Shown here in pieces: positions 1 through 64,000 of a DNA stretch of 64,000 nt (its first letter is position 1; the number at the start of each line of letters is the position of its first letter). The DNA comes from a virus (Duplodnaviria; Caudoviricetes). The stretch covers positions 37,653 to 101,652 of IMG/VR virus record IMGVR_UViG_3300049012_000071. The stretch is one strand, 5' to 3'. Both the position numbers and the translations under genes were made by a program. The notes under the pieces were generated by a model, which did no database searches, was not told the origin of the DNA, and saw nothing but the letters and a program-made list of their open reading frames with translations.

Positions 1-161
1 GCTGGTGTGATGAGGACAAGACCCCCACCGCCAGGAACAGGCTGGCCATCGAGCGGTGGATGAGCGGCCTGCTGGCGGCCCTGCCGAAGGCGTGGACCGA
101 CATCGAGGCCGCCGATGTCGCCGCGAACGTCACTCCGTTCACCGCCAAGGCGAGCTGACCC

Positions 162-593
162 ATGCCATCCCTCCTCCAGACCATCGCCGACCGCCTCGTC
201 CAGCTCCACGCGCGCCGTGACCCCGACCGCGGCCAGGTGGCGATTGCCGGAGCCGGCGTCGCGGTGACCCGTGGCCAGCCGGTCGCCGACGCTCGCCGCG
301 ATCTCACCGCGCTCCGGGCTGCCATGGCGCAGGTACTCGGCCGAGAGCTGCCTCTGAAAGCAGAGGACGTCGAGGCGCTGGTCGACCGGCTCGTGGTCCT
401 CGAGGAGGCCGACGGCGTCGCCACCATCCGCGTCTGCGGCTCCGAGCTCTGCGGCGTCGAGGATCTCCAGACGGCGACCGCTCGCGCCCGCGCGATGCGC
501 GCCTTCCTCGCGGCGGAGCTCCAGCGCGCGCTCTCCGATGAGCCGCCCGTGACGCGCCGGTCGGCGCCACCCAGCAGCGTGGAGGCGAGATAG
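162..593 (+). CDS. hypothetical phage protein
   Basis: ORF with GC3-rich codons in a tight operon. Confidence 0.6.
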   Translation: MPSLLQTIADRLVQLHARRDPDRGQVAIAGAGVAVTRGQPVADARRDLTALRAAMAQVLGRELPLKAEDVEALVDRLVVLEEADGVATIRVCGSELCGVEDLQTATARARAMRAFLAAELQRALSDEPPVTRRSAPPSSVEAR

Positions 594-596
594 TCC

Positions 597-977
597 ATGA
601 CGTACGTCGAGCAGCAGCAGAGCGACGCCGATGACTCCGTGGTGACGAGCGCGCGCCCGCTGAACGGTATCCAGGCCGGCTTCGACCCCGAGGCGACCTG
701 GACCGGCGACGAGGAGGTGAGCGAGCTCGACGGCCTCCGCAGGCGCAACGCCTTCGTCGAGCGATGGGTGGAGAACCTGCGGGAGCAGCTGCCCCGCGAG
801 CGAGCCCGCGCCTCCGCATGCATCTCGCGCGGCCTCTCCGCCGTCCCCGACGACGACCTCCTCGCCGAGGTCCAGCGCCGTGGGTTCGAGCGGCCCGTAC
901 CCGCCACCGCCGTTTCCGTTGCCCGGGACGATGCCGGCGATCACGCGGCTCAGAATGCTTCCGAGCGACTCAGGTGA
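597..977 (+). CDS. hypothetical phage protein
   Basis: ORF directly after 593, GGAGG upstream. Confidence 0.6.
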   Translation: MTYVEQQQSDADDSVVTSARPLNGIQAGFDPEATWTGDEEVSELDGLRRRNAFVERWVENLREQLPRERARASACISRGLSAVPDDDLLAEVQRRGFERPVPATAVSVARDDAGDHAAQNASERLR

Positions 978-1016
978 GTCGCTGTCGTTCAACCGTCTTC
1001 GGGGGATTGAGGACTC

Positions 1017-1508
1017 ATGAGTATCTTCCGTGACAAGCGACGTATGTCTCCCACCGGAGAGCGCACCAGCGCGCCTCCGCCGGCCAGCGGCGTCAGTCAT
1101 ATCGCAGAGCTTGCGGCGGCGGCGGCGGCCCGCAACGCTGAAGCGCTGGTGACCCCGTCACCTGTTCGGGTGAGCAGCGCCGTCAGAATCCGCAGTGAAA
1201 TCAGAGCGGGAGCTCGACCCCGAGCGGTCGAGTTGCTTCGCAAGGCGTTCCGGTCGATCCCGCAGGCGGAGCTGGCCGTCATTCTCGATGAGCAGCCGCA
1301 GCACCTCCATCGGGCGCTGTCGCCGGAGTGCGCCAGTAAGCCATTCCCCGCCGAGAACTTCGTTCTTGTCGCCGAGCGGAGGCCGCAGCTCGGCGCTGAC
1401 GTGGTGCGAGCCTACGTGACGTTGCTGTCAGCAGATCTGATTGATGCGCTCGCGGACGATCTGCGGCGCATGGCGCGGGAGAAGCGAGAGAACGAGGTGG
1501 GGTCATGA
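1017..1508 (+). CDS. putative HTH/CII-like regulatory protein
   Basis: GAGG RBS; IPQAELAVILDEQPQHLHRALS resembles an HTH. Confidence 0.4.
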   Translation: MSIFRDKRRMSPTGERTSAPPPASGVSHIAELAAAAAARNAEALVTPSPVRVSSAVRIRSEIRAGARPRAVELLRKAFRSIPQAELAVILDEQPQHLHRALSPECASKPFPAENFVLVAERRPQLGADVVRAYVTLLSADLIDALADDLRRMAREKRENEVGS

Positions 1509-1816
1509 TGGCATTGCTTGGACTCATCGCGATTGGCTCCGTGTTCATGTTCTTCAGCGGACTCGTCGTCGGCCTCACCTACGAGCGCTCGCTGCGCCGG
1601 TGGTGGTACCGGAGCACCGTGGAATCGGCCGTGTACCGGCTTCTCGATGCCGAAGCGGCGGTGTGCAACCCGAGGTCGAAGTCCTCGGCCGTGCTGGAGT
1701 ACGAGGAGGCAAGGGCGCGTGTGGCTCGGCTGGTCGCGTGGCGGCGTCCGGCGCTCCCGGTGCGTGCGCCCGCGCGGTCGACGGCGGCGCCCGCAGCAAC
1801 GGAGCTCGCATCATGA
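1505..1816 (+). CDS. hypothetical membrane protein
   Basis: N-terminal hydrophobic helix; ATGA overlap. Confidence 0.6.
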   Translation: MMALLGLIAIGSVFMFFSGLVVGLTYERSLRRWWYRSTVESAVYRLLDAEAAVCNPRSKSSAVLEYEEARARVARLVAWRRPALPVRAPARSTAAPAATELAS

Positions 1817-2247
1817 TCCGTCGGGGGGCAATGCTGATCCCGTGGGGCGTCGTCGGGGCGCTGCTGCTCGCCTACCACGTCGCAGAGACCCGGCGCGCCG
1901 CGAGCGCAGCCGCCATGGATGATCGACTGCGGCGGGCTCGCTCGCGGGTGCGTGTCGTGGCCGACATCGCCAGGCGCTTCCGCGACGAGCGTGACGAGGC
2001 GCGTGCAGGGCTCGATGCGGCGGTCGAGTACGTGGCGAACATCAAGGACCACGGGCTGACGATCCTGCGGATCGCCGACGTGGACCACCTGCGCGCCGAG
2101 CGCGACCGGGCTGCGCTGGCAGACGCTGAGGCCTGTCAGCTACGGGGCGCTCTGGAGCTCATCGCGGACGGGTGCGAGGTGCCGCAGCGGATCGCTGTCG
2201 AGGCGCTGGAGCGAGGACGGGAGGAGGAGTCATGTCGAGCGAATTGA
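1813..2247 (+). CDS. hypothetical protein (N-terminal TM, coiled coil)
   Basis: ATGA overlap start MIRRGAMLIPW. Confidence 0.55.
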   Translation: MIRRGAMLIPWGVVGALLLAYHVAETRRAASAAAMDDRLRRARSRVRVVADIARRFRDERDEARAGLDAAVEYVANIKDHGLTILRIADVDHLRAERDRAALADAEACQLRGALELIADGCEVPQRIAVEALERGREEESCRAN

Positions 2248-2936
2248 GCGATACGGTGCAGGTGCCCCAGGTCTTCGAGCCGGGGGCGAGGCTGCGCGGC
2301 GGTCGAGAGGGCGCCTGCTTTGTCCTCGGGCCGCAGCAGGAAGGTCTCTGGTTCGTGTACGGCATGCCGTTCACGGACGACGAGCTTCGGTCGCAGTTCA
2401 CGGTCGTCGCACCGGCTCCGCGCGCGGGGCAGCGGTGGCTCGGCGGCGGCCGGCTCGTGGTGCTTGGCGAGAGTACGGTCCCTGTGTCGAAGGGTCTGTG
2501 GCTGCTGGAGCGCGGGCTCCGGTTCGACGGCTTCGTCGCCGACGCCGCGCCCGCGACCCTCCGCGCTTCGGAGGCAGCGACCCGCGAGCCGTCGCCGCCC
2601 GCGCCGTGGACCCGAGCCGCCGCTCGCCGTCTCATCACCGAGACGATCACCAGCGCCAAGCCGCGCCGGCCGGGCGCGTTCACCTCGGCGATGTGCTCGA
2701 TGGCGGAGACCGAGACGCCCGACGCGTCCGTAATCCTCGCGGCGTGCCTCGCGATCTGCTGCCTGGAAGAAGACCTGCCGGAGCATGGCGCGCCAGCGGC
2801 TTGGCAGGTGGAGCGTGCGCGGGTCCTCGCCGACGACGTGTTCCGGAGCGCGGCGAAGCTGGAGAAGCGCGAGAAGGTGCCGGCGCGCGTGCGCGAGGCG
2901 TTCGAGATGTACGTGGCGCGGAGAGCAAGGAGCTGA
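2232..2936 (+). CDS. hypothetical protein
   Basis: GAGGAGG RBS before ATG 2232. Confidence 0.6.
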   Translation: MSSELSDTVQVPQVFEPGARLRGGREGACFVLGPQQEGLWFVYGMPFTDDELRSQFTVVAPAPRAGQRWLGGGRLVVLGESTVPVSKGLWLLERGLRFDGFVADAAPATLRASEAATREPSPPAPWTRAAARRLITETITSAKPRRPGAFTSAMCSMAETETPDASVILAACLAICCLEEDLPEHGAPAAWQVERARVLADDVFRSAAKLEKREKVPARVREAFEMYVARRARS

Positions 2937-2941
2937 GGAAC

Positions 2942-3307
2942 ATGGCGAGAGCGAATCTGATGACGGCGAGCGACGTTGCGGTCTTTTGCGAGGTCGACCT
3001 CAAGACGATCCACAACTGGGCGGACAGAGGGCACATCCACTGCTTCCGCACGCCCGGGCGGCACCTTCGGTTCAAGCCGGAGGACGTCGCGACGTTCATG
3101 CAGCGCCAGGGCTACGACGTGCCCAAGGCGCTGCGGGCCTACCTGCCGGAGGAGCGGCCGTCGACCGGGCCGCGAGCGCGCGTGGCGGAAGTCCTCGGCG
3201 ACGGCTCGGTGACGCTGACGATCGGCCCCGCCGACGCGGAGGCGTTCCGCGCGATGCAGGGCCGCGACGTGGTGCTGGCGCTCGCACCGACGGGAGCGGC
3301 CGCGTGA
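2942..3307 (+). CDS. MerR/excisionase-type HTH (HTH_17-like) DNA-binding protein
   Basis: LMTASDVAVFCEVDLKTIHNWADRGHIHCFRTPGRHLRF. Confidence 0.85.
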   Translation: MARANLMTASDVAVFCEVDLKTIHNWADRGHIHCFRTPGRHLRFKPEDVATFMQRQGYDVPKALRAYLPEERPSTGPRARVAEVLGDGSVTLTIGPADAEAFRAMQGRDVVLALAPTGAAA

Positions 3308-3459
3308 TGGAGACCGAGACGCACCGCGGGTCGTCGCTCGACGCAGCGATGGACGATCGCGAGCGCGACATCGAGGAGCGCCGGCGGCGGCGCGGGAACA
3401 GCGACGTGAACTACGGCGCCAGCGAGGAACAGGTGCCCGAGATCGGGTGGATCCCGTGA
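3307..3459 (+). CDS. small hypothetical protein
   Basis: TGATG overlap; fills the operon gap. Confidence 0.45.
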   Translation: METETHRGSSLDAAMDDRERDIEERRRRRGNSDVNYGASEEQVPEIGWIP

Positions 3460-3470
3460 GGAGGAGCGAG

Positions 3471-3863
3471 ATGGCGTTGCAGGACCAGGCCAAGAAGCCC
3501 CGCGGGTTTGCGGCCATGACGCCGGAGCGTCGCCGCGAGGTCGCCAGCGCCGCCGGGAAGGCTGCGCATGCGCAAGGGCGTGCGCCCGAGTTCACTCCAG
3601 AGCAGGCGCGCGCGGCGGGCCGGAAGGGCGGGGAAGCCGTGAGCGCCGACCGGGAGCACATGCGGGCGATCGGGCGGCGCGGCGGCGAGAGAACGAGCGC
3701 AGACCCGGCGCACATGGCCGAGATCGGTCGCGCCGGAGGTAATGCCGCCCACGCGAACGGCGCGGCGCATCAGTGGACTGCCGAGGAGGCCCGCGCCGCT
3801 CGCCGGAAGGTGGGTGGGAAGCGGAAGACGGAAGCGCTGCAGAGCCGCAACGCGGAGAGCTGA
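3471..3863 (+). CDS. KGG-repeat stress-induced protein (YciG/GsiB-like)
   Basis: RGFAAMTPERRREVASAAGKA, AAGRKGGEAVS-DREHM-IGRRGG repeats; GAGGAGG RBS. Confidence 0.85.
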   Translation: MALQDQAKKPRGFAAMTPERRREVASAAGKAAHAQGRAPEFTPEQARAAGRKGGEAVSADREHMRAIGRRGGERTSADPAHMAEIGRAGGNAAHANGAAHQWTAEEARAARRKVGGKRKTEALQSRNAES

Positions 3864-3873
3864 GGAGGGCGTC

Positions 3874-4737
3874 ATGGGCGAGACGATGGTCACCGGCGGG
3901 CTTCAAAAAAATCGACATGCGTCGTCGGTCTTAGAAACCGCTGCTCGTGAGCGCAACACCGCGCAGCGTGTGAGCATTGGCCCGTCGGCGACAGCGCAAT
4001 TCAGCGCATACTGCGCGCAACGGCCGAGTGTGCGGCGGTTTGCCCACATTCGTCCGTTCTGCCACGGTCGGCCCATGCGGTTTCCGATTGCTGGCGATCC
4101 GATCGCACTGACGCACCTTGTGCCTGGTGAACTGGTCAATCTTCGCGACGGAAGCAGCGAAGATGTCGTGGTCGGCGTCGACCTACCGACGTGCCACCGC
4201 GTGCCGAAGCGCCGAGGCATGTACGCGTTCGCGCGCAACGGTGTCGAGGCCTGCATCTACCGGCGCAGGTGGCGCTGGTACATCGCCGTGGGCGACCATC
4301 CGGAGCGCGGTCTGCACAAGACCGAAGACGCGTCGCTCGCACAGGCCTTGTGGGTCGCCGAGTGCCACATCGACCGGTTCTACTTCAGTGACGGGACGCG
4401 GCGCCCGTGCCCAGAGGGCCACGTCTACTTCCTCCAGTCGGTCCGCGGCGGCCCGATCAAGGTCGGGTACGCGGCCGACCTCCGTGCGCGGGTCTCGAAT
4501 ATCCAGGTCGGCCACCCAGAGGAGCTGGAGGTGATCGGCGTGGTGCGCGGTACGCCGGAACTTGAAGAGGCGCTCCACAAGGAATTCGCCTGGTGCCACG
4601 TCCGCGGGGAGTGGTTCGCCCCCAGCGAGGCCTTGCGCTTGGCGATCGATGACCTTGAGGAGCGCGACGAACTGGGGGAGCGACTGGTCGACGTCGTGCG
4701 GAGCGGCTTGTTCGAGGAGGAGGACTGCGATGCGTGA
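3874..4737 (+). CDS. T5orf172/GIY-YIG-like domain protein (start uncertain, 3874 or ~4075)
   Basis: VYFLQ...PIKVGY...RVSNIQVGHPEEL...E.LH.EF...RGEWF. Confidence 0.8.
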   Translation: MGETMVTGGLQKNRHASSVLETAARERNTAQRVSIGPSATAQFSAYCAQRPSVRRFAHIRPFCHGRPMRFPIAGDPIALTHLVPGELVNLRDGSSEDVVVGVDLPTCHRVPKRRGMYAFARNGVEACIYRRRWRWYIAVGDHPERGLHKTEDASLAQALWVAECHIDRFYFSDGTRRPCPEGHVYFLQSVRGGPIKVGYAADLRARVSNIQVGHPEELEVIGVVRGTPELEEALHKEFAWCHVRGEWFAPSEALRLAIDDLEERDELGERLVDVVRSGLFEEEDCDA

Positions 4738-5077
4738 CGTCACGGTGGACCAGATCGTCGAGCGTGTGGTCGCGGTGCTGCGTCCTGAGCTGGACGCCAT
4801 CCGCCAGCTCGTCGAGCGCTCTCCCGTTCCGGGTAACGACGCCCAGACGGGCCAGCTCCTCACGCGCGAGGAGCTCGCCGCAGCGCTCCGCCTCAGCGAG
4901 GCGACGCTGAAGCGTTGGGACCAGGACGGCTGCCCGCGCGTGCTCATCGGCAACCGGCTCCCGCGATACCGGCTCGCCGACGTTCTGGCATGGCGCAGCA
5001 CGGCGCCGTCGAAGCCGGCGCGGGTCTCGGCGGTGAAGCCCGCGCCCGTGCGGCTGCTCTCGCGGGGGAGGAGGTAG
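4730..5077 (+). CDS. excisionase-like HTH protein
   Basis: LLTREELAAALRLSEATLKRW...RYRLADVLAW; directly upstream of the integrase. Confidence 0.8.
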   Translation: MRDVTVDQIVERVVAVLRPELDAIRQLVERSPVPGNDAQTGQLLTREELAAALRLSEATLKRWDQDGCPRVLIGNRLPRYRLADVLAWRSTAPSKPARVSAVKPAPVRLLSRGRR

Positions 5078-5079
5078 CC

Positions 5080-6921
5080 ATGGGCAGGCCCAGGACCGGC
5101 AACTTCAAGCTCATCAACGGCACGTGGCACGTCCGCAACACCGTCGAGCCCGGCGTGCGCAAGACGTTCGACATGGGCACGTCCTCGCTCACCGAGGCGA
5201 AGCGCCTGAACAAGCAGATCCTGGCGAGGATAGCAAAGGGCGAGAGCCTCGACGACCTCGCCGAGGCCGCCGCCTCGCCGGGGACCTTCGCCGAGTACGC
5301 CAAGACGGTGAACGACCGCCGCCGCGCGCGCGGCATCGTGAGCGCGACCGACGAGTGGCAGCGCCTCCGCGACCACGCCTTCCCCATCGTCGGCGGCATG
5401 ACCCTCCGCGACGTCAGGCCGCGCCATATTCGCGACGTCCTCGAGGCAGCCGTCGCCACCGGCGCCGCGCCGCAGACGATCCGCCACCTTCGTGCCGCGA
5501 TGTACAAGGTGTTCCGCTCCGCGGTGGTCGACGAGCTCGTCGAGGAGAACGTCGTCGCCAAGGTCGACCCACCCGCCGGGGTGCGCGTGAAGAAGGTCCG
5601 CGTTCAGCTCACGGACGATGAGTTCTCGCGTCTCATCGACCACCTGACCGAGACCATCGAAACCGAGGATGCCGATGCGAAGGCGGCTGCGGCGCCGACG
5701 TGGATGCGCAACGCGCGCACACGCGCCGCGTATGACAAATGGCGGCCGCACATCGAGGCGTGCGCCGCGTCCGGCATGGACCACGTCGCGTATGCGAAGC
5801 AGCACCGGCTTCGATCCGACGTCCTCCTCGGCTACATCCGACGGGCGCAGGACTACAGCAGCCGCGAGCAGGCGCGCGTCTTCGGCCGGCGGACACCAGC
5901 TGGCGAACTCCGGATGCTCGCGATCGGCGCCCGCACCATCGGCGGGCAGCGCACCAGCGACCTCATCCGCGCCGACTGGCTCAACTTCGACCTCCCGGCG
6001 TTCACGCGTGGGATCGTCGTCAGCAGCAAGACCAAGAAGCCGCGTCCGCTCCTCATCCCTGATGAAGTGCGCCCGCTCCTCATCGACTGGTGGCGGCGCA
6101 GCGGGTCGCCCACGCACGGCCCGGTCTTTCCCGTCCTCCGCGGCCCGAGGCTGGGGCAGCGCCGGCGCGAGCGCGGCGTCTCGTTCGCTGCTCGCCTTCG
6201 GACCGCGTGTCGCGCGGCCGGGCTTACGCGCCCAGGGCTCTACGAGGAGACCGACTACACCCTGCCGGCGGACTTCCACAGCTTCCGCCGCGCCTTCGTG
6301 ACGGCACTGCGGCGCGCAGGCGTCCCCGCCGATGTGGCGATGAAGTTGAGCGGTCACTCCAGTCGCGAGATCCACGAGATCTACGTGGGCGACGACCCGG
6401 CCTTCCAGGCAATGCCGGCCGGCGCAATCCCGCGCCTTCCCAACCTGAGCCTGACGTCACAGGTGGTCCCGCTGACTCTGCCCGGGGCTTCCGCTTCTGC
6501 CTCGCTCGACGGCGAAACCGCCATCGTCCAGCGAGATCCCTCGCGCGCCACGCAGGATTCGAACCTGCGGCCTTCGGCTCCGGAGGCCGACGGAGAGAGC
6601 TCAGAGGAGCCTCCAAGTACCTGTCCTGCGCCTCTGGCGCGGGACGAAAGCAGCTCAGAAGAGCTCACGGCGGCTCACGGCGGATCAGGGTTTCGGCTTT
6701 TTCTGCCACAAGGATCCGACGTGTCCGGAGCCATTCCGCCACGGGTTCCGCCGCACCGAAGCGAGCGGGCTGGGCAGCGGCTGGAGGAGGGGCTCCGGGT
6801 GGCCATGGGTCCTGGCCCGGTGCGGGTCCGCGAGGAGCGTGTCCTTGAGCTTCTCGCCGGCGCCTGCGCTGACCTCTGCCTGACCCCCTCGCGCTCCGGC
6901 GCGGCTGGAGGTGGCCGGTGA
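5080..6921 (+). CDS. int: tyrosine integrase with internal attP
   Basis: Catalytic R (GQRTSDL), K (SSKTKK), HxxR (FHSFRR), LSGHS, Y (HEIY); GGAGGAGG RBS. Confidence 0.93.
   Translation: MGRPRTGNFKLINGTWHVRNTVEPGVRKTFDMGTSSLTEAKRLNKQILARIAKGESLDDLAEAAASPGTFAEYAKTVNDRRRARGIVSATDEWQRLRDHAFPIVGGMTLRDVRPRHIRDVLEAAVATGAAPQTIRHLRAAMYKVFRSAVVDELVEENVVAKVDPPAGVRVKKVRVQLTDDEFSRLIDHLTETIETEDADAKAAAAPTWMRNARTRAAYDKWRPHIEACAASGMDHVAYAKQHRLRSDVLLGYIRRAQDYSSREQARVFGRRTPAGELRMLAIGARTIGGQRTSDLIRADWLNFDLPAFTRGIVVSSKTKKPRPLLIPDEVRPLLIDWWRRSGSPTHGPVFPVLRGPRLGQRRRERGVSFAARLRTACRAAGLTRPGLYEETDYTLPADFHSFRRAFVTALRRAGVPADVAMKLSGHSSREIHEIYVGDDPAFQAMPAGAIPRLPNLSLTSQVVPLTLPGASASASLDGETAIVQRDPSRATQDSNLRPSAPEADGESSEEPPSTCPAPLARDESSSEELTAAHGGSGFRLFLPQGSDVSGAIPPRVPPHRSERAGQRLEEGLRVAMGPGPVRVREERVLELLAGACADLCLTPSRSGAAGGGR
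6542..6592 (-). other. attP core = 3' half of tRNA-Arg(CCG)
   Basis: Reverse strand CGTCGGC-CTCCGGA-GCCGA-AGGCC-GCAGG-TTCGAAT-CCTGC-GTGGCGCG: anticodon arm with CCG, T arm and 3' acceptor strand; no D arm or 5' half. Confidence 0.9.
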
Positions 6922-7340
6922 GGCGCCGCCCCCTTCAGACCGAAGCTCAGCGCGTCGTCGGCGCCGCGGTTCGTGAGCAGTTCGGCTACCCGCGCGTCAG
7001 CAACGTCCGGATGCGTCAGCTCAAGCTGGCGTGCCTCGAGTGCGGCGCGCCCATGGAGACATGGCGCATGCACCGGGCGTGCTGGGTCTGTCCCAACCTG
7101 GCGCACTACACCGGCGCTGAGTGGTTCTGGTCGCGGCGTCTGGACCGGAAGCGCTACGGCCTGAAGCTCCAGAAGAAGTTCGGCAACCGCTACGTGCGCC
7201 GGTACCTCGTTCGCGTGCCGCCCCGCCGCGTCCGCCGCGCGGTCGTCTTCGGACTGATCGCGATGGTGAGGTTCGCGCAGGCGCACTCGTGCGCCTCGTG
7301 CCCGGCCGTTCCTTCCACTGCCCAGGAGACCGCCCGATGA
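6918..7340 (+). CDS. basic Zn-ribbon hypothetical protein
   Basis: CLEC...CWVC; GTGA overlap. Confidence 0.5.
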   Translation: MRRRPLQTEAQRVVGAAVREQFGYPRVSNVRMRQLKLACLECGAPMETWRMHRACWVCPNLAHYTGAEWFWSRRLDRKRYGLKLQKKFGNRYVRRYLVRVPPRRVRRAVVFGLIAMVRFAQAHSCASCPAVPSTAQETAR

Positions 7341-7882
7341 GCGACCACGTTGCGATGCAAGGCAGCGCGTTCGTCTGCCTCCACTGCGGCCAGAGGTACG
7401 AGCCCGCGATGCCGTGCCCGATCAACATCTGGCTGGCTTCCTCCAAGGCGTTCCAGAAGGACCACCGGCGGTGCAAGGCGCCTGAGACGCCGGTCTGCCG
7501 GTTCTGTCGGTCGGCCACGCACGACGACGAGAACCACGTCGCCGCGACCGTGAAGCACCCGATGGACTGGCCTGGCTGCGGCGACACCGGCCTGAGCTCG
7601 CAGGCGATCTGGCAGCACATGACCGGGCTCACCCTCCCAGGAAGGTGGAGCGGCCGCATGGAGTACCCGCTCGACCCGGACGACTTCGGCCGCTGCTACC
7701 GGCTGCTGTCCGCGCCGTGGGCCGCTGAATGGCGCGCCCGCGTCGGCGAGATGGCGAAGTACCCGGGGTGGCCCGGGCTCGTGGCCCGCTGGGATGAACT
7801 GGAGGCGCTCTATCGAAAGGAGCGCCCGAAGGGCAGGGCCCCGAAGCTCTACGCGGCGATGCAGGAGGCGCTCGGCCGATGA
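7337..7882 (+). CDS. hypothetical phage protein (Zn finger, PxDPDDFGRC motif)
   Basis: CLHC, CRFC, GLSSQAI...YPLDPDDFGRCYRLL. Confidence 0.65.
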   Translation: MSDHVAMQGSAFVCLHCGQRYEPAMPCPINIWLASSKAFQKDHRRCKAPETPVCRFCRSATHDDENHVAATVKHPMDWPGCGDTGLSSQAIWQHMTGLTLPGRWSGRMEYPLDPDDFGRCYRLLSAPWAAEWRARVGEMAKYPGWPGLVARWDELEALYRKERPKGRAPKLYAAMQEALGR

Positions 7883-8199
7883 AGCGCCACCGCTCAACCC
7901 CGCGCACCTTCCGCCTCTACGAGCGCCTCGCCGACGGTCCGCGCGGCTACGTCGCGTCGCTTGGCTGCCCCGCGTGCGGCGGCATCGACGACGACCACGC
8001 GCCTGGGTGCCGCCAGGCCAGCCGGGCGCAGTTCGGTGCCCACCACGTCGGCAAGGTGAACGCGAGCTTGCCCGGCGACTACGCCGCGCTCAGCGATGAG
8101 CCCGGCGCGGCGGGGCCTTCGCGCGCCCGGAGCACGCACACGTCCAGGTCGTCGACGGTGCAGCGGGACCCGGCTCCGGTTGGGAGGTCGCCCCGATGA
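7879..8199 (+). CDS. hypothetical protein
   Basis: ATGA overlaps at both ends; CPAC. Confidence 0.5.
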   Translation: MKRHRSTPRTFRLYERLADGPRGYVASLGCPACGGIDDDHAPGCRQASRAQFGAHHVGKVNASLPGDYAALSDEPGAAGPSRARSTHTSRSSTVQRDPAPVGRSPR

Positions 8200-8657
8200 G
8201 CATCGCCTCCCTCATCGACCGGGCGCAGGGCGCGCACGAGGCCGCTCTCCTCCGCCGCGGCGTCACCGCTGCCGAGATCGCCGACGCGCCCGATGCTGAC
8301 CGCGAGCGCCTCGAGCGTGTCCGCGGCAGCGCGAACGAGCGGCGCGTCCTCGCTGCCCTCCACCGGGCCGCGCTCCCGAACTGGATCGTCGGCATCCGCG
8401 CCGGCCGGACGACAGAGGACCGGCGCGGCGGCGACATCGCCGTGCTCTGCGACGACGGGAAGCGGTGCTGGCTCCAGGTGAAGAGCAGCACTGCGGGCGC
8501 GCAGAAGTTCATCGCGGAGGCGCGGCGCCGGGGCCGCGTCGGCGTGATCGGCATCGTGGTCGTGCCCGACCGGATCACCGATCGCCAGATCGTCGGCCGC
8601 GTGCTCGCGACGCTGATCGAGATGCGGGCCCAGCGCGCGGGGGAGGCTGGCCGATGA
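8196..8657 (+). CDS. putative PD-(D/E)xK nuclease-like protein
   Basis: GGDIAV...WLQVKSS motif. Confidence 0.55.
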   Translation: MSIASLIDRAQGAHEAALLRRGVTAAEIADAPDADRERLERVRGSANERRVLAALHRAALPNWIVGIRAGRTTEDRRGGDIAVLCDDGKRCWLQVKSSTAGAQKFIAEARRRGRVGVIGIVVVPDRITDRQIVGRVLATLIEMRAQRAGEAGR

Positions 8658-8968
8658 GCGTCGACGAGCTGCTCACCGCCGTCGCGTCCGACCTCCGGGC
8701 CATCGGCCACGTCGTCCCGGAGTCGCTCGCGACCGACACCGAGCGCGCCGATGCACTATTCGCCGCCGGCGCCGCGGTCCGCTGCATCGACCGCCGCATC
8801 CACCTCCGCTTCGCCGCGCGCTTCCTCGCGTGTGCCTTCGAGGCTCGTGCCGAGGGCGAGCGCGAGGAAGCGGATCGCTGGGCCGCGAAGAGCGCGGCGG
8901 AGCTTGAGCTCTACCGCGCGCCGGCCCCGGAACTCCAGCCGTACGTGACCCACGGAGGTGCCTCGTGA
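8654..8968 (+). CDS. hypothetical protein
   Basis: ATGA overlap. Confidence 0.55.
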   Translation: MSVDELLTAVASDLRAIGHVVPESLATDTERADALFAAGAAVRCIDRRIHLRFAARFLACAFEARAEGEREEADRWAAKSAAELELYRAPAPELQPYVTHGGAS

Positions 8969-9579
8969 CGCAGCTCGCCTTCGCTCTCGACATCGCCGCG
9001 CCGGCTGAGTCGCCGGCTCCCACGCCAGCCACAGGGCGCGCCGCGCGCAGCCCGGATCGGAGTTCTCAGCAGGTGCAGCAACAACAGCAACGTCAGGGAC
9101 CCGCCGTCGACTTCTCGCAGTGGCTCTCTCCGGACGAGATGGAGCGCGTCCAGGCCTACGCCGACGAGGTGATGCGCCAGCTTCACGAGCGGCCGGCGTT
9201 CCGCGATGGCGACGCGAAGGACCGCGCCCACCTGCTGCGCCGGTACGCGGCCGGTCTGCTCCTCGCCGGCGGGAAGGCGCTCGCGCTGGCGGATCTGGCC
9301 GAGGCCTCTGGCGCCGCGGAGAAGGACTCGGCCGAGCCCGCGCCTGCGCCGGTGAAACGCGGCCCCGGCCGGCCCAAGAAGGGCCCGAGCGCTCCGTCCG
9401 CCGACCACCCCGCCGCGGTTAGGATGCGCATGCCGTCTGCGCCGCGCCTCAGACGTGGCCTGGAGGAGAGCGCCGCGCCCGCGCCTGCCGCGACGAGGAA
9501 GCCGCAGCCAACGGCCGACGAGGTGCTGGCGAAGTACCGCGGGCTGAAGACGCCGCAGCGCGCCGGGAGGTCGGGGTGA
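8965..9579 (+). CDS. hypothetical protein with AT-hook-like motif
   Basis: KRGPGRPKK; GGAGG RBS. Confidence 0.55.
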   Translation: MTQLAFALDIAAPAESPAPTPATGRAARSPDRSSQQVQQQQQRQGPAVDFSQWLSPDEMERVQAYADEVMRQLHERPAFRDGDAKDRAHLLRRYAAGLLLAGGKALALADLAEASGAAEKDSAEPAPAPVKRGPGRPKKGPSAPSADHPAAVRMRMPSAPRLRRGLEESAAPAPAATRKPQPTADEVLAKYRGLKTPQRAGRSG

Positions 9580-10061
9580 TGCTCGACGTCCTCCAGATCG
9601 CCGCGAGCATCGCGCCCGGGGACCTCGCGGCGCTCCAGGCGCACGCGTCCGAGATCGTCGCCGAGGAGATCCGCGACGCGGGCGCTCGCTTCGTCGGGCC
9701 GGAGTTGCTCTACCGGCTCGAGCACACGGCGATCCTGCACCTGCTCGTGACCGGGCTCCTCATGCGTCACGTCGAGGCGACCGAGGCCGAGCCCGTCGAG
9801 ATCGTCTCTGCCGGCCGGCGTCGCCGGTGCGCTCCTCTTCGCCGATGGCACGGACGTCTGCGCGCGCTGGCCTTCGTGACACAGCGCCGGCGCGGGCGAC
9901 GAACCCAGCTCCGCGTGCGCTGCCGTTGCGCCTGCGGAGAGATCGTCACCGTGCTGAAAGACGACCTCCGGCGCCGCAAGGTGCGGAGTTGCGGGTGCCG
10001 CCGAGACGAGCTGACGGCGCAGCGGAACCGCGAGCGAGCGGAGATGAGGAGGGCGGCTTGA
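9576..10061 (+). CDS. hypothetical protein with CxCG...SCGC module
   Basis: CRCACG...VRSCGC. Confidence 0.6.
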   Translation: MMLDVLQIAASIAPGDLAALQAHASEIVAEEIRDAGARFVGPELLYRLEHTAILHLLVTGLLMRHVEATEAEPVEIVSAGRRRRCAPLRRWHGRLRALAFVTQRRRGRRTQLRVRCRCACGEIVTVLKDDLRRRKVRSCGCRRDELTAQRNRERAEMRRAA

Positions 10062-11125
10062 GTCGCAACGATCCAATTCCTTTGCAAGAGCGCTACGGCC
10101 GCCTGCGTGTGCTGCGTCCCGCGGAAAGTGGGAAGAGCGGGCGCAGGATGGTTCTAGTTCAATGTGACTGTGGCTCTAAGCCCAAAACCGTCGCATGGAC
10201 GAACCTGCGCGACGGATTGACTAGAAGCTGCGGGTGTCTCCAAACCGAACGTGCACGAGAACGGATGAAGATTCTAGCGACAGCCACAACAAACGGCACC
10301 GCGACCGGGCGGGTACACGTGCCGCTTCAGGTTGGCGATGTGTTCGAGCGCCTCACCGTGCTCGCAAAGGCGCCAGTGAATCGCGGGGGCGTGCGCTACT
10401 GGTGCCTTTGCGAGTGCGGCAACTTCGCCTGCGTGCCAGCATGTCGACTGCGCGCGGGTCGAAGCAGGAGCTGCGGCTGCCTCGCTGTCGACGTGCGCCG
10501 GGCGAATCATGCGGCCAAGATCGCCGAAGCAGCCGCGTCGGCCACGGCGAGCATCGCATCGGCGACGCGCGAACCGCACGTCGACACAGCAGTCCATCCA
10601 GGCAATTCTGGAAAGAAGAAGCGCGCCCCAGAGAGACAGCCAGGCCAATCCGTGGAGGAGTGGTTCTGGTCGCGGACTCTGCGGGCTGCGAACGGGTGCC
10701 TGGAATGGCAGAACGCCATTCACGACACTGGGTATGGTGTTTTCGCCATCGGCAAGAAGATGTTTCGTGCACACCGGTACGCTTGGGAGATCACCAACGG
10801 ACAGATCCCGGTCGGGCTCTTCGTCTGCCACCGATGCGACAACAGGAAATGCGTAGACCCGGCTCATCTGTTTCTTGGCACGCAGATGGACAACATGCGC
10901 GACATGTCCAGCAAAGGCAGGTCGGGCAGTGTTGTACGCCCGGAAAAGTTGAGCCGCGGCAGCCACAGGTACAACGCGAAACTGTCGGAGGAAGCTGTCC
11001 GATTCATTCGCGCAGCGTACGCCGAAGGTGGCGTCACACAGAAGGAGCTTGGTCGCAAGTACGGCGTGCCGAGAGCACTGATCACTAAGGTGATCAACTG
11101 GGAAGCGTGGAGGCACGTCCAATGA
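10058..11125 (+). CDS. HNH homing-type endonuclease (two CxCG/SCGC modules, HNH, C-terminal HTH)
   Basis: AHRYAW...VCHRCDNRKCVDPAHLFLGTQMDNMRDM; TTG start overlapping upstream stop; visibly lower GC. Confidence 0.88.
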   Translation: MSRNDPIPLQERYGRLRVLRPAESGKSGRRMVLVQCDCGSKPKTVAWTNLRDGLTRSCGCLQTERARERMKILATATTNGTATGRVHVPLQVGDVFERLTVLAKAPVNRGGVRYWCLCECGNFACVPACRLRAGRSRSCGCLAVDVRRANHAAKIAEAAASATASIASATREPHVDTAVHPGNSGKKKRAPERQPGQSVEEWFWSRTLRAANGCLEWQNAIHDTGYGVFAIGKKMFRAHRYAWEITNGQIPVGLFVCHRCDNRKCVDPAHLFLGTQMDNMRDMSSKGRSGSVVRPEKLSRGSHRYNAKLSEEAVRFIRAAYAEGGVTQKELGRKYGVPRALITKVINWEAWRHVQ

Positions 11126-11760
11126 CGGCTCTGTTCGTCGTGCTGGAGTCCCCTGACGGCGCCGGCAAGTCCACCCAGGCCAAGCGCCTCGTCTCGACGC
11201 TCTCCGCCTCTGGCCGCAGTGTCGCGCTGACGGTCGAGCCCACCCACGGCCCGATCGGTCGCCGGATCCGCGAGCTGACGGTCGCCGGGTCGCAGTCCGA
11301 CCCGAAGGAGATCGCGCTGCTCTTCGCCGCCGATCGCCAGGCGCACAGCCGGAGCATCCGCGACCTCCTCGACAGCGGGGTCATCGTCGTCTGCGACCGA
11401 TACGCGCTCTCGACGGCCGTCTACCAGGGCGCCGCGTCGGGCGACCTCGAGGTGGAGCTCTGGGCCGACAGTCTCTCCCGCTACGCCTGCCCGCCGGACC
11501 TGACGCTCGTCCTGGAGGCGCCGCTCGATGTTTGCGCGGCGCGGCTGCGAGCCCGGGGGAAGCCGGCTGACCTGTTCGAGGCCGCGGAGACGCAGCGCCG
11601 GGTGCACGAGGCGTACGGCCGGGCGGAGACCTTCCTGTGGGGCGAGACGGTGCAGCGCATCGACGCGACCGGCACCGAAGACGAGGTGGCGGCGCGGGTG
11701 CTGGAAGCGGTGGAGCGGAGGCTTGCTGAGGGGCCGGCGGCGGAGAGGAGCGCCGGGTGA
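11122..11760 (+). CDS. tmk: thymidylate kinase
   Basis: P-loop DGAGKSTQ, EP, LLFAADR, VVCDRY..S..VYQ, PDLT. Confidence 0.92.
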   Translation: MTALFVVLESPDGAGKSTQAKRLVSTLSASGRSVALTVEPTHGPIGRRIRELTVAGSQSDPKEIALLFAADRQAHSRSIRDLLDSGVIVVCDRYALSTAVYQGAASGDLEVELWADSLSRYACPPDLTLVLEAPLDVCAARLRARGKPADLFEAAETQRRVHEAYGRAETFLWGETVQRIDATGTEDEVAARVLEAVERRLAEGPAAERSAG

Positions 11761-11878
11761 TGCAACACCGATGCTCTCGGATTGGCCACCTTCTCTCATG
11801 GCGCCTCGGCTCCGCGCGTGACAGAGTCCGCTTCTGCGTCGAATCCGCTCATGTCGGCACGCACTCCGGAGGTGGCCT

Positions 11879-12412
11879 TTGAGCCAAAGCATTCTCTTCA
11901 CCGAGCCGCGGACGTCAGACGCGCGCATCAGCAGCTGCGGTCGGTACCGGTACTGGCTCATGCGGCGCTGGGCACCTGGCCAGCGGATGCTCTACGTGAT
12001 GCTCAATCCGAGCACTGCCGACGCGTCGCTCGACGACCCGACGATCCGCCGCTGCATCGGCTTCGCGAAGGCGCTCGGCTTTGGCGGCCTCGAGGTGGTG
12101 AACCTGTTCGCCTGGAGATCGACGAGCCCGGACGCCATGTTCGGCGTGGCTCGGGGTGGGCAGGACATCGTCGGCCCGGACTGCGACACGACGATCCTCG
12201 ATGCCGCCCGCGGGGCCGGACTGGTTGTCGCGGCGTGGGGTGCCGACCATCGGGCCTCCGAGCGCGCATCCGCGGTGCTCGCCATGATCTCCAACGTTGC
12301 CGACGTCCACTGCTTGGGGCGCTCGGGAAGCGGCGCGCCTCGACACCCGCTCTACCTGCCAGGTGCGGCGCGCCCTGAACTCTTCCGCGCGAAGGAGGCT
12401 GGTGCGTCATGA
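11879..12412 (+). CDS. DUF1643 family protein
   Basis: CGRYRYWL.R.W, VMLNPSTADA..DDPTIRRC, NLFA, AAWG, PRHPLY. Confidence 0.88.
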   Translation: MSQSILFTEPRTSDARISSCGRYRYWLMRRWAPGQRMLYVMLNPSTADASLDDPTIRRCIGFAKALGFGGLEVVNLFAWRSTSPDAMFGVARGGQDIVGPDCDTTILDAARGAGLVVAAWGADHRASERASAVLAMISNVADVHCLGRSGSGAPRHPLYLPGAARPELFRAKEAGAS

Positions 12413-12582
12413 CGGAGCATAGACCCTGGTGCCCGCTGCTCGGCGGCGGCCGGTGCGCATGCGCGGAGACGCGCGACGACAGGACGCTCGACCTGTTCGC
12501 GGGCGTGGAGCAGCCTGGTCTCGCGGAGGCGCTGGCTCTGGTCGAGGAAGCGGTCAAGCGCGCATCCAAGGAGGATCCGTGA
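12409..12582 (+). CDS. small hypothetical protein
   Basis: ATGA/GTGA overlaps; RTLDLF. Confidence 0.5.
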   Translation: MTEHRPWCPLLGGGRCACAETRDDRTLDLFAGVEQPGLAEALALVEEAVKRASKEDP

Positions 12583-13232
12583 AGCGCGCCGCATTTCGCC
12601 GCCGCAAGGCTGCTGCTCCGTCCGGTGCCGCGGCGACGAAGCGGCCGAAGAAGCCGGCGAAGGCGTTCGACGTGGCCGCCGCGATCGCGTTCGTCGATGC
12701 GCGCCTCGCCGAGCCGCCTCCGCCGGAGAAGCGTCTCAAGGCCGGCCGCGTGCGCCCCGGTGTGCGGCGCGTGGAGGGGGCTGGAGCCTGCATCCTCCGG
12801 TGCGTCCTGCCGCTTGAGGACGCCCCGACAGCGAACCGGCTGATCGAACTCGGTCGAATCGGCCCGTGGGCGCTCGCGAAGCTCAAGAAGCGGGTGCTCT
12901 CGCGGATGCTGCTCCAGGTTCGCGCCCGCGCCGCCAAGCCACTCCAGGGCCGAGCGATGGTCCGCATGGTGCGTTTCACGCACACCGCCCAGGACTACGA
13001 CACGAGCTGGACCAAGATCCCGCTCGACCGCCTCCAGGTCGGCAAGCGCGAGAGGCCGGAGCACCTGACCGCGGAGCAGTGGTCCTCCGTGCAGGCGCAG
13101 TTGGGCCTCGCCGAACTCGGCTACATCCGCGGCGACTCGCAGCACGAGATCGACTTGGCCGCCTGGAGCGAGCCCGCGCCGCCAGGCCGGGGCTGCGTGC
13201 TGGTCGAGGTGTGGACGGGGAGGGTGGGGTGA
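12579..13232 (+). CDS. RusA-like Holliday junction resolvase (divergent)
   Basis: PTAN...DYD...K.PLD.L...GYIRGDS spacing resembles RusA. Confidence 0.55.
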   Translation: MKRAAFRRRKAAAPSGAAATKRPKKPAKAFDVAAAIAFVDARLAEPPPPEKRLKAGRVRPGVRRVEGAGACILRCVLPLEDAPTANRLIELGRIGPWALAKLKKRVLSRMLLQVRARAAKPLQGRAMVRMVRFTHTAQDYDTSWTKIPLDRLQVGKRERPEHLTAEQWSSVQAQLGLAELGYIRGDSQHEIDLAAWSEPAPPGRGCVLVEVWTGRVG

Positions 13233-13918
13233 AAGAGCCGTTTCGCGTTCTGCTCGCCGACCCGCCGTGGCTCTTCCGGGACAAGCTGCCTGGTCGCGGC
13301 CGTGGGGCCAGCAAGCACTACAGCTGCATGGGAATCGATGCGCTGAAGCGCTTCGAGCTCCCGCCGCTCGCCGACGACTGCGCGCTCTTCCTCTGGCGCT
13401 GCTCGGCCATGCCGCAAGAGGCGCTCGACCTCATCAAGGCGTGGGGCTTCACCGTCAAGAGCGAGATCGTCTGGGAGAAGTGCAGGCCGTGCGGCCCGTG
13501 CAAGGGCGCCGGCGCGGTCGTCCGCCGAGGCGCTAAGTCGAAGTGCCGCGGCTGCAACGGTCTCGGGGTGCGCCCGTTCTTCGGCATGGGCCGCTACGTG
13601 CGGAACAGCCACGAGACGTGCCACATCGCCGTTCGCGGCCGGCCGCAGCGTCGCAACGCAACCTCGGCGCGGAACATCCTGTCGCGGTTCGCCGCCCCGA
13701 TGCCGATTGGCGCCAACGGCCGCCCGATCCACAGCGCGAAGCCCGACGCGATCCACCAGTTCATCGAGCGGATGTACCCGGGCCCGTACGTTGAAATCTT
13801 CGCCAGGAGGCACCGGCCCGGGTGGGTGTGCCTCGGGGATGAACTGCCAGGCCAGAAAAGCGAAACGCCGGCGGGTGGAGCCGCCGGCGTCTCAGGTGCG
13901 GAGGTAACGCAGCGATGA
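13229..13918 (+). CDS. MT-A70 family N6-adenine methyltransferase with inserted Zn finger
   Basis: LLADPPW, LFLW, AWGF, GMGRYVRNSHE, HSAKP, EIFAR. Confidence 0.9.
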   Translation: MKEPFRVLLADPPWLFRDKLPGRGRGASKHYSCMGIDALKRFELPPLADDCALFLWRCSAMPQEALDLIKAWGFTVKSEIVWEKCRPCGPCKGAGAVVRRGAKSKCRGCNGLGVRPFFGMGRYVRNSHETCHIAVRGRPQRRNATSARNILSRFAAPMPIGANGRPIHSAKPDAIHQFIERMYPGPYVEIFARRHRPGWVCLGDELPGQKSETPAGGAAGVSGAEVTQR

Positions 13919-14250
13919 AGGTCTTACAGCAGCAGAAGGAACACGTCAAGGCGCTCCGGCAGAAGCTCGATGAGCTGGAGACTCGCGGCCTCCTCCAGGA
14001 CGTCAGGCTCATCTGCTCGCGGGAGGGCGCGATCGTCGAGGAGATCTTCGGCGACCGTCGCAGCGCCCACATCGCGCGGGCGCGCCGCATGGTCTGGTGG
14101 GAGCTCAAGGACCGCGGCTGGACGTACGCCTTCATCGGCGAGTTCTTCAACCGCGAGCACTCGACAGTGATGAGCGGCATCCAGCGCGCGGCGCGGGAGC
14201 TGGGACTCAAGGCGCTGCCTGGGGCGCGCGCGATGAAGGAGGCGGCGTAG
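13915..14250 (+). CDS. DnaA C-terminal-like HTH protein
   Basis: ARARRMVWW...IGEFFNREHSTVM. Confidence 0.75.
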   Translation: MKVLQQQKEHVKALRQKLDELETRGLLQDVRLICSREGAIVEEIFGDRRSAHIARARRMVWWELKDRGWTYAFIGEFFNREHSTVMSGIQRAARELGLKALPGARAMKEAA

Positions 14251-14961
14251 ATGGGAAGCGTTCGACGCGTCGATCCATGGAACCACAGGCAGCGTCCGGC
14301 TCTCCTTCGCCTCATCAGGCTGACCGAGAGCCCGGCCGAGGCGCTGCTCCTCCCCGCGCTGCTCGCCCACGGTGGCCCCGAAGCGCACGTGATCGGTCCG
14401 GCGGGGCACTGGACCCTGGAGGCGCAGGTCAGCGTCCAGACGCGCGGCCGCGCGTACCGGGTCGACTTCGCTGCAACCTGGGGCGATCGCAAAGTCGCCA
14501 TCGAGGTCGACGGATGGGCGCACCATCACGCGACTGAGGACCAGGAGTGCTACGACGCGACCCGCGACTGGGCCATGGGCAACGTCGGCTGGGTCGTGAT
14601 CCGCCTCGATGCCTACAGGGTCTTCAAAGACCCAATGGGTTGCGCCGCTGAGGTGGCCGAGCAGCTGCACCAGGTCGATATCCAGGCGCGGACGGTGGCG
14701 AAGACGCCGGTCGAGCATCAGACGGAGGAGGAGTTCGCGGCCCTCGTCCTCGAGTGGGAGGGCTACATCGCCGAGTGCGAGAAGAACGGCTACCCGGAGG
14801 GCGCCGCCGAGAACCGTCGGAAGCTCGACCGCATGAAGATGGCGCGGTCGAAGGCGAAGGCGGTGCGAGACATGGTCAAGGCGGCCGGGTCCAGCGAAGG
14901 TGAAAACGAAATCCTGCGAAAGCTCTTCTCCGAGCGCGCGCGTCAAAAGGGGCTGGAGTGA
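14251..14961 (+). CDS. DUF559/Vsr-like endonuclease
   Basis: ESPAE, YRVDFA, VAIEVDG..HH, RD......GWVVIR. Confidence 0.8.
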   Translation: MGSVRRVDPWNHRQRPALLRLIRLTESPAEALLLPALLAHGGPEAHVIGPAGHWTLEAQVSVQTRGRAYRVDFAATWGDRKVAIEVDGWAHHHATEDQECYDATRDWAMGNVGWVVIRLDAYRVFKDPMGCAAEVAEQLHQVDIQARTVAKTPVEHQTEEEFAALVLEWEGYIAECEKNGYPEGAAENRRKLDRMKMARSKAKAVRDMVKAAGSSEGENEILRKLFSERARQKGLE

Positions 14962-16592
14962 TGGCGGCACCCGACCTGTTTTCGAAGGTCTCGCGGCGGA
15001 TGTGGCGCGACGAGAAGTTCGTCGCCCTCAGTGCTCCGCCGCCGAACGCGCGCGACCTATGGGTCTACCTGCTGACCGGTCCGCACAACGGGACGATCCC
15101 CGGCCTCTTCGTGCTGGGCGAGCTCGCGCTTGCCGAGGACATGGAGTGGGACCCCGAGCCGACCCGATCCTGTCTCCATGAGATCCTCGCGAAGGGGATG
15201 GCCCGCTTCGACCGGAAGCGGCGCCTCTTCTGGCTGCCGAACGCCATCGCCCACAACCTGCCGCGGAGCCCGAAGCAGGTGATCGGGTGGTCCAAGGCAT
15301 GGAAGCTGCTACCCGAGTGCTCGCTCCTGGCCGAGGCTGCGGCGGGCATCCGGGGGCATCTTGCCGCGAAGAGCCCCAAGCTGGCCGAGGCATTCGACCA
15401 GGTGGTCATGGGCCTGGTCGAGCCAGTCGACTCGTCCGGTGAGCTCGACCTTGGCGACGAGGTGGATCCTCCGCCCCCCACAGCCAGGTCCGCTACCTCA
15501 GAAACCCGCGGGATTTCTCTATCGGATAGAGAACGCGATTCCTATCCGATAGAGAACGCGGTTCCTATCCGATTCCAAGAGCAAGAGAAAGAGCAAGAGA
15601 AAGATCCCCCCTTCGGGGGAGTACGCGCGTGCGCGCGGGAGGCACCCTCTGGGGTGGGCGAGGACCGTTCTGGGTTCGGCGACTCGCCGGCGGGCCAGGA
15701 GCGGCGCGACGTCCAGCGTGACGAGCCGGAGGCCGAGGGGTCCCGCATCGGCGCGTCCACGGGGCAGCGGCGTGGGGGGGATTGGCAGCGACGCTCTGGG
15801 GCCGCAGCACGCTCGACGGTCGAGTCCGACGAGGAGCGGGCGATCCTCCAGATGCTCAGGTCCATCCCGAGCCTCCGGTCGGTGGCCAACGGCGGCCTGG
15901 CATGCCGGATCGCTGACCACGTAGCCGGGGGCCCGCACACCGGGAAGCTTCCGCTGGAGGACGCCATGCTGGCCGTGCAGCGCGCTGGCGAGCGGGAGGC
16001 CGACGAGGCGGCCGGCAGGGGCATCGGGCGGGAACAGGGGCAGCTCTCTGGGTTCGTGATGTCCTTCGTGAAGTCGCAGCAGATCGGCGAGGCGCGGGCG
16101 GTGGCCGCGCGCGAAGCGGCTCTCGACCCTGGCCTGGTCACCCGCTTTCGGGAGTACTTCGACAAGGAGTGGTCGAAGGCCAAGCGCGGGCGCACGAGAG
16201 CTCACGCTGCCGGCGACGCGGATCACGCCGAGCGCCTGGCGCTGCTCGCGCAAGATGGGGCCACGCGCGCCGGCGGAGGCATATCGGCGGAGGCTGTCTT
16301 GGCGCACTGGACCCACGAGCACCTCAGGTGCATGGAGAAGTTCATCGCCGACGCGGACCACCCGCTGCGCCTGATGGCGAGCCGCGTGGACAGCTACGGC
16401 TTGCCTCGGCCGAAGGCCGCCCGCGCGGTCGAGCAGACCACGAGCGCCAGGCCGCCGGCCAGCAGCCCCGAGGACGCGGCTGCCGCGCTGCACCGGATGA
16501 AGGCTGGCGCCGCAGCTGCGCGCGCTGCCTTGACCCAGCAGGTCGGGTCCGTCGACGCCTACGCGCCTCGCCGCGCGATGGGGGCCCAATGA
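14958..16592 (+). CDS. phage replication initiator protein
   Basis: N-terminal MWRDEKF.ALS...LWVYLLTGPH wHTH; internal iterons; upstream of dnaB. Confidence 0.75.
   Translation: MMAAPDLFSKVSRRMWRDEKFVALSAPPPNARDLWVYLLTGPHNGTIPGLFVLGELALAEDMEWDPEPTRSCLHEILAKGMARFDRKRRLFWLPNAIAHNLPRSPKQVIGWSKAWKLLPECSLLAEAAAGIRGHLAAKSPKLAEAFDQVVMGLVEPVDSSGELDLGDEVDPPPPTARSATSETRGISLSDRERDSYPIENAVPIRFQEQEKEQEKDPPFGGVRACAREAPSGVGEDRSGFGDSPAGQERRDVQRDEPEAEGSRIGASTGQRRGGDWQRRSGAAARSTVESDEERAILQMLRSIPSLRSVANGGLACRIADHVAGGPHTGKLPLEDAMLAVQRAGEREADEAAGRGIGREQGQLSGFVMSFVKSQQIGEARAVAAREAALDPGLVTRFREYFDKEWSKAKRGRTRAHAAGDADHAERLALLAQDGATRAGGGISAEAVLAHWTHEHLRCMEKFIADADHPLRLMASRVDSYGLPRPKAARAVEQTTSARPPASSPEDAAAALHRMKAGAAAARAALTQQVGSVDAYAPRRAMGAQ
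15519..15603. repeat. putative replication origin: 23-bp-period iterons plus A-rich tract
   Basis: CTATC(G/C)GAT at 15519, 15542 and 15565 with AGAGAACGCG.TTC spacers, then (GAGCAAGAGAAA)x2. Confidence 0.7.
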
Positions 16593-18106
16593 GGGGCAGC
16601 CGTCTCGCTCGGAACATCCGCGATCGCGGCGAGGCCGGAGCTCGCCCTCAGCGCGTCGCGGGGAAGGTTGCTCAGATCGACCTGCACCTCGAGGGAGGCG
16701 TCCTCGGCACGTGCCTAACGGTCGAGCAGCGGCGGACCGAGGCGCTTGAGTACGTGCGCCCGGAGTACTTCTGGAGCGGGCCGAACGAGTGGCTTTTCCG
16801 GGCGATCGTTGACCTGAGCCTGACTGGCTCGGTCGTTGACGCGATCTCGCTCGCTGCTTGGCTCAAGGACCGCGGGCGATTCGAGGTGGTCGGCGGCTTC
16901 GAGTACATGAAGGAACTCAGCAATACATTCGCCGAGGTCCACGACATGCGCTCTGCCGGAAAGCGGCTCTGCGATCTGTGGCGCATGCGGCGTGTCATCG
17001 AGGTGTGTACGCGCGCGAACGCGGAAGCGTACGCCGACGAGGTGGACGACAGGAGCGCGTGGATCGAGCGCGTGGAGGCGTCCATCTACGAGGTGGCGCA
17101 CCCGGTCGAGCGATCTGAAGTCAAGCACATCAACGACGTTCTCAAGGTGTCGTTCGATCGGATGGTCGCCGCAGCCGAATCGGGGCAGAGGATGCGCGGT
17201 ATCCCCACGAGGTACGATCTACTGGACGCGATGCTCGCGGGGCTGCACGACGGCGCCCTCACGCTCGTGGCCGGTAGGCCAGGTCAAGGGAAGACGTCGT
17301 TTGCTTTGAACCTAGCCGTGAATGTCGCGTCGCCACGCAAGGCGGCAGTGGCCGATGGTGCTACCGGCGAGCTGCGCGACGTCGACGCCCCGGGGTTCGG
17401 CGTTGCGGTGTTCTCGCTGGAGATGATGAAGGAAGAGCTCGGCGAGAAGATGGCTTGCTGCGAGGGGCGCGTCGACATGGAGCGCCTCCGCACCGGTATG
17501 GCGCAGCCGGACGATTGGCGACGCTTGACCGATGCGTCCCAGTATTTGTCGACGCTGCCGATTTGGATCGACGAGCAGACGTCGACCACGCTCCTCGAGA
17601 TTCGGTCGAAGCTGCGGCGGATTCAGGCGCAGTGGAACCGGCCGGCAACGGACGGGCAGCCAGAGCGCCGGATCGGACTCGTGGTGATCGACTACATCCA
17701 GCTTATGAAGGGGTCCGGTGAGACGGATAGCCGCGAGCAGGAGGTGGCCGAGATATCGCGCGGGCTCAAGCAGCTGGCCAAGGACTTCAAGGTGCCGGTG
17801 GTGGCGCTGTCGCAGCTAAACAGAAGGGTCGAACAGCGGAGCGACAAGAATAAGCGGCCGCAGCTCTCCGACCTCCGCGAGTCGGGATCGCTGGAGCAGG
17901 ACGCGGACAACGTGCTTTTCGTTCATCGCGAGGAGTACTATCTCGGCGCCGACACGCCCGCGGATCTCAAGGGCATCGCTGAGATCATCGTCGCGAAGCA
18001 AAGAAATGGGCCGACTGGCAAGGTACTGATGCGTTTCGCGAAGGCGTACACGCGCTTCGATACGCTTCAGCGCCATGAGTACCCCGACGGGCTTTGCGAT
18101 GAATAA
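16589..18106 (+). CDS. dnaB: replicative DNA helicase DnaB
   Basis: AGRPGQGKT, FSLEM, VIDYIQL, LSQLNR, DLRESGSLEQDAD, KQRNGPTG. Confidence 0.97.
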   Translation: MRGSRLARNIRDRGEAGARPQRVAGKVAQIDLHLEGGVLGTCLTVEQRRTEALEYVRPEYFWSGPNEWLFRAIVDLSLTGSVVDAISLAAWLKDRGRFEVVGGFEYMKELSNTFAEVHDMRSAGKRLCDLWRMRRVIEVCTRANAEAYADEVDDRSAWIERVEASIYEVAHPVERSEVKHINDVLKVSFDRMVAAAESGQRMRGIPTRYDLLDAMLAGLHDGALTLVAGRPGQGKTSFALNLAVNVASPRKAAVADGATGELRDVDAPGFGVAVFSLEMMKEELGEKMACCEGRVDMERLRTGMAQPDDWRRLTDASQYLSTLPIWIDEQTSTTLLEIRSKLRRIQAQWNRPATDGQPERRIGLVVIDYIQLMKGSGETDSREQEVAEISRGLKQLAKDFKVPVVALSQLNRRVEQRSDKNKRPQLSDLRESGSLEQDADNVLFVHREEYYLGADTPADLKGIAEIIVAKQRNGPTGKVLMRFAKAYTRFDTLQRHEYPDGLCDE

Positions 18107-18190
18107 CCACTCCCGCCTTGCCCTCCCAACCCCATCTGCTAAACCCCACTTGCGCAGCCTGGAGACAGTGAGCGCGGAGGAGAATTGACG

Positions 18191-18520
18191 ATGTGTGTTG
18201 TCTCGATGGTTCATGACCACTTCGAGCCGAAGATTCCGTCGGATTGGAACCCGCACGGCATCCAGATCGGTCCGGCTGTCACGCCGCCGTTCGTGATTCC
18301 AGTGCCAGTCGATGCAGCGACCGTCGAGGCGCTGCGTGCGGAGATCGCGAACCTGACGAAGGTGGTTGCCGACTTCAAGACCGCCGTGGAGGCCGCCCGC
18401 AAGGTCGACTCGCTCACCGCACAGCCAGACTGCGCGGACCCCGAGAAGGCGAAGCTGGAGGCTCGGGTCGCGGAGCTTGAGCGGCGCCTCGACGCCGTGT
18501 CGAGGGCGCTCGGAGCGTGA
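18191..18520 (+). CDS. hypothetical coiled-coil protein
   Basis: GGAGGAG RBS. Confidence 0.6.
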   Translation: MCVVSMVHDHFEPKIPSDWNPHGIQIGPAVTPPFVIPVPVDAATVEALRAEIANLTKVVADFKTAVEAARKVDSLTAQPDCADPEKAKLEARVAELERRLDAVSRALGA

Positions 18521-19395
18521 TGCTGGTCCCTGTAACCGACCTTCTCGTCTCCTCGTCGCACCACGCGGCCAGCGACTCCCTCAAGGACGCCGACAACCTC
18601 GCCTTTCTCGCCGACCAGCCTGCCGACGTGCGCGCGGTGTGGATCGAGCGCTGCCGGCTGCTGCGGTGGGTCGACCAGCTGGCGGAGAGCGACCGGTGGG
18701 CGTTCGCCCAGTTCGTGCGGCAGTGGCTGAGGGTGACGACGCAAGGCGCCGCTGGCCCTGGAGGCCTGGAGGAGATGGCGTTCGCCGTGCGTGCGGCGTG
18801 GGGGCACGGCTACGCGGGACGCAGGGTGCTGGCATGGTCCACGTGGCTGCATGCCATCGCCGCCGACTACGGCAGTTCCCTGGCGCCTGTGACGCTCGAG
18901 CAGCACGACGCGATGGTGGAGCACGTCGGCGGCTTCTTCCGGCTCTTCCCGTACCTGACGGCGGATCGGTGGGAGGCGATCGGCGCGTTCGGCGCGCTCG
19001 ACCAAGCCTGGAACAACGTGCGCGACATCGCCGAGGATGCCGCGGCGGGCAAGTGTTACTTCCCGGAGCAGGAGCTCTACCGATTCGGCATCGATCGCCA
19101 GGTTGTTCTGGATACGTCGTACAGCCGGGGTGTCGGGTGGCGCCGCTTCGCTGCGTGGTGGCTCTCCGAGTACCTCCCCACGCTCCGCGAGCGCGCCCGT
19201 CCGTTCCTCTCGGCCACGGACCTGCACCCGTCCGTCGAGGCGATGCGCGACGCAAGCCTGCGCCGGTACGCGCGGGTCGAGCGGGTGCTGCGGGGGCTGG
19301 ACTTCGACTACCGCGCCTTCCCCGAGGCGTACGAGGGCGAGGTGAAGCGGGAGATCGGGGAGATGGCGATGGGCTCGAAGGAGATCACGACGTGA
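18517..19395 (+). CDS. squalene/phytoene synthase-like protein (isoprenoid synthase fold)
   Basis: DQAWNNVRDIAEDAAAGKCYFPEQELYRFGI matches the SQS/PSY QxxNxxRDxxED...Y.P motif. Confidence 0.7.
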   Translation: MMLVPVTDLLVSSSHHAASDSLKDADNLAFLADQPADVRAVWIERCRLLRWVDQLAESDRWAFAQFVRQWLRVTTQGAAGPGGLEEMAFAVRAAWGHGYAGRRVLAWSTWLHAIAADYGSSLAPVTLEQHDAMVEHVGGFFRLFPYLTADRWEAIGAFGALDQAWNNVRDIAEDAAAGKCYFPEQELYRFGIDRQVVLDTSYSRGVGWRRFAAWWLSEYLPTLRERARPFLSATDLHPSVEAMRDASLRRYARVERVLRGLDFDYRAFPEAYEGEVKREIGEMAMGSKEITT

Positions 19396-19745
19396 GAGCG
19401 AACGAATTTTGCTACTGGCTGCAAGGATACTTCGAGATCGGTGAGGCAGACGGCGGCGTGCGCGATGTGCTCACGGCTGCGGGTGTCCGCTGCGTCAAGG
19501 CGCATCTCGCCCTGGTAAAGAAGGTGGAGCCTGAACACGCGAACGTGTTTGTGGCGTGGCTGAGCGAGCGCCTGGAGCGCGCCGACGGCAACAAGGCGAT
19601 TGACTCCGCGGACATCCGCCGCTTCCTTGCTGCGCAGTTTCAGCACGCGATCGACCCGTCCTACGGCGGAGATCAGAAGGAGCTGGGCAAGGTTCACGGG
19701 ACCAGCGGCTCGGGCTGGCCCACGGACGGACTGATCCGGTGCTGA
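19392..19745 (+). CDS. hypothetical phage protein
   Basis: FCYWLQGYFEI N-terminus; GTGA overlap. Confidence 0.6.
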   Translation: MRANEFCYWLQGYFEIGEADGGVRDVLTAAGVRCVKAHLALVKKVEPEHANVFVAWLSERLERADGNKAIDSADIRRFLAAQFQHAIDPSYGGDQKELGKVHGTSGSGWPTDGLIRC

Positions 19746-19758
19746 AGGAGGCTCCCTG

Positions 19759-21489
19759 ATGTCGAAGACACAGACGGTGCCCGTGCGCTGCGAGCCGACG
19801 GCCTTCTGCGACATGCCGGATCAGGCCGCCCAGGTGGCGAGCGCCATCGCAGCGGCCACGGGCCGAGGCGTGGAGGGCGAGCGGGTGGTGGCGGCAACGC
19901 CGGCGTCGCCCATCCCCGGCCCCACGGCGCGTGATGCCGTCGCCGGCATGCTACTGCGGCTCGGCTGGGACGACACCGCGGTCGATCTCGCAACCAGCAA
20001 CATCTGCGTCGCGGACGCCGCTGGACGCATCAGGCGCGCATACGCCTGGCCGAGTCCGAGCCCGACACCGCCCGAGGACGCCGCCTGCATCGCCGCCCTC
20101 GAAGCCCTCGCCACGCGCGAGGCATGCACCGTCGGCCACGGCGTCAACGACGCCTGCGCGGAGTGCGCGCCGGGGGAGCAGGTGGAGGGCGCCGCGCCGG
20201 ATCGGGAAACGCTCGGGCGCGCGGTGCATGAGGTGTGGCGTCGCCACGGCGTGCTGCCTGTCGAGTGGGAGGAGATCGGCGCGCAGGCTCAGGACGTTTA
20301 CCGCCTCATCGGCGAGCGCCTCTTCGCCATGGGCGTGGAGCATGGCCGGGCGCATCATGATGACGGCGGGATCCGGGAGGTCTGGGCTCTGAAAGCTCAG
20401 CTGAGCGGCGTCATGGTCGCGCTCGGGGGCCGAGACGGCGAGAGCGCGGTTGATGCGGCTGTGCGGGTGGCCGGCGAGGCGATGAGCCTGAAGGCCGAGC
20501 GCGAGGAGATCCAGCGGCAGTGGGAGGAGCAGGGCGCGCGGCTGCATGCGCTGGAACAGCAGCACGAGGCGCACCGCGACGCGATCTGGGAGGTCAAGGG
20601 CATCCTGGGCGCTCCGTCCGTCGAGAGCCTGAAGACGCACGCGGAGAAAGTGAAGGATGCGCTCTTCGGTGCGGTGGCCGAGGCGCGCGAGAGCAAGGAC
20701 GCGCTGGAGCGCGCGGCCAAGGAGCGTGAGGCGCTGCGGAAGCGGGTGGCGGAACTGGAGGAGGAGAACTCGAAGCTGTATCGCGCGGCGCAGGATGCGA
20801 AACGAGAGGGGCGCCTCGAGGGTCAGATGGAGATCGACCGCCTCGGCAAGGCCCACGAGAGCGCCTGTGCCAGGGCACGAGACGCCCGCTCTGCCGGCGC
20901 CGCCGAGATACGGGAGCGGGCGGCGTCGCTGGTGCTGAACTGGGAGCCGTGGGAGGGGCTGCTGAAGCTCGCCGAGCGCATCAGGGAGCTGCCGATCGGC
21001 GATGCTGGCGCGGCCACGGTGGAGGCGAAGCGCCCGCCCCTTGCGGCAGGGCAGGCCTGGCGTGACGGGAAGGGGCGGCCGATCGCGATCCGACCCGGAG
21101 CAGTGGACGGCTTACTCCAGGCCGTCGGCCCGTTCGGGCAAATCGCTGTGTTCTGCGATGGCGCGGCGGCGCCGGAGGAGTGGAGCCTTGACGAGCCGGC
21201 GGCGACCAACCCCGGAGGCTCCGAGGTCGAGCCGCCGAAGCCGAGCCGCGTCGAGGTGGGCCAGGTGTGGCGCTGCGTTGGCATCCGCGGCGATCTGGAG
21301 GTTGTTGAGGTTCTCCCGACCCGCGCGCGGCTGACCGACGGCCGCGAAGGCGGATCGGAACCAGAGCAGGCCCCGTACGGGGCTCGCATGGACGCGATGC
21401 TCGATCTGCCGCAGTGGACCTTCGTCCGCTGGCCTGTTCGCTCGCCCGCCGACGTCCGCGCCGCGCAGGACGCTGGGGGTGGGCCGTGA
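19759..21489 (+). CDS. large modular coiled-coil protein (possible RyR-like segment)
   Basis: AVHEVW...LPVEWEEI...QDVYR; long heptad region; two GQxW modules. Confidence 0.55.
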   Translation: MSKTQTVPVRCEPTAFCDMPDQAAQVASAIAAATGRGVEGERVVAATPASPIPGPTARDAVAGMLLRLGWDDTAVDLATSNICVADAAGRIRRAYAWPSPSPTPPEDAACIAALEALATREACTVGHGVNDACAECAPGEQVEGAAPDRETLGRAVHEVWRRHGVLPVEWEEIGAQAQDVYRLIGERLFAMGVEHGRAHHDDGGIREVWALKAQLSGVMVALGGRDGESAVDAAVRVAGEAMSLKAEREEIQRQWEEQGARLHALEQQHEAHRDAIWEVKGILGAPSVESLKTHAEKVKDALFGAVAEARESKDALERAAKEREALRKRVAELEEENSKLYRAAQDAKREGRLEGQMEIDRLGKAHESACARARDARSAGAAEIRERAASLVLNWEPWEGLLKLAERIRELPIGDAGAATVEAKRPPLAAGQAWRDGKGRPIAIRPGAVDGLLQAVGPFGQIAVFCDGAAAPEEWSLDEPAATNPGGSEVEPPKPSRVEVGQVWRCVGIRGDLEVVEVLPTRARLTDGREGGSEPEQAPYGARMDAMLDLPQWTFVRWPVRSPADVRAAQDAGGGP

Positions 21490-21827
21490 GACACCTGCGA
21501 TTCGTGGCCCTGTGGGGTGCGGCGTGCATCGGACAACTTCTGTCGATCCTGCTCGGCGCGCCGTGGTGGGCGTACCCGGTCATCATCGTAGTGGCCGCCA
21601 TCGTCGAGCGACGGCTGCTCTCCTACGAGCGCCGACGCCACGAGATATACGAGATGGTAGAGAAGTGGATGACGGCCCATCCGGGCCGCTGCCCGGTCTG
21701 CCACTTCCACGCGGACGCGGTCTCGCGCTACGGGGCAGACCGCATCAGGCCGCTGCCACTCCACGACTGCCCGGAGCACGGGCCGACCGGGCACTGCTCG
21801 CGCTTCGGCGGGGAAGGAGCCCGATGA
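21486..21827 (+). CDS. membrane protein with C-terminal Cys/His motif
   Basis: 2 TM helices; CPVC...HDC. Confidence 0.55.
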   Translation: MRHLRFVALWGAACIGQLLSILLGAPWWAYPVIIVVAAIVERRLLSYERRRHEIYEMVEKWMTAHPGRCPVCHFHADAVSRYGADRIRPLPLHDCPEHGPTGHCSRFGGEGAR

Positions 21828-22021
21828 GAACCGCCGCGGCCCTGCTCGCGGTCATGGCGATGCCGCTCTCCGTGGTAGCCGGCGTGCAGCGCGCGGAGGC
21901 TCCCCAGGCGGCGAGCCTCGCTGCGACGATGGCGGGCGCGTACGGCGTCGGGGCGGTCGTGCTGTGGCTCGCGGCCGAGGCGATAAGGTGGAGAGGGCGG
22001 AGAGGCGGAGGGTGGAGATGA
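21824..22021 (+). CDS. small 2-TM protein
   Basis: ATGA overlap; hydrophobic. Confidence 0.5.
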   Translation: MRTAAALLAVMAMPLSVVAGVQRAEAPQAASLAATMAGAYGVGAVVLWLAAEAIRWRGRRGGGWR

Positions 22022-22108
22022 CCGCGCACCTCACGCCGCGCCGCTGCCGCCCGAGCCCGACGACGAGGGGAGCCGCTACGACGCCGAGGTGGCGGAGAGG
22101 ATGGGGAG

Positions 22109-22645
22109 ATGACGTCGGAAGCGCGCGAGACCCAGCTCTCGGACGAGGAGATCGAGGAGGTGGTCTGCCCGCGGTGCTTCGCCAACACGGGCGAATCGTG
22201 CGAGACGCCGGCCGGCGAAGTCGCCGTGACGACCCACGCCGCGCGCAGGAGGAAGGCCGAGAGCATCCTCGAGGACCTCGCGACGCTGGGGCATCTGCCG
22301 GAGCTCGGGCCGGAGACGGAGCATGCTGCGGGGCCGCCGCCGGCGCTGGTGGAGGACCAGCCGGCCCAGGATGACGAGACGGACCCTGAGCCGGCGGTGG
22401 CGAGGGGGAGGCTACAGGCCCAGGGACCGCTCGATGAGCGCCGCGACGATCATGGCCACCGCCATGGGGACGGCGACGCACATCCGACGGAAGCGGCTGC
22501 GGGAGGAGTACCAGGGATGCAGCTCGAGGAGCCCGCTGGTGAGGGTCAGGAGGAAGAGAGCGACGAGGTAGAAGGCAGGGGTCATTACCCCGATGTGTCC
22601 GGGGGCCATGTTGCGGTGATTCCGGAGGGAGGCGCGCGTGGCTGA
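22109..22645 (+). CDS. phage Zn-finger protein
   Basis: CPRCFA..GESC...THAAR. Confidence 0.55.
   Translation: MTSEARETQLSDEEIEEVVCPRCFANTGESCETPAGEVAVTTHAARRRKAESILEDLATLGHLPELGPETEHAAGPPPALVEDQPAQDDETDPEPAVARGRLQAQGPLDERRDDHGHRHGDGDAHPTEAAAGGVPGMQLEEPAGEGQEEESDEVEGRGHYPDVSGGHVAVIPEGGARG
22412..22585 (-). CDS. small antisense 2-TM protein
   Basis: MTPAFYLVALFLLTLTSGLL...CVAVPMAVAMIVAALI. Confidence 0.4.
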   Translation of the reverse strand: MTPAFYLVALFLLTLTSGLLELHPWYSSRSRFRRMCVAVPMAVAMIVAALIERSLGL

Positions 22646-22898
22646 CCCCAGGCTCTGGCTCGCTCTGGTAGCCATCTTCGTCGCCTATTTCTCCGGCCGG
22701 AAGGCCGCGGCCTCTCTGCGCGCCGCTGCCACGCCCCTCGTCTGGCGCAACCTCGCCACGAGCGTCGCCGTCGAGCAGGGCGAGATCCGGATCCGCGTCG
22801 AGCTCGACAACGAGGTGGCCGTCAACCTGCACATGGGCGCCGACACCTCGCGGCGCATCGCGGAGAAGGTGCAGCAGGAGGAGGTGGCTGGTGGATGA
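22638..22898 (+). CDS. single-TM hypothetical protein
   Basis: GGAGG RBS; N-terminal TM. Confidence 0.55.
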   Translation: MADPRLWLALVAIFVAYFSGRKAAASLRAAATPLVWRNLATSVAVEQGEIRIRVELDNEVAVNLHMGADTSRRIAEKVQQEEVAGG

Positions 22899-23679
22899 AC
22901 CGCAGGTCTTCTACTTCGGCGCGTGGGGTGCAGCGGGCCACTACCTGTGGACGCCGGACGGGCGGACCGCTTGGGACGCGCAGCGGATGCTTCCGTGGAG
23001 GGACCTCGACGGCGTGCTGGCCGGCGACCCCGCGCTCGAGGACACGTGCCGACGACGCTATTGGTCGAGCGACAACCAGCCAGAGGGCTGGGCGCGACTG
23101 CATCGCCTCAACGGCTGGACGGCGCTCGCGTTCTGGGATCGGTCCTGCGACACGAGAGGCGGGTCCAACTCGGCGCTCATCGCCCGCGGCGAGCACACGG
23201 CGGCCGAGATGGTGGAGCTGTTCCGGCGGGCGTTCCCGGCGGTGTGGGAGCGGATCACGCGGCGGTTCCAGCTGGTGTTGCCGATCGAGGAGGGCCGGTC
23301 GAGCAACGACTTCGAGCGCGGGCGTCAGGCGGCGATCACGTGGGGCGGGGACACGTCCGGTGTCCGGGCAACGGCGCAGCGGGTCCTGAGCGCTCTTCGG
23401 CACGAGGCGGCGACGCACTCTGCCCCCTCCGGCGTCCCCGCGGGGCTCCGGGAGCTCGCCGACGAGGTGGAGAAGATGGCCAGGGAGGCGAGGGAGCGGG
23501 CGGAATCGGGCGGCGCTAGCCAGGAGCCGTCGGGGCGCCACGGCGTCTGTGTCCGTCAAGCTGAGCGCGTTGACGCTGTCTCCGGCTGTGACGGGGGTAG
23601 TAGGGGGTTGACCGAGGATCCGTGTCAAGAGAAATCGCCAGAGCCTCCGGATGTCGAGGCTCCGGAGGGCAACCGATGA
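22891..23679 (+). CDS. hypothetical phage protein
   Basis: FYFG...GHYLW...GWTALAFWDRS.D.RGGSNS. Confidence 0.6.
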   Translation: MDEPQVFYFGAWGAAGHYLWTPDGRTAWDAQRMLPWRDLDGVLAGDPALEDTCRRRYWSSDNQPEGWARLHRLNGWTALAFWDRSCDTRGGSNSALIARGEHTAAEMVELFRRAFPAVWERITRRFQLVLPIEEGRSSNDFERGRQAAITWGGDTSGVRATAQRVLSALRHEAATHSAPSGVPAGLRELADEVEKMAREARERAESGGASQEPSGRHGVCVRQAERVDAVSGCDGGSRGLTEDPCQEKSPEPPDVEAPEGNR

Positions 23680-24626
23680 GCGGGGCGTGCTGCTCGGTGG
23701 GGGCCCGTCCCGACGCGGCGGAGATCGACGCGGCGCTGAGGGCATCAGCCGAGGCTATCGCGTCCGGGAAGGACCCGCCGGAGAGCATCAACGCACTGGC
23801 GCGGCGCACCGCGGCGTCGAAGACATCCATCCTGCGGCACCGGGATCGGTGTCTTGGACTGGTCCATCTGGCTCGTGGTCCAGACCAAGTGGAGGTGGAC
23901 CGGGTGGCAAGAACGCCGGATTTGTCCGGTGGACCGGCGGTGGACCGGCCAGTCCAGCTCGGTCCGAGCGCGGCGCCGCTCGAGGAGGCGGTCGACGAGC
24001 TCGCGCGGCCCCTGGCCAAGGTCCCCAACCCAGGGGACGACCCGGTGACGGCCCCGCGGAAGCTCATCACGGCCGAGGTGGAACGGCGCGTGGTCCGGCT
24101 ACGGGTCCGAGGCAAGACATGGGAGGAGATCGGGGAACAGGTGGGCGTCGACTGGGGCGCCGCGATGGACGCAGCGGAGCGGGTGCTGCTCCGGACGCGG
24201 GGCAGAGCCGACCGGCTGGCTGACCAGTACCGCGAGATCGAACTCCGTCGCTGCGACGAGCTCATCGACGCCCTCTGGGACCGGGCAACGAACCCTGACA
24301 TGGCCCGCGTCGAGGTGCCCACCGAGGAGACGGTCAAGGAATACGACCTCCAGGACAAGGCCGTCGAGCGCATCGTGAAGCTTATGGAGCGCCGAGCAAA
24401 GCTGCTCGGACTCGACGCACCGACAGGCCCTGTGGTGCAGGTCAATATCGGCCTGGATGAGGCCAGCCGCGCCATGGCCGCGTTCCTCCTGGCCGCTGCG
24501 CCGCAGGTGCGCCCGTTGTTCGTCGAGTGGCTGTCGGCCATCCGGTCCGGCGACGCACAGGCCAAGACGGACCCGGCGGCCTGGGTTGCCGCGCGACCAG
24601 TCGAGTACGCGGAGGCCAGCCGCTAA
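23676..24626 (+). CDS. terminase small subunit-like protein
   Basis: HTH LRVRGKTWEEIGEQVG; ERRAKLLGLDAP; overlaps terL. Confidence 0.7.
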   Translation: MSGACCSVGARPDAAEIDAALRASAEAIASGKDPPESINALARRTAASKTSILRHRDRCLGLVHLARGPDQVEVDRVARTPDLSGGPAVDRPVQLGPSAAPLEEAVDELARPLAKVPNPGDDPVTAPRKLITAEVERRVVRLRVRGKTWEEIGEQVGVDWGAAMDAAERVLLRTRGRADRLADQYREIELRRCDELIDALWDRATNPDMARVEVPTEETVKEYDLQDKAVERIVKLMERRAKLLGLDAPTGPVVQVNIGLDEASRAMAAFLLAAAPQVRPLFVEWLSAIRSGDAQAKTDPAAWVAARPVEYAEASR

Positions 24627-26257
24627 TGGGGGAGCCCGCAGACAACCTGGAGCGCTTCGCTGAGGCAGCTCTGGAGGTAGCCAGCGGGGACGTCGCCAAC
24701 GACAACGGCCCAGCGCTCGGCCCAGGTCTCTCCTTCGAGACACTGGTCACACACCGGGACCTCGCCGCCTTCCGGGCGTCGCCGACCCAGCTCGCACTCA
24801 TCCGCTCCGCCGATGGGCGCGGGGACGAGGTGCAGCTCCCGCCCGACCGGATGCTGTTCCACTTCAACCAGGAGCGCCTGCCGAGCGGTCGCCCTCGCCT
24901 TGTGGTGCTCCGGACCGGGGTTCGCGCGGGGAAGAGCTTCCTGGCCGCGATGGCGCTGCTCCTCTCGGTGCTCACCTGCACGTTCCGGCGCGCGCCGCTC
25001 GAGCACGAGGTCGCCGATCCGGACGGCATGGTGGGCGTCCGCAAGGGGGAGTTCGTCCGGGCGCTCATCGTGGCCCCGGTGATGGAGCTGTCGAAAGCCG
25101 TCCTCTACCACCTCGTGGGGACGATGCAGTCATCGCCGAGGCTGGCGAAGCTGCTCGTGAAGGTCGGCAGCAACTTCTGCGTCATCCGTCGGGAGGACGG
25201 GCACAATGTCCTTGTCAAGCTCGTGGCCGCGTCGGGCGGCGGCACGAACCTGCGATCGACGTGGCTTGCTGGGGTGGTGTTCGACGAGGGGGCGTTCTTC
25301 GACGAGGACGGCAAGGCTGTCACGCTGAAGGACCAGCTCCGCGCGGCGATGGCGCGCCTGCTGAAGGGCGCCCAGGCATGGGTGCCGAGCTCACCGTGGA
25401 ACGACTCGGACCCGTTCCACGAGCTCTTTGAGAGGCACTTCGGCAAGCCTGGGCACGCGCTGGCGTTCCACAGCGACTCGCGCAGCATGAACCCAACGCT
25501 CGACCCGGATGAGGAACAGGCCGAGCGCGAGCGGGACCCCGACAACGCGGCGCGGGAGTACGACGCGGTGCCGCTCCCGACAGGCTCGTCGCTGTTCTTC
25601 CCGCCGGACGCGTTGGTCAAGTCGGTGAACAAGGACAGGGAGATGTACCTGGCGCCGCTGCGCGGGGTGGCGCACTCTGCGGCGTCCGACCTCGGCCTGC
25701 GGAAGAACAGCAGCGCGGTGGCCACGGCCCGCTTCGAGGGCGGCAAGGTGCGGCTCGCCTACCACGAGGAGCTCCGGCCCGAACGCGGTGCCTCGCTGAA
25801 GCCGTCGGCCACTTGCGCCCACGTCGCGAGGAAGGCGCTCGCGTACGGGTGCAGGACGGTGCGCGGCGACATCCACTACGCCGACACCGCGAAAGAGGAG
25901 TTCGAGAAGCTGCGCGGCGAAGGTCACGAGATCTACTACGACGAGTGGACACCGCGTGCGGAGGCGACCACGGCGATGTTCACGGAGTTCCGCCGGCGCA
26001 TGCAGGAGGGGCTCGTCGAGCTGCCAAACGACCCGCGGCTACTCGGGCAGCTGAAGGCGGTGACGTGGAAGGCGATGGAGGGCGGCGTCATCAAGGTGCT
26101 GCTGCCCAAGCAGGGGCAGACCCACGGCGATCTGGCGCAGGTGGTGGTCAGCGCCTGCACAATGGTCGAGATCCCGACTCCGGGCGGCGTGGCATCGATC
26201 AAGGACTACACCTTCAGCGCCGACTACCGCTTCGGCCGGGGCAGGGGCTTCGGGTGA
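24626..26257 (+). CDS. terL: terminase large subunit
   Basis: Walker A GVRAGKS, Walker B VVFDEGAF, SSPW, ASDLG, HGDLA nuclease acidic residues. Confidence 0.85.
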   Translation: MGEPADNLERFAEAALEVASGDVANDNGPALGPGLSFETLVTHRDLAAFRASPTQLALIRSADGRGDEVQLPPDRMLFHFNQERLPSGRPRLVVLRTGVRAGKSFLAAMALLLSVLTCTFRRAPLEHEVADPDGMVGVRKGEFVRALIVAPVMELSKAVLYHLVGTMQSSPRLAKLLVKVGSNFCVIRREDGHNVLVKLVAASGGGTNLRSTWLAGVVFDEGAFFDEDGKAVTLKDQLRAAMARLLKGAQAWVPSSPWNDSDPFHELFERHFGKPGHALAFHSDSRSMNPTLDPDEEQAERERDPDNAAREYDAVPLPTGSSLFFPPDALVKSVNKDREMYLAPLRGVAHSAASDLGLRKNSSAVATARFEGGKVRLAYHEELRPERGASLKPSATCAHVARKALAYGCRTVRGDIHYADTAKEEFEKLRGEGHEIYYDEWTPRAEATTAMFTEFRRRMQEGLVELPNDPRLLGQLKAVTWKAMEGGVIKVLLPKQGQTHGDLAQVVVSACTMVEIPTPGGVASIKDYTFSADYRFGRGRGFG

Positions 26258-26303
26258 GCGCGGCGTCGCGACCTAAGACGGCAGACGCTCTCCCACGCTA
26301 ACA

Positions 26304-26323
26304 TAGTACGCCGTGGCGTATCA
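26304..26323 (-). promoter_or_regulatory. operator 1 within leftward promoter TTGCAC-N17-TACTAT
   Basis: Reverse strand TGATACGCCACGGCGTACTA. Confidence 0.8.
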
Positions 26324-26488
26324 ACGTGCAAGGGTGCAACGCACGTGGCGTGTCGATTCTTGGAGGCGGCGCGAGTCGGAGCCTCGGCGGGTGTGGCTCG
26401 GCCCTTGCTGATAGGGCATGCGCCCAGGCCGCCGTCTGGGCAGCTGCGCCAGCCTGTGGCGATGCCCGCCCCGCTGGCCTTGGGCTGA

Positions 26489-26508
26489 GGGGCCGGTCGC
26501 CCGGCCCC
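26489..26508 (-). terminator. GNRA-capped hairpin after small gene
   Basis: GGGGCCGG-GCGA-CCGGCCCC on the - strand; no U tract. Confidence 0.45.
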
Positions 26509-26516
26509 CGCCTCCC

Positions 26517-26690
26517 TCACCGCCAGCCGCTCTTGAACAGGTCGGCCATCATCTTGCGGCACTCGGCCTTGGTGATCTCCATCTCGCGAGCGCCCTTCTC
26601 GTCCGTGGTGATGACCTTGGTCATGTTGCGCTTCGAGCTCTTCGCCAACTCCACCGTCGTTCCCGTCGTCCTCTCCGTCAGCTTCACCAT
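26517..26690 (-). CDS. 57-aa small protein under operator control
   Basis: MVKLTERTTG...FKSGWR; GAGG RBS; promoter directly upstream. Confidence 0.7.
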   Translation of the reverse strand: MVKLTERTTGTTVELAKSSKRNMTKVITTDEKGAREMEITKAECRKMMADLFKSGWR

Positions 26691-26710
26691 CGCCGCACCT
26701 CGTGACCTGA

Positions 26711-26730
26711 TGATACGCCATGGCGTATCA
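26711..26730 (-). promoter_or_regulatory. operator 2 (perfect palindrome) in promoter TTGCCA-N17-TATCAT
   Basis: TGATACGCCATGGCGTATCA. Confidence 0.88.
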
Positions 26731-26868
26731 GTTGGCAAGGACTGTTTGAGGTGGTCGGTCGTTTTTTCGGAGAGGCCACTGCGGCGGTGCGGTGGACGAT
26801 GTGTGACAGCGTCTGTGCTATGACGCTCAGCCAGGCAGCGGCGCCTGGCCGGAGCTGCCCCGGGGCGA

Positions 26869-27168
26869 TCACGAGCCCTTGGCACGCGGCTTCCGCTTCT
26901 GGGCCTCCTCGCTGGCCTCCGACGGCCTCGACGCGCGGCTGGTGCCGAGCTCGGTCTCCCCGGTGATCTCGAAGCGGTAGCCCGTGACCTTGGCGATGTC
27001 GCGCAGCGCCTCCAGGCTGGGCCGCTGGCCGCCGTATAGCTCGCTCATGGTGGCCCGGCGGATCTTGCCACCGGCTCCGAGGATGCGATGCATGACGGCA
27101 GCCTGGCCTCCGGCTGAGTCGATGGCGGCCCGGAGCTGGTCGGTGATGCTCGGCGGCGTCTTGCTCAT
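26869..27168 (-). CDS. XRE/Cro-like HTH repressor, leaderless
   Basis: RRATMSELYGGQRPSLEALRDIAKVTG; ATG 6 nt after a TATCAT -10. Confidence 0.75.
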   Translation of the reverse strand: MSKTPPSITDQLRAAIDSAGGQAAVMHRILGAGGKIRRATMSELYGGQRPSLEALRDIAKVTGYRFEITGETELGTSRASRPSEASEEAQKRKPRAKGS

Positions 27169-27175
27169 GCCGTCA

Positions 27176-27195
27176 TGATACGTCGTGGCGTACCA
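27176..27195 (-). promoter_or_regulatory. operator 3 in promoter TTGCGC-N17-TATCAT of the HTH gene
   Basis: TGATACGTCGTGGCGTACCA. Confidence 0.85.
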
Positions 27196-27280
27196 TGGCG
27201 CAAGCTCCAGATGCGAGCTGGCCAGCGCGAGGCGGCACCTGGGGGAATCGACAGGGCGCCCCCAGAAACCTCTTGCGCCA

Positions 27281-27300
27281 TGATACGCCATGGCGTATCA
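27281..27300 (+). promoter_or_regulatory. operator 4 (perfect palindrome) in promoter TTGCGC-N17-TATCAT
   Basis: TGATACGCCATGGCGTATCA. Confidence 0.88.
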
Positions 27301-27307
27301 TATGGGT

Positions 27308-27574
27308 ATGAAGTCGACGACGCGAGCCCGGGGCCAGAACATCAAGGTCAACGTCCGCTACAGCAGCTACAACGACGTCACCTTCATGACGGTCCAGGCC
27401 GGCGTCGTCTCTATGCGCGGCTCGGTCGAGGGCCGCGGCATCCCGGACGTCTGGCACGTCGAGGTCGGCACCAAGAACTGGGGCCGCTGCGTGACCAGCG
27501 ACCTCAAGCTCTACACGATGCGCGGCCGCGGTATCGCGGCGATGATCAAGGCGATGCGGACGGGGCGGATCTGA
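27308..27574 (+). CDS. 88-aa small protein, leaderless
   Basis: ATG 6 nt after -10; GC3-rich codons. Confidence 0.7.
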   Translation: MKSTTRARGQNIKVNVRYSSYNDVTFMTVQAGVVSMRGSVEGRGIPDVWHVEVGTKNWGRCVTSDLKLYTMRGRGIAAMIKAMRTGRI

Positions 27575-27580
27575 GGGGCG

Positions 27581-27604
27581 GCGGGCCCGGGAGACCGGGC
27601 CCGC
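27581..27604 (+). terminator. 10-bp GNRA-capped hairpin
   Basis: GCGGGCCCGG-GAGA-CCGGGCCCGC. Confidence 0.5.
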
Positions 27605-27623
27605 ACCAGCGGAGGAGGCAGCG

Positions 27624-27839
27624 ATGAAGACGACGGATGCGTGGGGCAGGACGAGGGAGCGGGCAGTCGAGAGTGCGCGCAGGGTGGCGGCGCTCCACCC
27701 GGGGAAGGAGCTCGTGCTTGGCCGGCTCTACATGAGCCCGCGGCGCTGGCTGTGGGGCGAGCGCTTCGGCGACAAGGTGGCCCGGGAGCTCGACACCGGC
27801 GAGCGCTGGGAGCCTGTCGAGGTCGTGACGGCGGGGTGA
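27624..27839 (+). CDS. small hypothetical protein
   Basis: GGAGGAGG RBS. Confidence 0.65.
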   Translation: MKTTDAWGRTRERAVESARRVAALHPGKELVLGRLYMSPRRWLWGERFGDKVARELDTGERWEPVEVVTAG

Positions 27840-27903
27840 TGGCAGCGCCGGTGTGGGCCGAGGCGTAGAATCGACATGACCGTGACGATTCACGGTTGCG
27901 CAG

Positions 27904-27923
27904 TGTTACGCCACGACGTATCA
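27904..27923 (+). promoter_or_regulatory. operator 5 in promoter TTGCGC-N17-TATCAT
   Basis: TGTTACGCCACGACGTATCA. Confidence 0.82.
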
Positions 27924-27978
27924 TGGTAGCGTGGGAGAGCGTGGCCCGCATAGGGCGCGATGTCGACAAGGAGGTGGC

Positions 27979-28227
27979 ATGATGCATCGCATACAGAATG
28001 ACTCTCGCTTTCAGCGGTTGCGCCATCGTCGGCGCACCAGGGCAGCTGAGCGCCGGGCGTTGTCGCGAGCGAAGCGGACCGTGGCTCGGTGGCAGCAGTC
28101 GCGTCGCGGGATGACGCCATCGAGTCTTTACCTGGAGCGCGTCGCGGTGGGCGGCTGGGTGTACGTGCTCTGCGACCTGGGCGACTCCAGTGGTAGAGCC
28201 TTTGCTAGATTCCGCGCCTGGCGATGA
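27979..28227 (+). CDS. basic hypothetical protein
   Basis: AAGGAGG RBS. Confidence 0.55.
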   Translation: MMHRIQNDSRFQRLRHRRRTRAAERRALSRAKRTVARWQQSRRGMTPSSLYLERVAVGGWVYVLCDLGDSSGRAFARFRAWR

Positions 28228-28318
28228 AGCTACGTCTCATGTCGATTCTTCCTTGCGCCTCACTGGCCATCAGCTAGATATGGTATCGGACGGGAGCGCG
28301 CGTCTCCCTGGAGCTAAC

Positions 28319-31300
28319 ATGAAGCGTTCGCCCTACCGCCCCACGCCGCCTGTGCCTCCGCTGCTGGTGTGGCCGCGTGTCGCTCTGGCTGCCTACGATC
28401 TCGGCCGCGCCATCCGTCGCCACGGACCGTCCCGTCGAGCGCGCGTCATCTTCGGCACCGGGCTGCTCCTCGGCGCCGTCGCCGGGGCGCTTGCTGTCCG
28501 CCCCGCGCGCCGCTGCTACCTCGAGCGCGTCGGCTCCGGCGTGGCGCTCGTGGCGGATGCGCCGCTGTGGCCGGACCGGGAGATCGCCTACCTGCCGCGC
28601 GTGGACAAGGCGTTCGAGCTAGCGCGGCGCGTGGGATGCGAGGTGAGGCCGTGACGGTCGACGCGCACGGCCCCACGCTCGACGAACTCGCGGCCATGCC
28701 GCCGCAGCTCTCCAGGCTGCTCTTCGGAGTGGAGGTGTCCCGCGTGTTCGACGACGCCGTCCTGCTCCGGTACGACTCGGCAGGAGGCGCCGCTGCCGGC
28801 CTCGCTGAGGCGGTGTGCTCTGCCAGCGCCGTGGGCCTGGAGCCCCGCCGACCACGCACGGCGCTCGGGAGCGGGGTGGTTACGGCCGATGGCTACGGCC
28901 CGCGGCGCGCCGCGGCGGTTGAGGTCCGCGCTGCGAGCGCGCGACCGTGCTGGCGGATCACGGCTCCATCCGGGCGGGCGTGGTACGTCGCCGACGACGC
29001 CTTCGTGTACCTTGGGTTGCCGGGCTCGTTCAAGCTGGAGCGCGTGGCCGCTCCTCTGGTGTTCGAGGTGAGGCCGTGACGGCCACGAACCTGCGGATCG
29101 GTCCTCTCTGCGCTCACGTCGGCGACGGCATCTACTGGGCTCGCCTGTGGGAGCGTGGTCCGGGGCTCCATGTGAAGGACAGGTCCAGGCACCCACTTCT
29201 CTTCAGCGGGCGCGGTGTGCGGGTTGGCCGGTGGCAGCTGCGCGTGCTGGGGATGGCGACACCGTCGCCGCGAGGAGAACGGGATGGGCAAGATCCGTAT
29301 TGAAGTCCGCGGCCCCGAGGCCGACGTCAACGAGGTGGTGCGCTGCATTCGCGCGTGGAGCATCGACGGGTGGGAGGTCAATGGCGTCCCGCCAGCGACG
29401 CCGTCGTCGCGCCGCCTGACGCGCCTAGGCGCATTCTACGACGGTCTGATGGTTGGCGTTCTCGGTCTGACGGCGTGGACCTCGCTGCGTCAGGACTACC
29501 TCGACGGCTACATCGCCACCGTCCGAGCTGGGTGGGCCGACTGGCGCTACACGGTGCCGCTCGCGATCGTGGCACTGGTCGCGTGCCTCGTCGTTGGTGT
29601 CGGCACGATGCGCCGGGCGCGCGCGGCCGACTCGGTGGAGCGGTGACGAAGCGATGACCGTCCCCTGCCCGCACACGCCGCCGCACCCGCACGACCTCCG
29701 CCCCTGCGAGCCGTGCAGCCACTGCAACGCGCCGGCGGGCGTCTGGTGCGCGCCGCGCTGCCCGCGAAAGCTGGAGCGCACGGGCGTCTCGCACGGCAAC
29801 GCGGGGCCGGAGCGGTGGCCGGCGGAGTGGTTCCGGAGGCCGGCGGCAGCCGAGGCGCCGGCGGTCGTGACGTTCCGCACGGCGGACGGCGTCGAGCTCG
29901 GCAGCGTGGTGGCCGACGTCCTGGAAGAGCATCTGTGCGGCGGTGGCGCGGGCGGAGGCGGAGGCGAGAGCCGATGAGCAACGAGAAGGCCCGCATCGCG
30001 GTCAACAGCGTGGCGCCGCCGGGCGCGGTGGAGCTCAAGGTGGCGGTCAAGGAGGCTGGCTGATGAGAAGCGTCGAAGACGTGACGCAGCGAGCGCTTGC
30101 CGGCGGGCGCTGGTGCGCGCCGGACTTGCGTGAGCTTCGGGCGCGCGGGTACGACACAGGCGCGGAGCCCGTCTATTGCTGGTTCGGCCTGTGCTGCTTC
30201 ATGGCCGGCGAGCCGTACGTGATCTGGGACGACCACAGCACGACCAGTGTCAGCGAGATCGCCGACCCCGCCGGCGGGTGGGAGCCCATCGGCGATGACG
30301 TGACTCCGGTTGACCCGCCGCCTGTGGGCACGAAGCGCTGGCTGGAGGCGCTGGCGGCGAGCTGCACCGGGGTAGCGGCAACGGCGCGGAACCTGTGCCC
30401 AGGGACCGTGCTTGTTGAGCTGGCCGGCGAGCCTCGCCCCGACAGCGTGGGCGCCTTCGTCCTCCAGGCGACGCAGTGGTGCAAGGTCGCGATCGAGATC
30501 CGGTGGACGGAGAAGAGAGACGTCTTCGATGCAAGCTGACCTCGAAGCCGAGCTGATGCGCCGGGTCCACGACGGGGAGTTCGCGCGCGACGTCATCGGA
30601 GACCTGCTGGCCCGCGGCGCCATCGCGAGCCCGAAGCAGGGCTGGCGCACGCTGGAGAAGTGGTGCGACAAGGGCTGGTACAACTTCGGCGTGTCGCTCG
30701 ACCTGGGCTGGATGACCGAGAAGGCGCCGTGCGGGAGGTCGGTGGTGCGGGAGCTTCCTGCGTGGCTCGCACCGGCTCCGTCTGGGCACGCATCGGCGAA
30801 GGTGCCGCAGGAACCGGCGAAGAGCCCGGCGGAGTGGCGGGAGATCATCGAGCAGCAGCTGAAGGAGCTCGGAGGCGAGTCCGTCGTCGGGCCGCCGCTG
30901 CTGCGGGAGCTGACGTTCAGCCTCGCTCCGGCGCCGCTGCCGGAGCAACCAGCCGAGAGGAAGCTGGCGATCACGGTGCTCGTGGTGGGCGGAGCTGGCG
31001 CCGGCGAGAAGACGGCATGAGCGGCGCGCGGTGGCGTGGCGAGATATCATGAGAGCGGAGGAGCGATGACGGAACAGGAAGAGAACGCGTACCTCAGAGG
31101 CGAGCGCGCGGCGCTGGTGCGCATCATGACGGAGTGCGCGCGCCAGCTCGGCTACGAGGACCCGCTGGCGAAGGCGGCGTTCCTGATCGAACAGATCGAA
31201 TCCGCCAAGGCCAAGCTGCGCGAAGCCTGCGAGGAGTTCGGCGATCCTGACTTCGAGGACGATCTGCACCTGGCCGACATCATCGACAACCACCTACTCG

Positions 31301-32366
31301 ACCACCTTCGAAGCGAGGAGGAGGGCGGCGGATGACTCACTGCGTGACGACCGAGGATGACGTGCAGGTGTGCGGCTTCACGGGCGAGGCGCCGCGCGTC
31401 GGGGAGACCATCATGGCCTTCGGCGGGGACAACCGATCGTTTCGAGGGAACTGGACGGTTACTCGCGTCATGTGGGTCATGCATCCGGAAGAGTCGCGGC
31501 GCGCGGTTGCGCACGTGAGCGTCGCGCCTGCGGACGATGCGGCGGCGTCGTGGCTGGAGTCGGAGCGGCGGGCGAGGAAGTGATGAGCGACCGAGAGCAG
31601 GGCATGGATGCGAGGGTGCGCGAGTGGATGGAGTCGCTGCGGCCGATGGCGGGGGACCACCCGCGCGTCACCGTGGTGCCGCTGCCGCCCGGCGCGCACG
31701 TAGAGGATGGCAAGTTGGTGCTGACGGCGTCCGTGTCGGTGCGCACGATGGAGGCGAAGTGAGCAACAAGCAGGCGGCGGACCCGATGCGGGAGCTCGAA
31801 GCCGAGGTCGACCGCTGGCGCGAGACGTGGGGCGCGTGGCTGCGAACGCTGTCCACGTTCGAAGCGGAGACGGACCTTGCCCGCGCGAACGAACTGGCGA
31901 CAGAGGTGGCGCGCGGGATGCCCTTCGCCGTGAACTCCAGGCTCGCATACCTCCGCCTGCTCCCGCTGGACATGCGGCGGCGTGAACTGGAGGCGACGAG
32001 CGCGCGCTTCAAGTTTGCGGTCGAGCTGGCCGCTCTGACCGACGCGGTAGAAGCGCATGCGGCTGCCGGGGTACCGCCAGCGAAGGGCGTGGAGGAGCGA
32101 TGAGCGACGACAGGATCCTCGAAGCGGCTAAGGACTTCATGCGCGCCTACATGGGTGATGGGCGCGTGCGGCAGCCAGGAGCGTTCGACGAGGAGATCAT
32201 GGGCAGGCCGAGCACCGTTGATCTCGCGATGATGCGGCTGCCTGCGTGGAACGCGAGCATCTTCTGCAAGGCTCTGGGCGAGTTGGCGCGGACCGGTGAA
32301 GTGCGCGCGTGGCAGGGAGACGACGGGCAGTGGTTCTACCAGATGCCAGGCGTGCCCGTCTCATAG
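28319..32366 (+). other. array of 13 translationally coupled small hypothetical CDSs (28319-28654, 28651-29079, 29076-29303, 29284-29646, 29654-29977, 29974-30063, 30063-30539, 30529-31020, 31066-31335, 31332-31583, 31583-31762, 31759-32103, 32100-32366)
   Basis: Mostly ATGA/GTGA/TGATG overlaps with GAGG RBSs; no family recognised. Confidence 0.6.
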
Positions 32367-32455
32367 CCCTGACAGCACAACGCCCGCCACCTCGGCCAAG
32401 GTGACGGGCGTCTCGGGGCGAGCGGGGAAGCAGCGACCTGGAAAGGCACTGAACG

Positions 32456-33025
32456 ATGAGAAGTTTGTTTGAACTGCACGAAGTGTGGAACCAACAGGCG
32501 GAAGCCAGGGTGGCCGCGCTCCACGCCAGGAGAGAGGCCGATATCGCCGCCCGTGCAGCGGCCAGGCGGGCCAGCAAGGCACGCATGAAGGACATGGCCG
32601 ATGCCGAGACCCATCGGGAGGCGCTTCGCTTCTGGGCACTCGGCGCCGAGGCGATCGGAGAGCTGGTCTACTCGTCGCCCACGCACGTGAGGCTCCTCGC
32701 CGAGCGGCTCCGGAACGGCCTTTTCCACGCCGGGAAGTCGGTGGTGTACTTCATTGGCGCAGACCGAGCCGACGCGCCTGTCAAGATCGGAACCACGGTC
32801 GTGCTGGGCAAGCGCCTGGGCGAGATTCAGATCAACACGCCGGAGACCCTCCGGGTTCTCGCGGTGATCCCCGGCGATGCATCGATCGAGCGCGTGCTCC
32901 ACGGCGTCTTCGCGCGTGATCGTGTCCGAGGCGAGTGGTTTCGGCGCTCACCCGTCATCGTCGACTTCATCGAACGCCTAAACCGCGGGCCCAAGCCGGA
33001 GCAGAAGAAGGCGCGGCGCAGGTAG
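32456..33025 (+). CDS. T5orf172/GIY-YIG-like domain protein
   Basis: VVYFIG...PVKIG...RL.EIQ..TPE.L...ERVLH.VF...RGEWF. Confidence 0.8.
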   Translation: MRSLFELHEVWNQQAEARVAALHARREADIAARAAARRASKARMKDMADAETHREALRFWALGAEAIGELVYSSPTHVRLLAERLRNGLFHAGKSVVYFIGADRADAPVKIGTTVVLGKRLGEIQINTPETLRVLAVIPGDASIERVLHGVFARDRVRGEWFRRSPVIVDFIERLNRGPKPEQKKARRR

Positions 33026-33142
33026 TCGCAGACAGCGACGCCCGCCCCCGTTGGCAGCGAGGGCGGGCGTATCGGGCCGCCGGGTGAGGTGGTCCCACCG
33101 ACCTAATACCACGACGGACTGGTGCCGTCGAGGAGGCTGCGA

Positions 33143-33919
33143 GTGGGACGTATCCAGAAGACGCGGGGCCCAGCGGACCGCTTAGCCGACGACCTTCGCT
33201 GGTACTTCTGCAACTCCGAGAGCGAACTCGGGCTGCGCTCGTCCTTCGGGGCGTTCGTGGATCTCTCGATGTCCGGCGTTCAGCCTGGCGGTCGCTCCAA
33301 CGGGGCCGAGGACCGCGCCGTCGCCATCGTCGACAGGCTGCACAAGCCAACGGAGGCGCACCGCAGCGTGCGTCGCAGGGTTCAGGCCCTCGGCGCCAGA
33401 TCCCCTCGGCTGGTCGACGTGCTCTTCGCCGCTTACGGTCCGACAGACTGGGGACGTGTCGCCGATGCCGCGTTCGGCCGCGGGACGGGGGAGAGGCTGG
33501 CGAAGGCTCTCGGGTCCGACCGGGTCGGTGTGGCCTTGCTGACCGAGCGTCTGGCGCGCGCCCACGCGGAGTGGCCGACGCCGCCGGCGGGACGACCGCC
33601 GACGCCAGGCATGGTCCTCCGCGCCATGGTCGTTGTGGCGTACCCCAACCAGCTGCCGAAGGGGGCGGCGCAGCGGCGGGCGCAGGTCGAGGCGCTCCGG
33701 CGGGTCAACGCCATCCGGGACGAGGCCACCATTCTGCTCCAGCAGGCCAGGACAGAACTCCCAGAGGTGGAACGGCGGGCGCCCGCGTCTCCGGCGCCGC
33801 AGGCGTTCGTGCCCCCGGCGCTTCGTCGGAGGGCCAGGCCCGTGATGGCCTACGAGGCCCTCGTGACGGTGGTGGATTGCGCAGCCCCGTCTCGCGCCGC
33901 CGCAGCGAGGTGGATGTGA
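33143..33919 (+). CDS. hypothetical protein, possible late-gene regulator (Q-like position)
   Basis: GAGGAGG RBS; precedes the non-coding region before the head genes. Confidence 0.45.
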   Translation: MGRIQKTRGPADRLADDLRWYFCNSESELGLRSSFGAFVDLSMSGVQPGGRSNGAEDRAVAIVDRLHKPTEAHRSVRRRVQALGARSPRLVDVLFAAYGPTDWGRVADAAFGRGTGERLAKALGSDRVGVALLTERLARAHAEWPTPPAGRPPTPGMVLRAMVVVAYPNQLPKGAAQRRAQVEALRRVNAIRDEATILLQQARTELPEVERRAPASPAPQAFVPPALRRRARPVMAYEALVTVVDCAAPSRAAAARWM

Positions 33920-34284
33920 CGGAGCCCCTTGCCGCGACCGACCCGGCGGACAAGCCGTTCCGCGTTTTCCGCGGGTGGGAGTCGATCGGTGGTGCCCTGG
34001 AGGTGGACTCAGACACCGCCTTCAAGTACGCCGCGCGCCCGTTTGACCCACTCCCGGTCTACTACGACCATGCCCGCCGCCCCTGCTGCCCGTGTACGGC
34101 GCTGAGAGACTGGGAGCTCCGGCAAGCGCTCCCGTTCTTCGCGTACCACGAGCTGGAGTCACGTGGCCGGCTTCCGGCCCAGATCACGGAGGACCCGTCG
34201 CGGCAGGCTGCTCGTCGCACCAAGGTGGCGCAGAGGGGGCGCGGCGGATCGAGTTCTCGGTCCGTTTCGGGTGACGCGACGTAA
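33916..34284 (+). CDS. putative HTH DNA-binding protein
   Basis: FRGWESIGGALEVDSDTAFKYA...PLPVY. Confidence 0.5.
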   Translation: MTEPLAATDPADKPFRVFRGWESIGGALEVDSDTAFKYAARPFDPLPVYYDHARRPCCPCTALRDWELRQALPFFAYHELESRGRLPAQITEDPSRQAARRTKVAQRGRGGSSSRSVSGDAT

Positions 34285-34589
34285 GCGGCTGGAATTGCCG
34301 AGCAAAACGCCGCGCACATTCGGGTGAACAAGGATTTGCGCATTTCGGTGCGCGTGGTTCATGATTCGCCTCACGCTCGCGAGACGTATCCCCGACGGGA
34401 CCTCGCGACCCTGACGCCGGCCCCGCTCCCAGCGGCAAGCCGGCGTCGCCACATCGGCGCCAGGCCTGCGCCACTCCCCCGGCTGGTTCGGGGCAAGGGG
34501 ACCCGTGTCCTCGGGTCGCTATCGGCCGCGGCTGACGCTCTGGGGCGGCGGCGCGGCAAACCACGTCAGCCCCACATCCACCGAAGCTC

Positions 34590-34868
34590 ATGCCGAAGAA
34601 GTCGATCTCGAACATCGTCCGCTCCATGAGCGATGCCGCCGTGGCGGCCGGCGCTCGCGCCCTCAGCGACAAGGACCTCGCTACGGCCATCCGCCGCGGC
34701 TCCAAGGCGCTCCATGGGAAGGTGCTCCCCGCCGTCATGGGCGAGGCCCTGCGTAAGGGCGAGATCGCCGTGGTCGACGGGCCCGACCTGCCGCCCGACA
34801 TCCGGAAGGCCAACAAGGCGCGGCTGGCGAAGCTCCCGAAGCGGGACCGCGACGCGCTGGCGAACTGA
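34590..34868 (+). CDS. hypothetical protein
   Basis: First gene of the late operon; GC3-rich. Confidence 0.6.
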   Translation: MPKKSISNIVRSMSDAAVAAGARALSDKDLATAIRRGSKALHGKVLPAVMGEALRKGEIAVVDGPDLPPDIRKANKARLAKLPKRDRDALAN

Positions 34869-35098
34869 TGGCCATCCACGTCTGCGTCACCTGCGACGAG
34901 CCGGGCTGCAAGGCCGTTCAAAGCGCTGGGTTCGATGGCCTCGCCGAGAGCTTCGGCGACCTCGTGTCGGCCCTGCCGAGCATCGGTTGGAGCGTCGATA
35001 CGGACGGCAACAGCCGGACCGCGCGCTGCCGCTGCCCTGAGCACGCAAACGGGCTCTGTCTCGACGTCGCCGCGACGGTGGCCGCCACTTCTCCCTGA
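34868..35098 (+). CDS. small Cys-containing protein
   Basis: CDEPGC...GW...CPEH. Confidence 0.55.
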   Translation: MAIHVCVTCDEPGCKAVQSAGFDGLAESFGDLVSALPSIGWSVDTDGNSRTARCRCPEHANGLCLDVAATVAATSP

Positions 35099-35119
35099 AC
35101 GACCCCTGGAGACATCCTC

Positions 35120-35791
35120 ATGAGCACGATCGGTAGCAAGGGCGCCATCCACTTCGGCGACACCGCCGCGCAGGCCGTCTCGCAGCGCTTCTACGGCGCC
35201 GTCGACGCCGAGACGGACCTCGACGACATCTCCGAGGACGTCCGCGTCGACGGGATGGTGGCCGTGGTGATGGCCGACTACTCCGTCTGGGTCTTCGACG
35301 CCGACAGCTCGGCCACGGAAGCGGCCGGCACCGTCCGGGAGCCCGCTTCCGGCGACGGCCGCTGGCATGTCGCTGTGGCCGGCGCTTCCGGCTCGGCCGG
35401 CGGCATCGCCAAGCGCACCGTGACGGTCGGCCACGCGGACCTCACGGCCGCGGCGCTCACGGAGGCGATCGACATCGGGGAGGACCTCCCGGCCAATGCG
35501 CGAATCCTCGGCGTGGCCATCAAGCTCACGACGGCGTTCTCGGGCGGCGGCGCTTCTGCGGTGAGCGTGGACATCGGCTCGAGCGGCGACGCGGACGCCA
35601 TCGTGGACGGGGCGAACCTGTTCGCGGCTGCGGTCGACGGACAGGCATCGACGCAGCCGGCCGGGATCGCCCCGAGCAAGCACTTCGCCGCGGCGACGCA
35701 GCTCACCGCGACCTTCATCTGCGACGTCAATGTGGTCGGCCTGACGGCGGGCGCGGTGACGATCGACGTGATCTACGCGGTGCTGGCGTGA
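35120..35791 (+). CDS. putative virion structural/decoration protein
   Basis: Ala/Gly/Thr-rich beta-type sequence. Confidence 0.55.
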   Translation: MSTIGSKGAIHFGDTAAQAVSQRFYGAVDAETDLDDISEDVRVDGMVAVVMADYSVWVFDADSSATEAAGTVREPASGDGRWHVAVAGASGSAGGIAKRTVTVGHADLTAAALTEAIDIGEDLPANARILGVAIKLTTAFSGGGASAVSVDIGSSGDADAIVDGANLFAAAVDGQASTQPAGIAPSKHFAAATQLTATFICDVNVVGLTAGAVTIDVIYAVLA

Positions 35792-36237
35792 CGAAGCTCC
35801 TCCCCGGCGGCCCGGTTGAGATCGACATCACGCCTTCGTGGTGGCTCAAGCAGCAGCTCTCGCTGTCGCTCTACGCCCGCGGAGCCGCCGTCCTTCACGC
35901 GCTCGCGTCTCCGGACCTGGAGGTCGAGCTGAAGGGCTGCGGAGCTGAGGTGTCCATCGGCGTCGACGGGGTGACGCTGCGCTACCAGCGGCCCGAGGCG
36001 ATGACCGACAAGGTGCTGCGCCGCCAGCGGCTCACGATCATGGGGGCGCTGGAAGATGCGCGGCCGGATGTGCTGCGCGGCGGGCACGTGGAGCTGGCGG
36101 CGCTCAGCGAGCAGATGCGGCGCAACAGCGATGTGCTCCAGCGCGTCGTCAGCTCCCCTGTCGGCGTGAAGGTTGCCAACGTGGCGTCGGCTGCGGGGTT
36201 GAACGCCGCGCAGGGCGAGCCCGCGGCCACGGCGTAG
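35788..36237 (+). CDS. hypothetical protein
   Basis: GTGA overlap. Confidence 0.55.
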   Translation: MTKLLPGGPVEIDITPSWWLKQQLSLSLYARGAAVLHALASPDLEVELKGCGAEVSIGVDGVTLRYQRPEAMTDKVLRRQRLTIMGALEDARPDVLRGGHVELAALSEQMRRNSDVLQRVVSSPVGVKVANVASAAGLNAAQGEPAATA

Positions 36238-36255
36238 CCACCACACGAGGACCCC

Positions 36256-36723
36256 ATGACCGCGACCGCACGCACTACCACCGCCCTGTCGATGACGGGG
36301 CTGTGCGTCGCCCGCGAGATCAGCGGCGTGATCGCGGCCGACAACTCGACGCTCACCGACGCCAACATCGACCCCGACGCGGCCATCAACTGCGCTGGCT
36401 TCGAGACGATCTGGGCCGGCGTCGAGGTCACCGGCGGCAGCAGCCCCACCGTGACGCTCGAGCCGCTCTTCTACGACCCGAGCGCAGCAGACGGCTCGCG
36501 CTGGTGGCGCTCCTACGTTGGCGCGGCCTCCGGCATCACCGCTATCGCGGCGCCCGTCGCCCAGGTCACGCCCGCGCTCGGCGCCGGCCAGATGGTCGAG
36601 CTCCGCGTCGACGGGCACCCCCAAGTCTACCTGCGGCGTACGGCCGTCGCGAACTCCGGGAGTACGACAGCCATGCGCATCCTCGTACGGCCCGGAAAGC
36701 AGCTGCCCCGCGTCCTCCGCTGA
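36256..36723 (+). CDS. putative virion protein
   Basis: GAGG RBS; beta-rich; immediately before portal. Confidence 0.55.
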   Translation: MTATARTTTALSMTGLCVAREISGVIAADNSTLTDANIDPDAAINCAGFETIWAGVEVTGGSSPTVTLEPLFYDPSAADGSRWWRSYVGAASGITAIAAPVAQVTPALGAGQMVELRVDGHPQVYLRRTAVANSGSTTAMRILVRPGKQLPRVLR

Positions 36724-36726
36724 TCC

Positions 36727-38127
36727 ATGGGTGTCATCACATGGCTGCGCGCGGCCGCGAGCAGGCTGACGCGGCCTGTGGCGATCGTCGACTCGCCGTC
36801 AGTCTACGACCAGAACGAGCGGATCGGCGGCTCGCTTACCCCGCAGGACGTCTCGCAGATCTACCGCGAGGCCGACACGGGCTACATGTGGCGGCTCGTC
36901 GATCTCGCCGACGAGAGCCGGCAGAAGGACTGCCACCTTCAGTCGATCCTGTTCACGCGGGAGTCCTCTGTCGCGGGGCTCGACTGGCAGATCACGCCGG
37001 CGAGCAACACGGCCAAGGACAAGAAGATCGCGGCGTGGTGCGACGAGTGGATGCGGGGCTTCGGCGCTGACGACCCGGGGCCCGAGCCGCGCGACCTGCC
37101 GAACCTCATCAGCCATCTCCAGGGCGCCGTCTACTACGGCTACGCCGTCGCGCAGATCCTCTGGGAGCGGAGCGAGGGGAAGATCATCCCTGTCGGCGCT
37201 GAGCCGGTGCACCCGCGCAGGTTCTGCTACGAGCCCGACCACGGGCGGCTGCACTTCTGGGACAACAACGGCACGGTCCCGTACCCGGGTGTCAGCCTCG
37301 TCGAGACGTACCCAGGGCACTTCATCCAGTACCAGCCCAGGCTCAACGGGGGCGTCGCGACGCGTGAAGGACTCATGCGCGTACTCCTCTGGGCCGCGAC
37401 GTTCCGCAACTGGGCTCTCTCCGACTGGCTGAAGCTCGCCGAGATCGCCTGGAAGCCGTGGCGGATCGGCAAGTACAACAAAAAGGATTCCTCCAAGGAG
37501 GACATCGCGATCCTCCTGCGCGCGTTGCGGGAGCTCTCGTCGAGCGGCGTCGCAATGCTGCCCGACTCGGTCGAGTACGCGATCGAGTGGGCGAAGGCGA
37601 GCGGAAGCGGGGGTAACGGCGGCGAGCACGCGGCGCTCTGTGCCTTCCTCGCTGCCGAGATGACGAAGGCGGTGCTCGGCGCGACGCTCGGTGTCGACCA
37701 GGGGCGCGTCGGGTCGCAGGCGCTCGGCAACGTTCACGAGCGGCGCATGTACAGCGCCTTTGAGTGGGACGCGCTCAACATCGCCTCGGTCCTCCGTCGG
37801 CAGATGATCGCCACGGCGGTCCGGAAGAACTTCGGCGTCAACGCGCGCATCCCCGGGTTCGCCTTCCTCACCGAGGACGCCGCGGACTTCGAGGCGACGG
37901 CCCGCGGGTTCCTCTACCTGCGGCAGGCGGGGCTCCGCGTGGCCGCGAAGGACCCGCGCGATCGTCTCGGTCTCTCTGAGCCGCTCGACGGCGACGAGAT
38001 GCTCGATGACGTGGCCGACGCGGCGAGGCTGCCACGCGGCGTGCATCGCGACGGCGAGGACGAGTCCGGCAAGGACGGCGGCGACAAGCAGGCCGAGAAC
38101 GACGCCGCGAAGGGCGACGACGAATGA
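36727..38127 (+). CDS. portal protein (Mu gp29/DUF935-like)
   Basis: AVYYGYAVAQILW, GLMR.LLW...W.PWRIGKY, MTKAVLG.TL, GSQALGNVHE. Confidence 0.88.
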   Translation: MGVITWLRAAASRLTRPVAIVDSPSVYDQNERIGGSLTPQDVSQIYREADTGYMWRLVDLADESRQKDCHLQSILFTRESSVAGLDWQITPASNTAKDKKIAAWCDEWMRGFGADDPGPEPRDLPNLISHLQGAVYYGYAVAQILWERSEGKIIPVGAEPVHPRRFCYEPDHGRLHFWDNNGTVPYPGVSLVETYPGHFIQYQPRLNGGVATREGLMRVLLWAATFRNWALSDWLKLAEIAWKPWRIGKYNKKDSSKEDIAILLRALRELSSSGVAMLPDSVEYAIEWAKASGSGGNGGEHAALCAFLAAEMTKAVLGATLGVDQGRVGSQALGNVHERRMYSAFEWDALNIASVLRRQMIATAVRKNFGVNARIPGFAFLTEDAADFEATARGFLYLRQAGLRVAAKDPRDRLGLSEPLDGDEMLDDVADAARLPRGVHRDGEDESGKDGGDKQAENDAAKGDDE

Positions 38128-40358
38128 CCACCAGGGGAGTCGAGCAGATGACAGCGGAGCTGACGCAGGCGGCGCCCGGCGGAGACGGCGGGCACCAGAT
38201 CCGCGCGCCGCATGCCGGGCTGACGTTCCCGCTCGATGACCTGATGGCCATGGAGCCTCGGGCTGCGGCCCGGCCCATGCTGCCGCCGCTCGAGACGCGC
38301 GACGCGAGCTTCGACCGCTGCGGCGCCGTCGCCGTCATCCGCATCGAGGGCCCGCTCATGCAGCGCGGCGGGTGGTGGTGGGACGGCTACGAGGCGATCC
38401 AGGAGCGCTTCAACGAGGCGCTCAAGGACGCGACCGTTGGCGCCATCGTGCTCCGGATCAACTCCCCCGGCGGCGTCGTCGCGGGATGCTTCGAAGCGGT
38501 CCGGGCGATGCGCAAGGCGAAGGTCGCCGCGGGCAAGCCCGTGATCGCGTTCGCCGACGAGGCGGCCTACTCCGCGGCCTACGCTGTCGCGACGGTCGCC
38601 GACGAGATCTACCTGCCGGAGCCAGGCGGCGTCGGGTCGGTCGGCGTGATCGGGTGTCTCTTCGACGAGACCGAGGCGATCAAGGCCTACGGGCTGAAGA
38701 TCGTGGTGGTGACGTCGGGGAAGCTGAAGGCCGACGGGCACCCGGACGTGCCGCTCTCCGACGACGTGGTGCAGCGGTATCAGGCACGCATCGACGACCT
38801 AGGCGACCAGTTCGCCGCGCTCGTGGCCGAGGCGCGCGGCAGGACAAGCCGGTACGTGCTCGGGCTCGAGGCGGCCTGCCTCTATGGCCGTGACGCAGTG
38901 TCGAAGGGGCTCGCGGACGGCCTCCGGAGCTTCGACGACGTGCTCGCGATGGCCGAGGAGCGGGCTGCGAAGGCAGCCAGTGGGATGGTCCAGCGGGCCG
39001 CCCACGGCGTCGTCGCGAGCCAGCGCATCGCCACGCCTGCGGCGGGGAGAACGCATCATGCCCATGGATTCGACCACTTCCTTCGCACCGTCGCAGCCGG
39101 CGTCGCTCACGGACACGACATCGATCCCGACCTCGCAGCGGCACTCTCCGGAATGCCTGCCCGGGGTGCAGGTGGCGATCCCGCGGTACATCGACCGGAT
39201 GATCTGCGTGTGCGGGCGGTCAACCTGCGTGCGGTGCGCGAGGCAGAGCGCGAGGCGGACTGGGTAGCTTCCACCGACGGTGAGGCCGCGGACGGCGCGA
39301 TCCTGCGCCAGGACTGGCGGCTCGAGCGGTTCCTCAAGAACCCCGTCGTGCTCTTCGCCCACGACATCTGCTCGCTCCCGATCGGACGCGCCAAGCACGT
39401 GCGCGTCGAGAGCGGCCAACTGCTGCTCACCGTGAAGTTCGCGACGGCGAAGGCCAATCCGGTTGCCGAGTTCTGCTGGCAGAGCGTCCTCGAGGACATG
39501 CTCCGTGGCGGCTCCGTCGGCTTCCTCCCGGGCCGCATCGAGCGCGAGGAGGTCAACGGCGCGATCAGGCCGGCGCTCTACGAGAACGAGCTCTACGAGT
39601 TCTCTCTCGTACCGGTGCCGTCCGACGAGGACTCGCTGGTCGAGCGCATGGAGCGGTCGATCGCCGGGTGGAGCGGCGCCTCACGCAGCTTCGGGAGCCA
39701 CGCGGCCACGGCCAACATCACCAGGCCTCACGGCGAGGCGCATCAACCGGCCGCAGTTGGCGGCCAAGAGGCAAGTATGGATCTCGAGAAGATGAAAGAG
39801 GCGCTCGCCGCGAAGGAGCGAGAGGTCGCCGACGAGAAGGCCAACAACGAGACGCTGCGCGGCGCCGCGGCGAAGTCGCTGCGCGAGGCCGACGAGGCTC
39901 GAGCGGCGGCGGCGAAGGCCACCGAAGACCTCGGGGCCGAGAAGGCGAAGGTCGCGGCGGAGAAGGAGCGCGCCGACGGTCTCCAGAAGGAGATCTGCAA
40001 GCGCGACCTCGAACCGATGGTCGGGAAGCAGATCTCGCCCGAGGAGCGGGACGAGCTCATCGAGATCGCGATCGAGAACCCGAAGCGCTACGAGCGCATG
40101 GTGGCCTCGGCCAAGGGCCGGCAGGTCCAGACGGGCCTCACCGACCGCGTGGAGCTCGGCTCGAATGGGCTGCCCGAGGTGGCCGGCGAGCAGGGCCAGG
40201 CCGGCCTGATCAGCATCATGAACCGCCACGTCGAGACCGGGGCGCAGCTGCGCGTGGGCGAGCTCGCGACGGGCGTCGTGGACGCCGCCGGCCCCGCCAT
40301 CCAGCCCGCGAGCGACGGGCTGGCGAGCCTCCTCCAGCGCCACGCCGGCGCGGCCTAG
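38124..40358 (+). CDS. fused S49 protease + HK97-type prohead protease + scaffold
   Basis: INSPGG/SAAY/GSVGV (S49); NPVVLFAHD..PIG, SVGF, EFSLVPVP (HK97-type); coiled-coil C-terminus. Confidence 0.85.
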   Translation: MTTRGVEQMTAELTQAAPGGDGGHQIRAPHAGLTFPLDDLMAMEPRAAARPMLPPLETRDASFDRCGAVAVIRIEGPLMQRGGWWWDGYEAIQERFNEALKDATVGAIVLRINSPGGVVAGCFEAVRAMRKAKVAAGKPVIAFADEAAYSAAYAVATVADEIYLPEPGGVGSVGVIGCLFDETEAIKAYGLKIVVVTSGKLKADGHPDVPLSDDVVQRYQARIDDLGDQFAALVAEARGRTSRYVLGLEAACLYGRDAVSKGLADGLRSFDDVLAMAEERAAKAASGMVQRAAHGVVASQRIATPAAGRTHHAHGFDHFLRTVAAGVAHGHDIDPDLAAALSGMPARGAGGDPAVHRPDDLRVRAVNLRAVREAEREADWVASTDGEAADGAILRQDWRLERFLKNPVVLFAHDICSLPIGRAKHVRVESGQLLLTVKFATAKANPVAEFCWQSVLEDMLRGGSVGFLPGRIEREEVNGAIRPALYENELYEFSLVPVPSDEDSLVERMERSIAGWSGASRSFGSHAATANITRPHGEAHQPAAVGGQEASMDLEKMKEALAAKEREVADEKANNETLRGAAAKSLREADEARAAAAKATEDLGAEKAKVAAEKERADGLQKEICKRDLEPMVGKQISPEERDELIEIAIENPKRYERMVASAKGRQVQTGLTDRVELGSNGLPEVAGEQGQAGLISIMNRHVETGAQLRVGELATGVVDAAGPAIQPASDGLASLLQRHAGAA

Positions 40359-40446
40359 CCGGCATTCGCCCAACCACAACAAGGACTATCCGCCGGCCGC
40401 GTAGCGCGCCGCGAGCGCGGGCGTGTGCCCGCTCGGAGACCAGCAC

Positions 40447-40878
40447 ATGACCGCTTCTCTCGACCCCCATCGCAACATCGACAACGCCCTCATCCGCAAC
40501 TACACCGTCGCCTCCGGGCAGACGGTCACGGGCGGCGCCGAGGTGATCTTCGCGTCGGACGACGAGGAGATCCAGGTCGCCACCGCGAACAGCGCGGCCG
40601 CGTTCGGCATCGCGCGCCATCCCGGCACTACCTACATCGCCGGCGAGCGCGTCGAGGTCATCATCTACGGCACCGCGATCGTCCCCATGAAGGTGGGCAC
40701 CGCGGGTGTCACGCGCGGACTCGAGGTCACGCAGACCTCGACTGGCGTCGAGGACGCGCCCGCGGCGAACCCTGCCGGCGCAACGACCACGTGGATCTGC
40801 GGCCGCGCCCTCCAGAGCCGCGTCGTCAACGATGAAGTCGGCGTCGCCATCTACAAGCAGTCCCGCATCACCGCGTAA
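40447..40878 (+). CDS. capsid cement/decoration protein (DUF2190-like)
   Basis: Size, position before MCP, FGIA...G.RVEV...G pattern. Confidence 0.7.
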   Translation: MTASLDPHRNIDNALIRNYTVASGQTVTGGAEVIFASDDEEIQVATANSAAAFGIARHPGTTYIAGERVEVIIYGTAIVPMKVGTAGVTRGLEVTQTSTGVEDAPAANPAGATTTWICGRALQSRVVNDEVGVAIYKQSRITA

Positions 40879-40952
40879 GCGGCCCTCCACCACAGGAACA
40901 CCACAGCTCAGAGCTATCAGCCGGCGCGCCAGCGCGCCGGATGGGAGACGTC

Positions 40953-42083
40953 ATGTCCAGCAACATCATCTACGTCCGGTCCTCGGTGGAGACGCCCGGA
41001 GATCGGTACCAGCGCGCGCTCGGCTTCGCCAAGCGCATCGCGAGCGGCGACTTCTCCGGCCTCTCGCAGCGCGAAGCCGCGATCGCGAAGCGCGAGGTCG
41101 ACGACCTCAACAAGTTCTACCTCGCTCTCAAGAAGCGCGAGATCTCGCCCGACCAGGTGCAGGACGATCGGTTCCTGACCAACCTGTCGGTGCAGTACGG
41201 CAACGACGAGTACATCGGCCTCATGCTGATGCCGCCGGCGGCCGTGCCGAATCTCTCGGGCGAATACCCGACGTACGACAAGTCGACGCGGCTCGAGGGG
41301 CCCGACGACGAGATGAACGGGCGCTCTACGCCGAACGAGATCGACGACGGCAACCGCAGCACCGGCACCTACCAGTGCAGCGGACGCAGCCTCAAAAACA
41401 CGCTCGACTGGGTGACCCTGATGAACCAGGTCAGCCCGCTGAACGAGATGATCGACCTCACGGGCGCGCTGCTCGACGTGATGGCGATCAAGCGCGAGAT
41501 CCGCATCGCGACGGCGCTCACCACGAGCGGCAACTTCGCCTCTGCGAACGTGGTCCCGGTGGCCGCGAGCAACTACTGGGACTCGGCCGGCGGCGGCGAC
41601 CCGATCGGCGTTTTCCAGGACGCGACGAGCCGGCTCTGGAAGGGCCGCGGCCCGGCCAAGACCATCGCGTACACCTCGCTCGAGGTGTGGAACGTGGTCT
41701 CGCGCCATCCGGCGATCCTCGACCTCAGCAAGCACACCGTGCGCGGGCTCGCAACGCCCCAGAGCGTCGCGGAGTACTTCGGCTGGGACGGCATCCTCGT
41801 GAGCCAGGCGCGGCGCAGGACGTCGCGCAAGGGCCAGACTGCCACGTACAGCCGCATGTACGGCAACAACTTCGGCATCATCCGCGTGGCGACGTCTCCG
41901 TCGGTGCGCAACGCCGTCTTCGGGCACACCTTCCGCTGGCAGGGGGAGCGCACGCGCGTCTGGTTCGACCCGGCGCTCTACACCGACGGCGGCTACGTGG
42001 CGAAGCACTCGCACCACGAGGACTACAAGATCATCGCGTCCGACACCGGCGCACTCATCACCACGCCCATCACGCCGTTCTGA
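40953..42083 (+). CDS. major capsid protein
   Basis: LTNLSVQY, REIRIA, WD..GGDPI, HPAIL; position. Confidence 0.85.
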   Translation: MSSNIIYVRSSVETPGDRYQRALGFAKRIASGDFSGLSQREAAIAKREVDDLNKFYLALKKREISPDQVQDDRFLTNLSVQYGNDEYIGLMLMPPAAVPNLSGEYPTYDKSTRLEGPDDEMNGRSTPNEIDDGNRSTGTYQCSGRSLKNTLDWVTLMNQVSPLNEMIDLTGALLDVMAIKREIRIATALTTSGNFASANVVPVAASNYWDSAGGGDPIGVFQDATSRLWKGRGPAKTIAYTSLEVWNVVSRHPAILDLSKHTVRGLATPQSVAEYFGWDGILVSQARRRTSRKGQTATYSRMYGNNFGIIRVATSPSVRNAVFGHTFRWQGERTRVWFDPALYTDGGYVAKHSHHEDYKIIASDTGALITTPITPF

Positions 42084-42598
42084 TGGGACGCGGGAAGAGC
42101 AAGGGCCGGGCGCGGCCGCAAGGCGCGGCGCCGGCTTCGCCCGAGCACGAGGCGGCGGACGCTCCGGTTGACGCGGGCGCTGGCCTCGAGTCGGAGGCCT
42201 GGGTCGACGGCGACGAGGCTCCGCTGGATGCCCCCGATCCTGGGGGCGACAGCGAGGCCGAGATGCAGCCGGCCGCGGAGGGCGACCCCGCAGCCGACGC
42301 CGTGCCGGCCTCTAGCGAGTCCGACACGGCGCCTGCTGTCGACCAGTGGCCTCCGGCGGCCAGCGACCAGGCGGAGGCGTGCCAGGAGCCCGCAGCGGCC
42401 CACGCTGCCCCGCCGCCCGTGATGCCTACGCTGCGCCGCGGGCACGTGCGCGCTCGGGTGCGCGGCCCAGGGACGCTGATGGCCACGGGCTACGCGCTCA
42501 CCGGCGAGCAGCGGTCGCGCTGGCAGGCCGGAGACGAGGGGCAGTTCCACCGCGGCGACGTCGCGTCGCTCCCCGACCACTTCGAGGAGCTCCCGTGA
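42083..42598 (+). CDS. acidic low-complexity head-associated protein
   Basis: TGATG overlap after MCP. Confidence 0.6.
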   Translation: MGRGKSKGRARPQGAAPASPEHEAADAPVDAGAGLESEAWVDGDEAPLDAPDPGGDSEAEMQPAAEGDPAADAVPASSESDTAPAVDQWPPAASDQAEACQEPAAAHAAPPPVMPTLRRGHVRARVRGPGTLMATGYALTGEQRSRWQAGDEGQFHRGDVASLPDHFEELP

Positions 42599-43053
42599 CG
42601 TACGTCGCGCTGTTCTCCCAGGAGGACCTCACTGCACGCGTCAGCGAGGCAAAGCTCGTCGAGGCGCTCGACGACGACAACGACGGGCAGGTCCACCCGG
42701 CGGCGTTCCAGCGACTCCAGACGGACGCCTCGTCGTACGTCCTCGAGACCTACTACGGCACGTTCGACGCCGTGCCGGACGAAGACGCGATCCCGCCGGC
42801 GCTGAAGCGCCTCGCGCTGGATGCGGCCCAGGCGTACCTCGGCCAGCGGCATCCCGAGGTGTTCCGCATCGACTGGGAGAAGCTCTTCCGCTGGATCGAC
42901 GCGCAGCTCAAGCGCTTGAAGGAAGGCGCGACGCGCATCGGGCAGACCCCGCCGGACCCGGCAGCCAACCACGGCGGCGAGATCGCGTCGAACAACCCCT
43001 ACGACGACTGCCCGCCCAGGTTCGTCTTCCTCAAGGGCATGGGCATCTTCTGA
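42595..43053 (+). CDS. head-tail connector (Mu gp36/DUF1320-like)
   Basis: EDL.AR...L...LDDDNDG...P.ALKRLALD.A.Y. Confidence 0.75.
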   Translation: MTYVALFSQEDLTARVSEAKLVEALDDDNDGQVHPAAFQRLQTDASSYVLETYYGTFDAVPDEDAIPPALKRLALDAAQAYLGQRHPEVFRIDWEKLFRWIDAQLKRLKEGATRIGQTPPDPAANHGGEIASNNPYDDCPPRFVFLKGMGIF

Positions 43054-43595
43054 TGCTGCTCCAGATCCACGCCGACGCTCGCGACATCGAGGCCGCGTGG
43101 GGCGCCATGGTGATGGAGTTTGCGCGCGGCACCGTGCGCGGGCTCGTCATGGGGCTGCGCGAGGGGGAGCAGGCGGCGCTGTCCACCGGCCGCTGGAAGG
43201 ACCGCACCGGCGAGACGCGGCGGAACACCAAGGGCACCGTCGACTTCCTCACGACGAACGGCGGCGTCGGGCAGCTCAACAGCCTCGTGCCGCATGCGTC
43301 GTTCCTGGAGGAGGGCACGCGGCCGCATGTTATCCGCCCGAAGGAGGGCGCCGGCTTCGTCGGCCCTCTCCAGCAGGGCCAGAGCCGCCGCAGCAAGACC
43401 GACATCGGCACGCACCGGGTCGCGCTGCGCTGGCAGGATGACGGCGGCCAGGTCCACTTCGCGCGGGTCGTCCACCACCCGGGGACGAAGGCGACCGGCT
43501 ACATGGCAGCTGGCGTCCACCAACTCGAGCGCACGTTCCTCCGGGAGCTCGAGGTGAGCGTCGCCCGCGCGCAGAGCATCGCCGACAGGTACTGA
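43053..43595 (+). CDS. neck/morphogenesis protein (HK97 gp10-like)
   Basis: DRTG.TR...ASFLEEGTRPHVIRP...HHPGT. Confidence 0.7.
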   Translation: MLLQIHADARDIEAAWGAMVMEFARGTVRGLVMGLREGEQAALSTGRWKDRTGETRRNTKGTVDFLTTNGGVGQLNSLVPHASFLEEGTRPHVIRPKEGAGFVGPLQQGQSRRSKTDIGTHRVALRWQDDGGQVHFARVVHHPGTKATGYMAAGVHQLERTFLRELEVSVARAQSIADRY

Positions 43596-43598
43596 CCC

Positions 43599-44696
43599 AT
43601 GGCCGACCACTACGGCGCGCTCGAGCTCGACATCCCGGCGGTCGAGAATGGGCGAGAGGATCCGTGTGGCGACCCGGCCCTGAAGGTGATCGCCGACTTC
43701 CTCAAGGCGGCCATCAACGCGCGGGCGACCACGGCGTGGCGATCGGTCTCGGCGGGGCTCGGCAAGACCGGTAAGGACAGCCCGGTCAACGAGGCGCACA
43801 CCTACGACCCGGTGAACACGAAGTTCACCGAGAAGTCGCTGCCTGCGATCTACGTCTTCCGCAACCAGGGCGGCACCTTCGACGATGACGCGTCCGACTA
43901 CCGGGTCGCGCGCTCCGCGTGGGTTCTCTGGTGGATCTTCCGGCCGACTACCGACGACAAGTTCTCCATCCGCGCTCCCTTCGCAAACGCGATCGGCAAG
44001 CTGATCGATGCCTCGCTCGATGACGGGCGGCACCCGGCCTACGTGCGGGAGGGGGACACCGACGTCTACGCGCCGAGCTACACGGCTGACGTGGACTCCA
44101 TCAAGACGTCGTTCGCCACGGACGCGGGGGAGCAGGAGTTCTCCGGCGCGGACCTCGACGGCGCCATCGGCGGCAACGAGATGGCCCCGCCGCGGAGCCC
44201 GACGCTCACCATCTCCGGAGCGGACGTCCTGCCAGGGTCCACCGTGACCTGGAGCGGGATCAACGCCGTCGACCAGGAGATCGCCGTCGAGGTCGAGATC
44301 ACCGGCGCCGGGACCTTCGACGCGAACTACGACTTCAAGCAGATCACCTCGGTCACGCTCGGGGCCCAGTCTGGTTCGAACGCTACCGCGCAGCTTGGGA
44401 CCGCGGCGCGCGCGGGGCTCGGGACCGACATCTACACGGCCGCTGGGCTCCACGACATCACACCGGGCCGGCCGACGGTGAAGGTGATCAACATCCCGAG
44501 CCACAACGGGGACCCGCCGACGCCGTACGACGCACTCGAGGTGATCCTCGATGTCGAGGAGCGGCTCGTGCCCGACATGGAGCAGTACGACCTGCTCGAC
44601 GACGAAAGCGGCAGCGACGGTGTGAATGCCGGCGCCGAGATGACCTTTGTTCGTAGCGACGAGTCCGTGATCGACACGGCCTTCTACGACGACTGA
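43599..44696 (+). CDS. tail completion/terminator-like protein with extra beta domain
   Basis: LPAIYVFR; position before sheath. Confidence 0.5.
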   Translation: MADHYGALELDIPAVENGREDPCGDPALKVIADFLKAAINARATTAWRSVSAGLGKTGKDSPVNEAHTYDPVNTKFTEKSLPAIYVFRNQGGTFDDDASDYRVARSAWVLWWIFRPTTDDKFSIRAPFANAIGKLIDASLDDGRHPAYVREGDTDVYAPSYTADVDSIKTSFATDAGEQEFSGADLDGAIGGNEMAPPRSPTLTISGADVLPGSTVTWSGINAVDQEIAVEVEITGAGTFDANYDFKQITSVTLGAQSGSNATAQLGTAARAGLGTDIYTAAGLHDITPGRPTVKVINIPSHNGDPPTPYDALEVILDVEERLVPDMEQYDLLDDESGSDGVNAGAEMTFVRSDESVIDTAFYDD

Positions 44697-44719
44697 ACCT
44701 CCACCAAAGCGAGAACAGC

Positions 44720-45265
44720 ATGCAGGAGACGTTGCTCGTCCTGCCGAACCCGTATGTCTTCATCGACGGGGACGGCGAGCCACAGGGGGCGTGCCCTGCC
44801 GATGGGCCCAACCACGCGCGCGGAAAGCGCATGTGGATCGGCGCGAAGCTCGACACCGCGCGTACCAAGCACTTGCCGGACTACGAGGACCGGCCGAAGA
44901 CCCGGCGCGGGGGCAAGGACGTGGCGTGGTCGGGCGACTCTCGCCCGAGGCCGCAGACCACCAAGTTCGTGTTCGCGGCCAAGCCCGTCGAGATCCCGAA
45001 GACGCCGCACTACCTCGATCGGATTCGCGGCGGGGAGCTCGTGGCGGCCGACGAGGCGACGCACGCGAAGGCGTTTGGAGGACGGGTGAAGTACCTGGCT
45101 CCCGACGTCGCGCTGGCCGATGCGCGACGCGCGGCCTTCGACGAATTCAAGTCCGCACACGGTAAGGCGCCAGCGTTCTCGCGCGAAGAGTCGCCGTCGA
45201 AGACCACCGCGGCCGCCGCGCCGCCCGCTGACGCGCCCACCGCGCTCGAAGGAGTCGCACCGTGA
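44720..45265 (+). CDS. hypothetical protein upstream of sheath
   Basis: PHYLDRIRGGELV resembles small Mu-like pre-sheath proteins. Confidence 0.55.
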   Translation: MQETLLVLPNPYVFIDGDGEPQGACPADGPNHARGKRMWIGAKLDTARTKHLPDYEDRPKTRRGGKDVAWSGDSRPRPQTTKFVFAAKPVEIPKTPHYLDRIRGGELVAADEATHAKAFGGRVKYLAPDVALADARRAAFDEFKSAHGKAPAFSREESPSKTTAAAAPPADAPTALEGVAP

Positions 45266-46758
45266 GCATCCAGATCGTCGGATTCAGCAGCGCCTTCAAG
45301 GTGCCGATGTTCGCCGCAGAGACCGTGTTCGGCGCCGGCGCGCTCGCACAGGGGTCGATCCCCATCAACCTGCTGCTCGTCGGCCTCATCAGCGATGACG
45401 GCACGATGACCGAGAACGGCAGCCCCGTGCAGGCGTTCGACCAGAACGACGCCGACGACTACGCCGGCGCTGGGAGCCAGCTCGCGCGCATGTTCCGCGC
45501 TGCATCCATGATCCCGAACCTGCGGATCTGGCTGGGCGCTCCGCTGCGCGCGGCTGGGGTTGGGGCCGCGGCCACCATCACCATCACCGGCACCGCGAGC
45601 AGCTCGGGCGAGGTCTTCTACCGCGTCGGCGGCGACACCGTGTCCGTGTCGATCGCGAGCGGCGACGATCCCACGGACATCGGCGATGCGATCGTGGTTG
45701 CCTTCGCGGCGAAGTCGTTCATGGCCGTGACCGGCGTGAACGACACGGGCGAGGTGACGCTCACGGTCAAGTCTGAGGGCGTCGAGGGAAACCAGTACAT
45801 CATCCATCAGGACGTGTCGCTCATCGCTACCGGCGTGACGTCCACGCTCGGCGGCGGCGGGGCGTCGGTCACCGGCGGCGGCGTGAAATTCACCGGCGGC
45901 ACCGGGACGACGGATGTCACGACGTTCCTCTCAGCCATCTTCTCCGGCTGGTACCAGCGCATCGCGATCGCGCAGAGCGACGCTACGAACCTCGGCCGGT
46001 GGCGCACGCACATCAACCTCAAGGCCGGCCCGACCGAGGGGCGCATGGAACACGTCGTCTTCGCGACGAACGGCACCCAGTCGGCCGCGGCCACGCTCTC
46101 GACGAGCACGCTCAACGACCCGCGCTTCCAGAACCTCTGGCTGCTCAACAGCGAGTCGCACCCGAGCGAGCTCGCCGCGGCCATGGCGGCGCTCCGGACG
46201 GCCACCGAGGGCGATGACCCGTGCGCAGCCTACGACGGCTCGGTGCTGCTCGGGATGGCTCCGCAGGCGTTCGTGGCGGACTGGGCCAACGTGTCGACGC
46301 AGAGCTCTTGCCTCGACAACGGCGTCACGCCGCTGCTCACGACGAGCGACGGCCGCGTGGAGGTGTGCCGCTCGATCACCACGCGCTGCCTCAACGGCAC
46401 GGACCCGGACTACCGGACGCTCGACACGAGCGACGCGGTGGTTCCCGACTACGTGCGCGACGGGCTCCGGCTCATCTGGACCAGCGAGTTCAAGCCGAAC
46501 AACCCGCGTGTCGCCGATGACCTGCCCGACGGCAGGGAGCGGCCCGCGGGCGTTGCGACGCCGCAGCGCTGGACCGAGCGCATGACGAAGTATCTGCGGG
46601 AGCTCGAGGAGGCCTCGCCGCCGCAGATCATCGACGTCGACGACCACCTTCCGTACTCCGAATACAACAGCGCCGCGCGGCGGATCATGTCGGTTTGCCC
46701 GGTCGTCCCCGCGCCCAACCAGCATCAGATCGGCGTTTCGGTCCGCCAGACGGCGTGA
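45262..46758 (+). CDS. tail sheath protein (Mu gpL-like)
   Basis: GAGSQLARM, NGVTPL, RSITT; 498 aa. Confidence 0.88.
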   Translation: MSIQIVGFSSAFKVPMFAAETVFGAGALAQGSIPINLLLVGLISDDGTMTENGSPVQAFDQNDADDYAGAGSQLARMFRAASMIPNLRIWLGAPLRAAGVGAAATITITGTASSSGEVFYRVGGDTVSVSIASGDDPTDIGDAIVVAFAAKSFMAVTGVNDTGEVTLTVKSEGVEGNQYIIHQDVSLIATGVTSTLGGGGASVTGGGVKFTGGTGTTDVTTFLSAIFSGWYQRIAIAQSDATNLGRWRTHINLKAGPTEGRMEHVVFATNGTQSAAATLSTSTLNDPRFQNLWLLNSESHPSELAAAMAALRTATEGDDPCAAYDGSVLLGMAPQAFVADWANVSTQSSCLDNGVTPLLTTSDGRVEVCRSITTRCLNGTDPDYRTLDTSDAVVPDYVRDGLRLIWTSEFKPNNPRVADDLPDGRERPAGVATPQRWTERMTKYLRELEEASPPQIIDVDDHLPYSEYNSAARRIMSVCPVVPAPNQHQIGVSVRQTA

Positions 46759-46769
46759 GGTAACCCATC

Positions 46770-47138
46770 ATGGCGAAGACGTTCAGGAACGCCTCGATCT
46801 ACGTCGCCACGCGCAAGATCGCGGAGATCGAGTCCGGCAACTACGAGCACATGTCCGGCGACGAGGCTCAGATCGGTACCGAAGGGTACATGGGCCACTC
46901 GGACGGCGCCGACACGGTGCGCCTGACGTTCAACACGGTGACGCCGGTCGTGGGCCATGAGGCCACGTTGAAGGACTTCATCATCAGCAAACGGACTGCC
47001 CAGATCGCCATCATCGTGGATGGCGGGGCGGAGATGTGGGAGGGCCGGCTGACGCAGCGCTCGTACAGCTTCGACTCCCGCACGGGCGCTGTGAAGGGCG
47101 CCTTTACGTGGGAGGGCGGCACGCCCACGGTCACCTGA
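46770..47138 (+). CDS. tail tube protein
   Basis: 122 aa, directly after sheath. Confidence 0.8.
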   Translation: MAKTFRNASIYVATRKIAEIESGNYEHMSGDEAQIGTEGYMGHSDGADTVRLTFNTVTPVVGHEATLKDFIISKRTAQIAIIVDGGAEMWEGRLTQRSYSFDSRTGAVKGAFTWEGGTPTVT

Positions 47139-47725
47139 TGGGTCGCTTCCGGGACATCGCTCGCGGAGCCCGCGCACGGCGCACGGTGGAGTTTCCCATC
47201 GCCACCGGCGAGCCCGTCAAGGTGGCCGTGGGAGTGCTCCTCGACGGCGCGGACGAGGAGATCGACCGGCTCTCGCGCGAGCACGCGAAGAAGCTCGGCG
47301 TCGAGGACCCGAAGCCGGGGAACAGCATCTACGACCGCGCGGCCGACCGCTTCACGCTGCTCCTCTCGTGTACCGACCCTGAGTCGCCGGACGAGGCGCC
47401 CGTGCCGTTCTTCGCGAGCGAGGAGGAGATCCGCGAGGGGCTCGACCGCGACCGGATCGCCTACCTCGTGACGGCGCAGGCCGTGTGGCAGGACCAGTGC
47501 TCGCCGCGGCAGTTGAAGCTCACCACGGACGAGTTCATCTCCAAGGTCGTGGAGGTGGCCACGTCTCCGGACGACCGCCCTTTCTATCTCATGCGGCCAG
47601 GTTTGCAGTGGATCTTCATGCGTACTTTGGCCGGCCAGTGCATGAACTCACCAGAGCTCAAGTCGCTCTCTGGCTTGGGCTCCGGCACGAGTTCGAACTC
47701 CTCCGACAGCAAGCTGGCTAGCTGA
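47138..47725 (+). CDS. tail assembly chaperone (with -1 frameshift product ending at 47721)
   Basis: Position between tube and TMP; slippery C CCT TTC. Confidence 0.75.
   Translation: MGRFRDIARGARARRTVEFPIATGEPVKVAVGVLLDGADEEIDRLSREHAKKLGVEDPKPGNSIYDRAADRFTLLLSCTDPESPDEAPVPFFASEEEIREGLDRDRIAYLVTAQAVWQDQCSPRQLKLTTDEFISKVVEVATSPDDRPFYLMRPGLQWIFMRTLAGQCMNSPELKSLSGLGSGTSSNSSDSKLAS
47578..47584 (+). other. programmed -1 ribosomal frameshift site
   Basis: In-frame X XXY YYZ (C CCT TTC); -1 frame reads PFLSHAARFAVDLHAYFGRPVHELTRAQVALW. Confidence 0.75.
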
Positions 47726-48360
47726 TGCCCACGTTCGCCCAGGTGACCGCGCCCCAGAGCGACGAGGACCGGTATCGGCCGCCCAAGGTGATCGACGTAC
47801 CGCCGGACGCGTTCGCGTCGGACTGGGCGGAGCGGCCCAGCGAGGCGGTGGCGGTAGGGCTCCGCATCATCCCGGACGACGACCTCCAGACGGCACGCGA
47901 CAATGCCGCCGCGTTCGCGGCCCGGCGCTATCTGGACCAGGTGGACACGGTGGAGGCCGTCGACTGCTTCAACGACGCTCTCCTGCGTCACAAGATCGCG
48001 CGGGCGACCTGCATGCCGGAGGACGTGCGCCAGCCGTTCTTCCGGGCGGCCGAGGACACGGTCCGGTTCGCACTGAGCACCGACGGCGTGAAGCTCCTGG
48101 CGCAAGAGATCCAGCTCTTCGAGCTCGAGCGGTCACCCGCGTACAAGCCGGCGACGGACGACGAGGTCCTGGACCTGGCGGCGCTGCTCCAGACGGAGGC
48201 TCCGTTCCTCGGCATGAGTGCGATCGACGAGCAGGCGGTGAGGCGGCTGCTCGCCGTCGTCCGGGAGCGGATCGGCGAGGCGCTCGCGCGTGTCGCCGAG
48301 CAGAGCGGCGTCGCCGCGACCGACGACGACCAGCAATTCGACGCGATGGCACAGGGCTGA
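47725..48360 (+). CDS. second tail assembly chaperone-like protein
   Basis: Shares C..PE...PFF...E...L...SP pattern with the upstream gene. Confidence 0.6.
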   Translation: MPTFAQVTAPQSDEDRYRPPKVIDVPPDAFASDWAERPSEAVAVGLRIIPDDDLQTARDNAAAFAARRYLDQVDTVEAVDCFNDALLRHKIARATCMPEDVRQPFFRAAEDTVRFALSTDGVKLLAQEIQLFELERSPAYKPATDDEVLDLAALLQTEAPFLGMSAIDEQAVRRLLAVVRERIGEALARVAEQSGVAATDDDQQFDAMAQG

Positions 48361-48366
48361 GCTCCG

Positions 48367-50784
48367 ATGGAAGTTAAAATCCGTGTCGGCGCTGCGCTTG
48401 ATGCGACGGCCGCGCTCAACAGCGCGAAGCGCGTTCGTCAGCAGCTCGAGGCGGAACTCGGCAAGCCGCTGCGCGGAGCCGGCGGCGGTGTAGGTGGCGC
48501 GCGTCAGCCGGTTGACGAGGCAGCCAAGGCGGCCCGAGCGGCGCAGCGCGAGATCGCCAAGCAGGCAGCTGCGCGCAAGGCAGCCGAGGTCGAGGCGCGG
48601 CGGGAGATCGAGAAGACCGCGGCGACGCAGCGACGCGCCGACGAAGAGGCCGCCCAGCGCCGGGCACGCGATCAGCGCCAGGCGATGCGTGACGCCATGG
48701 ATGACGTCCGCGCACGGCGCGCGTCCATGGCGTTCCGGCGGCGCTTCGAGCGCCAGCAGGCGCATGCGGCGGAGCGAGAGAACCGCGAGGAACTGAGCTT
48801 CGGGCGCCGCACAAGCTACCGCGCGATCCAGCACATGGGCGGCGTGGCGCGTGCTGGTACGCAGGTTGCCAAGGACATCGCGCGCGGCGCCGGGGTGCAG
48901 ACGGACCTCGGGTCGCTCATCGGCGGCGCTGTCGAGTTCGAGAAGCGCGCCGTCGAACTCTCGAACCAGGGGTTCATGCCGGGCGCGAAGGGCCCCGCCG
49001 GCGTCCGACAGGACCCGCGCGCCCTCATGGCCGAGGCCAGCGCCATCGGCAACTTCGCCGCGTTTGATCCGGTGAAGGTGCTCCAGGGCCTCCAGGCGTT
49101 CGTTGCGAAGACTGGCGATCTCCAGGCCGGGCGCGACTCGCTCAAGGACATGGCCGAGCTCTCGCGCGCCACAGGTGCCGGACTCGAGGACATGGTGGAT
49201 GCGGCCGGCGACGTCGCGAACGCCCTCGGCGAGACCGACAACAAGGGCGCCAAGACCGCGGCCATCATGAGAGTCATCGCGGGGCAGGGGAAGATCGGCG
49301 CGGTCGAGATCAAGAACCTCGCCACGCAGATGGCGAAGCTCGGCACCTCGGCGACCGCGTTCGAGGGCGACCCGATGGAAAACCTGACCCTGATGGGCGC
49401 GCTCGTGCAGAAGAGCCGCGCCTCCGGCGGTTCCGCGAGCGCTACGCAGGCCGCTACGAGCGTCGCGAGCTTCGTGAATACGCTCCGCACTCCTGCGCGC
49501 ATGAAGGCGTTCGAGGCGGCCACCAAGAAGAAGGTCTACAACGAGGAAACCGGCATGTTCCGGAACCCGGAGGAGATCATCATCGATGCCCTCCAGGCGA
49601 CCAAGGGCGACCCGGCGAAGTTCAAGAAGATCTTCGCCAACGTGCAGGGCGCCCGCGCCGTCGAGGGCTTCGCGACGACGTACCGGCAGGCCGGCGGCGG
49701 CGACGCGGGCATTGCGGCAGTCCGCGCCGAGTTCGACAAGTTCAAGAAGATCGCCATGAGCCAGGGCGAGATCTCGGAGTCGTTCGCTCGTTCGATGAAC
49801 ACGGCCGAGGCGAAGGTCGCGCTCTTCAACAACAAGCTGGGCGAAGTGGGCGGCCGCCTTGCTGAGCGCGTGCTCCCTCAGATGGACCGCCTCGGCCCCG
49901 TGGCCATCGACGCGGTGGACGGACTTGGCAGGTTGACCGCGTGGGTCGCGGAGAACCCGCTCAAAGCGGCGTTCACCGCGCTCGGCGTGAGTATCACGCG
50001 AGCAGCCGGAGAGGCCGTCATCCGCGCTGGCATCGAGAGCGCCATCAAGACTGGCTTCAACGCCGGAGGCGGCGCAGCGGCGGGAGGAACAGGACTCGTC
50101 GTGGGCGGCGGAGGCGCCCCTGGCAAGGCCGGGAAGTTCCTCGGGCCAGGCGGCGCGATCGGCGCGGCGGGCGCGGCGCTGGCGATCGCGGCCACGGCGG
50201 TGACCATCGAGCAGGTCGGCGAACTCGTCATCGACCGCGTGATGAACTCCACAGACGACGCGCGAGATAGAACACAGGACGCTCTCGCGTCGTCGTCGGC
50301 CGCGCGCGCCAACGCGGTGGTCTCCGCAGGCAAGCCCGGTGGCCCCGTCGACATCGCCAAGGGCGTGATGAGCGGCGTGGAGGGCATGGCCGCGCTGGGC
50401 CAGGCGGACCCGGAGGCAGTCAAGGCCCTCATGGCGGAGCAGGAAAAGCTCAAGTCGCGCGTCGATACCGCTGCGAACGCGGAGACCGGCGTCGGGTTCA
50501 CGTCCTCGCTCACGCAGGGGACCATTGGACGTGGCGTTTCCGCGTTCGCGAACTACGTCTCCGGAGGCGCGTACGGCACCAGCCTCGATGCGCAGTCGCA
50601 GATGGAGAGCGACAAGGAGCAGCTCGAGGCGCTTCGCGAGCAACTGGTGCGCAACAACGAGGTCCTCAACCGCCTCGTCGGCGGGGTCCTCAACGTCAAC
50701 GTCACCAACATGCCGCCGCCTGGCCCGCCGCCCGAGGCAGGAGGGGCGCGGCTTGGGCCATCTGGCGAGTTCTTCGGACCCTGA
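48367..50784 (+). CDS. tape measure protein
   Basis: 805 aa, Ala/Gly helical; GKIGAVEIKNLA. Confidence 0.88.
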   Translation: MEVKIRVGAALDATAALNSAKRVRQQLEAELGKPLRGAGGGVGGARQPVDEAAKAARAAQREIAKQAAARKAAEVEARREIEKTAATQRRADEEAAQRRARDQRQAMRDAMDDVRARRASMAFRRRFERQQAHAAERENREELSFGRRTSYRAIQHMGGVARAGTQVAKDIARGAGVQTDLGSLIGGAVEFEKRAVELSNQGFMPGAKGPAGVRQDPRALMAEASAIGNFAAFDPVKVLQGLQAFVAKTGDLQAGRDSLKDMAELSRATGAGLEDMVDAAGDVANALGETDNKGAKTAAIMRVIAGQGKIGAVEIKNLATQMAKLGTSATAFEGDPMENLTLMGALVQKSRASGGSASATQAATSVASFVNTLRTPARMKAFEAATKKKVYNEETGMFRNPEEIIIDALQATKGDPAKFKKIFANVQGARAVEGFATTYRQAGGGDAGIAAVRAEFDKFKKIAMSQGEISESFARSMNTAEAKVALFNNKLGEVGGRLAERVLPQMDRLGPVAIDAVDGLGRLTAWVAENPLKAAFTALGVSITRAAGEAVIRAGIESAIKTGFNAGGGAAAGGTGLVVGGGGAPGKAGKFLGPGGAIGAAGAALAIAATAVTIEQVGELVIDRVMNSTDDARDRTQDALASSSAARANAVVSAGKPGGPVDIAKGVMSGVEGMAALGQADPEAVKALMAEQEKLKSRVDTAANAETGVGFTSSLTQGTIGRGVSAFANYVSGGAYGTSLDAQSQMESDKEQLEALREQLVRNNEVLNRLVGGVLNVNVTNMPPPGPPPEAGGARLGPSGEFFGP

Positions 50785-50787
50785 GTC

Positions 50788-51777
50788 ATGCCCGCGTTCG
50801 ACAACCTCCAGCGCGCCTCGTTCGCCGGCATCGCGTTCCCGGTCGAGGAGATCACGATCGACGGCGGGCTTCGCGATCACGTGCACGAGTACCCGCACAG
50901 TCCTGGCGGCGCGCCGGAGAAGCTCGGACGCCGGCTCTACACCTTCCGGATGCGCGCGAAGTTCCACGCGACCTTCCGGGCGTACGGGTTCACCGACCTC
51001 TACCCGCGGGCGTGGAACCGTCTCAGGAACATCTGCGAGGCTGGGCGGACCGAGGACCTCGTGGTGCCCACGCTGGGCACGCTGAAGGCCTACGCCGTCA
51101 GCTGGCCGGAGACGGCCACGGCTAGGCAGCGCAGCGGCGTCACGGTCGAGTTCACGTTCCGCGAGGACGTCGACACCTACTTCATGAACGGCCTGCTGAG
51201 CATCTCCAGCGCGTCGATGGAGCAGGCACAGCAGCGGCTTGCATACATGGCCACCGTCTACGAGCAGACGCCGCCTGGGCAGGTGATACTCGAGGCGATC
51301 CCGACGGACCCGGTGAACGCGCCGCTCGTCCCGCCGCCGGACGCCGCGAAGCAGGAGGTGCTCGACCTTCTCGGTGCCATCGACGCGGCGTTCAACCTGC
51401 TCCTGAGCATCGACGACCAGGCCGACTTCTACGCGACGCTGGCCGAGATCAAGGTCAGCCGGGTCATCGACCTGTGCAAGGAGGTCGCGCGTCGCGCCGA
51501 ACTCCAGGATGCGCGCAGCGCGAGACTCCGGGAAGCGCTGCTCGGCGCGTGGTCCACGGCGGATGACCGCCGGCGAGACATCGAGAAGAAGCGCGAGCAG
51601 ATGATTCTCTACATCACGCCGATCGACATGAGCGTCACCGACGTGGCCAAGGCCGTGTACGGCGATGCGTCTCGCGCGATGGAGATCCTCAAGCTGAACG
51701 CGCTGCGGAACCCGTTCCTGATCCCGCGAGGCTCGGCGCTCAGGATGTACAAGCCCGGCGTCAAAGCCGCTGCCTGA
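50788..51777 (+). CDS. DNA circularisation protein-like (Mu gpN-like)
   Basis: LQRASFAGIAFPV...HEYP...EKLGR; C-terminal AVYGDASRA.EI..LN. Confidence 0.85.
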   Translation: MPAFDNLQRASFAGIAFPVEEITIDGGLRDHVHEYPHSPGGAPEKLGRRLYTFRMRAKFHATFRAYGFTDLYPRAWNRLRNICEAGRTEDLVVPTLGTLKAYAVSWPETATARQRSGVTVEFTFREDVDTYFMNGLLSISSASMEQAQQRLAYMATVYEQTPPGQVILEAIPTDPVNAPLVPPPDAAKQEVLDLLGAIDAAFNLLLSIDDQADFYATLAEIKVSRVIDLCKEVARRAELQDARSARLREALLGAWSTADDRRRDIEKKREQMILYITPIDMSVTDVAKAVYGDASRAMEILKLNALRNPFLIPRGSALRMYKPGVKAAA

Positions 51778-52946
51778 TGGCCACGTTCAGCTCCGACACG
51801 CGCGGCGGCATCGACGACCGCGTGCGCATCACGCTCGGCAACTCCGAGGCGCTGGTGGTCGAGCGGTACACGGTCAAGCAGTCGTTCCTGACGCAGCCGT
51901 CGACGTTCTCCCTGTCGCTCGGGCATGCGGGCGTCGTGCGAGAGCTGCTCCAGCGATTCCCGCCTGGTACGCCGTACACGCTCTCGATCGGGACGGTGCT
52001 CCAGCAGACGGGCCGCGTCGACGACCAGGATGCGACCGGGGACGCGAACGGCTCCTCGGTGACGCTCTCCGGGCGCGACGCGCTGGCCCCGCTCATTGAC
52101 GCGCGCATCACCGCGGACAAGAGCTACACGAACGCGACCTACGCCGACCTCGTGCAAACGGTGCTCCGTGAGTCGCTGGGCGCTGGCGCGACGCTGCTCT
52201 ACACGAACGAGCAGAACCGCTCGACGCAGGCGGGCACCACGATCGTGCAGTCGGACCTACCCATCGACCCGGTGGGCGTGCGGACGGCAGCCTCGAAGGA
52301 GCGCCCCCTACAAGCGAAGGTCGGCGAGCTCCGGTACAAGTTCCTCCGCGACCAGCTCGACCGCGCCGGCCTGTTTCTGACCGCCGCGGCCAACGGCGAC
52401 TTCATCCTCTCGGCGCCGAACGCCTCTCAGCCGCCTGTTGCGCGCATCGTGCGCGGACGCGGCGAGTCGCTCCGGGAGGGGAACGTGAAGTCGTTCCGGT
52501 ACCGGAACGCGACGTCGGGCCGGTACTCGCGCTGCACGGTCCATGGTCGCGGCGGAGGGGGCAAGGACGGCCGGCAGAACTTCACCGGCGAGTACGTCGA
52601 TCAGGAGATGGTCGGCTGGGGCTTCGACCGGCCCCTTTCTGCGCGCGATCCGAAGTGCGCGACGGCCTCGCAGGCCGAGACGATCACCCGCCGCAAGATC
52701 GCCGAGTCGAGGCGCTCCGGCTGGTCGCTGATCTACACGCTCGCAGGGCACACCACGCCTCGGATCGGCGGCCGGGACCGCGTGGTCTGGGCCGTAGACA
52801 CGGTGGTGGAGGTCGACGACCAAGAAATCGGCATCGCCGGCACGTTCTGGGTCGAGTCCGTCGAGTTCTCGCGGGGCCCAGAGACGAACACCACGATCAC
52901 GCTGATGCGCCCGGATGACCTCGTGTTCGGCGGAGAGAGCGAATGA
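51777..52946 (+). CDS. baseplate hub protein (Mu gp44-like)
   Basis: LSGRD..APLID, RYS..TV.G, W.VD.VV.V.D. Confidence 0.8.
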   Translation: MATFSSDTRGGIDDRVRITLGNSEALVVERYTVKQSFLTQPSTFSLSLGHAGVVRELLQRFPPGTPYTLSIGTVLQQTGRVDDQDATGDANGSSVTLSGRDALAPLIDARITADKSYTNATYADLVQTVLRESLGAGATLLYTNEQNRSTQAGTTIVQSDLPIDPVGVRTAASKERPLQAKVGELRYKFLRDQLDRAGLFLTAAANGDFILSAPNASQPPVARIVRGRGESLREGNVKSFRYRNATSGRYSRCTVHGRGGGGKDGRQNFTGEYVDQEMVGWGFDRPLSARDPKCATASQAETITRRKIAESRRSGWSLIYTLAGHTTPRIGGRDRVVWAVDTVVEVDDQEIGIAGTFWVESVEFSRGPETNTTITLMRPDDLVFGGESE

Positions 52947-53503
52947 CCCCGATCCCGTTCGACCTCGGCATGAGCGCGTACACCGCGCGCGACGCGGACG
53001 GCTTCTACCGGATCCAGATCGCCGGGTTCACGAACGCCGGCTCTCAGCCACTCGAGGCGTACCACCCGGTCGGCTTCCTCGGGCGCCAGCGCGACCCGGA
53101 GGTGGACGCGGCCGGCGCGCCGAAGCTCGGGCCGACGACGCTCTACGGCTACGAGGGCAACCAGGGGCACGCGTTGCCGCTGAGCGACCCGCGGGCGATG
53201 GCACTGCTCCCCGAGGTGAAGCTGGGCGGTTCGATCCAGTACGCACACCTCGCGAGCGGCGTCGCCTACGCGCTCTTCGACGGCGACACCGGGGCATGGA
53301 CGCTTCGCGTCGGCAGCAACACCGCTGTCGTCGATGAGACCAGCATCGAGCTCGGCGGGGCGACCGCGAAGACGCTGGTCAACGCCGACCTCCTCACCTG
53401 GATCACGTCCGAGCTCATCGCGAAGCTCGCCGCGGCCCCCGGTGGGCCGATCACCGTGACTCCGCCGAGTAACGTCACCACCACCACCACGCGGGCCGCC
53501 TGA
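52943..53503 (+). CDS. baseplate spike protein (Mu gp45-like)
   Basis: P.GF..R, DPR; position. Confidence 0.7.
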   Translation: MTPIPFDLGMSAYTARDADGFYRIQIAGFTNAGSQPLEAYHPVGFLGRQRDPEVDAAGAPKLGPTTLYGYEGNQGHALPLSDPRAMALLPEVKLGGSIQYAHLASGVAYALFDGDTGAWTLRVGSNTAVVDETSIELGGATAKTLVNADLLTWITSELIAKLAAAPGGPITVTPPSNVTTTTTRAA

Positions 53504-53967
53504 TGGGCGCTGGCAGCTACGGGGCGGGCGTCGGGCCCGCAGGCCACGACCTGGCGACCTCGGCGTCCGGATCGCCCATCCTGCGCGGGCACGGGGCGAT
53601 CTGGTACGACGGTGCCGCGCGCGACTACCTCCTCGACGCGCAGGGCAACTACCGGACGGTTCACTTCGTCGACCAGAAGGTCGCGCTCGCGCTTGTGATC
53701 CGCGAGGGGGACGTGGCCGGCGTCCCAACGCTCGGCTCGCGGCTCGCGCTGCTCAAGCGCGGCAGCCGGACGCGGCTCCAGGCTGCCGCCGAGGACGCGG
53801 TGCGCCTCGCGCTCGCCCAGATGCTGGCCGACGGCGAGGTGGAGCTCGGGCGCGTCGACGTGGCCAGCCCAGCCCGCGGGAAGCTCCTCGTGACCGTCTA
53901 CTACAAGAACCTCCTGCTGATCGATGAGACGCAGCGCCAGGTGCGCAGCGTGGAGATCGCTGCCTGA
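53503..53967 (+). CDS. baseplate wedge protein (gp46/gp25-like)
   Basis: LGSRL.LL...AEDAVR.AL. Confidence 0.7.
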   Translation: MGAGSYGAGVGPAGHDLATSASGSPILRGHGAIWYDGAARDYLLDAQGNYRTVHFVDQKVALALVIREGDVAGVPTLGSRLALLKRGSRTRLQAAAEDAVRLALAQMLADGEVELGRVDVASPARGKLLVTVYYKNLLLIDETQRQVRSVEIAA

Positions 53968-55472
53968 TGGCGAACGACCAGCTGCCGGGGACGATGCTGC
54001 TCTACACGCGAGAGCAGCACGTCCAGAAGTACCTACGCGACTACCGCCTGGTGGACCCCGCCGCGGAGACGGGGCCGGGCACGCAGCCGTACAACGACGC
54101 GTCGGCGCTCGCCGATCAGCTCGTCGTCGTCGGCCACAACGCCCAGGTCATCGCGAACGGCACCACGGACGCGAACAGCGCGGGAGAGTGGCTCGAGGCG
54201 CGCGGCGAGGCGATCGGCGTCGAGTGGGGCGAGGCCACCGGCGCGAGCGGGTTCGTCCAGGTGCGCACATCGAGCGGCGGCGGCTTCATCGACGAGGACG
54301 TCGAGATCCGCCACAAGGCATCGCGGCTCCGGTTCAAGTGCGCGGTCGCCGACACATACGTGGACGGGGACATCGTGCCGGTCATCGGCATCGACACCGG
54401 CCCCGAGACGAACCTGGACCCCGGCGAGGCGATGGAGTGGCCGAACCCTCCGGTGGGCATCTACCCGACGGCCGAGGTGTTCGAGGCTTCGGACGGATCC
54501 GGGCTCACGGGCGGGCGAGCGAAGCAGACCGAGGAGGAGTACCGCGAGGATCTCCGGCAGCAGCGAGCGAACCCGCCGGCGAGCGGCAACGACGCCGAGT
54601 ACGTCAAGGCCGTCAAGAAGATGCCTGGGATCGGCATCCAGCAGGTGTTCACGGTTCCTGCGATCCGTGGGCCCGGCACGACCGGAATCATGTTCACGCT
54701 GCGACCCGCGCGCCCAGGGGCAACGCGGATCCCGAACGCGGCGCAGCTCGCGCTCGTCGAGTCGAACCTGCACATGCAGTTCCCGGCCGACGACGGCATC
54801 TTCATGTGTGAGCTCCTCGAGCAGGAGGTCACGGTGGTGCTCCGCGTCCGCTGGTCCGGGAGCGCCGCTGGCTTCGTCGACGTGGTGCCATGGCCGACGT
54901 ACGTAACGCCGACGGTTCGCGTGAAGTCGAGCCCGACGCCCACCGCGACCACGTTCACGCTCTACACCACCGCGTCTTCGCCGCCGAACCCGGCCATCGG
55001 GCAGACGATCGCGTTCTTCAACCAGCCCACGGGGCGCTTCGTGCGGAAGCGGATACTGAGCGTCTCCACGTCGCTCGTGAGCGGCGAGACCCGCTGGGCG
55101 ATCGTGTGCGATACGACCAACAACGCGAGCGACACGAGCTACACGCCGGCCGCGGAGCAGCTGGCCTCGCCGTGGAGCGACTCGTTGAACACCGTGGGCC
55201 CGTCGGTGATCACGCACTTCGACGGGCTCGGCCCAGGTGAGCAGGTCTCCACGTTCTACGATGCAGGTCGTCGGCAGAAGCGGCAGCCGGAGAGCCCGGG
55301 GGAGTGGCCGAGCCAGGTCACGAACCGTCTCGTCGCGCCGATCTTCTCCCTCAGCGCTGTGGCCGACGTCGTGCTCTCCGAGCCGACCGTCCCTTACTCC
55401 ACCACCGTGGGAACCCCAGGCGTCGAGTCGTACCTGCTCACGCTGGGCGACCTCGCGATCCTGAAGCAATAG
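53967..55472 (+). CDS. baseplate J-like protein (Mu gp47-like)
   Basis: GEWLE..G, LTGG...TEEEYR, PPASGN..EY, RGPGT. Confidence 0.88.
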   Translation: MANDQLPGTMLLYTREQHVQKYLRDYRLVDPAAETGPGTQPYNDASALADQLVVVGHNAQVIANGTTDANSAGEWLEARGEAIGVEWGEATGASGFVQVRTSSGGGFIDEDVEIRHKASRLRFKCAVADTYVDGDIVPVIGIDTGPETNLDPGEAMEWPNPPVGIYPTAEVFEASDGSGLTGGRAKQTEEEYREDLRQQRANPPASGNDAEYVKAVKKMPGIGIQQVFTVPAIRGPGTTGIMFTLRPARPGATRIPNAAQLALVESNLHMQFPADDGIFMCELLEQEVTVVLRVRWSGSAAGFVDVVPWPTYVTPTVRVKSSPTPTATTFTLYTTASSPPNPAIGQTIAFFNQPTGRFVRKRILSVSTSLVSGETRWAIVCDTTNNASDTSYTPAAEQLASPWSDSLNTVGPSVITHFDGLGPGEQVSTFYDAGRRQKRQPESPGEWPSQVTNRLVAPIFSLSAVADVVLSEPTVPYSTTVGTPGVESYLLTLGDLAILKQ

Positions 55473-55475
55473 GCC

Positions 55476-55973
55476 ATGACCGACGCACTCGCAGAACTGT
55501 CCTGGAAGCTGGAGTCCGGAGACGGTGGCCCGCGTCGTCCGTCGCTCGCTGACGTCGGCGGGGCGACGCTCGAGGACGACACCGAGTTCCCGCCCAACCC
55601 GGCGAAGCACCCATACGCCGACCAGCTCAACCAGTGGGCGATGCAGATCGAGGCGGTTGGGCGCACCGTCGAATCGCTGGTGCTCTCGGTCGAGATCTCA
55701 GGAGGCACGCCGGCTCTCGTGGCGTTCACCTGCCCCCGTGACGACATGGAGATCGACGATTTTACGGTGACCGACAACGGCACGGGCGACACCACGATCA
55801 CCTGGCCCGCGGACACGTTCCCGCCGGAGCTCACGCGGCCTGAGCTCACCATCAACCAGGACGTCGGCGGCATCGTCGGCGGCACGGCCGTGTCGGTGAC
55901 CAACGGTGTGCGCGTGCGGACCTACGATGGCTCCGGGGCAGAAGACCTCCACTTCACCGTGACGCGCCGCTGA
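55476..55973 (+). CDS. baseplate/tail protein
   Basis: Coupled late gene. Confidence 0.6.
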   Translation: MTDALAELSWKLESGDGGPRRPSLADVGGATLEDDTEFPPNPAKHPYADQLNQWAMQIEAVGRTVESLVLSVEISGGTPALVAFTCPRDDMEIDDFTVTDNGTGDTTITWPADTFPPELTRPELTINQDVGGIVGGTAVSVTNGVRVRTYDGSGAEDLHFTVTRR

Positions 55974-56932
55974 TGCCGCTCCTCTCCAGGTTCACGCCAT
56001 GCGGCTTTCTCGCGCTGTCGAGCCGCCCGTCGCACGCGGAGACCATCTTCCGCGCGATGGTGCGCTCCCAGGGCGACGCGTACGCCAGCGGCGGGCCGCA
56101 CGAGGCGAAGATCTACGCGCAGGCGATGGGCCTCGCACGGGTGCAGTACGCGCTCGAGCGCGCTGGTAACCAGCAGTTCGCCGATCGCGCCACCGACTTC
56201 TTCGACATCCTGGAGCACGAGCACGGTCTCGTTCCTCGCGCCGACGACACGATGGCGGAGCGGACCGCTGAGCTGTCCGCGAGGATGCTGCTCCCCGGCG
56301 GGGCGTCGCAGTCGAACGTCGAGCGCGCCCTGACCGAACTCCTCGGCGAGGACTTCGTGGCGTACAGGCCGACGACCACCGACGAGATGGTCCTCTACCC
56401 GGAGAACATCGGCGAGTCGCCGATGAACCTCCAGGCTCCGAACGTCGTTCGGAAGCGCCTGATCATCACCGGCGCTATCTCCACCGGGCTCGGGGCGCCG
56501 CAGCAGGTGCAGTACCTGGAGACGCGGACAGAGGCCGAGGACACGGCGCTCCTGGCCGCCGAGGAGGACGTCCTCGTCGTCGGACCAGGGACGGCCACCG
56601 AGGAGCGCGTGACCGTCACGGCGATCTCCACTGTCGGCGACGACCATTCCCTCACGGCCACATTCGAGCAGCCGCACCCGCCCGACACACTGGCCATCAC
56701 GGCGCCCTACCCGATGTGGACCTCGACGAAGCGGCACTCGCTCATCGTGCTCGCCGCAGATGCCGCCGCCGACGCCGAGACGCGGCGGAAGGTGCACGAC
56801 CTCATGCGCAGGATCGCGCGCGGCGTGAGCACCTGGGACATCGTCGGGGAGTCGGACCCAGGCGAGACGGGCCCGTTTCTCCTGGACGAGTCGCTGATGG
56901 ATCAAACGCCGTTTGACACGGTGGAGTTGTAA
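55973..56932 (+). CDS. baseplate wedge protein (Mu gp48-like)
   Basis: RAT..F...EHEHGL.P...ER. Confidence 0.6.
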   Translation: MPLLSRFTPCGFLALSSRPSHAETIFRAMVRSQGDAYASGGPHEAKIYAQAMGLARVQYALERAGNQQFADRATDFFDILEHEHGLVPRADDTMAERTAELSARMLLPGGASQSNVERALTELLGEDFVAYRPTTTDEMVLYPENIGESPMNLQAPNVVRKRLIITGAISTGLGAPQQVQYLETRTEAEDTALLAAEEDVLVVGPGTATEERVTVTAISTVGDDHSLTATFEQPHPPDTLAITAPYPMWTSTKRHSLIVLAADAAADAETRRKVHDLMRRIARGVSTWDIVGESDPGETGPFLLDESLMDQTPFDTVEL

Positions 56933-57813
56933 TGGCGAACTTCGTAACGATCCGCCCCGGAGCTGTCTGGGCGGGCAACAGCGCGCTTCTATCGTCCGAG
57001 ATGGCCGCGATGGACGAGCGCTGGCCGAAGCTCATCAACGCGACCGACGGCAGCACGCACGCGCCAGCGAACCCGATCATCATCGGCGGGGCCGGCGTCA
57101 ACGTTACGGGCCCGCTCGACGTCGACGGCGACCTCGACCAGGACGCCGGCAGCGAATGGTCGATGAACGGGGCGGTGGAGTTTGAGGATGGCTCCACGCT
57201 CAGCATGGAGGTCAACTCCACGCAGGTCTTCGAGACCGGCAGCCTACTACAGATCAACCCGAGCGCCGACGTCAACATCTTCGGTAACGCTACGTGGCAG
57301 GACAACAGATGGCCGCTGGTGACTAGCCGAACCGTGAAGCGGTGCACGTGGCGCCTCGCTTCTGTGACGTACGACGGCACCGCCCCTGCATCACCTCGAG
57401 CGTGGCTGGAGACGACCCTAGATGGTCCGGCCATCAAGACGAGCGCAGAGACGACGGCGAACTACTTCTTCGTAGAACTGCTGGACCTGCCGGACGGCGG
57501 CACGCTCGACAGCGTGACCATCAGGACGCAGGGGGTAGACGGCAACAGCAGCCTGACTCTCCCGGAGTACACGCTTTTCCGATGGGGGATGGGAGCCACG
57601 CCGGTAGATCTCGGCAGCGCCAATGACGCGCACAACCCGTTGTCTTGGACCGCAGAGGCGAATACTACGCTCACGCCAGACGCGCCGGTTACAATCGACA
57701 CCCAGTATCACTACGGTATTCAGGTGAGAGCGCCGTACCACGCCAGCGTGGCAGCGTCGATGTACGCGATGGACTTTCAGTCGTCGATTACCATCGAGCA
57801 GCTTCGAGGCTAG
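56932..57813 (+). CDS. tail fibre/receptor-binding-like protein
   Basis: Position; beta-rich; lower-GC 3' half. Confidence 0.55.
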   Translation: MANFVTIRPGAVWAGNSALLSSEMAAMDERWPKLINATDGSTHAPANPIIIGGAGVNVTGPLDVDGDLDQDAGSEWSMNGAVEFEDGSTLSMEVNSTQVFETGSLLQINPSADVNIFGNATWQDNRWPLVTSRTVKRCTWRLASVTYDGTAPASPRAWLETTLDGPAIKTSAETTANYFFVELLDLPDGGTLDSVTIRTQGVDGNSSLTLPEYTLFRWGMGATPVDLGSANDAHNPLSWTAEANTTLTPDAPVTIDTQYHYGIQVRAPYHASVAASMYAMDFQSSITIEQLRG

Positions 57814-58277
57814 TCTTCGCACACGGCTAGCGGGGAATGGATGATGCCCAAATTGGGGTCGCAATAGTCGTTGGTGCACGGGTCCCCGTCGTCGATCTCG
57901 TCTTCCGCGTGCCTCGGCTCGCCGTTTTCGCAGTAGTCGGACGTGCAGGCATTCCTGTCGTCCAACGGCTCAGGCTCACTAGTGACGACGCAGGACCCGT
58001 CGCCGGCGCAGGTCTCTAGGCCGTTGCACGGGTTGCCGTCGTCGCACTCGCACGGAGGCGGACCACTGCCTCCGGCACCACCATCGCCACCCGTCGCATC
58101 GGCGCCGCCTTGCCCTGGTCCGGCACCTCCATCGCCGCCCCAGGTCGTCGAACTGCCAGCAGCCCCGCCGGCGCCCTCTGCGAGTTCCAGCGGAGGGCAG
58201 TCCTCGCAGAACAGCGCCTCCTCGTCCGTCGGAGCGCATGGGCCGAGGAACAGGATGATGAAGAGCAAGGCGGCCAT
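57810..58277 (-). CDS. secreted Gly-linker, Cys-rich protein (CDDGNPC repeats), moron
   Basis: Hydrophobic N-terminus, GGAGG linker, CDDGNPCNG/DDRNACT/DDGDPCT. Confidence 0.75.
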   Translation of the reverse strand: MAALLFIILFLGPCAPTDEEALFCEDCPPLELAEGAGGAAGSSTTWGGDGGAGPGQGGADATGGDGGAGGSGPPPCECDDGNPCNGLETCAGDGSCVVTSEPEPLDDRNACTSDYCENGEPRHAEDEIDDGDPCTNDYCDPNLGIIHSPLAVCED

Positions 58278-58354
58278 CAGACCTCAGTGCCGCATGGTAC
58301 GCACGGGCGGACGGGGCCGCTACGCTGTACGCGCGTTGCGTGGGTCGATGTGCG

Positions 58355-59134
58355 CTACTGGATGCGCCGCCCGGTGGACCTGACCGCGAGATCGCCGGAT
58401 CGGTTGGCCTCCGGGCCCAGGCCCAGGCGCGACGCGACCTTGTTGACGAAGCACACGTTGTCGGCGGCGCCGCACTTGAAGAGCCGCTTCGTGCACTCGA
58501 TGGCGTTCACCCGGGCGTAGCTTGCCCCGTGGATGGCGCCGTACCGTTCGGACGCATCGGTCGGTCGAGAGTCGCACGCCTTCGCTGCCGCGCTGCACGC
58601 GTCTGGGAGCGCCTTGCGGCGCATTGCCGGCACGAGGGCCGCGCGGTTCTTCTCCAGCCAGGCCACCAGGTCGCTGTGGAGCCGTTCCTGCCCGTCGGCG
58701 TAGAAGCGGTGGGCGTCCTCGATCTCGTGACCGCATGTGCTCGTGGCGGATGCACCGGGCGGCATGCGGGCCCGTAAGCCATGGACCTCAGCCAGGACGC
58801 CCTTCTCGCAGGCCAATAGCGCATCGAAGCCAACCGTCTCGTCGTGGCACTTCGCCCAGCGCCAGTCGGCCGCCGCGACAGCCTGCCCGAGGTCGTAGTA
58901 GGCGCGGAGCATCCGGACCGCGTCGTCCGCCTCAGCATCTTCGGCGCGGCCAGCACGCTCCGCCGCAGCTGCCGCCACGTCACGCGGCGGACTGGCCGGC
59001 GGTGGGCTGCTCGGACGCTCCAGCGCGACACCGACGCCGGCGACGACGACCACCCCCGCGATGATGAGGCAGCCGAGCCCGCGGCCCGTGAGGCCTCGCT
59101 TCTCCGCCGGCGCCGACGCCCCCGCATTGCTCAT
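58355..59134 (-). CDS. membrane-anchored Cys-containing protein, leaderless moron
   Basis: TM GCLIIAGVVVVAGVGVAL, Pro linker; TACCCT-N6-ATG. Confidence 0.65.
   Translation of the reverse strand: MSNAGASAPAEKRGLTGRGLGCLIIAGVVVVAGVGVALERPSSPPPASPPRDVAAAAAERAGRAEDAEADDAVRMLRAYYDLGQAVAAADWRWAKCHDETVGFDALLACEKGVLAEVHGLRARMPPGASATSTCGHEIEDAHRFYADGQERLHSDLVAWLEKNRAALVPAMRRKALPDACSAAAKACDSRPTDASERYGAIHGASYARVNAIECTKRLFKCGAADNVCFVNKVASRLGLGPEANRSGDLAVRSTGRRIQ

Positions 59135-64000: not shown

Follow-up and report, generated by a model that had tools for sequence, protein, structure and literature searches.

A compact module of small genes behind shared palindromic promoter sites, with a predicted helix-turn-helix regulator, in a temperate soil phage

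The window examined here is a stretch of 64,000 nucleotides from the 101,652-bp record of a soil phage. The phage is temperate, with a tyrosine integrase gene at 4915-6921 and a separate Cro-like gene at a divergent region, and the module described below lies ~20-27 kb from these two genes, between the terminase gene (24527-26257) and the portal gene (36727-38127). Judged by sequence comparison, it represents a phage lineage without a cultured relative. Cultured phage records contained no match to the window DNA from 24500 to 30500 or to the 99-aa protein of the module, and the portal protein is at most 31% identical to that of any cultured phage. A scan of genomes with terL returned no match, and a scan with the portal returned one MAG labelled Pseudobdellovibrionaceae, a label to be read with the unreliable binning of phage contigs in mind; a search of 40 relatives of this MAG with the portal reached 28% identity at best, with no close relative among them. 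Among the sequencing datasets listed as matching the phage none is of RNA, and the one strong match is the soil metagenome that is its probable source.

Five copies of a 20-bp palindrome lie within 1.7 kb of the window, each within a predicted promoter, and 14 more sites are present in four related metagenomic pieces (L005, L022, L044 and L045). The leftmost promoter (26296-26331, − strand) has its −35 box at 26326-26331, its operator at 26304-26323, its −10 box at 26303-26308 and a predicted start at 26296. The first-pass annotation, made from the sequence letters alone, held that all five promoters drive genes, but the leftmost has only a 7-codon frame downstream and is aimed into the 3' end of terL. 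This promoter and its leader recur singly in L044 and L005, and a 183-aa ORF lies behind the L005 copy. The segment 26284-26331 is also the left arm of a ~47-bp inverted repeat, the right arm of which (27896-27942) holds the rightmost promoter (27896-27931, + strand; −35 at 27896-27901, operator at 27904-27923, −10 at 27919-27924, predicted start at 27931). The first ~12 transcribed bases are common to these two outer promoters.

The 57-aa gene (26517-26690, − strand) is the most conserved of the cargo genes, with relatives 81-89% identical. Its promoter carries a perfect operator (26703-26738, − strand; −35 at 26733-26738, operator at 26711-26730, −10 at 26710-26715), and its transcript has a short leader with a ribosome-binding site. 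The 99-aa gene, which encodes the proposed repressor (26869-27168, − strand), is monocistronic, is divergent from the 88-aa gene and has its own promoter (27168-27203, − strand; −35 at 27198-27203, operator at 27176-27195 with three mismatches, −10 at 27175-27180). The 88-aa gene (27308-27574, + strand) lies behind a promoter with a perfect operator (27273-27308, + strand; −35 at 27273-27278, operator at 27281-27300, −10 at 27296-27301), and the operator centres of the two divergent promoters are 105 bp apart. The 71-aa gene (27624-27839, + strand), placed in the same order in L045, has its own ribosome-binding site, lacks a dedicated promoter and is probably transcribed by read-through from the 88-aa promoter. 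Behind the rightmost promoter lies an arginine-rich 82-aa ORF (27979-28227, + strand) with a strong ribosome-binding site and a weak coding signal. The next ORF is preceded by a promoter-like site without an operator (28253-28281). The earlier claim that the module also drives the downstream array of small ORFs is thus only partly right, since the 82-aa ORF, with a ribosome-binding site of its own, stands behind the 27904 promoter but the ORF after it follows an operator-less site.

GC-rich hairpins with GNRA loops had been noted after the 57-aa and 88-aa genes, and both are present. The one 3' of the 57-aa gene (26488-26509, − strand; 9-bp stem, GCGA loop) folds no better than shuffled sequences (z = −0.77), although L005, L022 and L044 each have a hairpin in the corresponding position, and it is a candidate terminator or stabiliser. 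In contrast, the hairpin between the 88-aa and 71-aa genes (27581-27604, + strand; 10-bp stem, GAGA loop), which is conserved in L045 and L005, has a z-score of −3.6 and is equalled in folding by only one of 200 shuffles. Neither hairpin is followed by a U-tract.

All five sites share one register, in which a −35 box of the form TTGNNN is followed by 2 nt and then the palindrome, with a spacer of 17 nt and a −10 box made of the final 5 nt of the palindrome plus one extra base (TATCAT in four promoters and TACTAT in one). Each site extends from about −27 to −8, over most of the spacer and the −10 box. As the annotation had it, the copies at 26711 and 27281 are perfect palindromes and those at 26304, 27176 and 27904 are variants; the latter have three mismatches each. 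The promoters at 26304, 26711 and 27176 face left while those at 27281 and 27904 face right. Its core consists of two 7-bp arms (ATACGCC and the complement) around a 2-bp centre. Shuffled sequence yielded no match to the palindrome, against five in the window. A scan of the rest of the virus record found no additional copy with up to three mismatches and no credible one with up to six, so that the five module copies are the only ones in this phage record. A strict consensus scanner listed the 26711 promoter alone (10 of 12 matches); the other four have weaker −35 boxes. The hexamers presumably correspond to those of a housekeeping sigma factor rather than to RpoH or ECF types, and the phage itself encodes two sigma-70-family proteins that could read these promoters. 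A MerR-type activator was dismissed because the spacer is of the optimal 17 nt and not of 19-20 nt. The promoter at 27281 is chimeric in appearance.

The same register is found in all 19 sites of the five elements (window, 5; L005, 7; L022, 2; L044, 2; L045, 3). Site positions 4-9 (TACGCC), which adjoin the −35 box, are invariant in all 19, and flanking positions carry ~0 bits; we know of no sigma contact with positions 4-9. A conserved upstream element containing AATCGAC lies 20-24 nt 5' of the −35 box and does not vary among five promoters aligned from four elements; the window has it at 27245-27252 (+ strand), with further copies at 27868-27875 (+ strand) and 26352-26359 (− strand). The site in the repressor gene's own promoter is degenerate in all three elements that have this gene, with three mismatches in the window and L045 and four in L005, where it is the weakest. 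Both outer promoters of the window have three operator mismatches as well.

In two of the window promoters an ORF begins exactly 6 nt past the −10 box, namely the 99-aa gene, with its ATG at 27168, and the 88-aa gene, with its ATG at 27308. Both genes are therefore predicted to be leaderless, as the annotation had proposed for the former. The same distance occurs in the relatives (at 348, 2173 and 3709 in L005, at 708 in L022 and at 1080 in L045). Homologues of the 88-aa protein are 45-67% identical, and both of those whose promoter was read (L005 and L045) are leaderless behind an operator-bearing promoter. A distance of 6 nt leaves no space for a ribosome-binding site, and these starts lend the promoters independent support. 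Reading the promoters as sigma70-like is an assumption, and we also assume that leaderless mRNAs are translated efficiently in the host.

Operators and the 99-aa protein are found together in three elements, the window, L005 (protein 61% identical) and L045 (84% identical). The window and L005 have three proteins in common and no more, and cassette order varies among the relatives. In four of the five elements, namely the window, L005, L022 and L044, the sites occur together with the 57-aa gene, which is better conserved than the HTH gene. More distant homologues of the HTH protein, in L011 (49% identical) and L050 (35% identical), have an imperfect palindrome with related arms that ends in the −10 box of their own leaderless promoter, and in L049 (40-44% identical) a related palindrome lies in a divergent promoter. 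A metagenome scan for the motif gave 29 matches, among which only L022 was clearly related; L026 has a single site in an unrelated context, and the remaining matches were set aside as chance occurrences in low-GC sequence. Scans of viral contigs for the exact palindrome and for the protein pattern found no match.

The 99-aa protein is, on sequence and model evidence, a divergent helix-turn-helix protein of the Cro/CI (XRE) type. Its own best Pfam score (E = 0.045 to HTH_26) falls below the cut-off for any HTH family, and the HTH identity given in the annotation holds through its relatives and its predicted structure instead: eight of nine aligned relatives match PF01381 (best E = 3.4e-6) and four of nine match PF13443. 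The AF2 model (pLDDT 78) has helices at residues 8-18, 22-31, 38-45 and 52-62, followed by a conserved strand at 64-70 that is predicted to form the dimer interface. The best fold matches are nearly all XRE repressor domains, led by ImmR (Z = 7.3, rmsd 2.2 over 60 aligned residues), TP901-1 CI (Z = 7.2) and DdrO (Z = 7.2), with SinR, C.Esp1396I, P22 c2 and 434 Cro among the others; a Z near 7 is middling for a small helical domain. A homodimer model scored 0.57 against 0.00 for the best control, with 100% contact agreement between runs and a partner pLDDT of at least 72, and places the interface at residues 49-72. Of the proteins solved as one-chain pairs, 20 of 30 attained this mark, as did one of 23 solved as single chains. 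Because XRE dimers have already been solved, the result may partly reflect likeness to them.

From the sites, with their register and conservation, and from the HTH fold and dimer predicted for the protein, all of them read from sequence, we infer that a dimeric 99-aa repressor probably blocks RNA polymerase at all five promoters, its own included. The dimer would bind the palindrome through the ATACGCC arms around the 2-bp centre and, because the site covers the spacer and −10 box of a promoter with a 17-nt spacer, a bound dimer would exclude RNA polymerase. The operator copy in the repressor's own promoter would likewise entail negative autoregulation. The earlier proposal of an autoregulated unit is supported by the joint occurrence of protein and site, the homologues' palindromes in register, the dimer model and the position of the site over spacer and −10, which would imply repression. 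Upon fresh infection, with repressor absent, all five strong promoters would fire. Translation of the leaderless repressor mRNA would then be expected to shut the perfect-site promoters of the 57-aa and 88-aa genes first and the repressor's own promoter, with its weaker site, later. The presumed outcome is a burst of expression followed by shut-off, and the immediate-early timing named in the annotation is likewise presumed. The cargo is arranged as one- or two-gene cassettes, each with a promoter-operator ahead of the small gene or genes and several of them ending in a GC-rich hairpin.

Such an architecture has precedents in multi-operon Aca regulators, controller proteins of RM systems and multi-operator phage repressors. 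Published work describes regulation of adjacent operons, two or three together, as well as regulation in both directions, for Aca1/2, Aca11/13 and Aca14 (PMC13551039, PMC12282945, PMC6765145). The module resembles Aca systems in its small, predicted dimeric regulator, in inverted repeats over the −10 and −35 boxes of strong accessory-gene promoters and in the proposed self-repression, and the regulator's own promoter has an inverted repeat of the Aca type (27176-27195, over the spacer and −10 box), as it does in L045 and L005. However, the regulator gene of the module is monocistronic and leaderless behind its own promoter rather than the last gene of a cargo operon, there are five to seven regulated promoters per element in the window and L005, and the cargo includes no known acr or anti-defence gene. 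The leaderless promoters also leave no room for the RNA-binding layer in the 5'-UTR of Aca1 and Aca2. No Aca chain appeared in the PDB-sequence profile search or among the fold matches listed.

Controller proteins such as C.Esp1396I, C.AhdI and C.BclI are dimeric HTH proteins of the XRE type, comparable in size and fold (Z = 6.0-6.7), that regulate themselves through palindromic sites at their own promoters, and leaderless transcription is common among C genes. These proteins act through paired sites that lie upstream of the −35 box and across it, for activation and then repression, whereas each promoter of the module has one palindrome. Because this single site fills the spacer and −10 box, only repression would be expected here, unlike with C proteins. 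Neighbouring ORFs showed no restriction or methylase domain. P1 C1, mycobacteriophage L5 gp71 and the phiC31 repressor, the last with conserved inverted repeats, resemble the module in having many operator copies in or next to early promoters, and the module protein matches the fold of the Cro/CI family members TP901-1 CI, P22 c2 and 434 Cro. Multi-operator phage repressors maintain lysogeny from sites spread over the genome; in contrast, the sites of the module lie within 1.7 kb, serve tiny ORFan genes only and are set apart from the Cro-like gene and integrase. Nor does the module have the form of a divergent CI/Cro switch, as it contains one HTH gene only and the divergent 88-aa partner has no DNA-binding signature.

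In circuit logic the module would match Aca-controlled anti-defence operons. The 57-, 88-, 71- and 82-aa proteins had no match in Pfam, PHROGs or PADLOC, none of which is an anti-defence library, and the ESM Atlas gave no usable match for the cargo proteins. The 57-aa protein is predicted to fold into four strands and one helix, and its matches were middling: the N-terminus of 2ra8 gave Z = 6.6, WGR domains of PARPs gave Z = 4.0-4.5, and viral models gave E values no lower than 0.065. We considered them too weak to name the fold. The anti-CRISPR or anti-defence role put forward in the annotation found no support, with the cargo lacking any match in these databases or informative fold and the regulator standing outside the cargo operon, unlike in canonical acr-aca loci. 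As the cargo proteins match nothing, assigning them such a role is unsupported guesswork.

A tentative extension, which we consider unlikely though conceivable, is that the promoter-operator unit doubles as the recombination handle of a cassette platform. The ~45 bp of near-identical sequence that precedes every small gene might let phages gain, lose and reorder cassettes, and each gene acquired would come at once under the resident repressor. It is extremely improbable that the repeats are just recent promoter duplicates, or the ends of a mobile or invertible segment, without operator function. The inverted repeat of the outer promoters does run into the transcribed leader, relatives do differ in cassette order and the 27281 promoter does look chimeric, but neutral copies would decay evenly and the palindrome has stayed invariant while its direct flanks and the proteins diverged (45-61% identity). 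Moreover, no transposase or recombinase lies in or beside the module, and the long inverted repeat amounts to two copies of a promoter-plus-leader unit that is single in L005 and L044; on these grounds we dropped the transposon or invertible-segment reading. We also attach little probability to the idea that another factor (a host regulator, the 57-aa or another phage protein, or a phage sigma factor) binds the palindrome in place of the 99-aa protein, with the HTH gene as one more cassette. The 57-aa protein is a possible binder or co-factor, because it is better conserved than the HTH protein and accompanies the sites in four of five elements, and the phage encodes two sigma factors. However, a twofold-symmetric site suits a dimeric HTH protein while sigma factors read asymmetric elements, and the −35 and −10 boxes are, we take it, of housekeeping-sigma rather than RpoH or ECF type. 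The HTH homologues that are 35-49% identical keep a palindrome, with no 57-aa homologue in the contig stretches read, and neither the 57-aa nor the 88-aa protein has a DNA-binding signature, nor does the 57-aa model show a recognisable DNA-binding fold.

Two further readings accept the repressor and differ in what it serves. The cassettes might be morons expressed from the prophage for lysogenic conversion, superinfection exclusion or defence, with the repressor holding expression at a low steady level in the lysogen instead of allowing an early burst upon infection, which we regard as rather unlikely. This would suit a temperate phage with an integrase and a Cro-like gene, and negative autoregulation can provide steady output; a promoter of its own for each cassette, a terminal hairpin in several of them and insertion between terminase and portal fit the classic description of morons. 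Nevertheless, classic morons are unrelated genes with unrelated promoters, whereas these cassettes share an operator and a dedicated repressor. In addition, the cargo has no match to a PADLOC defence family, and the consensus-like promoters with their A-rich upstream element suggest high peak output and not a trickle. It is also quite improbable that the module serves, as immI does in P22, as a second region of immunity or antirepressor control, in which the HTH protein represses a small antirepressor (e.g. the 57-aa or 88-aa protein) that acts on the main repressor. The separate primary switch region elsewhere, with its Cro-like gene and integrase, the organisation of the module as a regulatory unit complete in itself, with 105 bp between its divergent promoters, and the strong purifying selection on the 57-aa protein (81-89% identity), as expected for a binder of a conserved partner, would all be compatible with this. 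Yet the module contains no second regulator of the Arc/Mnt type, its cargo is unlike known antirepressors, and the L005 module sits amid ORFans with no recognisable switch genes close by.

If the repressor model is true, the palindrome could be used to look for tiny phage genes under common control that databases do not recognise, in the way that new anti-CRISPR genes have been found through Aca sites, and the module would provide high-GC bacteria with a set of promoters that are strong, repressible and leaderless. If the recombination-handle reading is true, the palindrome would be a tag by which high-GC soil phages could be searched for a pool of new early or anti-defence genes. Our understanding of phage regulation would be unchanged, because the regulatory logic is textbook; the module looks like a familiar kind of circuit made from new parts, a compact regulon comprising a single 99-aa protein, a single 20-bp site and five promoters in 1.7 kb. 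Outside the module, a look-alike of the −35 box and the first bases of the site, ~830 bases before the window start, proved to be the start of a gene rather than an operator.

The palindrome TGATACGCCATGGCGTATCA occurs as exact copies at 26711 and 27281 and as variants with three mismatches at 26304, 27176 and 27904, as the first-pass annotation had described; the scan of the rest of the phage that it proposed gave no further copy in the whole 101,652-bp record, and shuffled sequence gave no match. Each copy lies within a promoter, named here by operator start, and all five promoters have one layout when oriented by direction: a −35 box TTGNNN, 2 nt, and then the 20-bp site, whose final five bases begin the −10 box (TATCAT in four promoters, TACTAT in one) after a spacer of 17 nt. 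Three promoters face leftward and two rightward, as previously proposed, and their hexamers look like housekeeping-sigma boxes. The ATGs of the genes for the 99-aa helix-turn-helix (HTH) protein (27168) and the 88-aa protein (27308) both lie exactly six bases 3' of the −10 box, so that transcripts are predicted to start at the A of the ATG, in agreement with the earlier description of the HTH gene as leaderless.

We compared the module with related metagenomic pieces carrying the same site: L005 (11.4 kb, seven sites), L022 and L044 (two sites each) and L045 (three sites), a 1.5-kb contig of a MAG in which there is also a portal of 74% identity. The promoter register is the same in 19 of 19 sites from the window and these pieces. 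An ORF start lies six bases after the −10 box at seven promoters (those of the HTH and 88-aa genes in the window, L005 348, 2173 and 3709, L022 708 and L045 1080), which supports the promoter calls because ORF start and −10 box are independent features that agree. Site positions 4-9, adjoining the −35 box, are invariant in all 19, and the bases just outside the site hold almost zero information; we know of no base-specific sigma contact at positions 4-9. This pattern argues against simple promoter copying and for a site that is read on both halves. The HTH, 57-aa and 88-aa proteins (61, 87 and 45% identity, respectively) are the only three that the window and L005 have in common, and cassette order differs between the two; thus site and register were kept while nearly all else changed.

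The window, L005 and L045 each contain both the HTH gene and the sites, and in all three the promoter of that gene has a degenerate copy, with three mismatches in the window (as in the two outer window promoters) and L045 and four, the weakest match there, in L005. Two contigs with more distant HTH homologues, L011 (49% identical) and L050 (35%), each carry an imperfect palindrome, with a 2-bp centre and 7-bp arms one position off ATACGCC, that ends in the −10 box of the homologue's own leaderless promoter, and a third such contig, L049, has a similar site in a divergent promoter. The palindrome might instead be bound by a host factor or by the 57-aa protein, but this would explain poorly why distant homologues keep the palindrome-in-promoter design. 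At 3400-4640, L011 has three or more other leaderless promoters that form a family of their own: they share a conserved spacer sequence and are not related to the palindrome in the promoter of its HTH gene.

By itself the 99-aa protein falls below every Pfam and PHROG threshold, and an HMMER scan of all 1.8 billion representatives returned only 13 relatives; PF01381 was matched by eight of nine aligned short family members. In its AF2 model (pLDDT 78), four helices precede a conserved strand, and the best structural matches (Z 6-7.3) are almost all XRE (Cro/CI-type) repressor domains, among them ImmR, TP901-1 CI, DdrO, SinR, C.Esp1396I, P22 c2 and 434 Cro; a Z of about 7 is no more than middling, yet the list is coherent. 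A two-copy model reached 0.57 against 0.00 for the best control, a mark attained by 20 of 30 proteins solved as one-chain pairs and, among those solved as single chains, by 1 of 23, with contacts agreeing 100% between runs, partner pLDDT of at least 72 and a predicted interface at residues 49-72, including strand 64-70. This result may partly reflect likeness to XRE dimers that have already been solved. The protein belongs to a new and rare HTH family, and its operators are unusually dense and tidily arranged.

Because the site reaches from about −27 to about −8 in promoters whose 17-nt spacer is optimal, its occupancy should block open-complex formation. We rejected a MerR-type activator, for which a spacer of 19-20 nt would be needed. 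The circuit would be one of negative feedback with graded operator strength, with perfect sites at the 57-aa (26711) and 88-aa (27281) promoters and an imperfect one at the repressor's own, and DNA entry into a repressor-free cell would give a burst of expression followed by ordered shut-off. The two divergent operators are spaced 105 bp centre to centre in the window and L045, and 104 bp in L005; at this distance, about ten helical turns, cooperative binding is conceivable. We consider this repressor-regulon mechanism as a whole to be likely, and the predicted binding and repression by themselves more so.

Many-operator phage repressors are classic (P1, L5, phiC31), and the controller proteins of restriction-modification systems share both their fold and their leaderless habit with the present protein. 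Aca regulators resemble it as small autorepressors acting, as is well described, at inverted repeats over the −10 box of strong promoters for small phage genes. One recent study describes Aca-type regulators with sites at up to three neighbouring operons and reports that Aca14 repressed two operons in experiments (PMC13551039), and Aca11 and Aca13 are reported to exert bidirectional control (PMC12282945). Unlike Aca loci, however, the module lacks operon linkage of regulator to cargo and any known anti-defence gene among that cargo, and unlike controller-protein loci it lacks restriction-modification genes and paired boxes. It works like both but is filed under neither: the circuit type is already known and the HTH family is new. 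The anti-CRISPR or anti-defence reading initially offered, with architecture as its sole basis, appears overstated.

The regulon also seems smaller than first suggested. The 26304 promoter precedes only a seven-codon frame pointing antisense into the 3' end of terL. The same promoter and leader drive a 183-aa ORF in L005 and face convergent genes in L044, which suggests that the window copy is a remnant or an antisense promoter. The 27904 promoter precedes a single 82-aa ORF with a weak coding signal, and a promoter-like site without the palindrome precedes the next ORF; the long downstream small-ORF array, formerly placed under the module, is thus not clearly in the regulon. The outermost promoters (26284-26331 and 27896-27942) form an inverted repeat of ~47 bp that takes in about 12 bases of each predicted transcript. 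Both transcripts start with GTG, and the leaderless GTG at 27931, likewise in L005, is in frame with a downstream start bearing a ribosome-binding site. Both GC-rich hairpins reported with GNRA caps are present (26488-26509, loop GCGA; 27581-27604, loop GAGA), but only the latter folds better than shuffles, and neither has a U-tract. Hairpin 27581-27604 stands between the 88-aa gene and the 71-aa gene, which lacks its own promoter, in the same order as in L045, and may be a partial terminator or RNA-stabilising element and not a full stop.

In L045, the divergent promoter is separated from the 88-aa cassette by an additional cassette of 0.7 kb. When window 27215-27335 was compared with L045:284-404 and L045:1014-1134, the part of the 27281 promoter upstream of the site matched the first of these L045 promoters, and the part downstream of it, together with its gene, matched the second. 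It thus looks chimeric, the trace expected of recombination between two directly repeated promoter-operator units, and is consistent with loss of the 0.7-kb cassette by that route. On this basis, and from very few sequences, promoter-operator units might also serve as recombination handles for cassette turnover.

The IMG/VR virus record, of which the window covers bases 37653-101652, is linear, 101,652 bp long, ~81% complete and ~70% G+C, and the only public run strongly containing it is a soil metagenome; no close cultured phage was found by DNA search, 99-aa protein search or portal comparison. The phage is temperate, with a tyrosine integrase (4915-6921) and, where the strand switches immediately ahead of the window, a Cro-like gene. 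Its other products include RecT, DnaB, an HNH protein and two members of the sigma-70 family. The genes for these two (whole-record coordinates 13662-15032 and 17263-18174, outside the window), in which regions 2 and 4 were detected, flank a DEAD/ResIII helicase gene. The module sits between the large terminase (terL, 24527-26257, PHROG 2) and a Mu-type portal (36727-38127), which are separated by ~10 kb of small genes. The sole ORF among these with any family match encodes a 189-aa protein (32456-33025) with a T5orf172/MUG113 (GIY-YIG-like) domain and a weak PADLOC match to PDC-S57 (E 9e-5).

An AATCGAC-containing element occurs at 27245-27252, 27868-27875 and 26352-26359 (minus strand), as well as in L005, L022, L044, L045 and L042, a more distant phage contig. 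It lies 20-24 nt upstream of the −35 box in most of these promoters, usually after an A-rich run, is invariant across five aligned promoters, and may be an UP-like element or a second factor's site. In L042 (4400-12400), which encodes an 86-aa protein homologous to the 88-aa one (67% identity), at least seven promoters, several of them leaderless, have in common another conserved spacer motif, placed immediately behind the −35 box, which looks like the same cassette style under another regulator. The palindrome-less site in the window (28253-28281, within 28241-28322; TTGCGC, 16-17 nt, TAGATA), ahead of the ORF starting at 28320, resembles this L042 family and has an inverted AATCGAC element just upstream.
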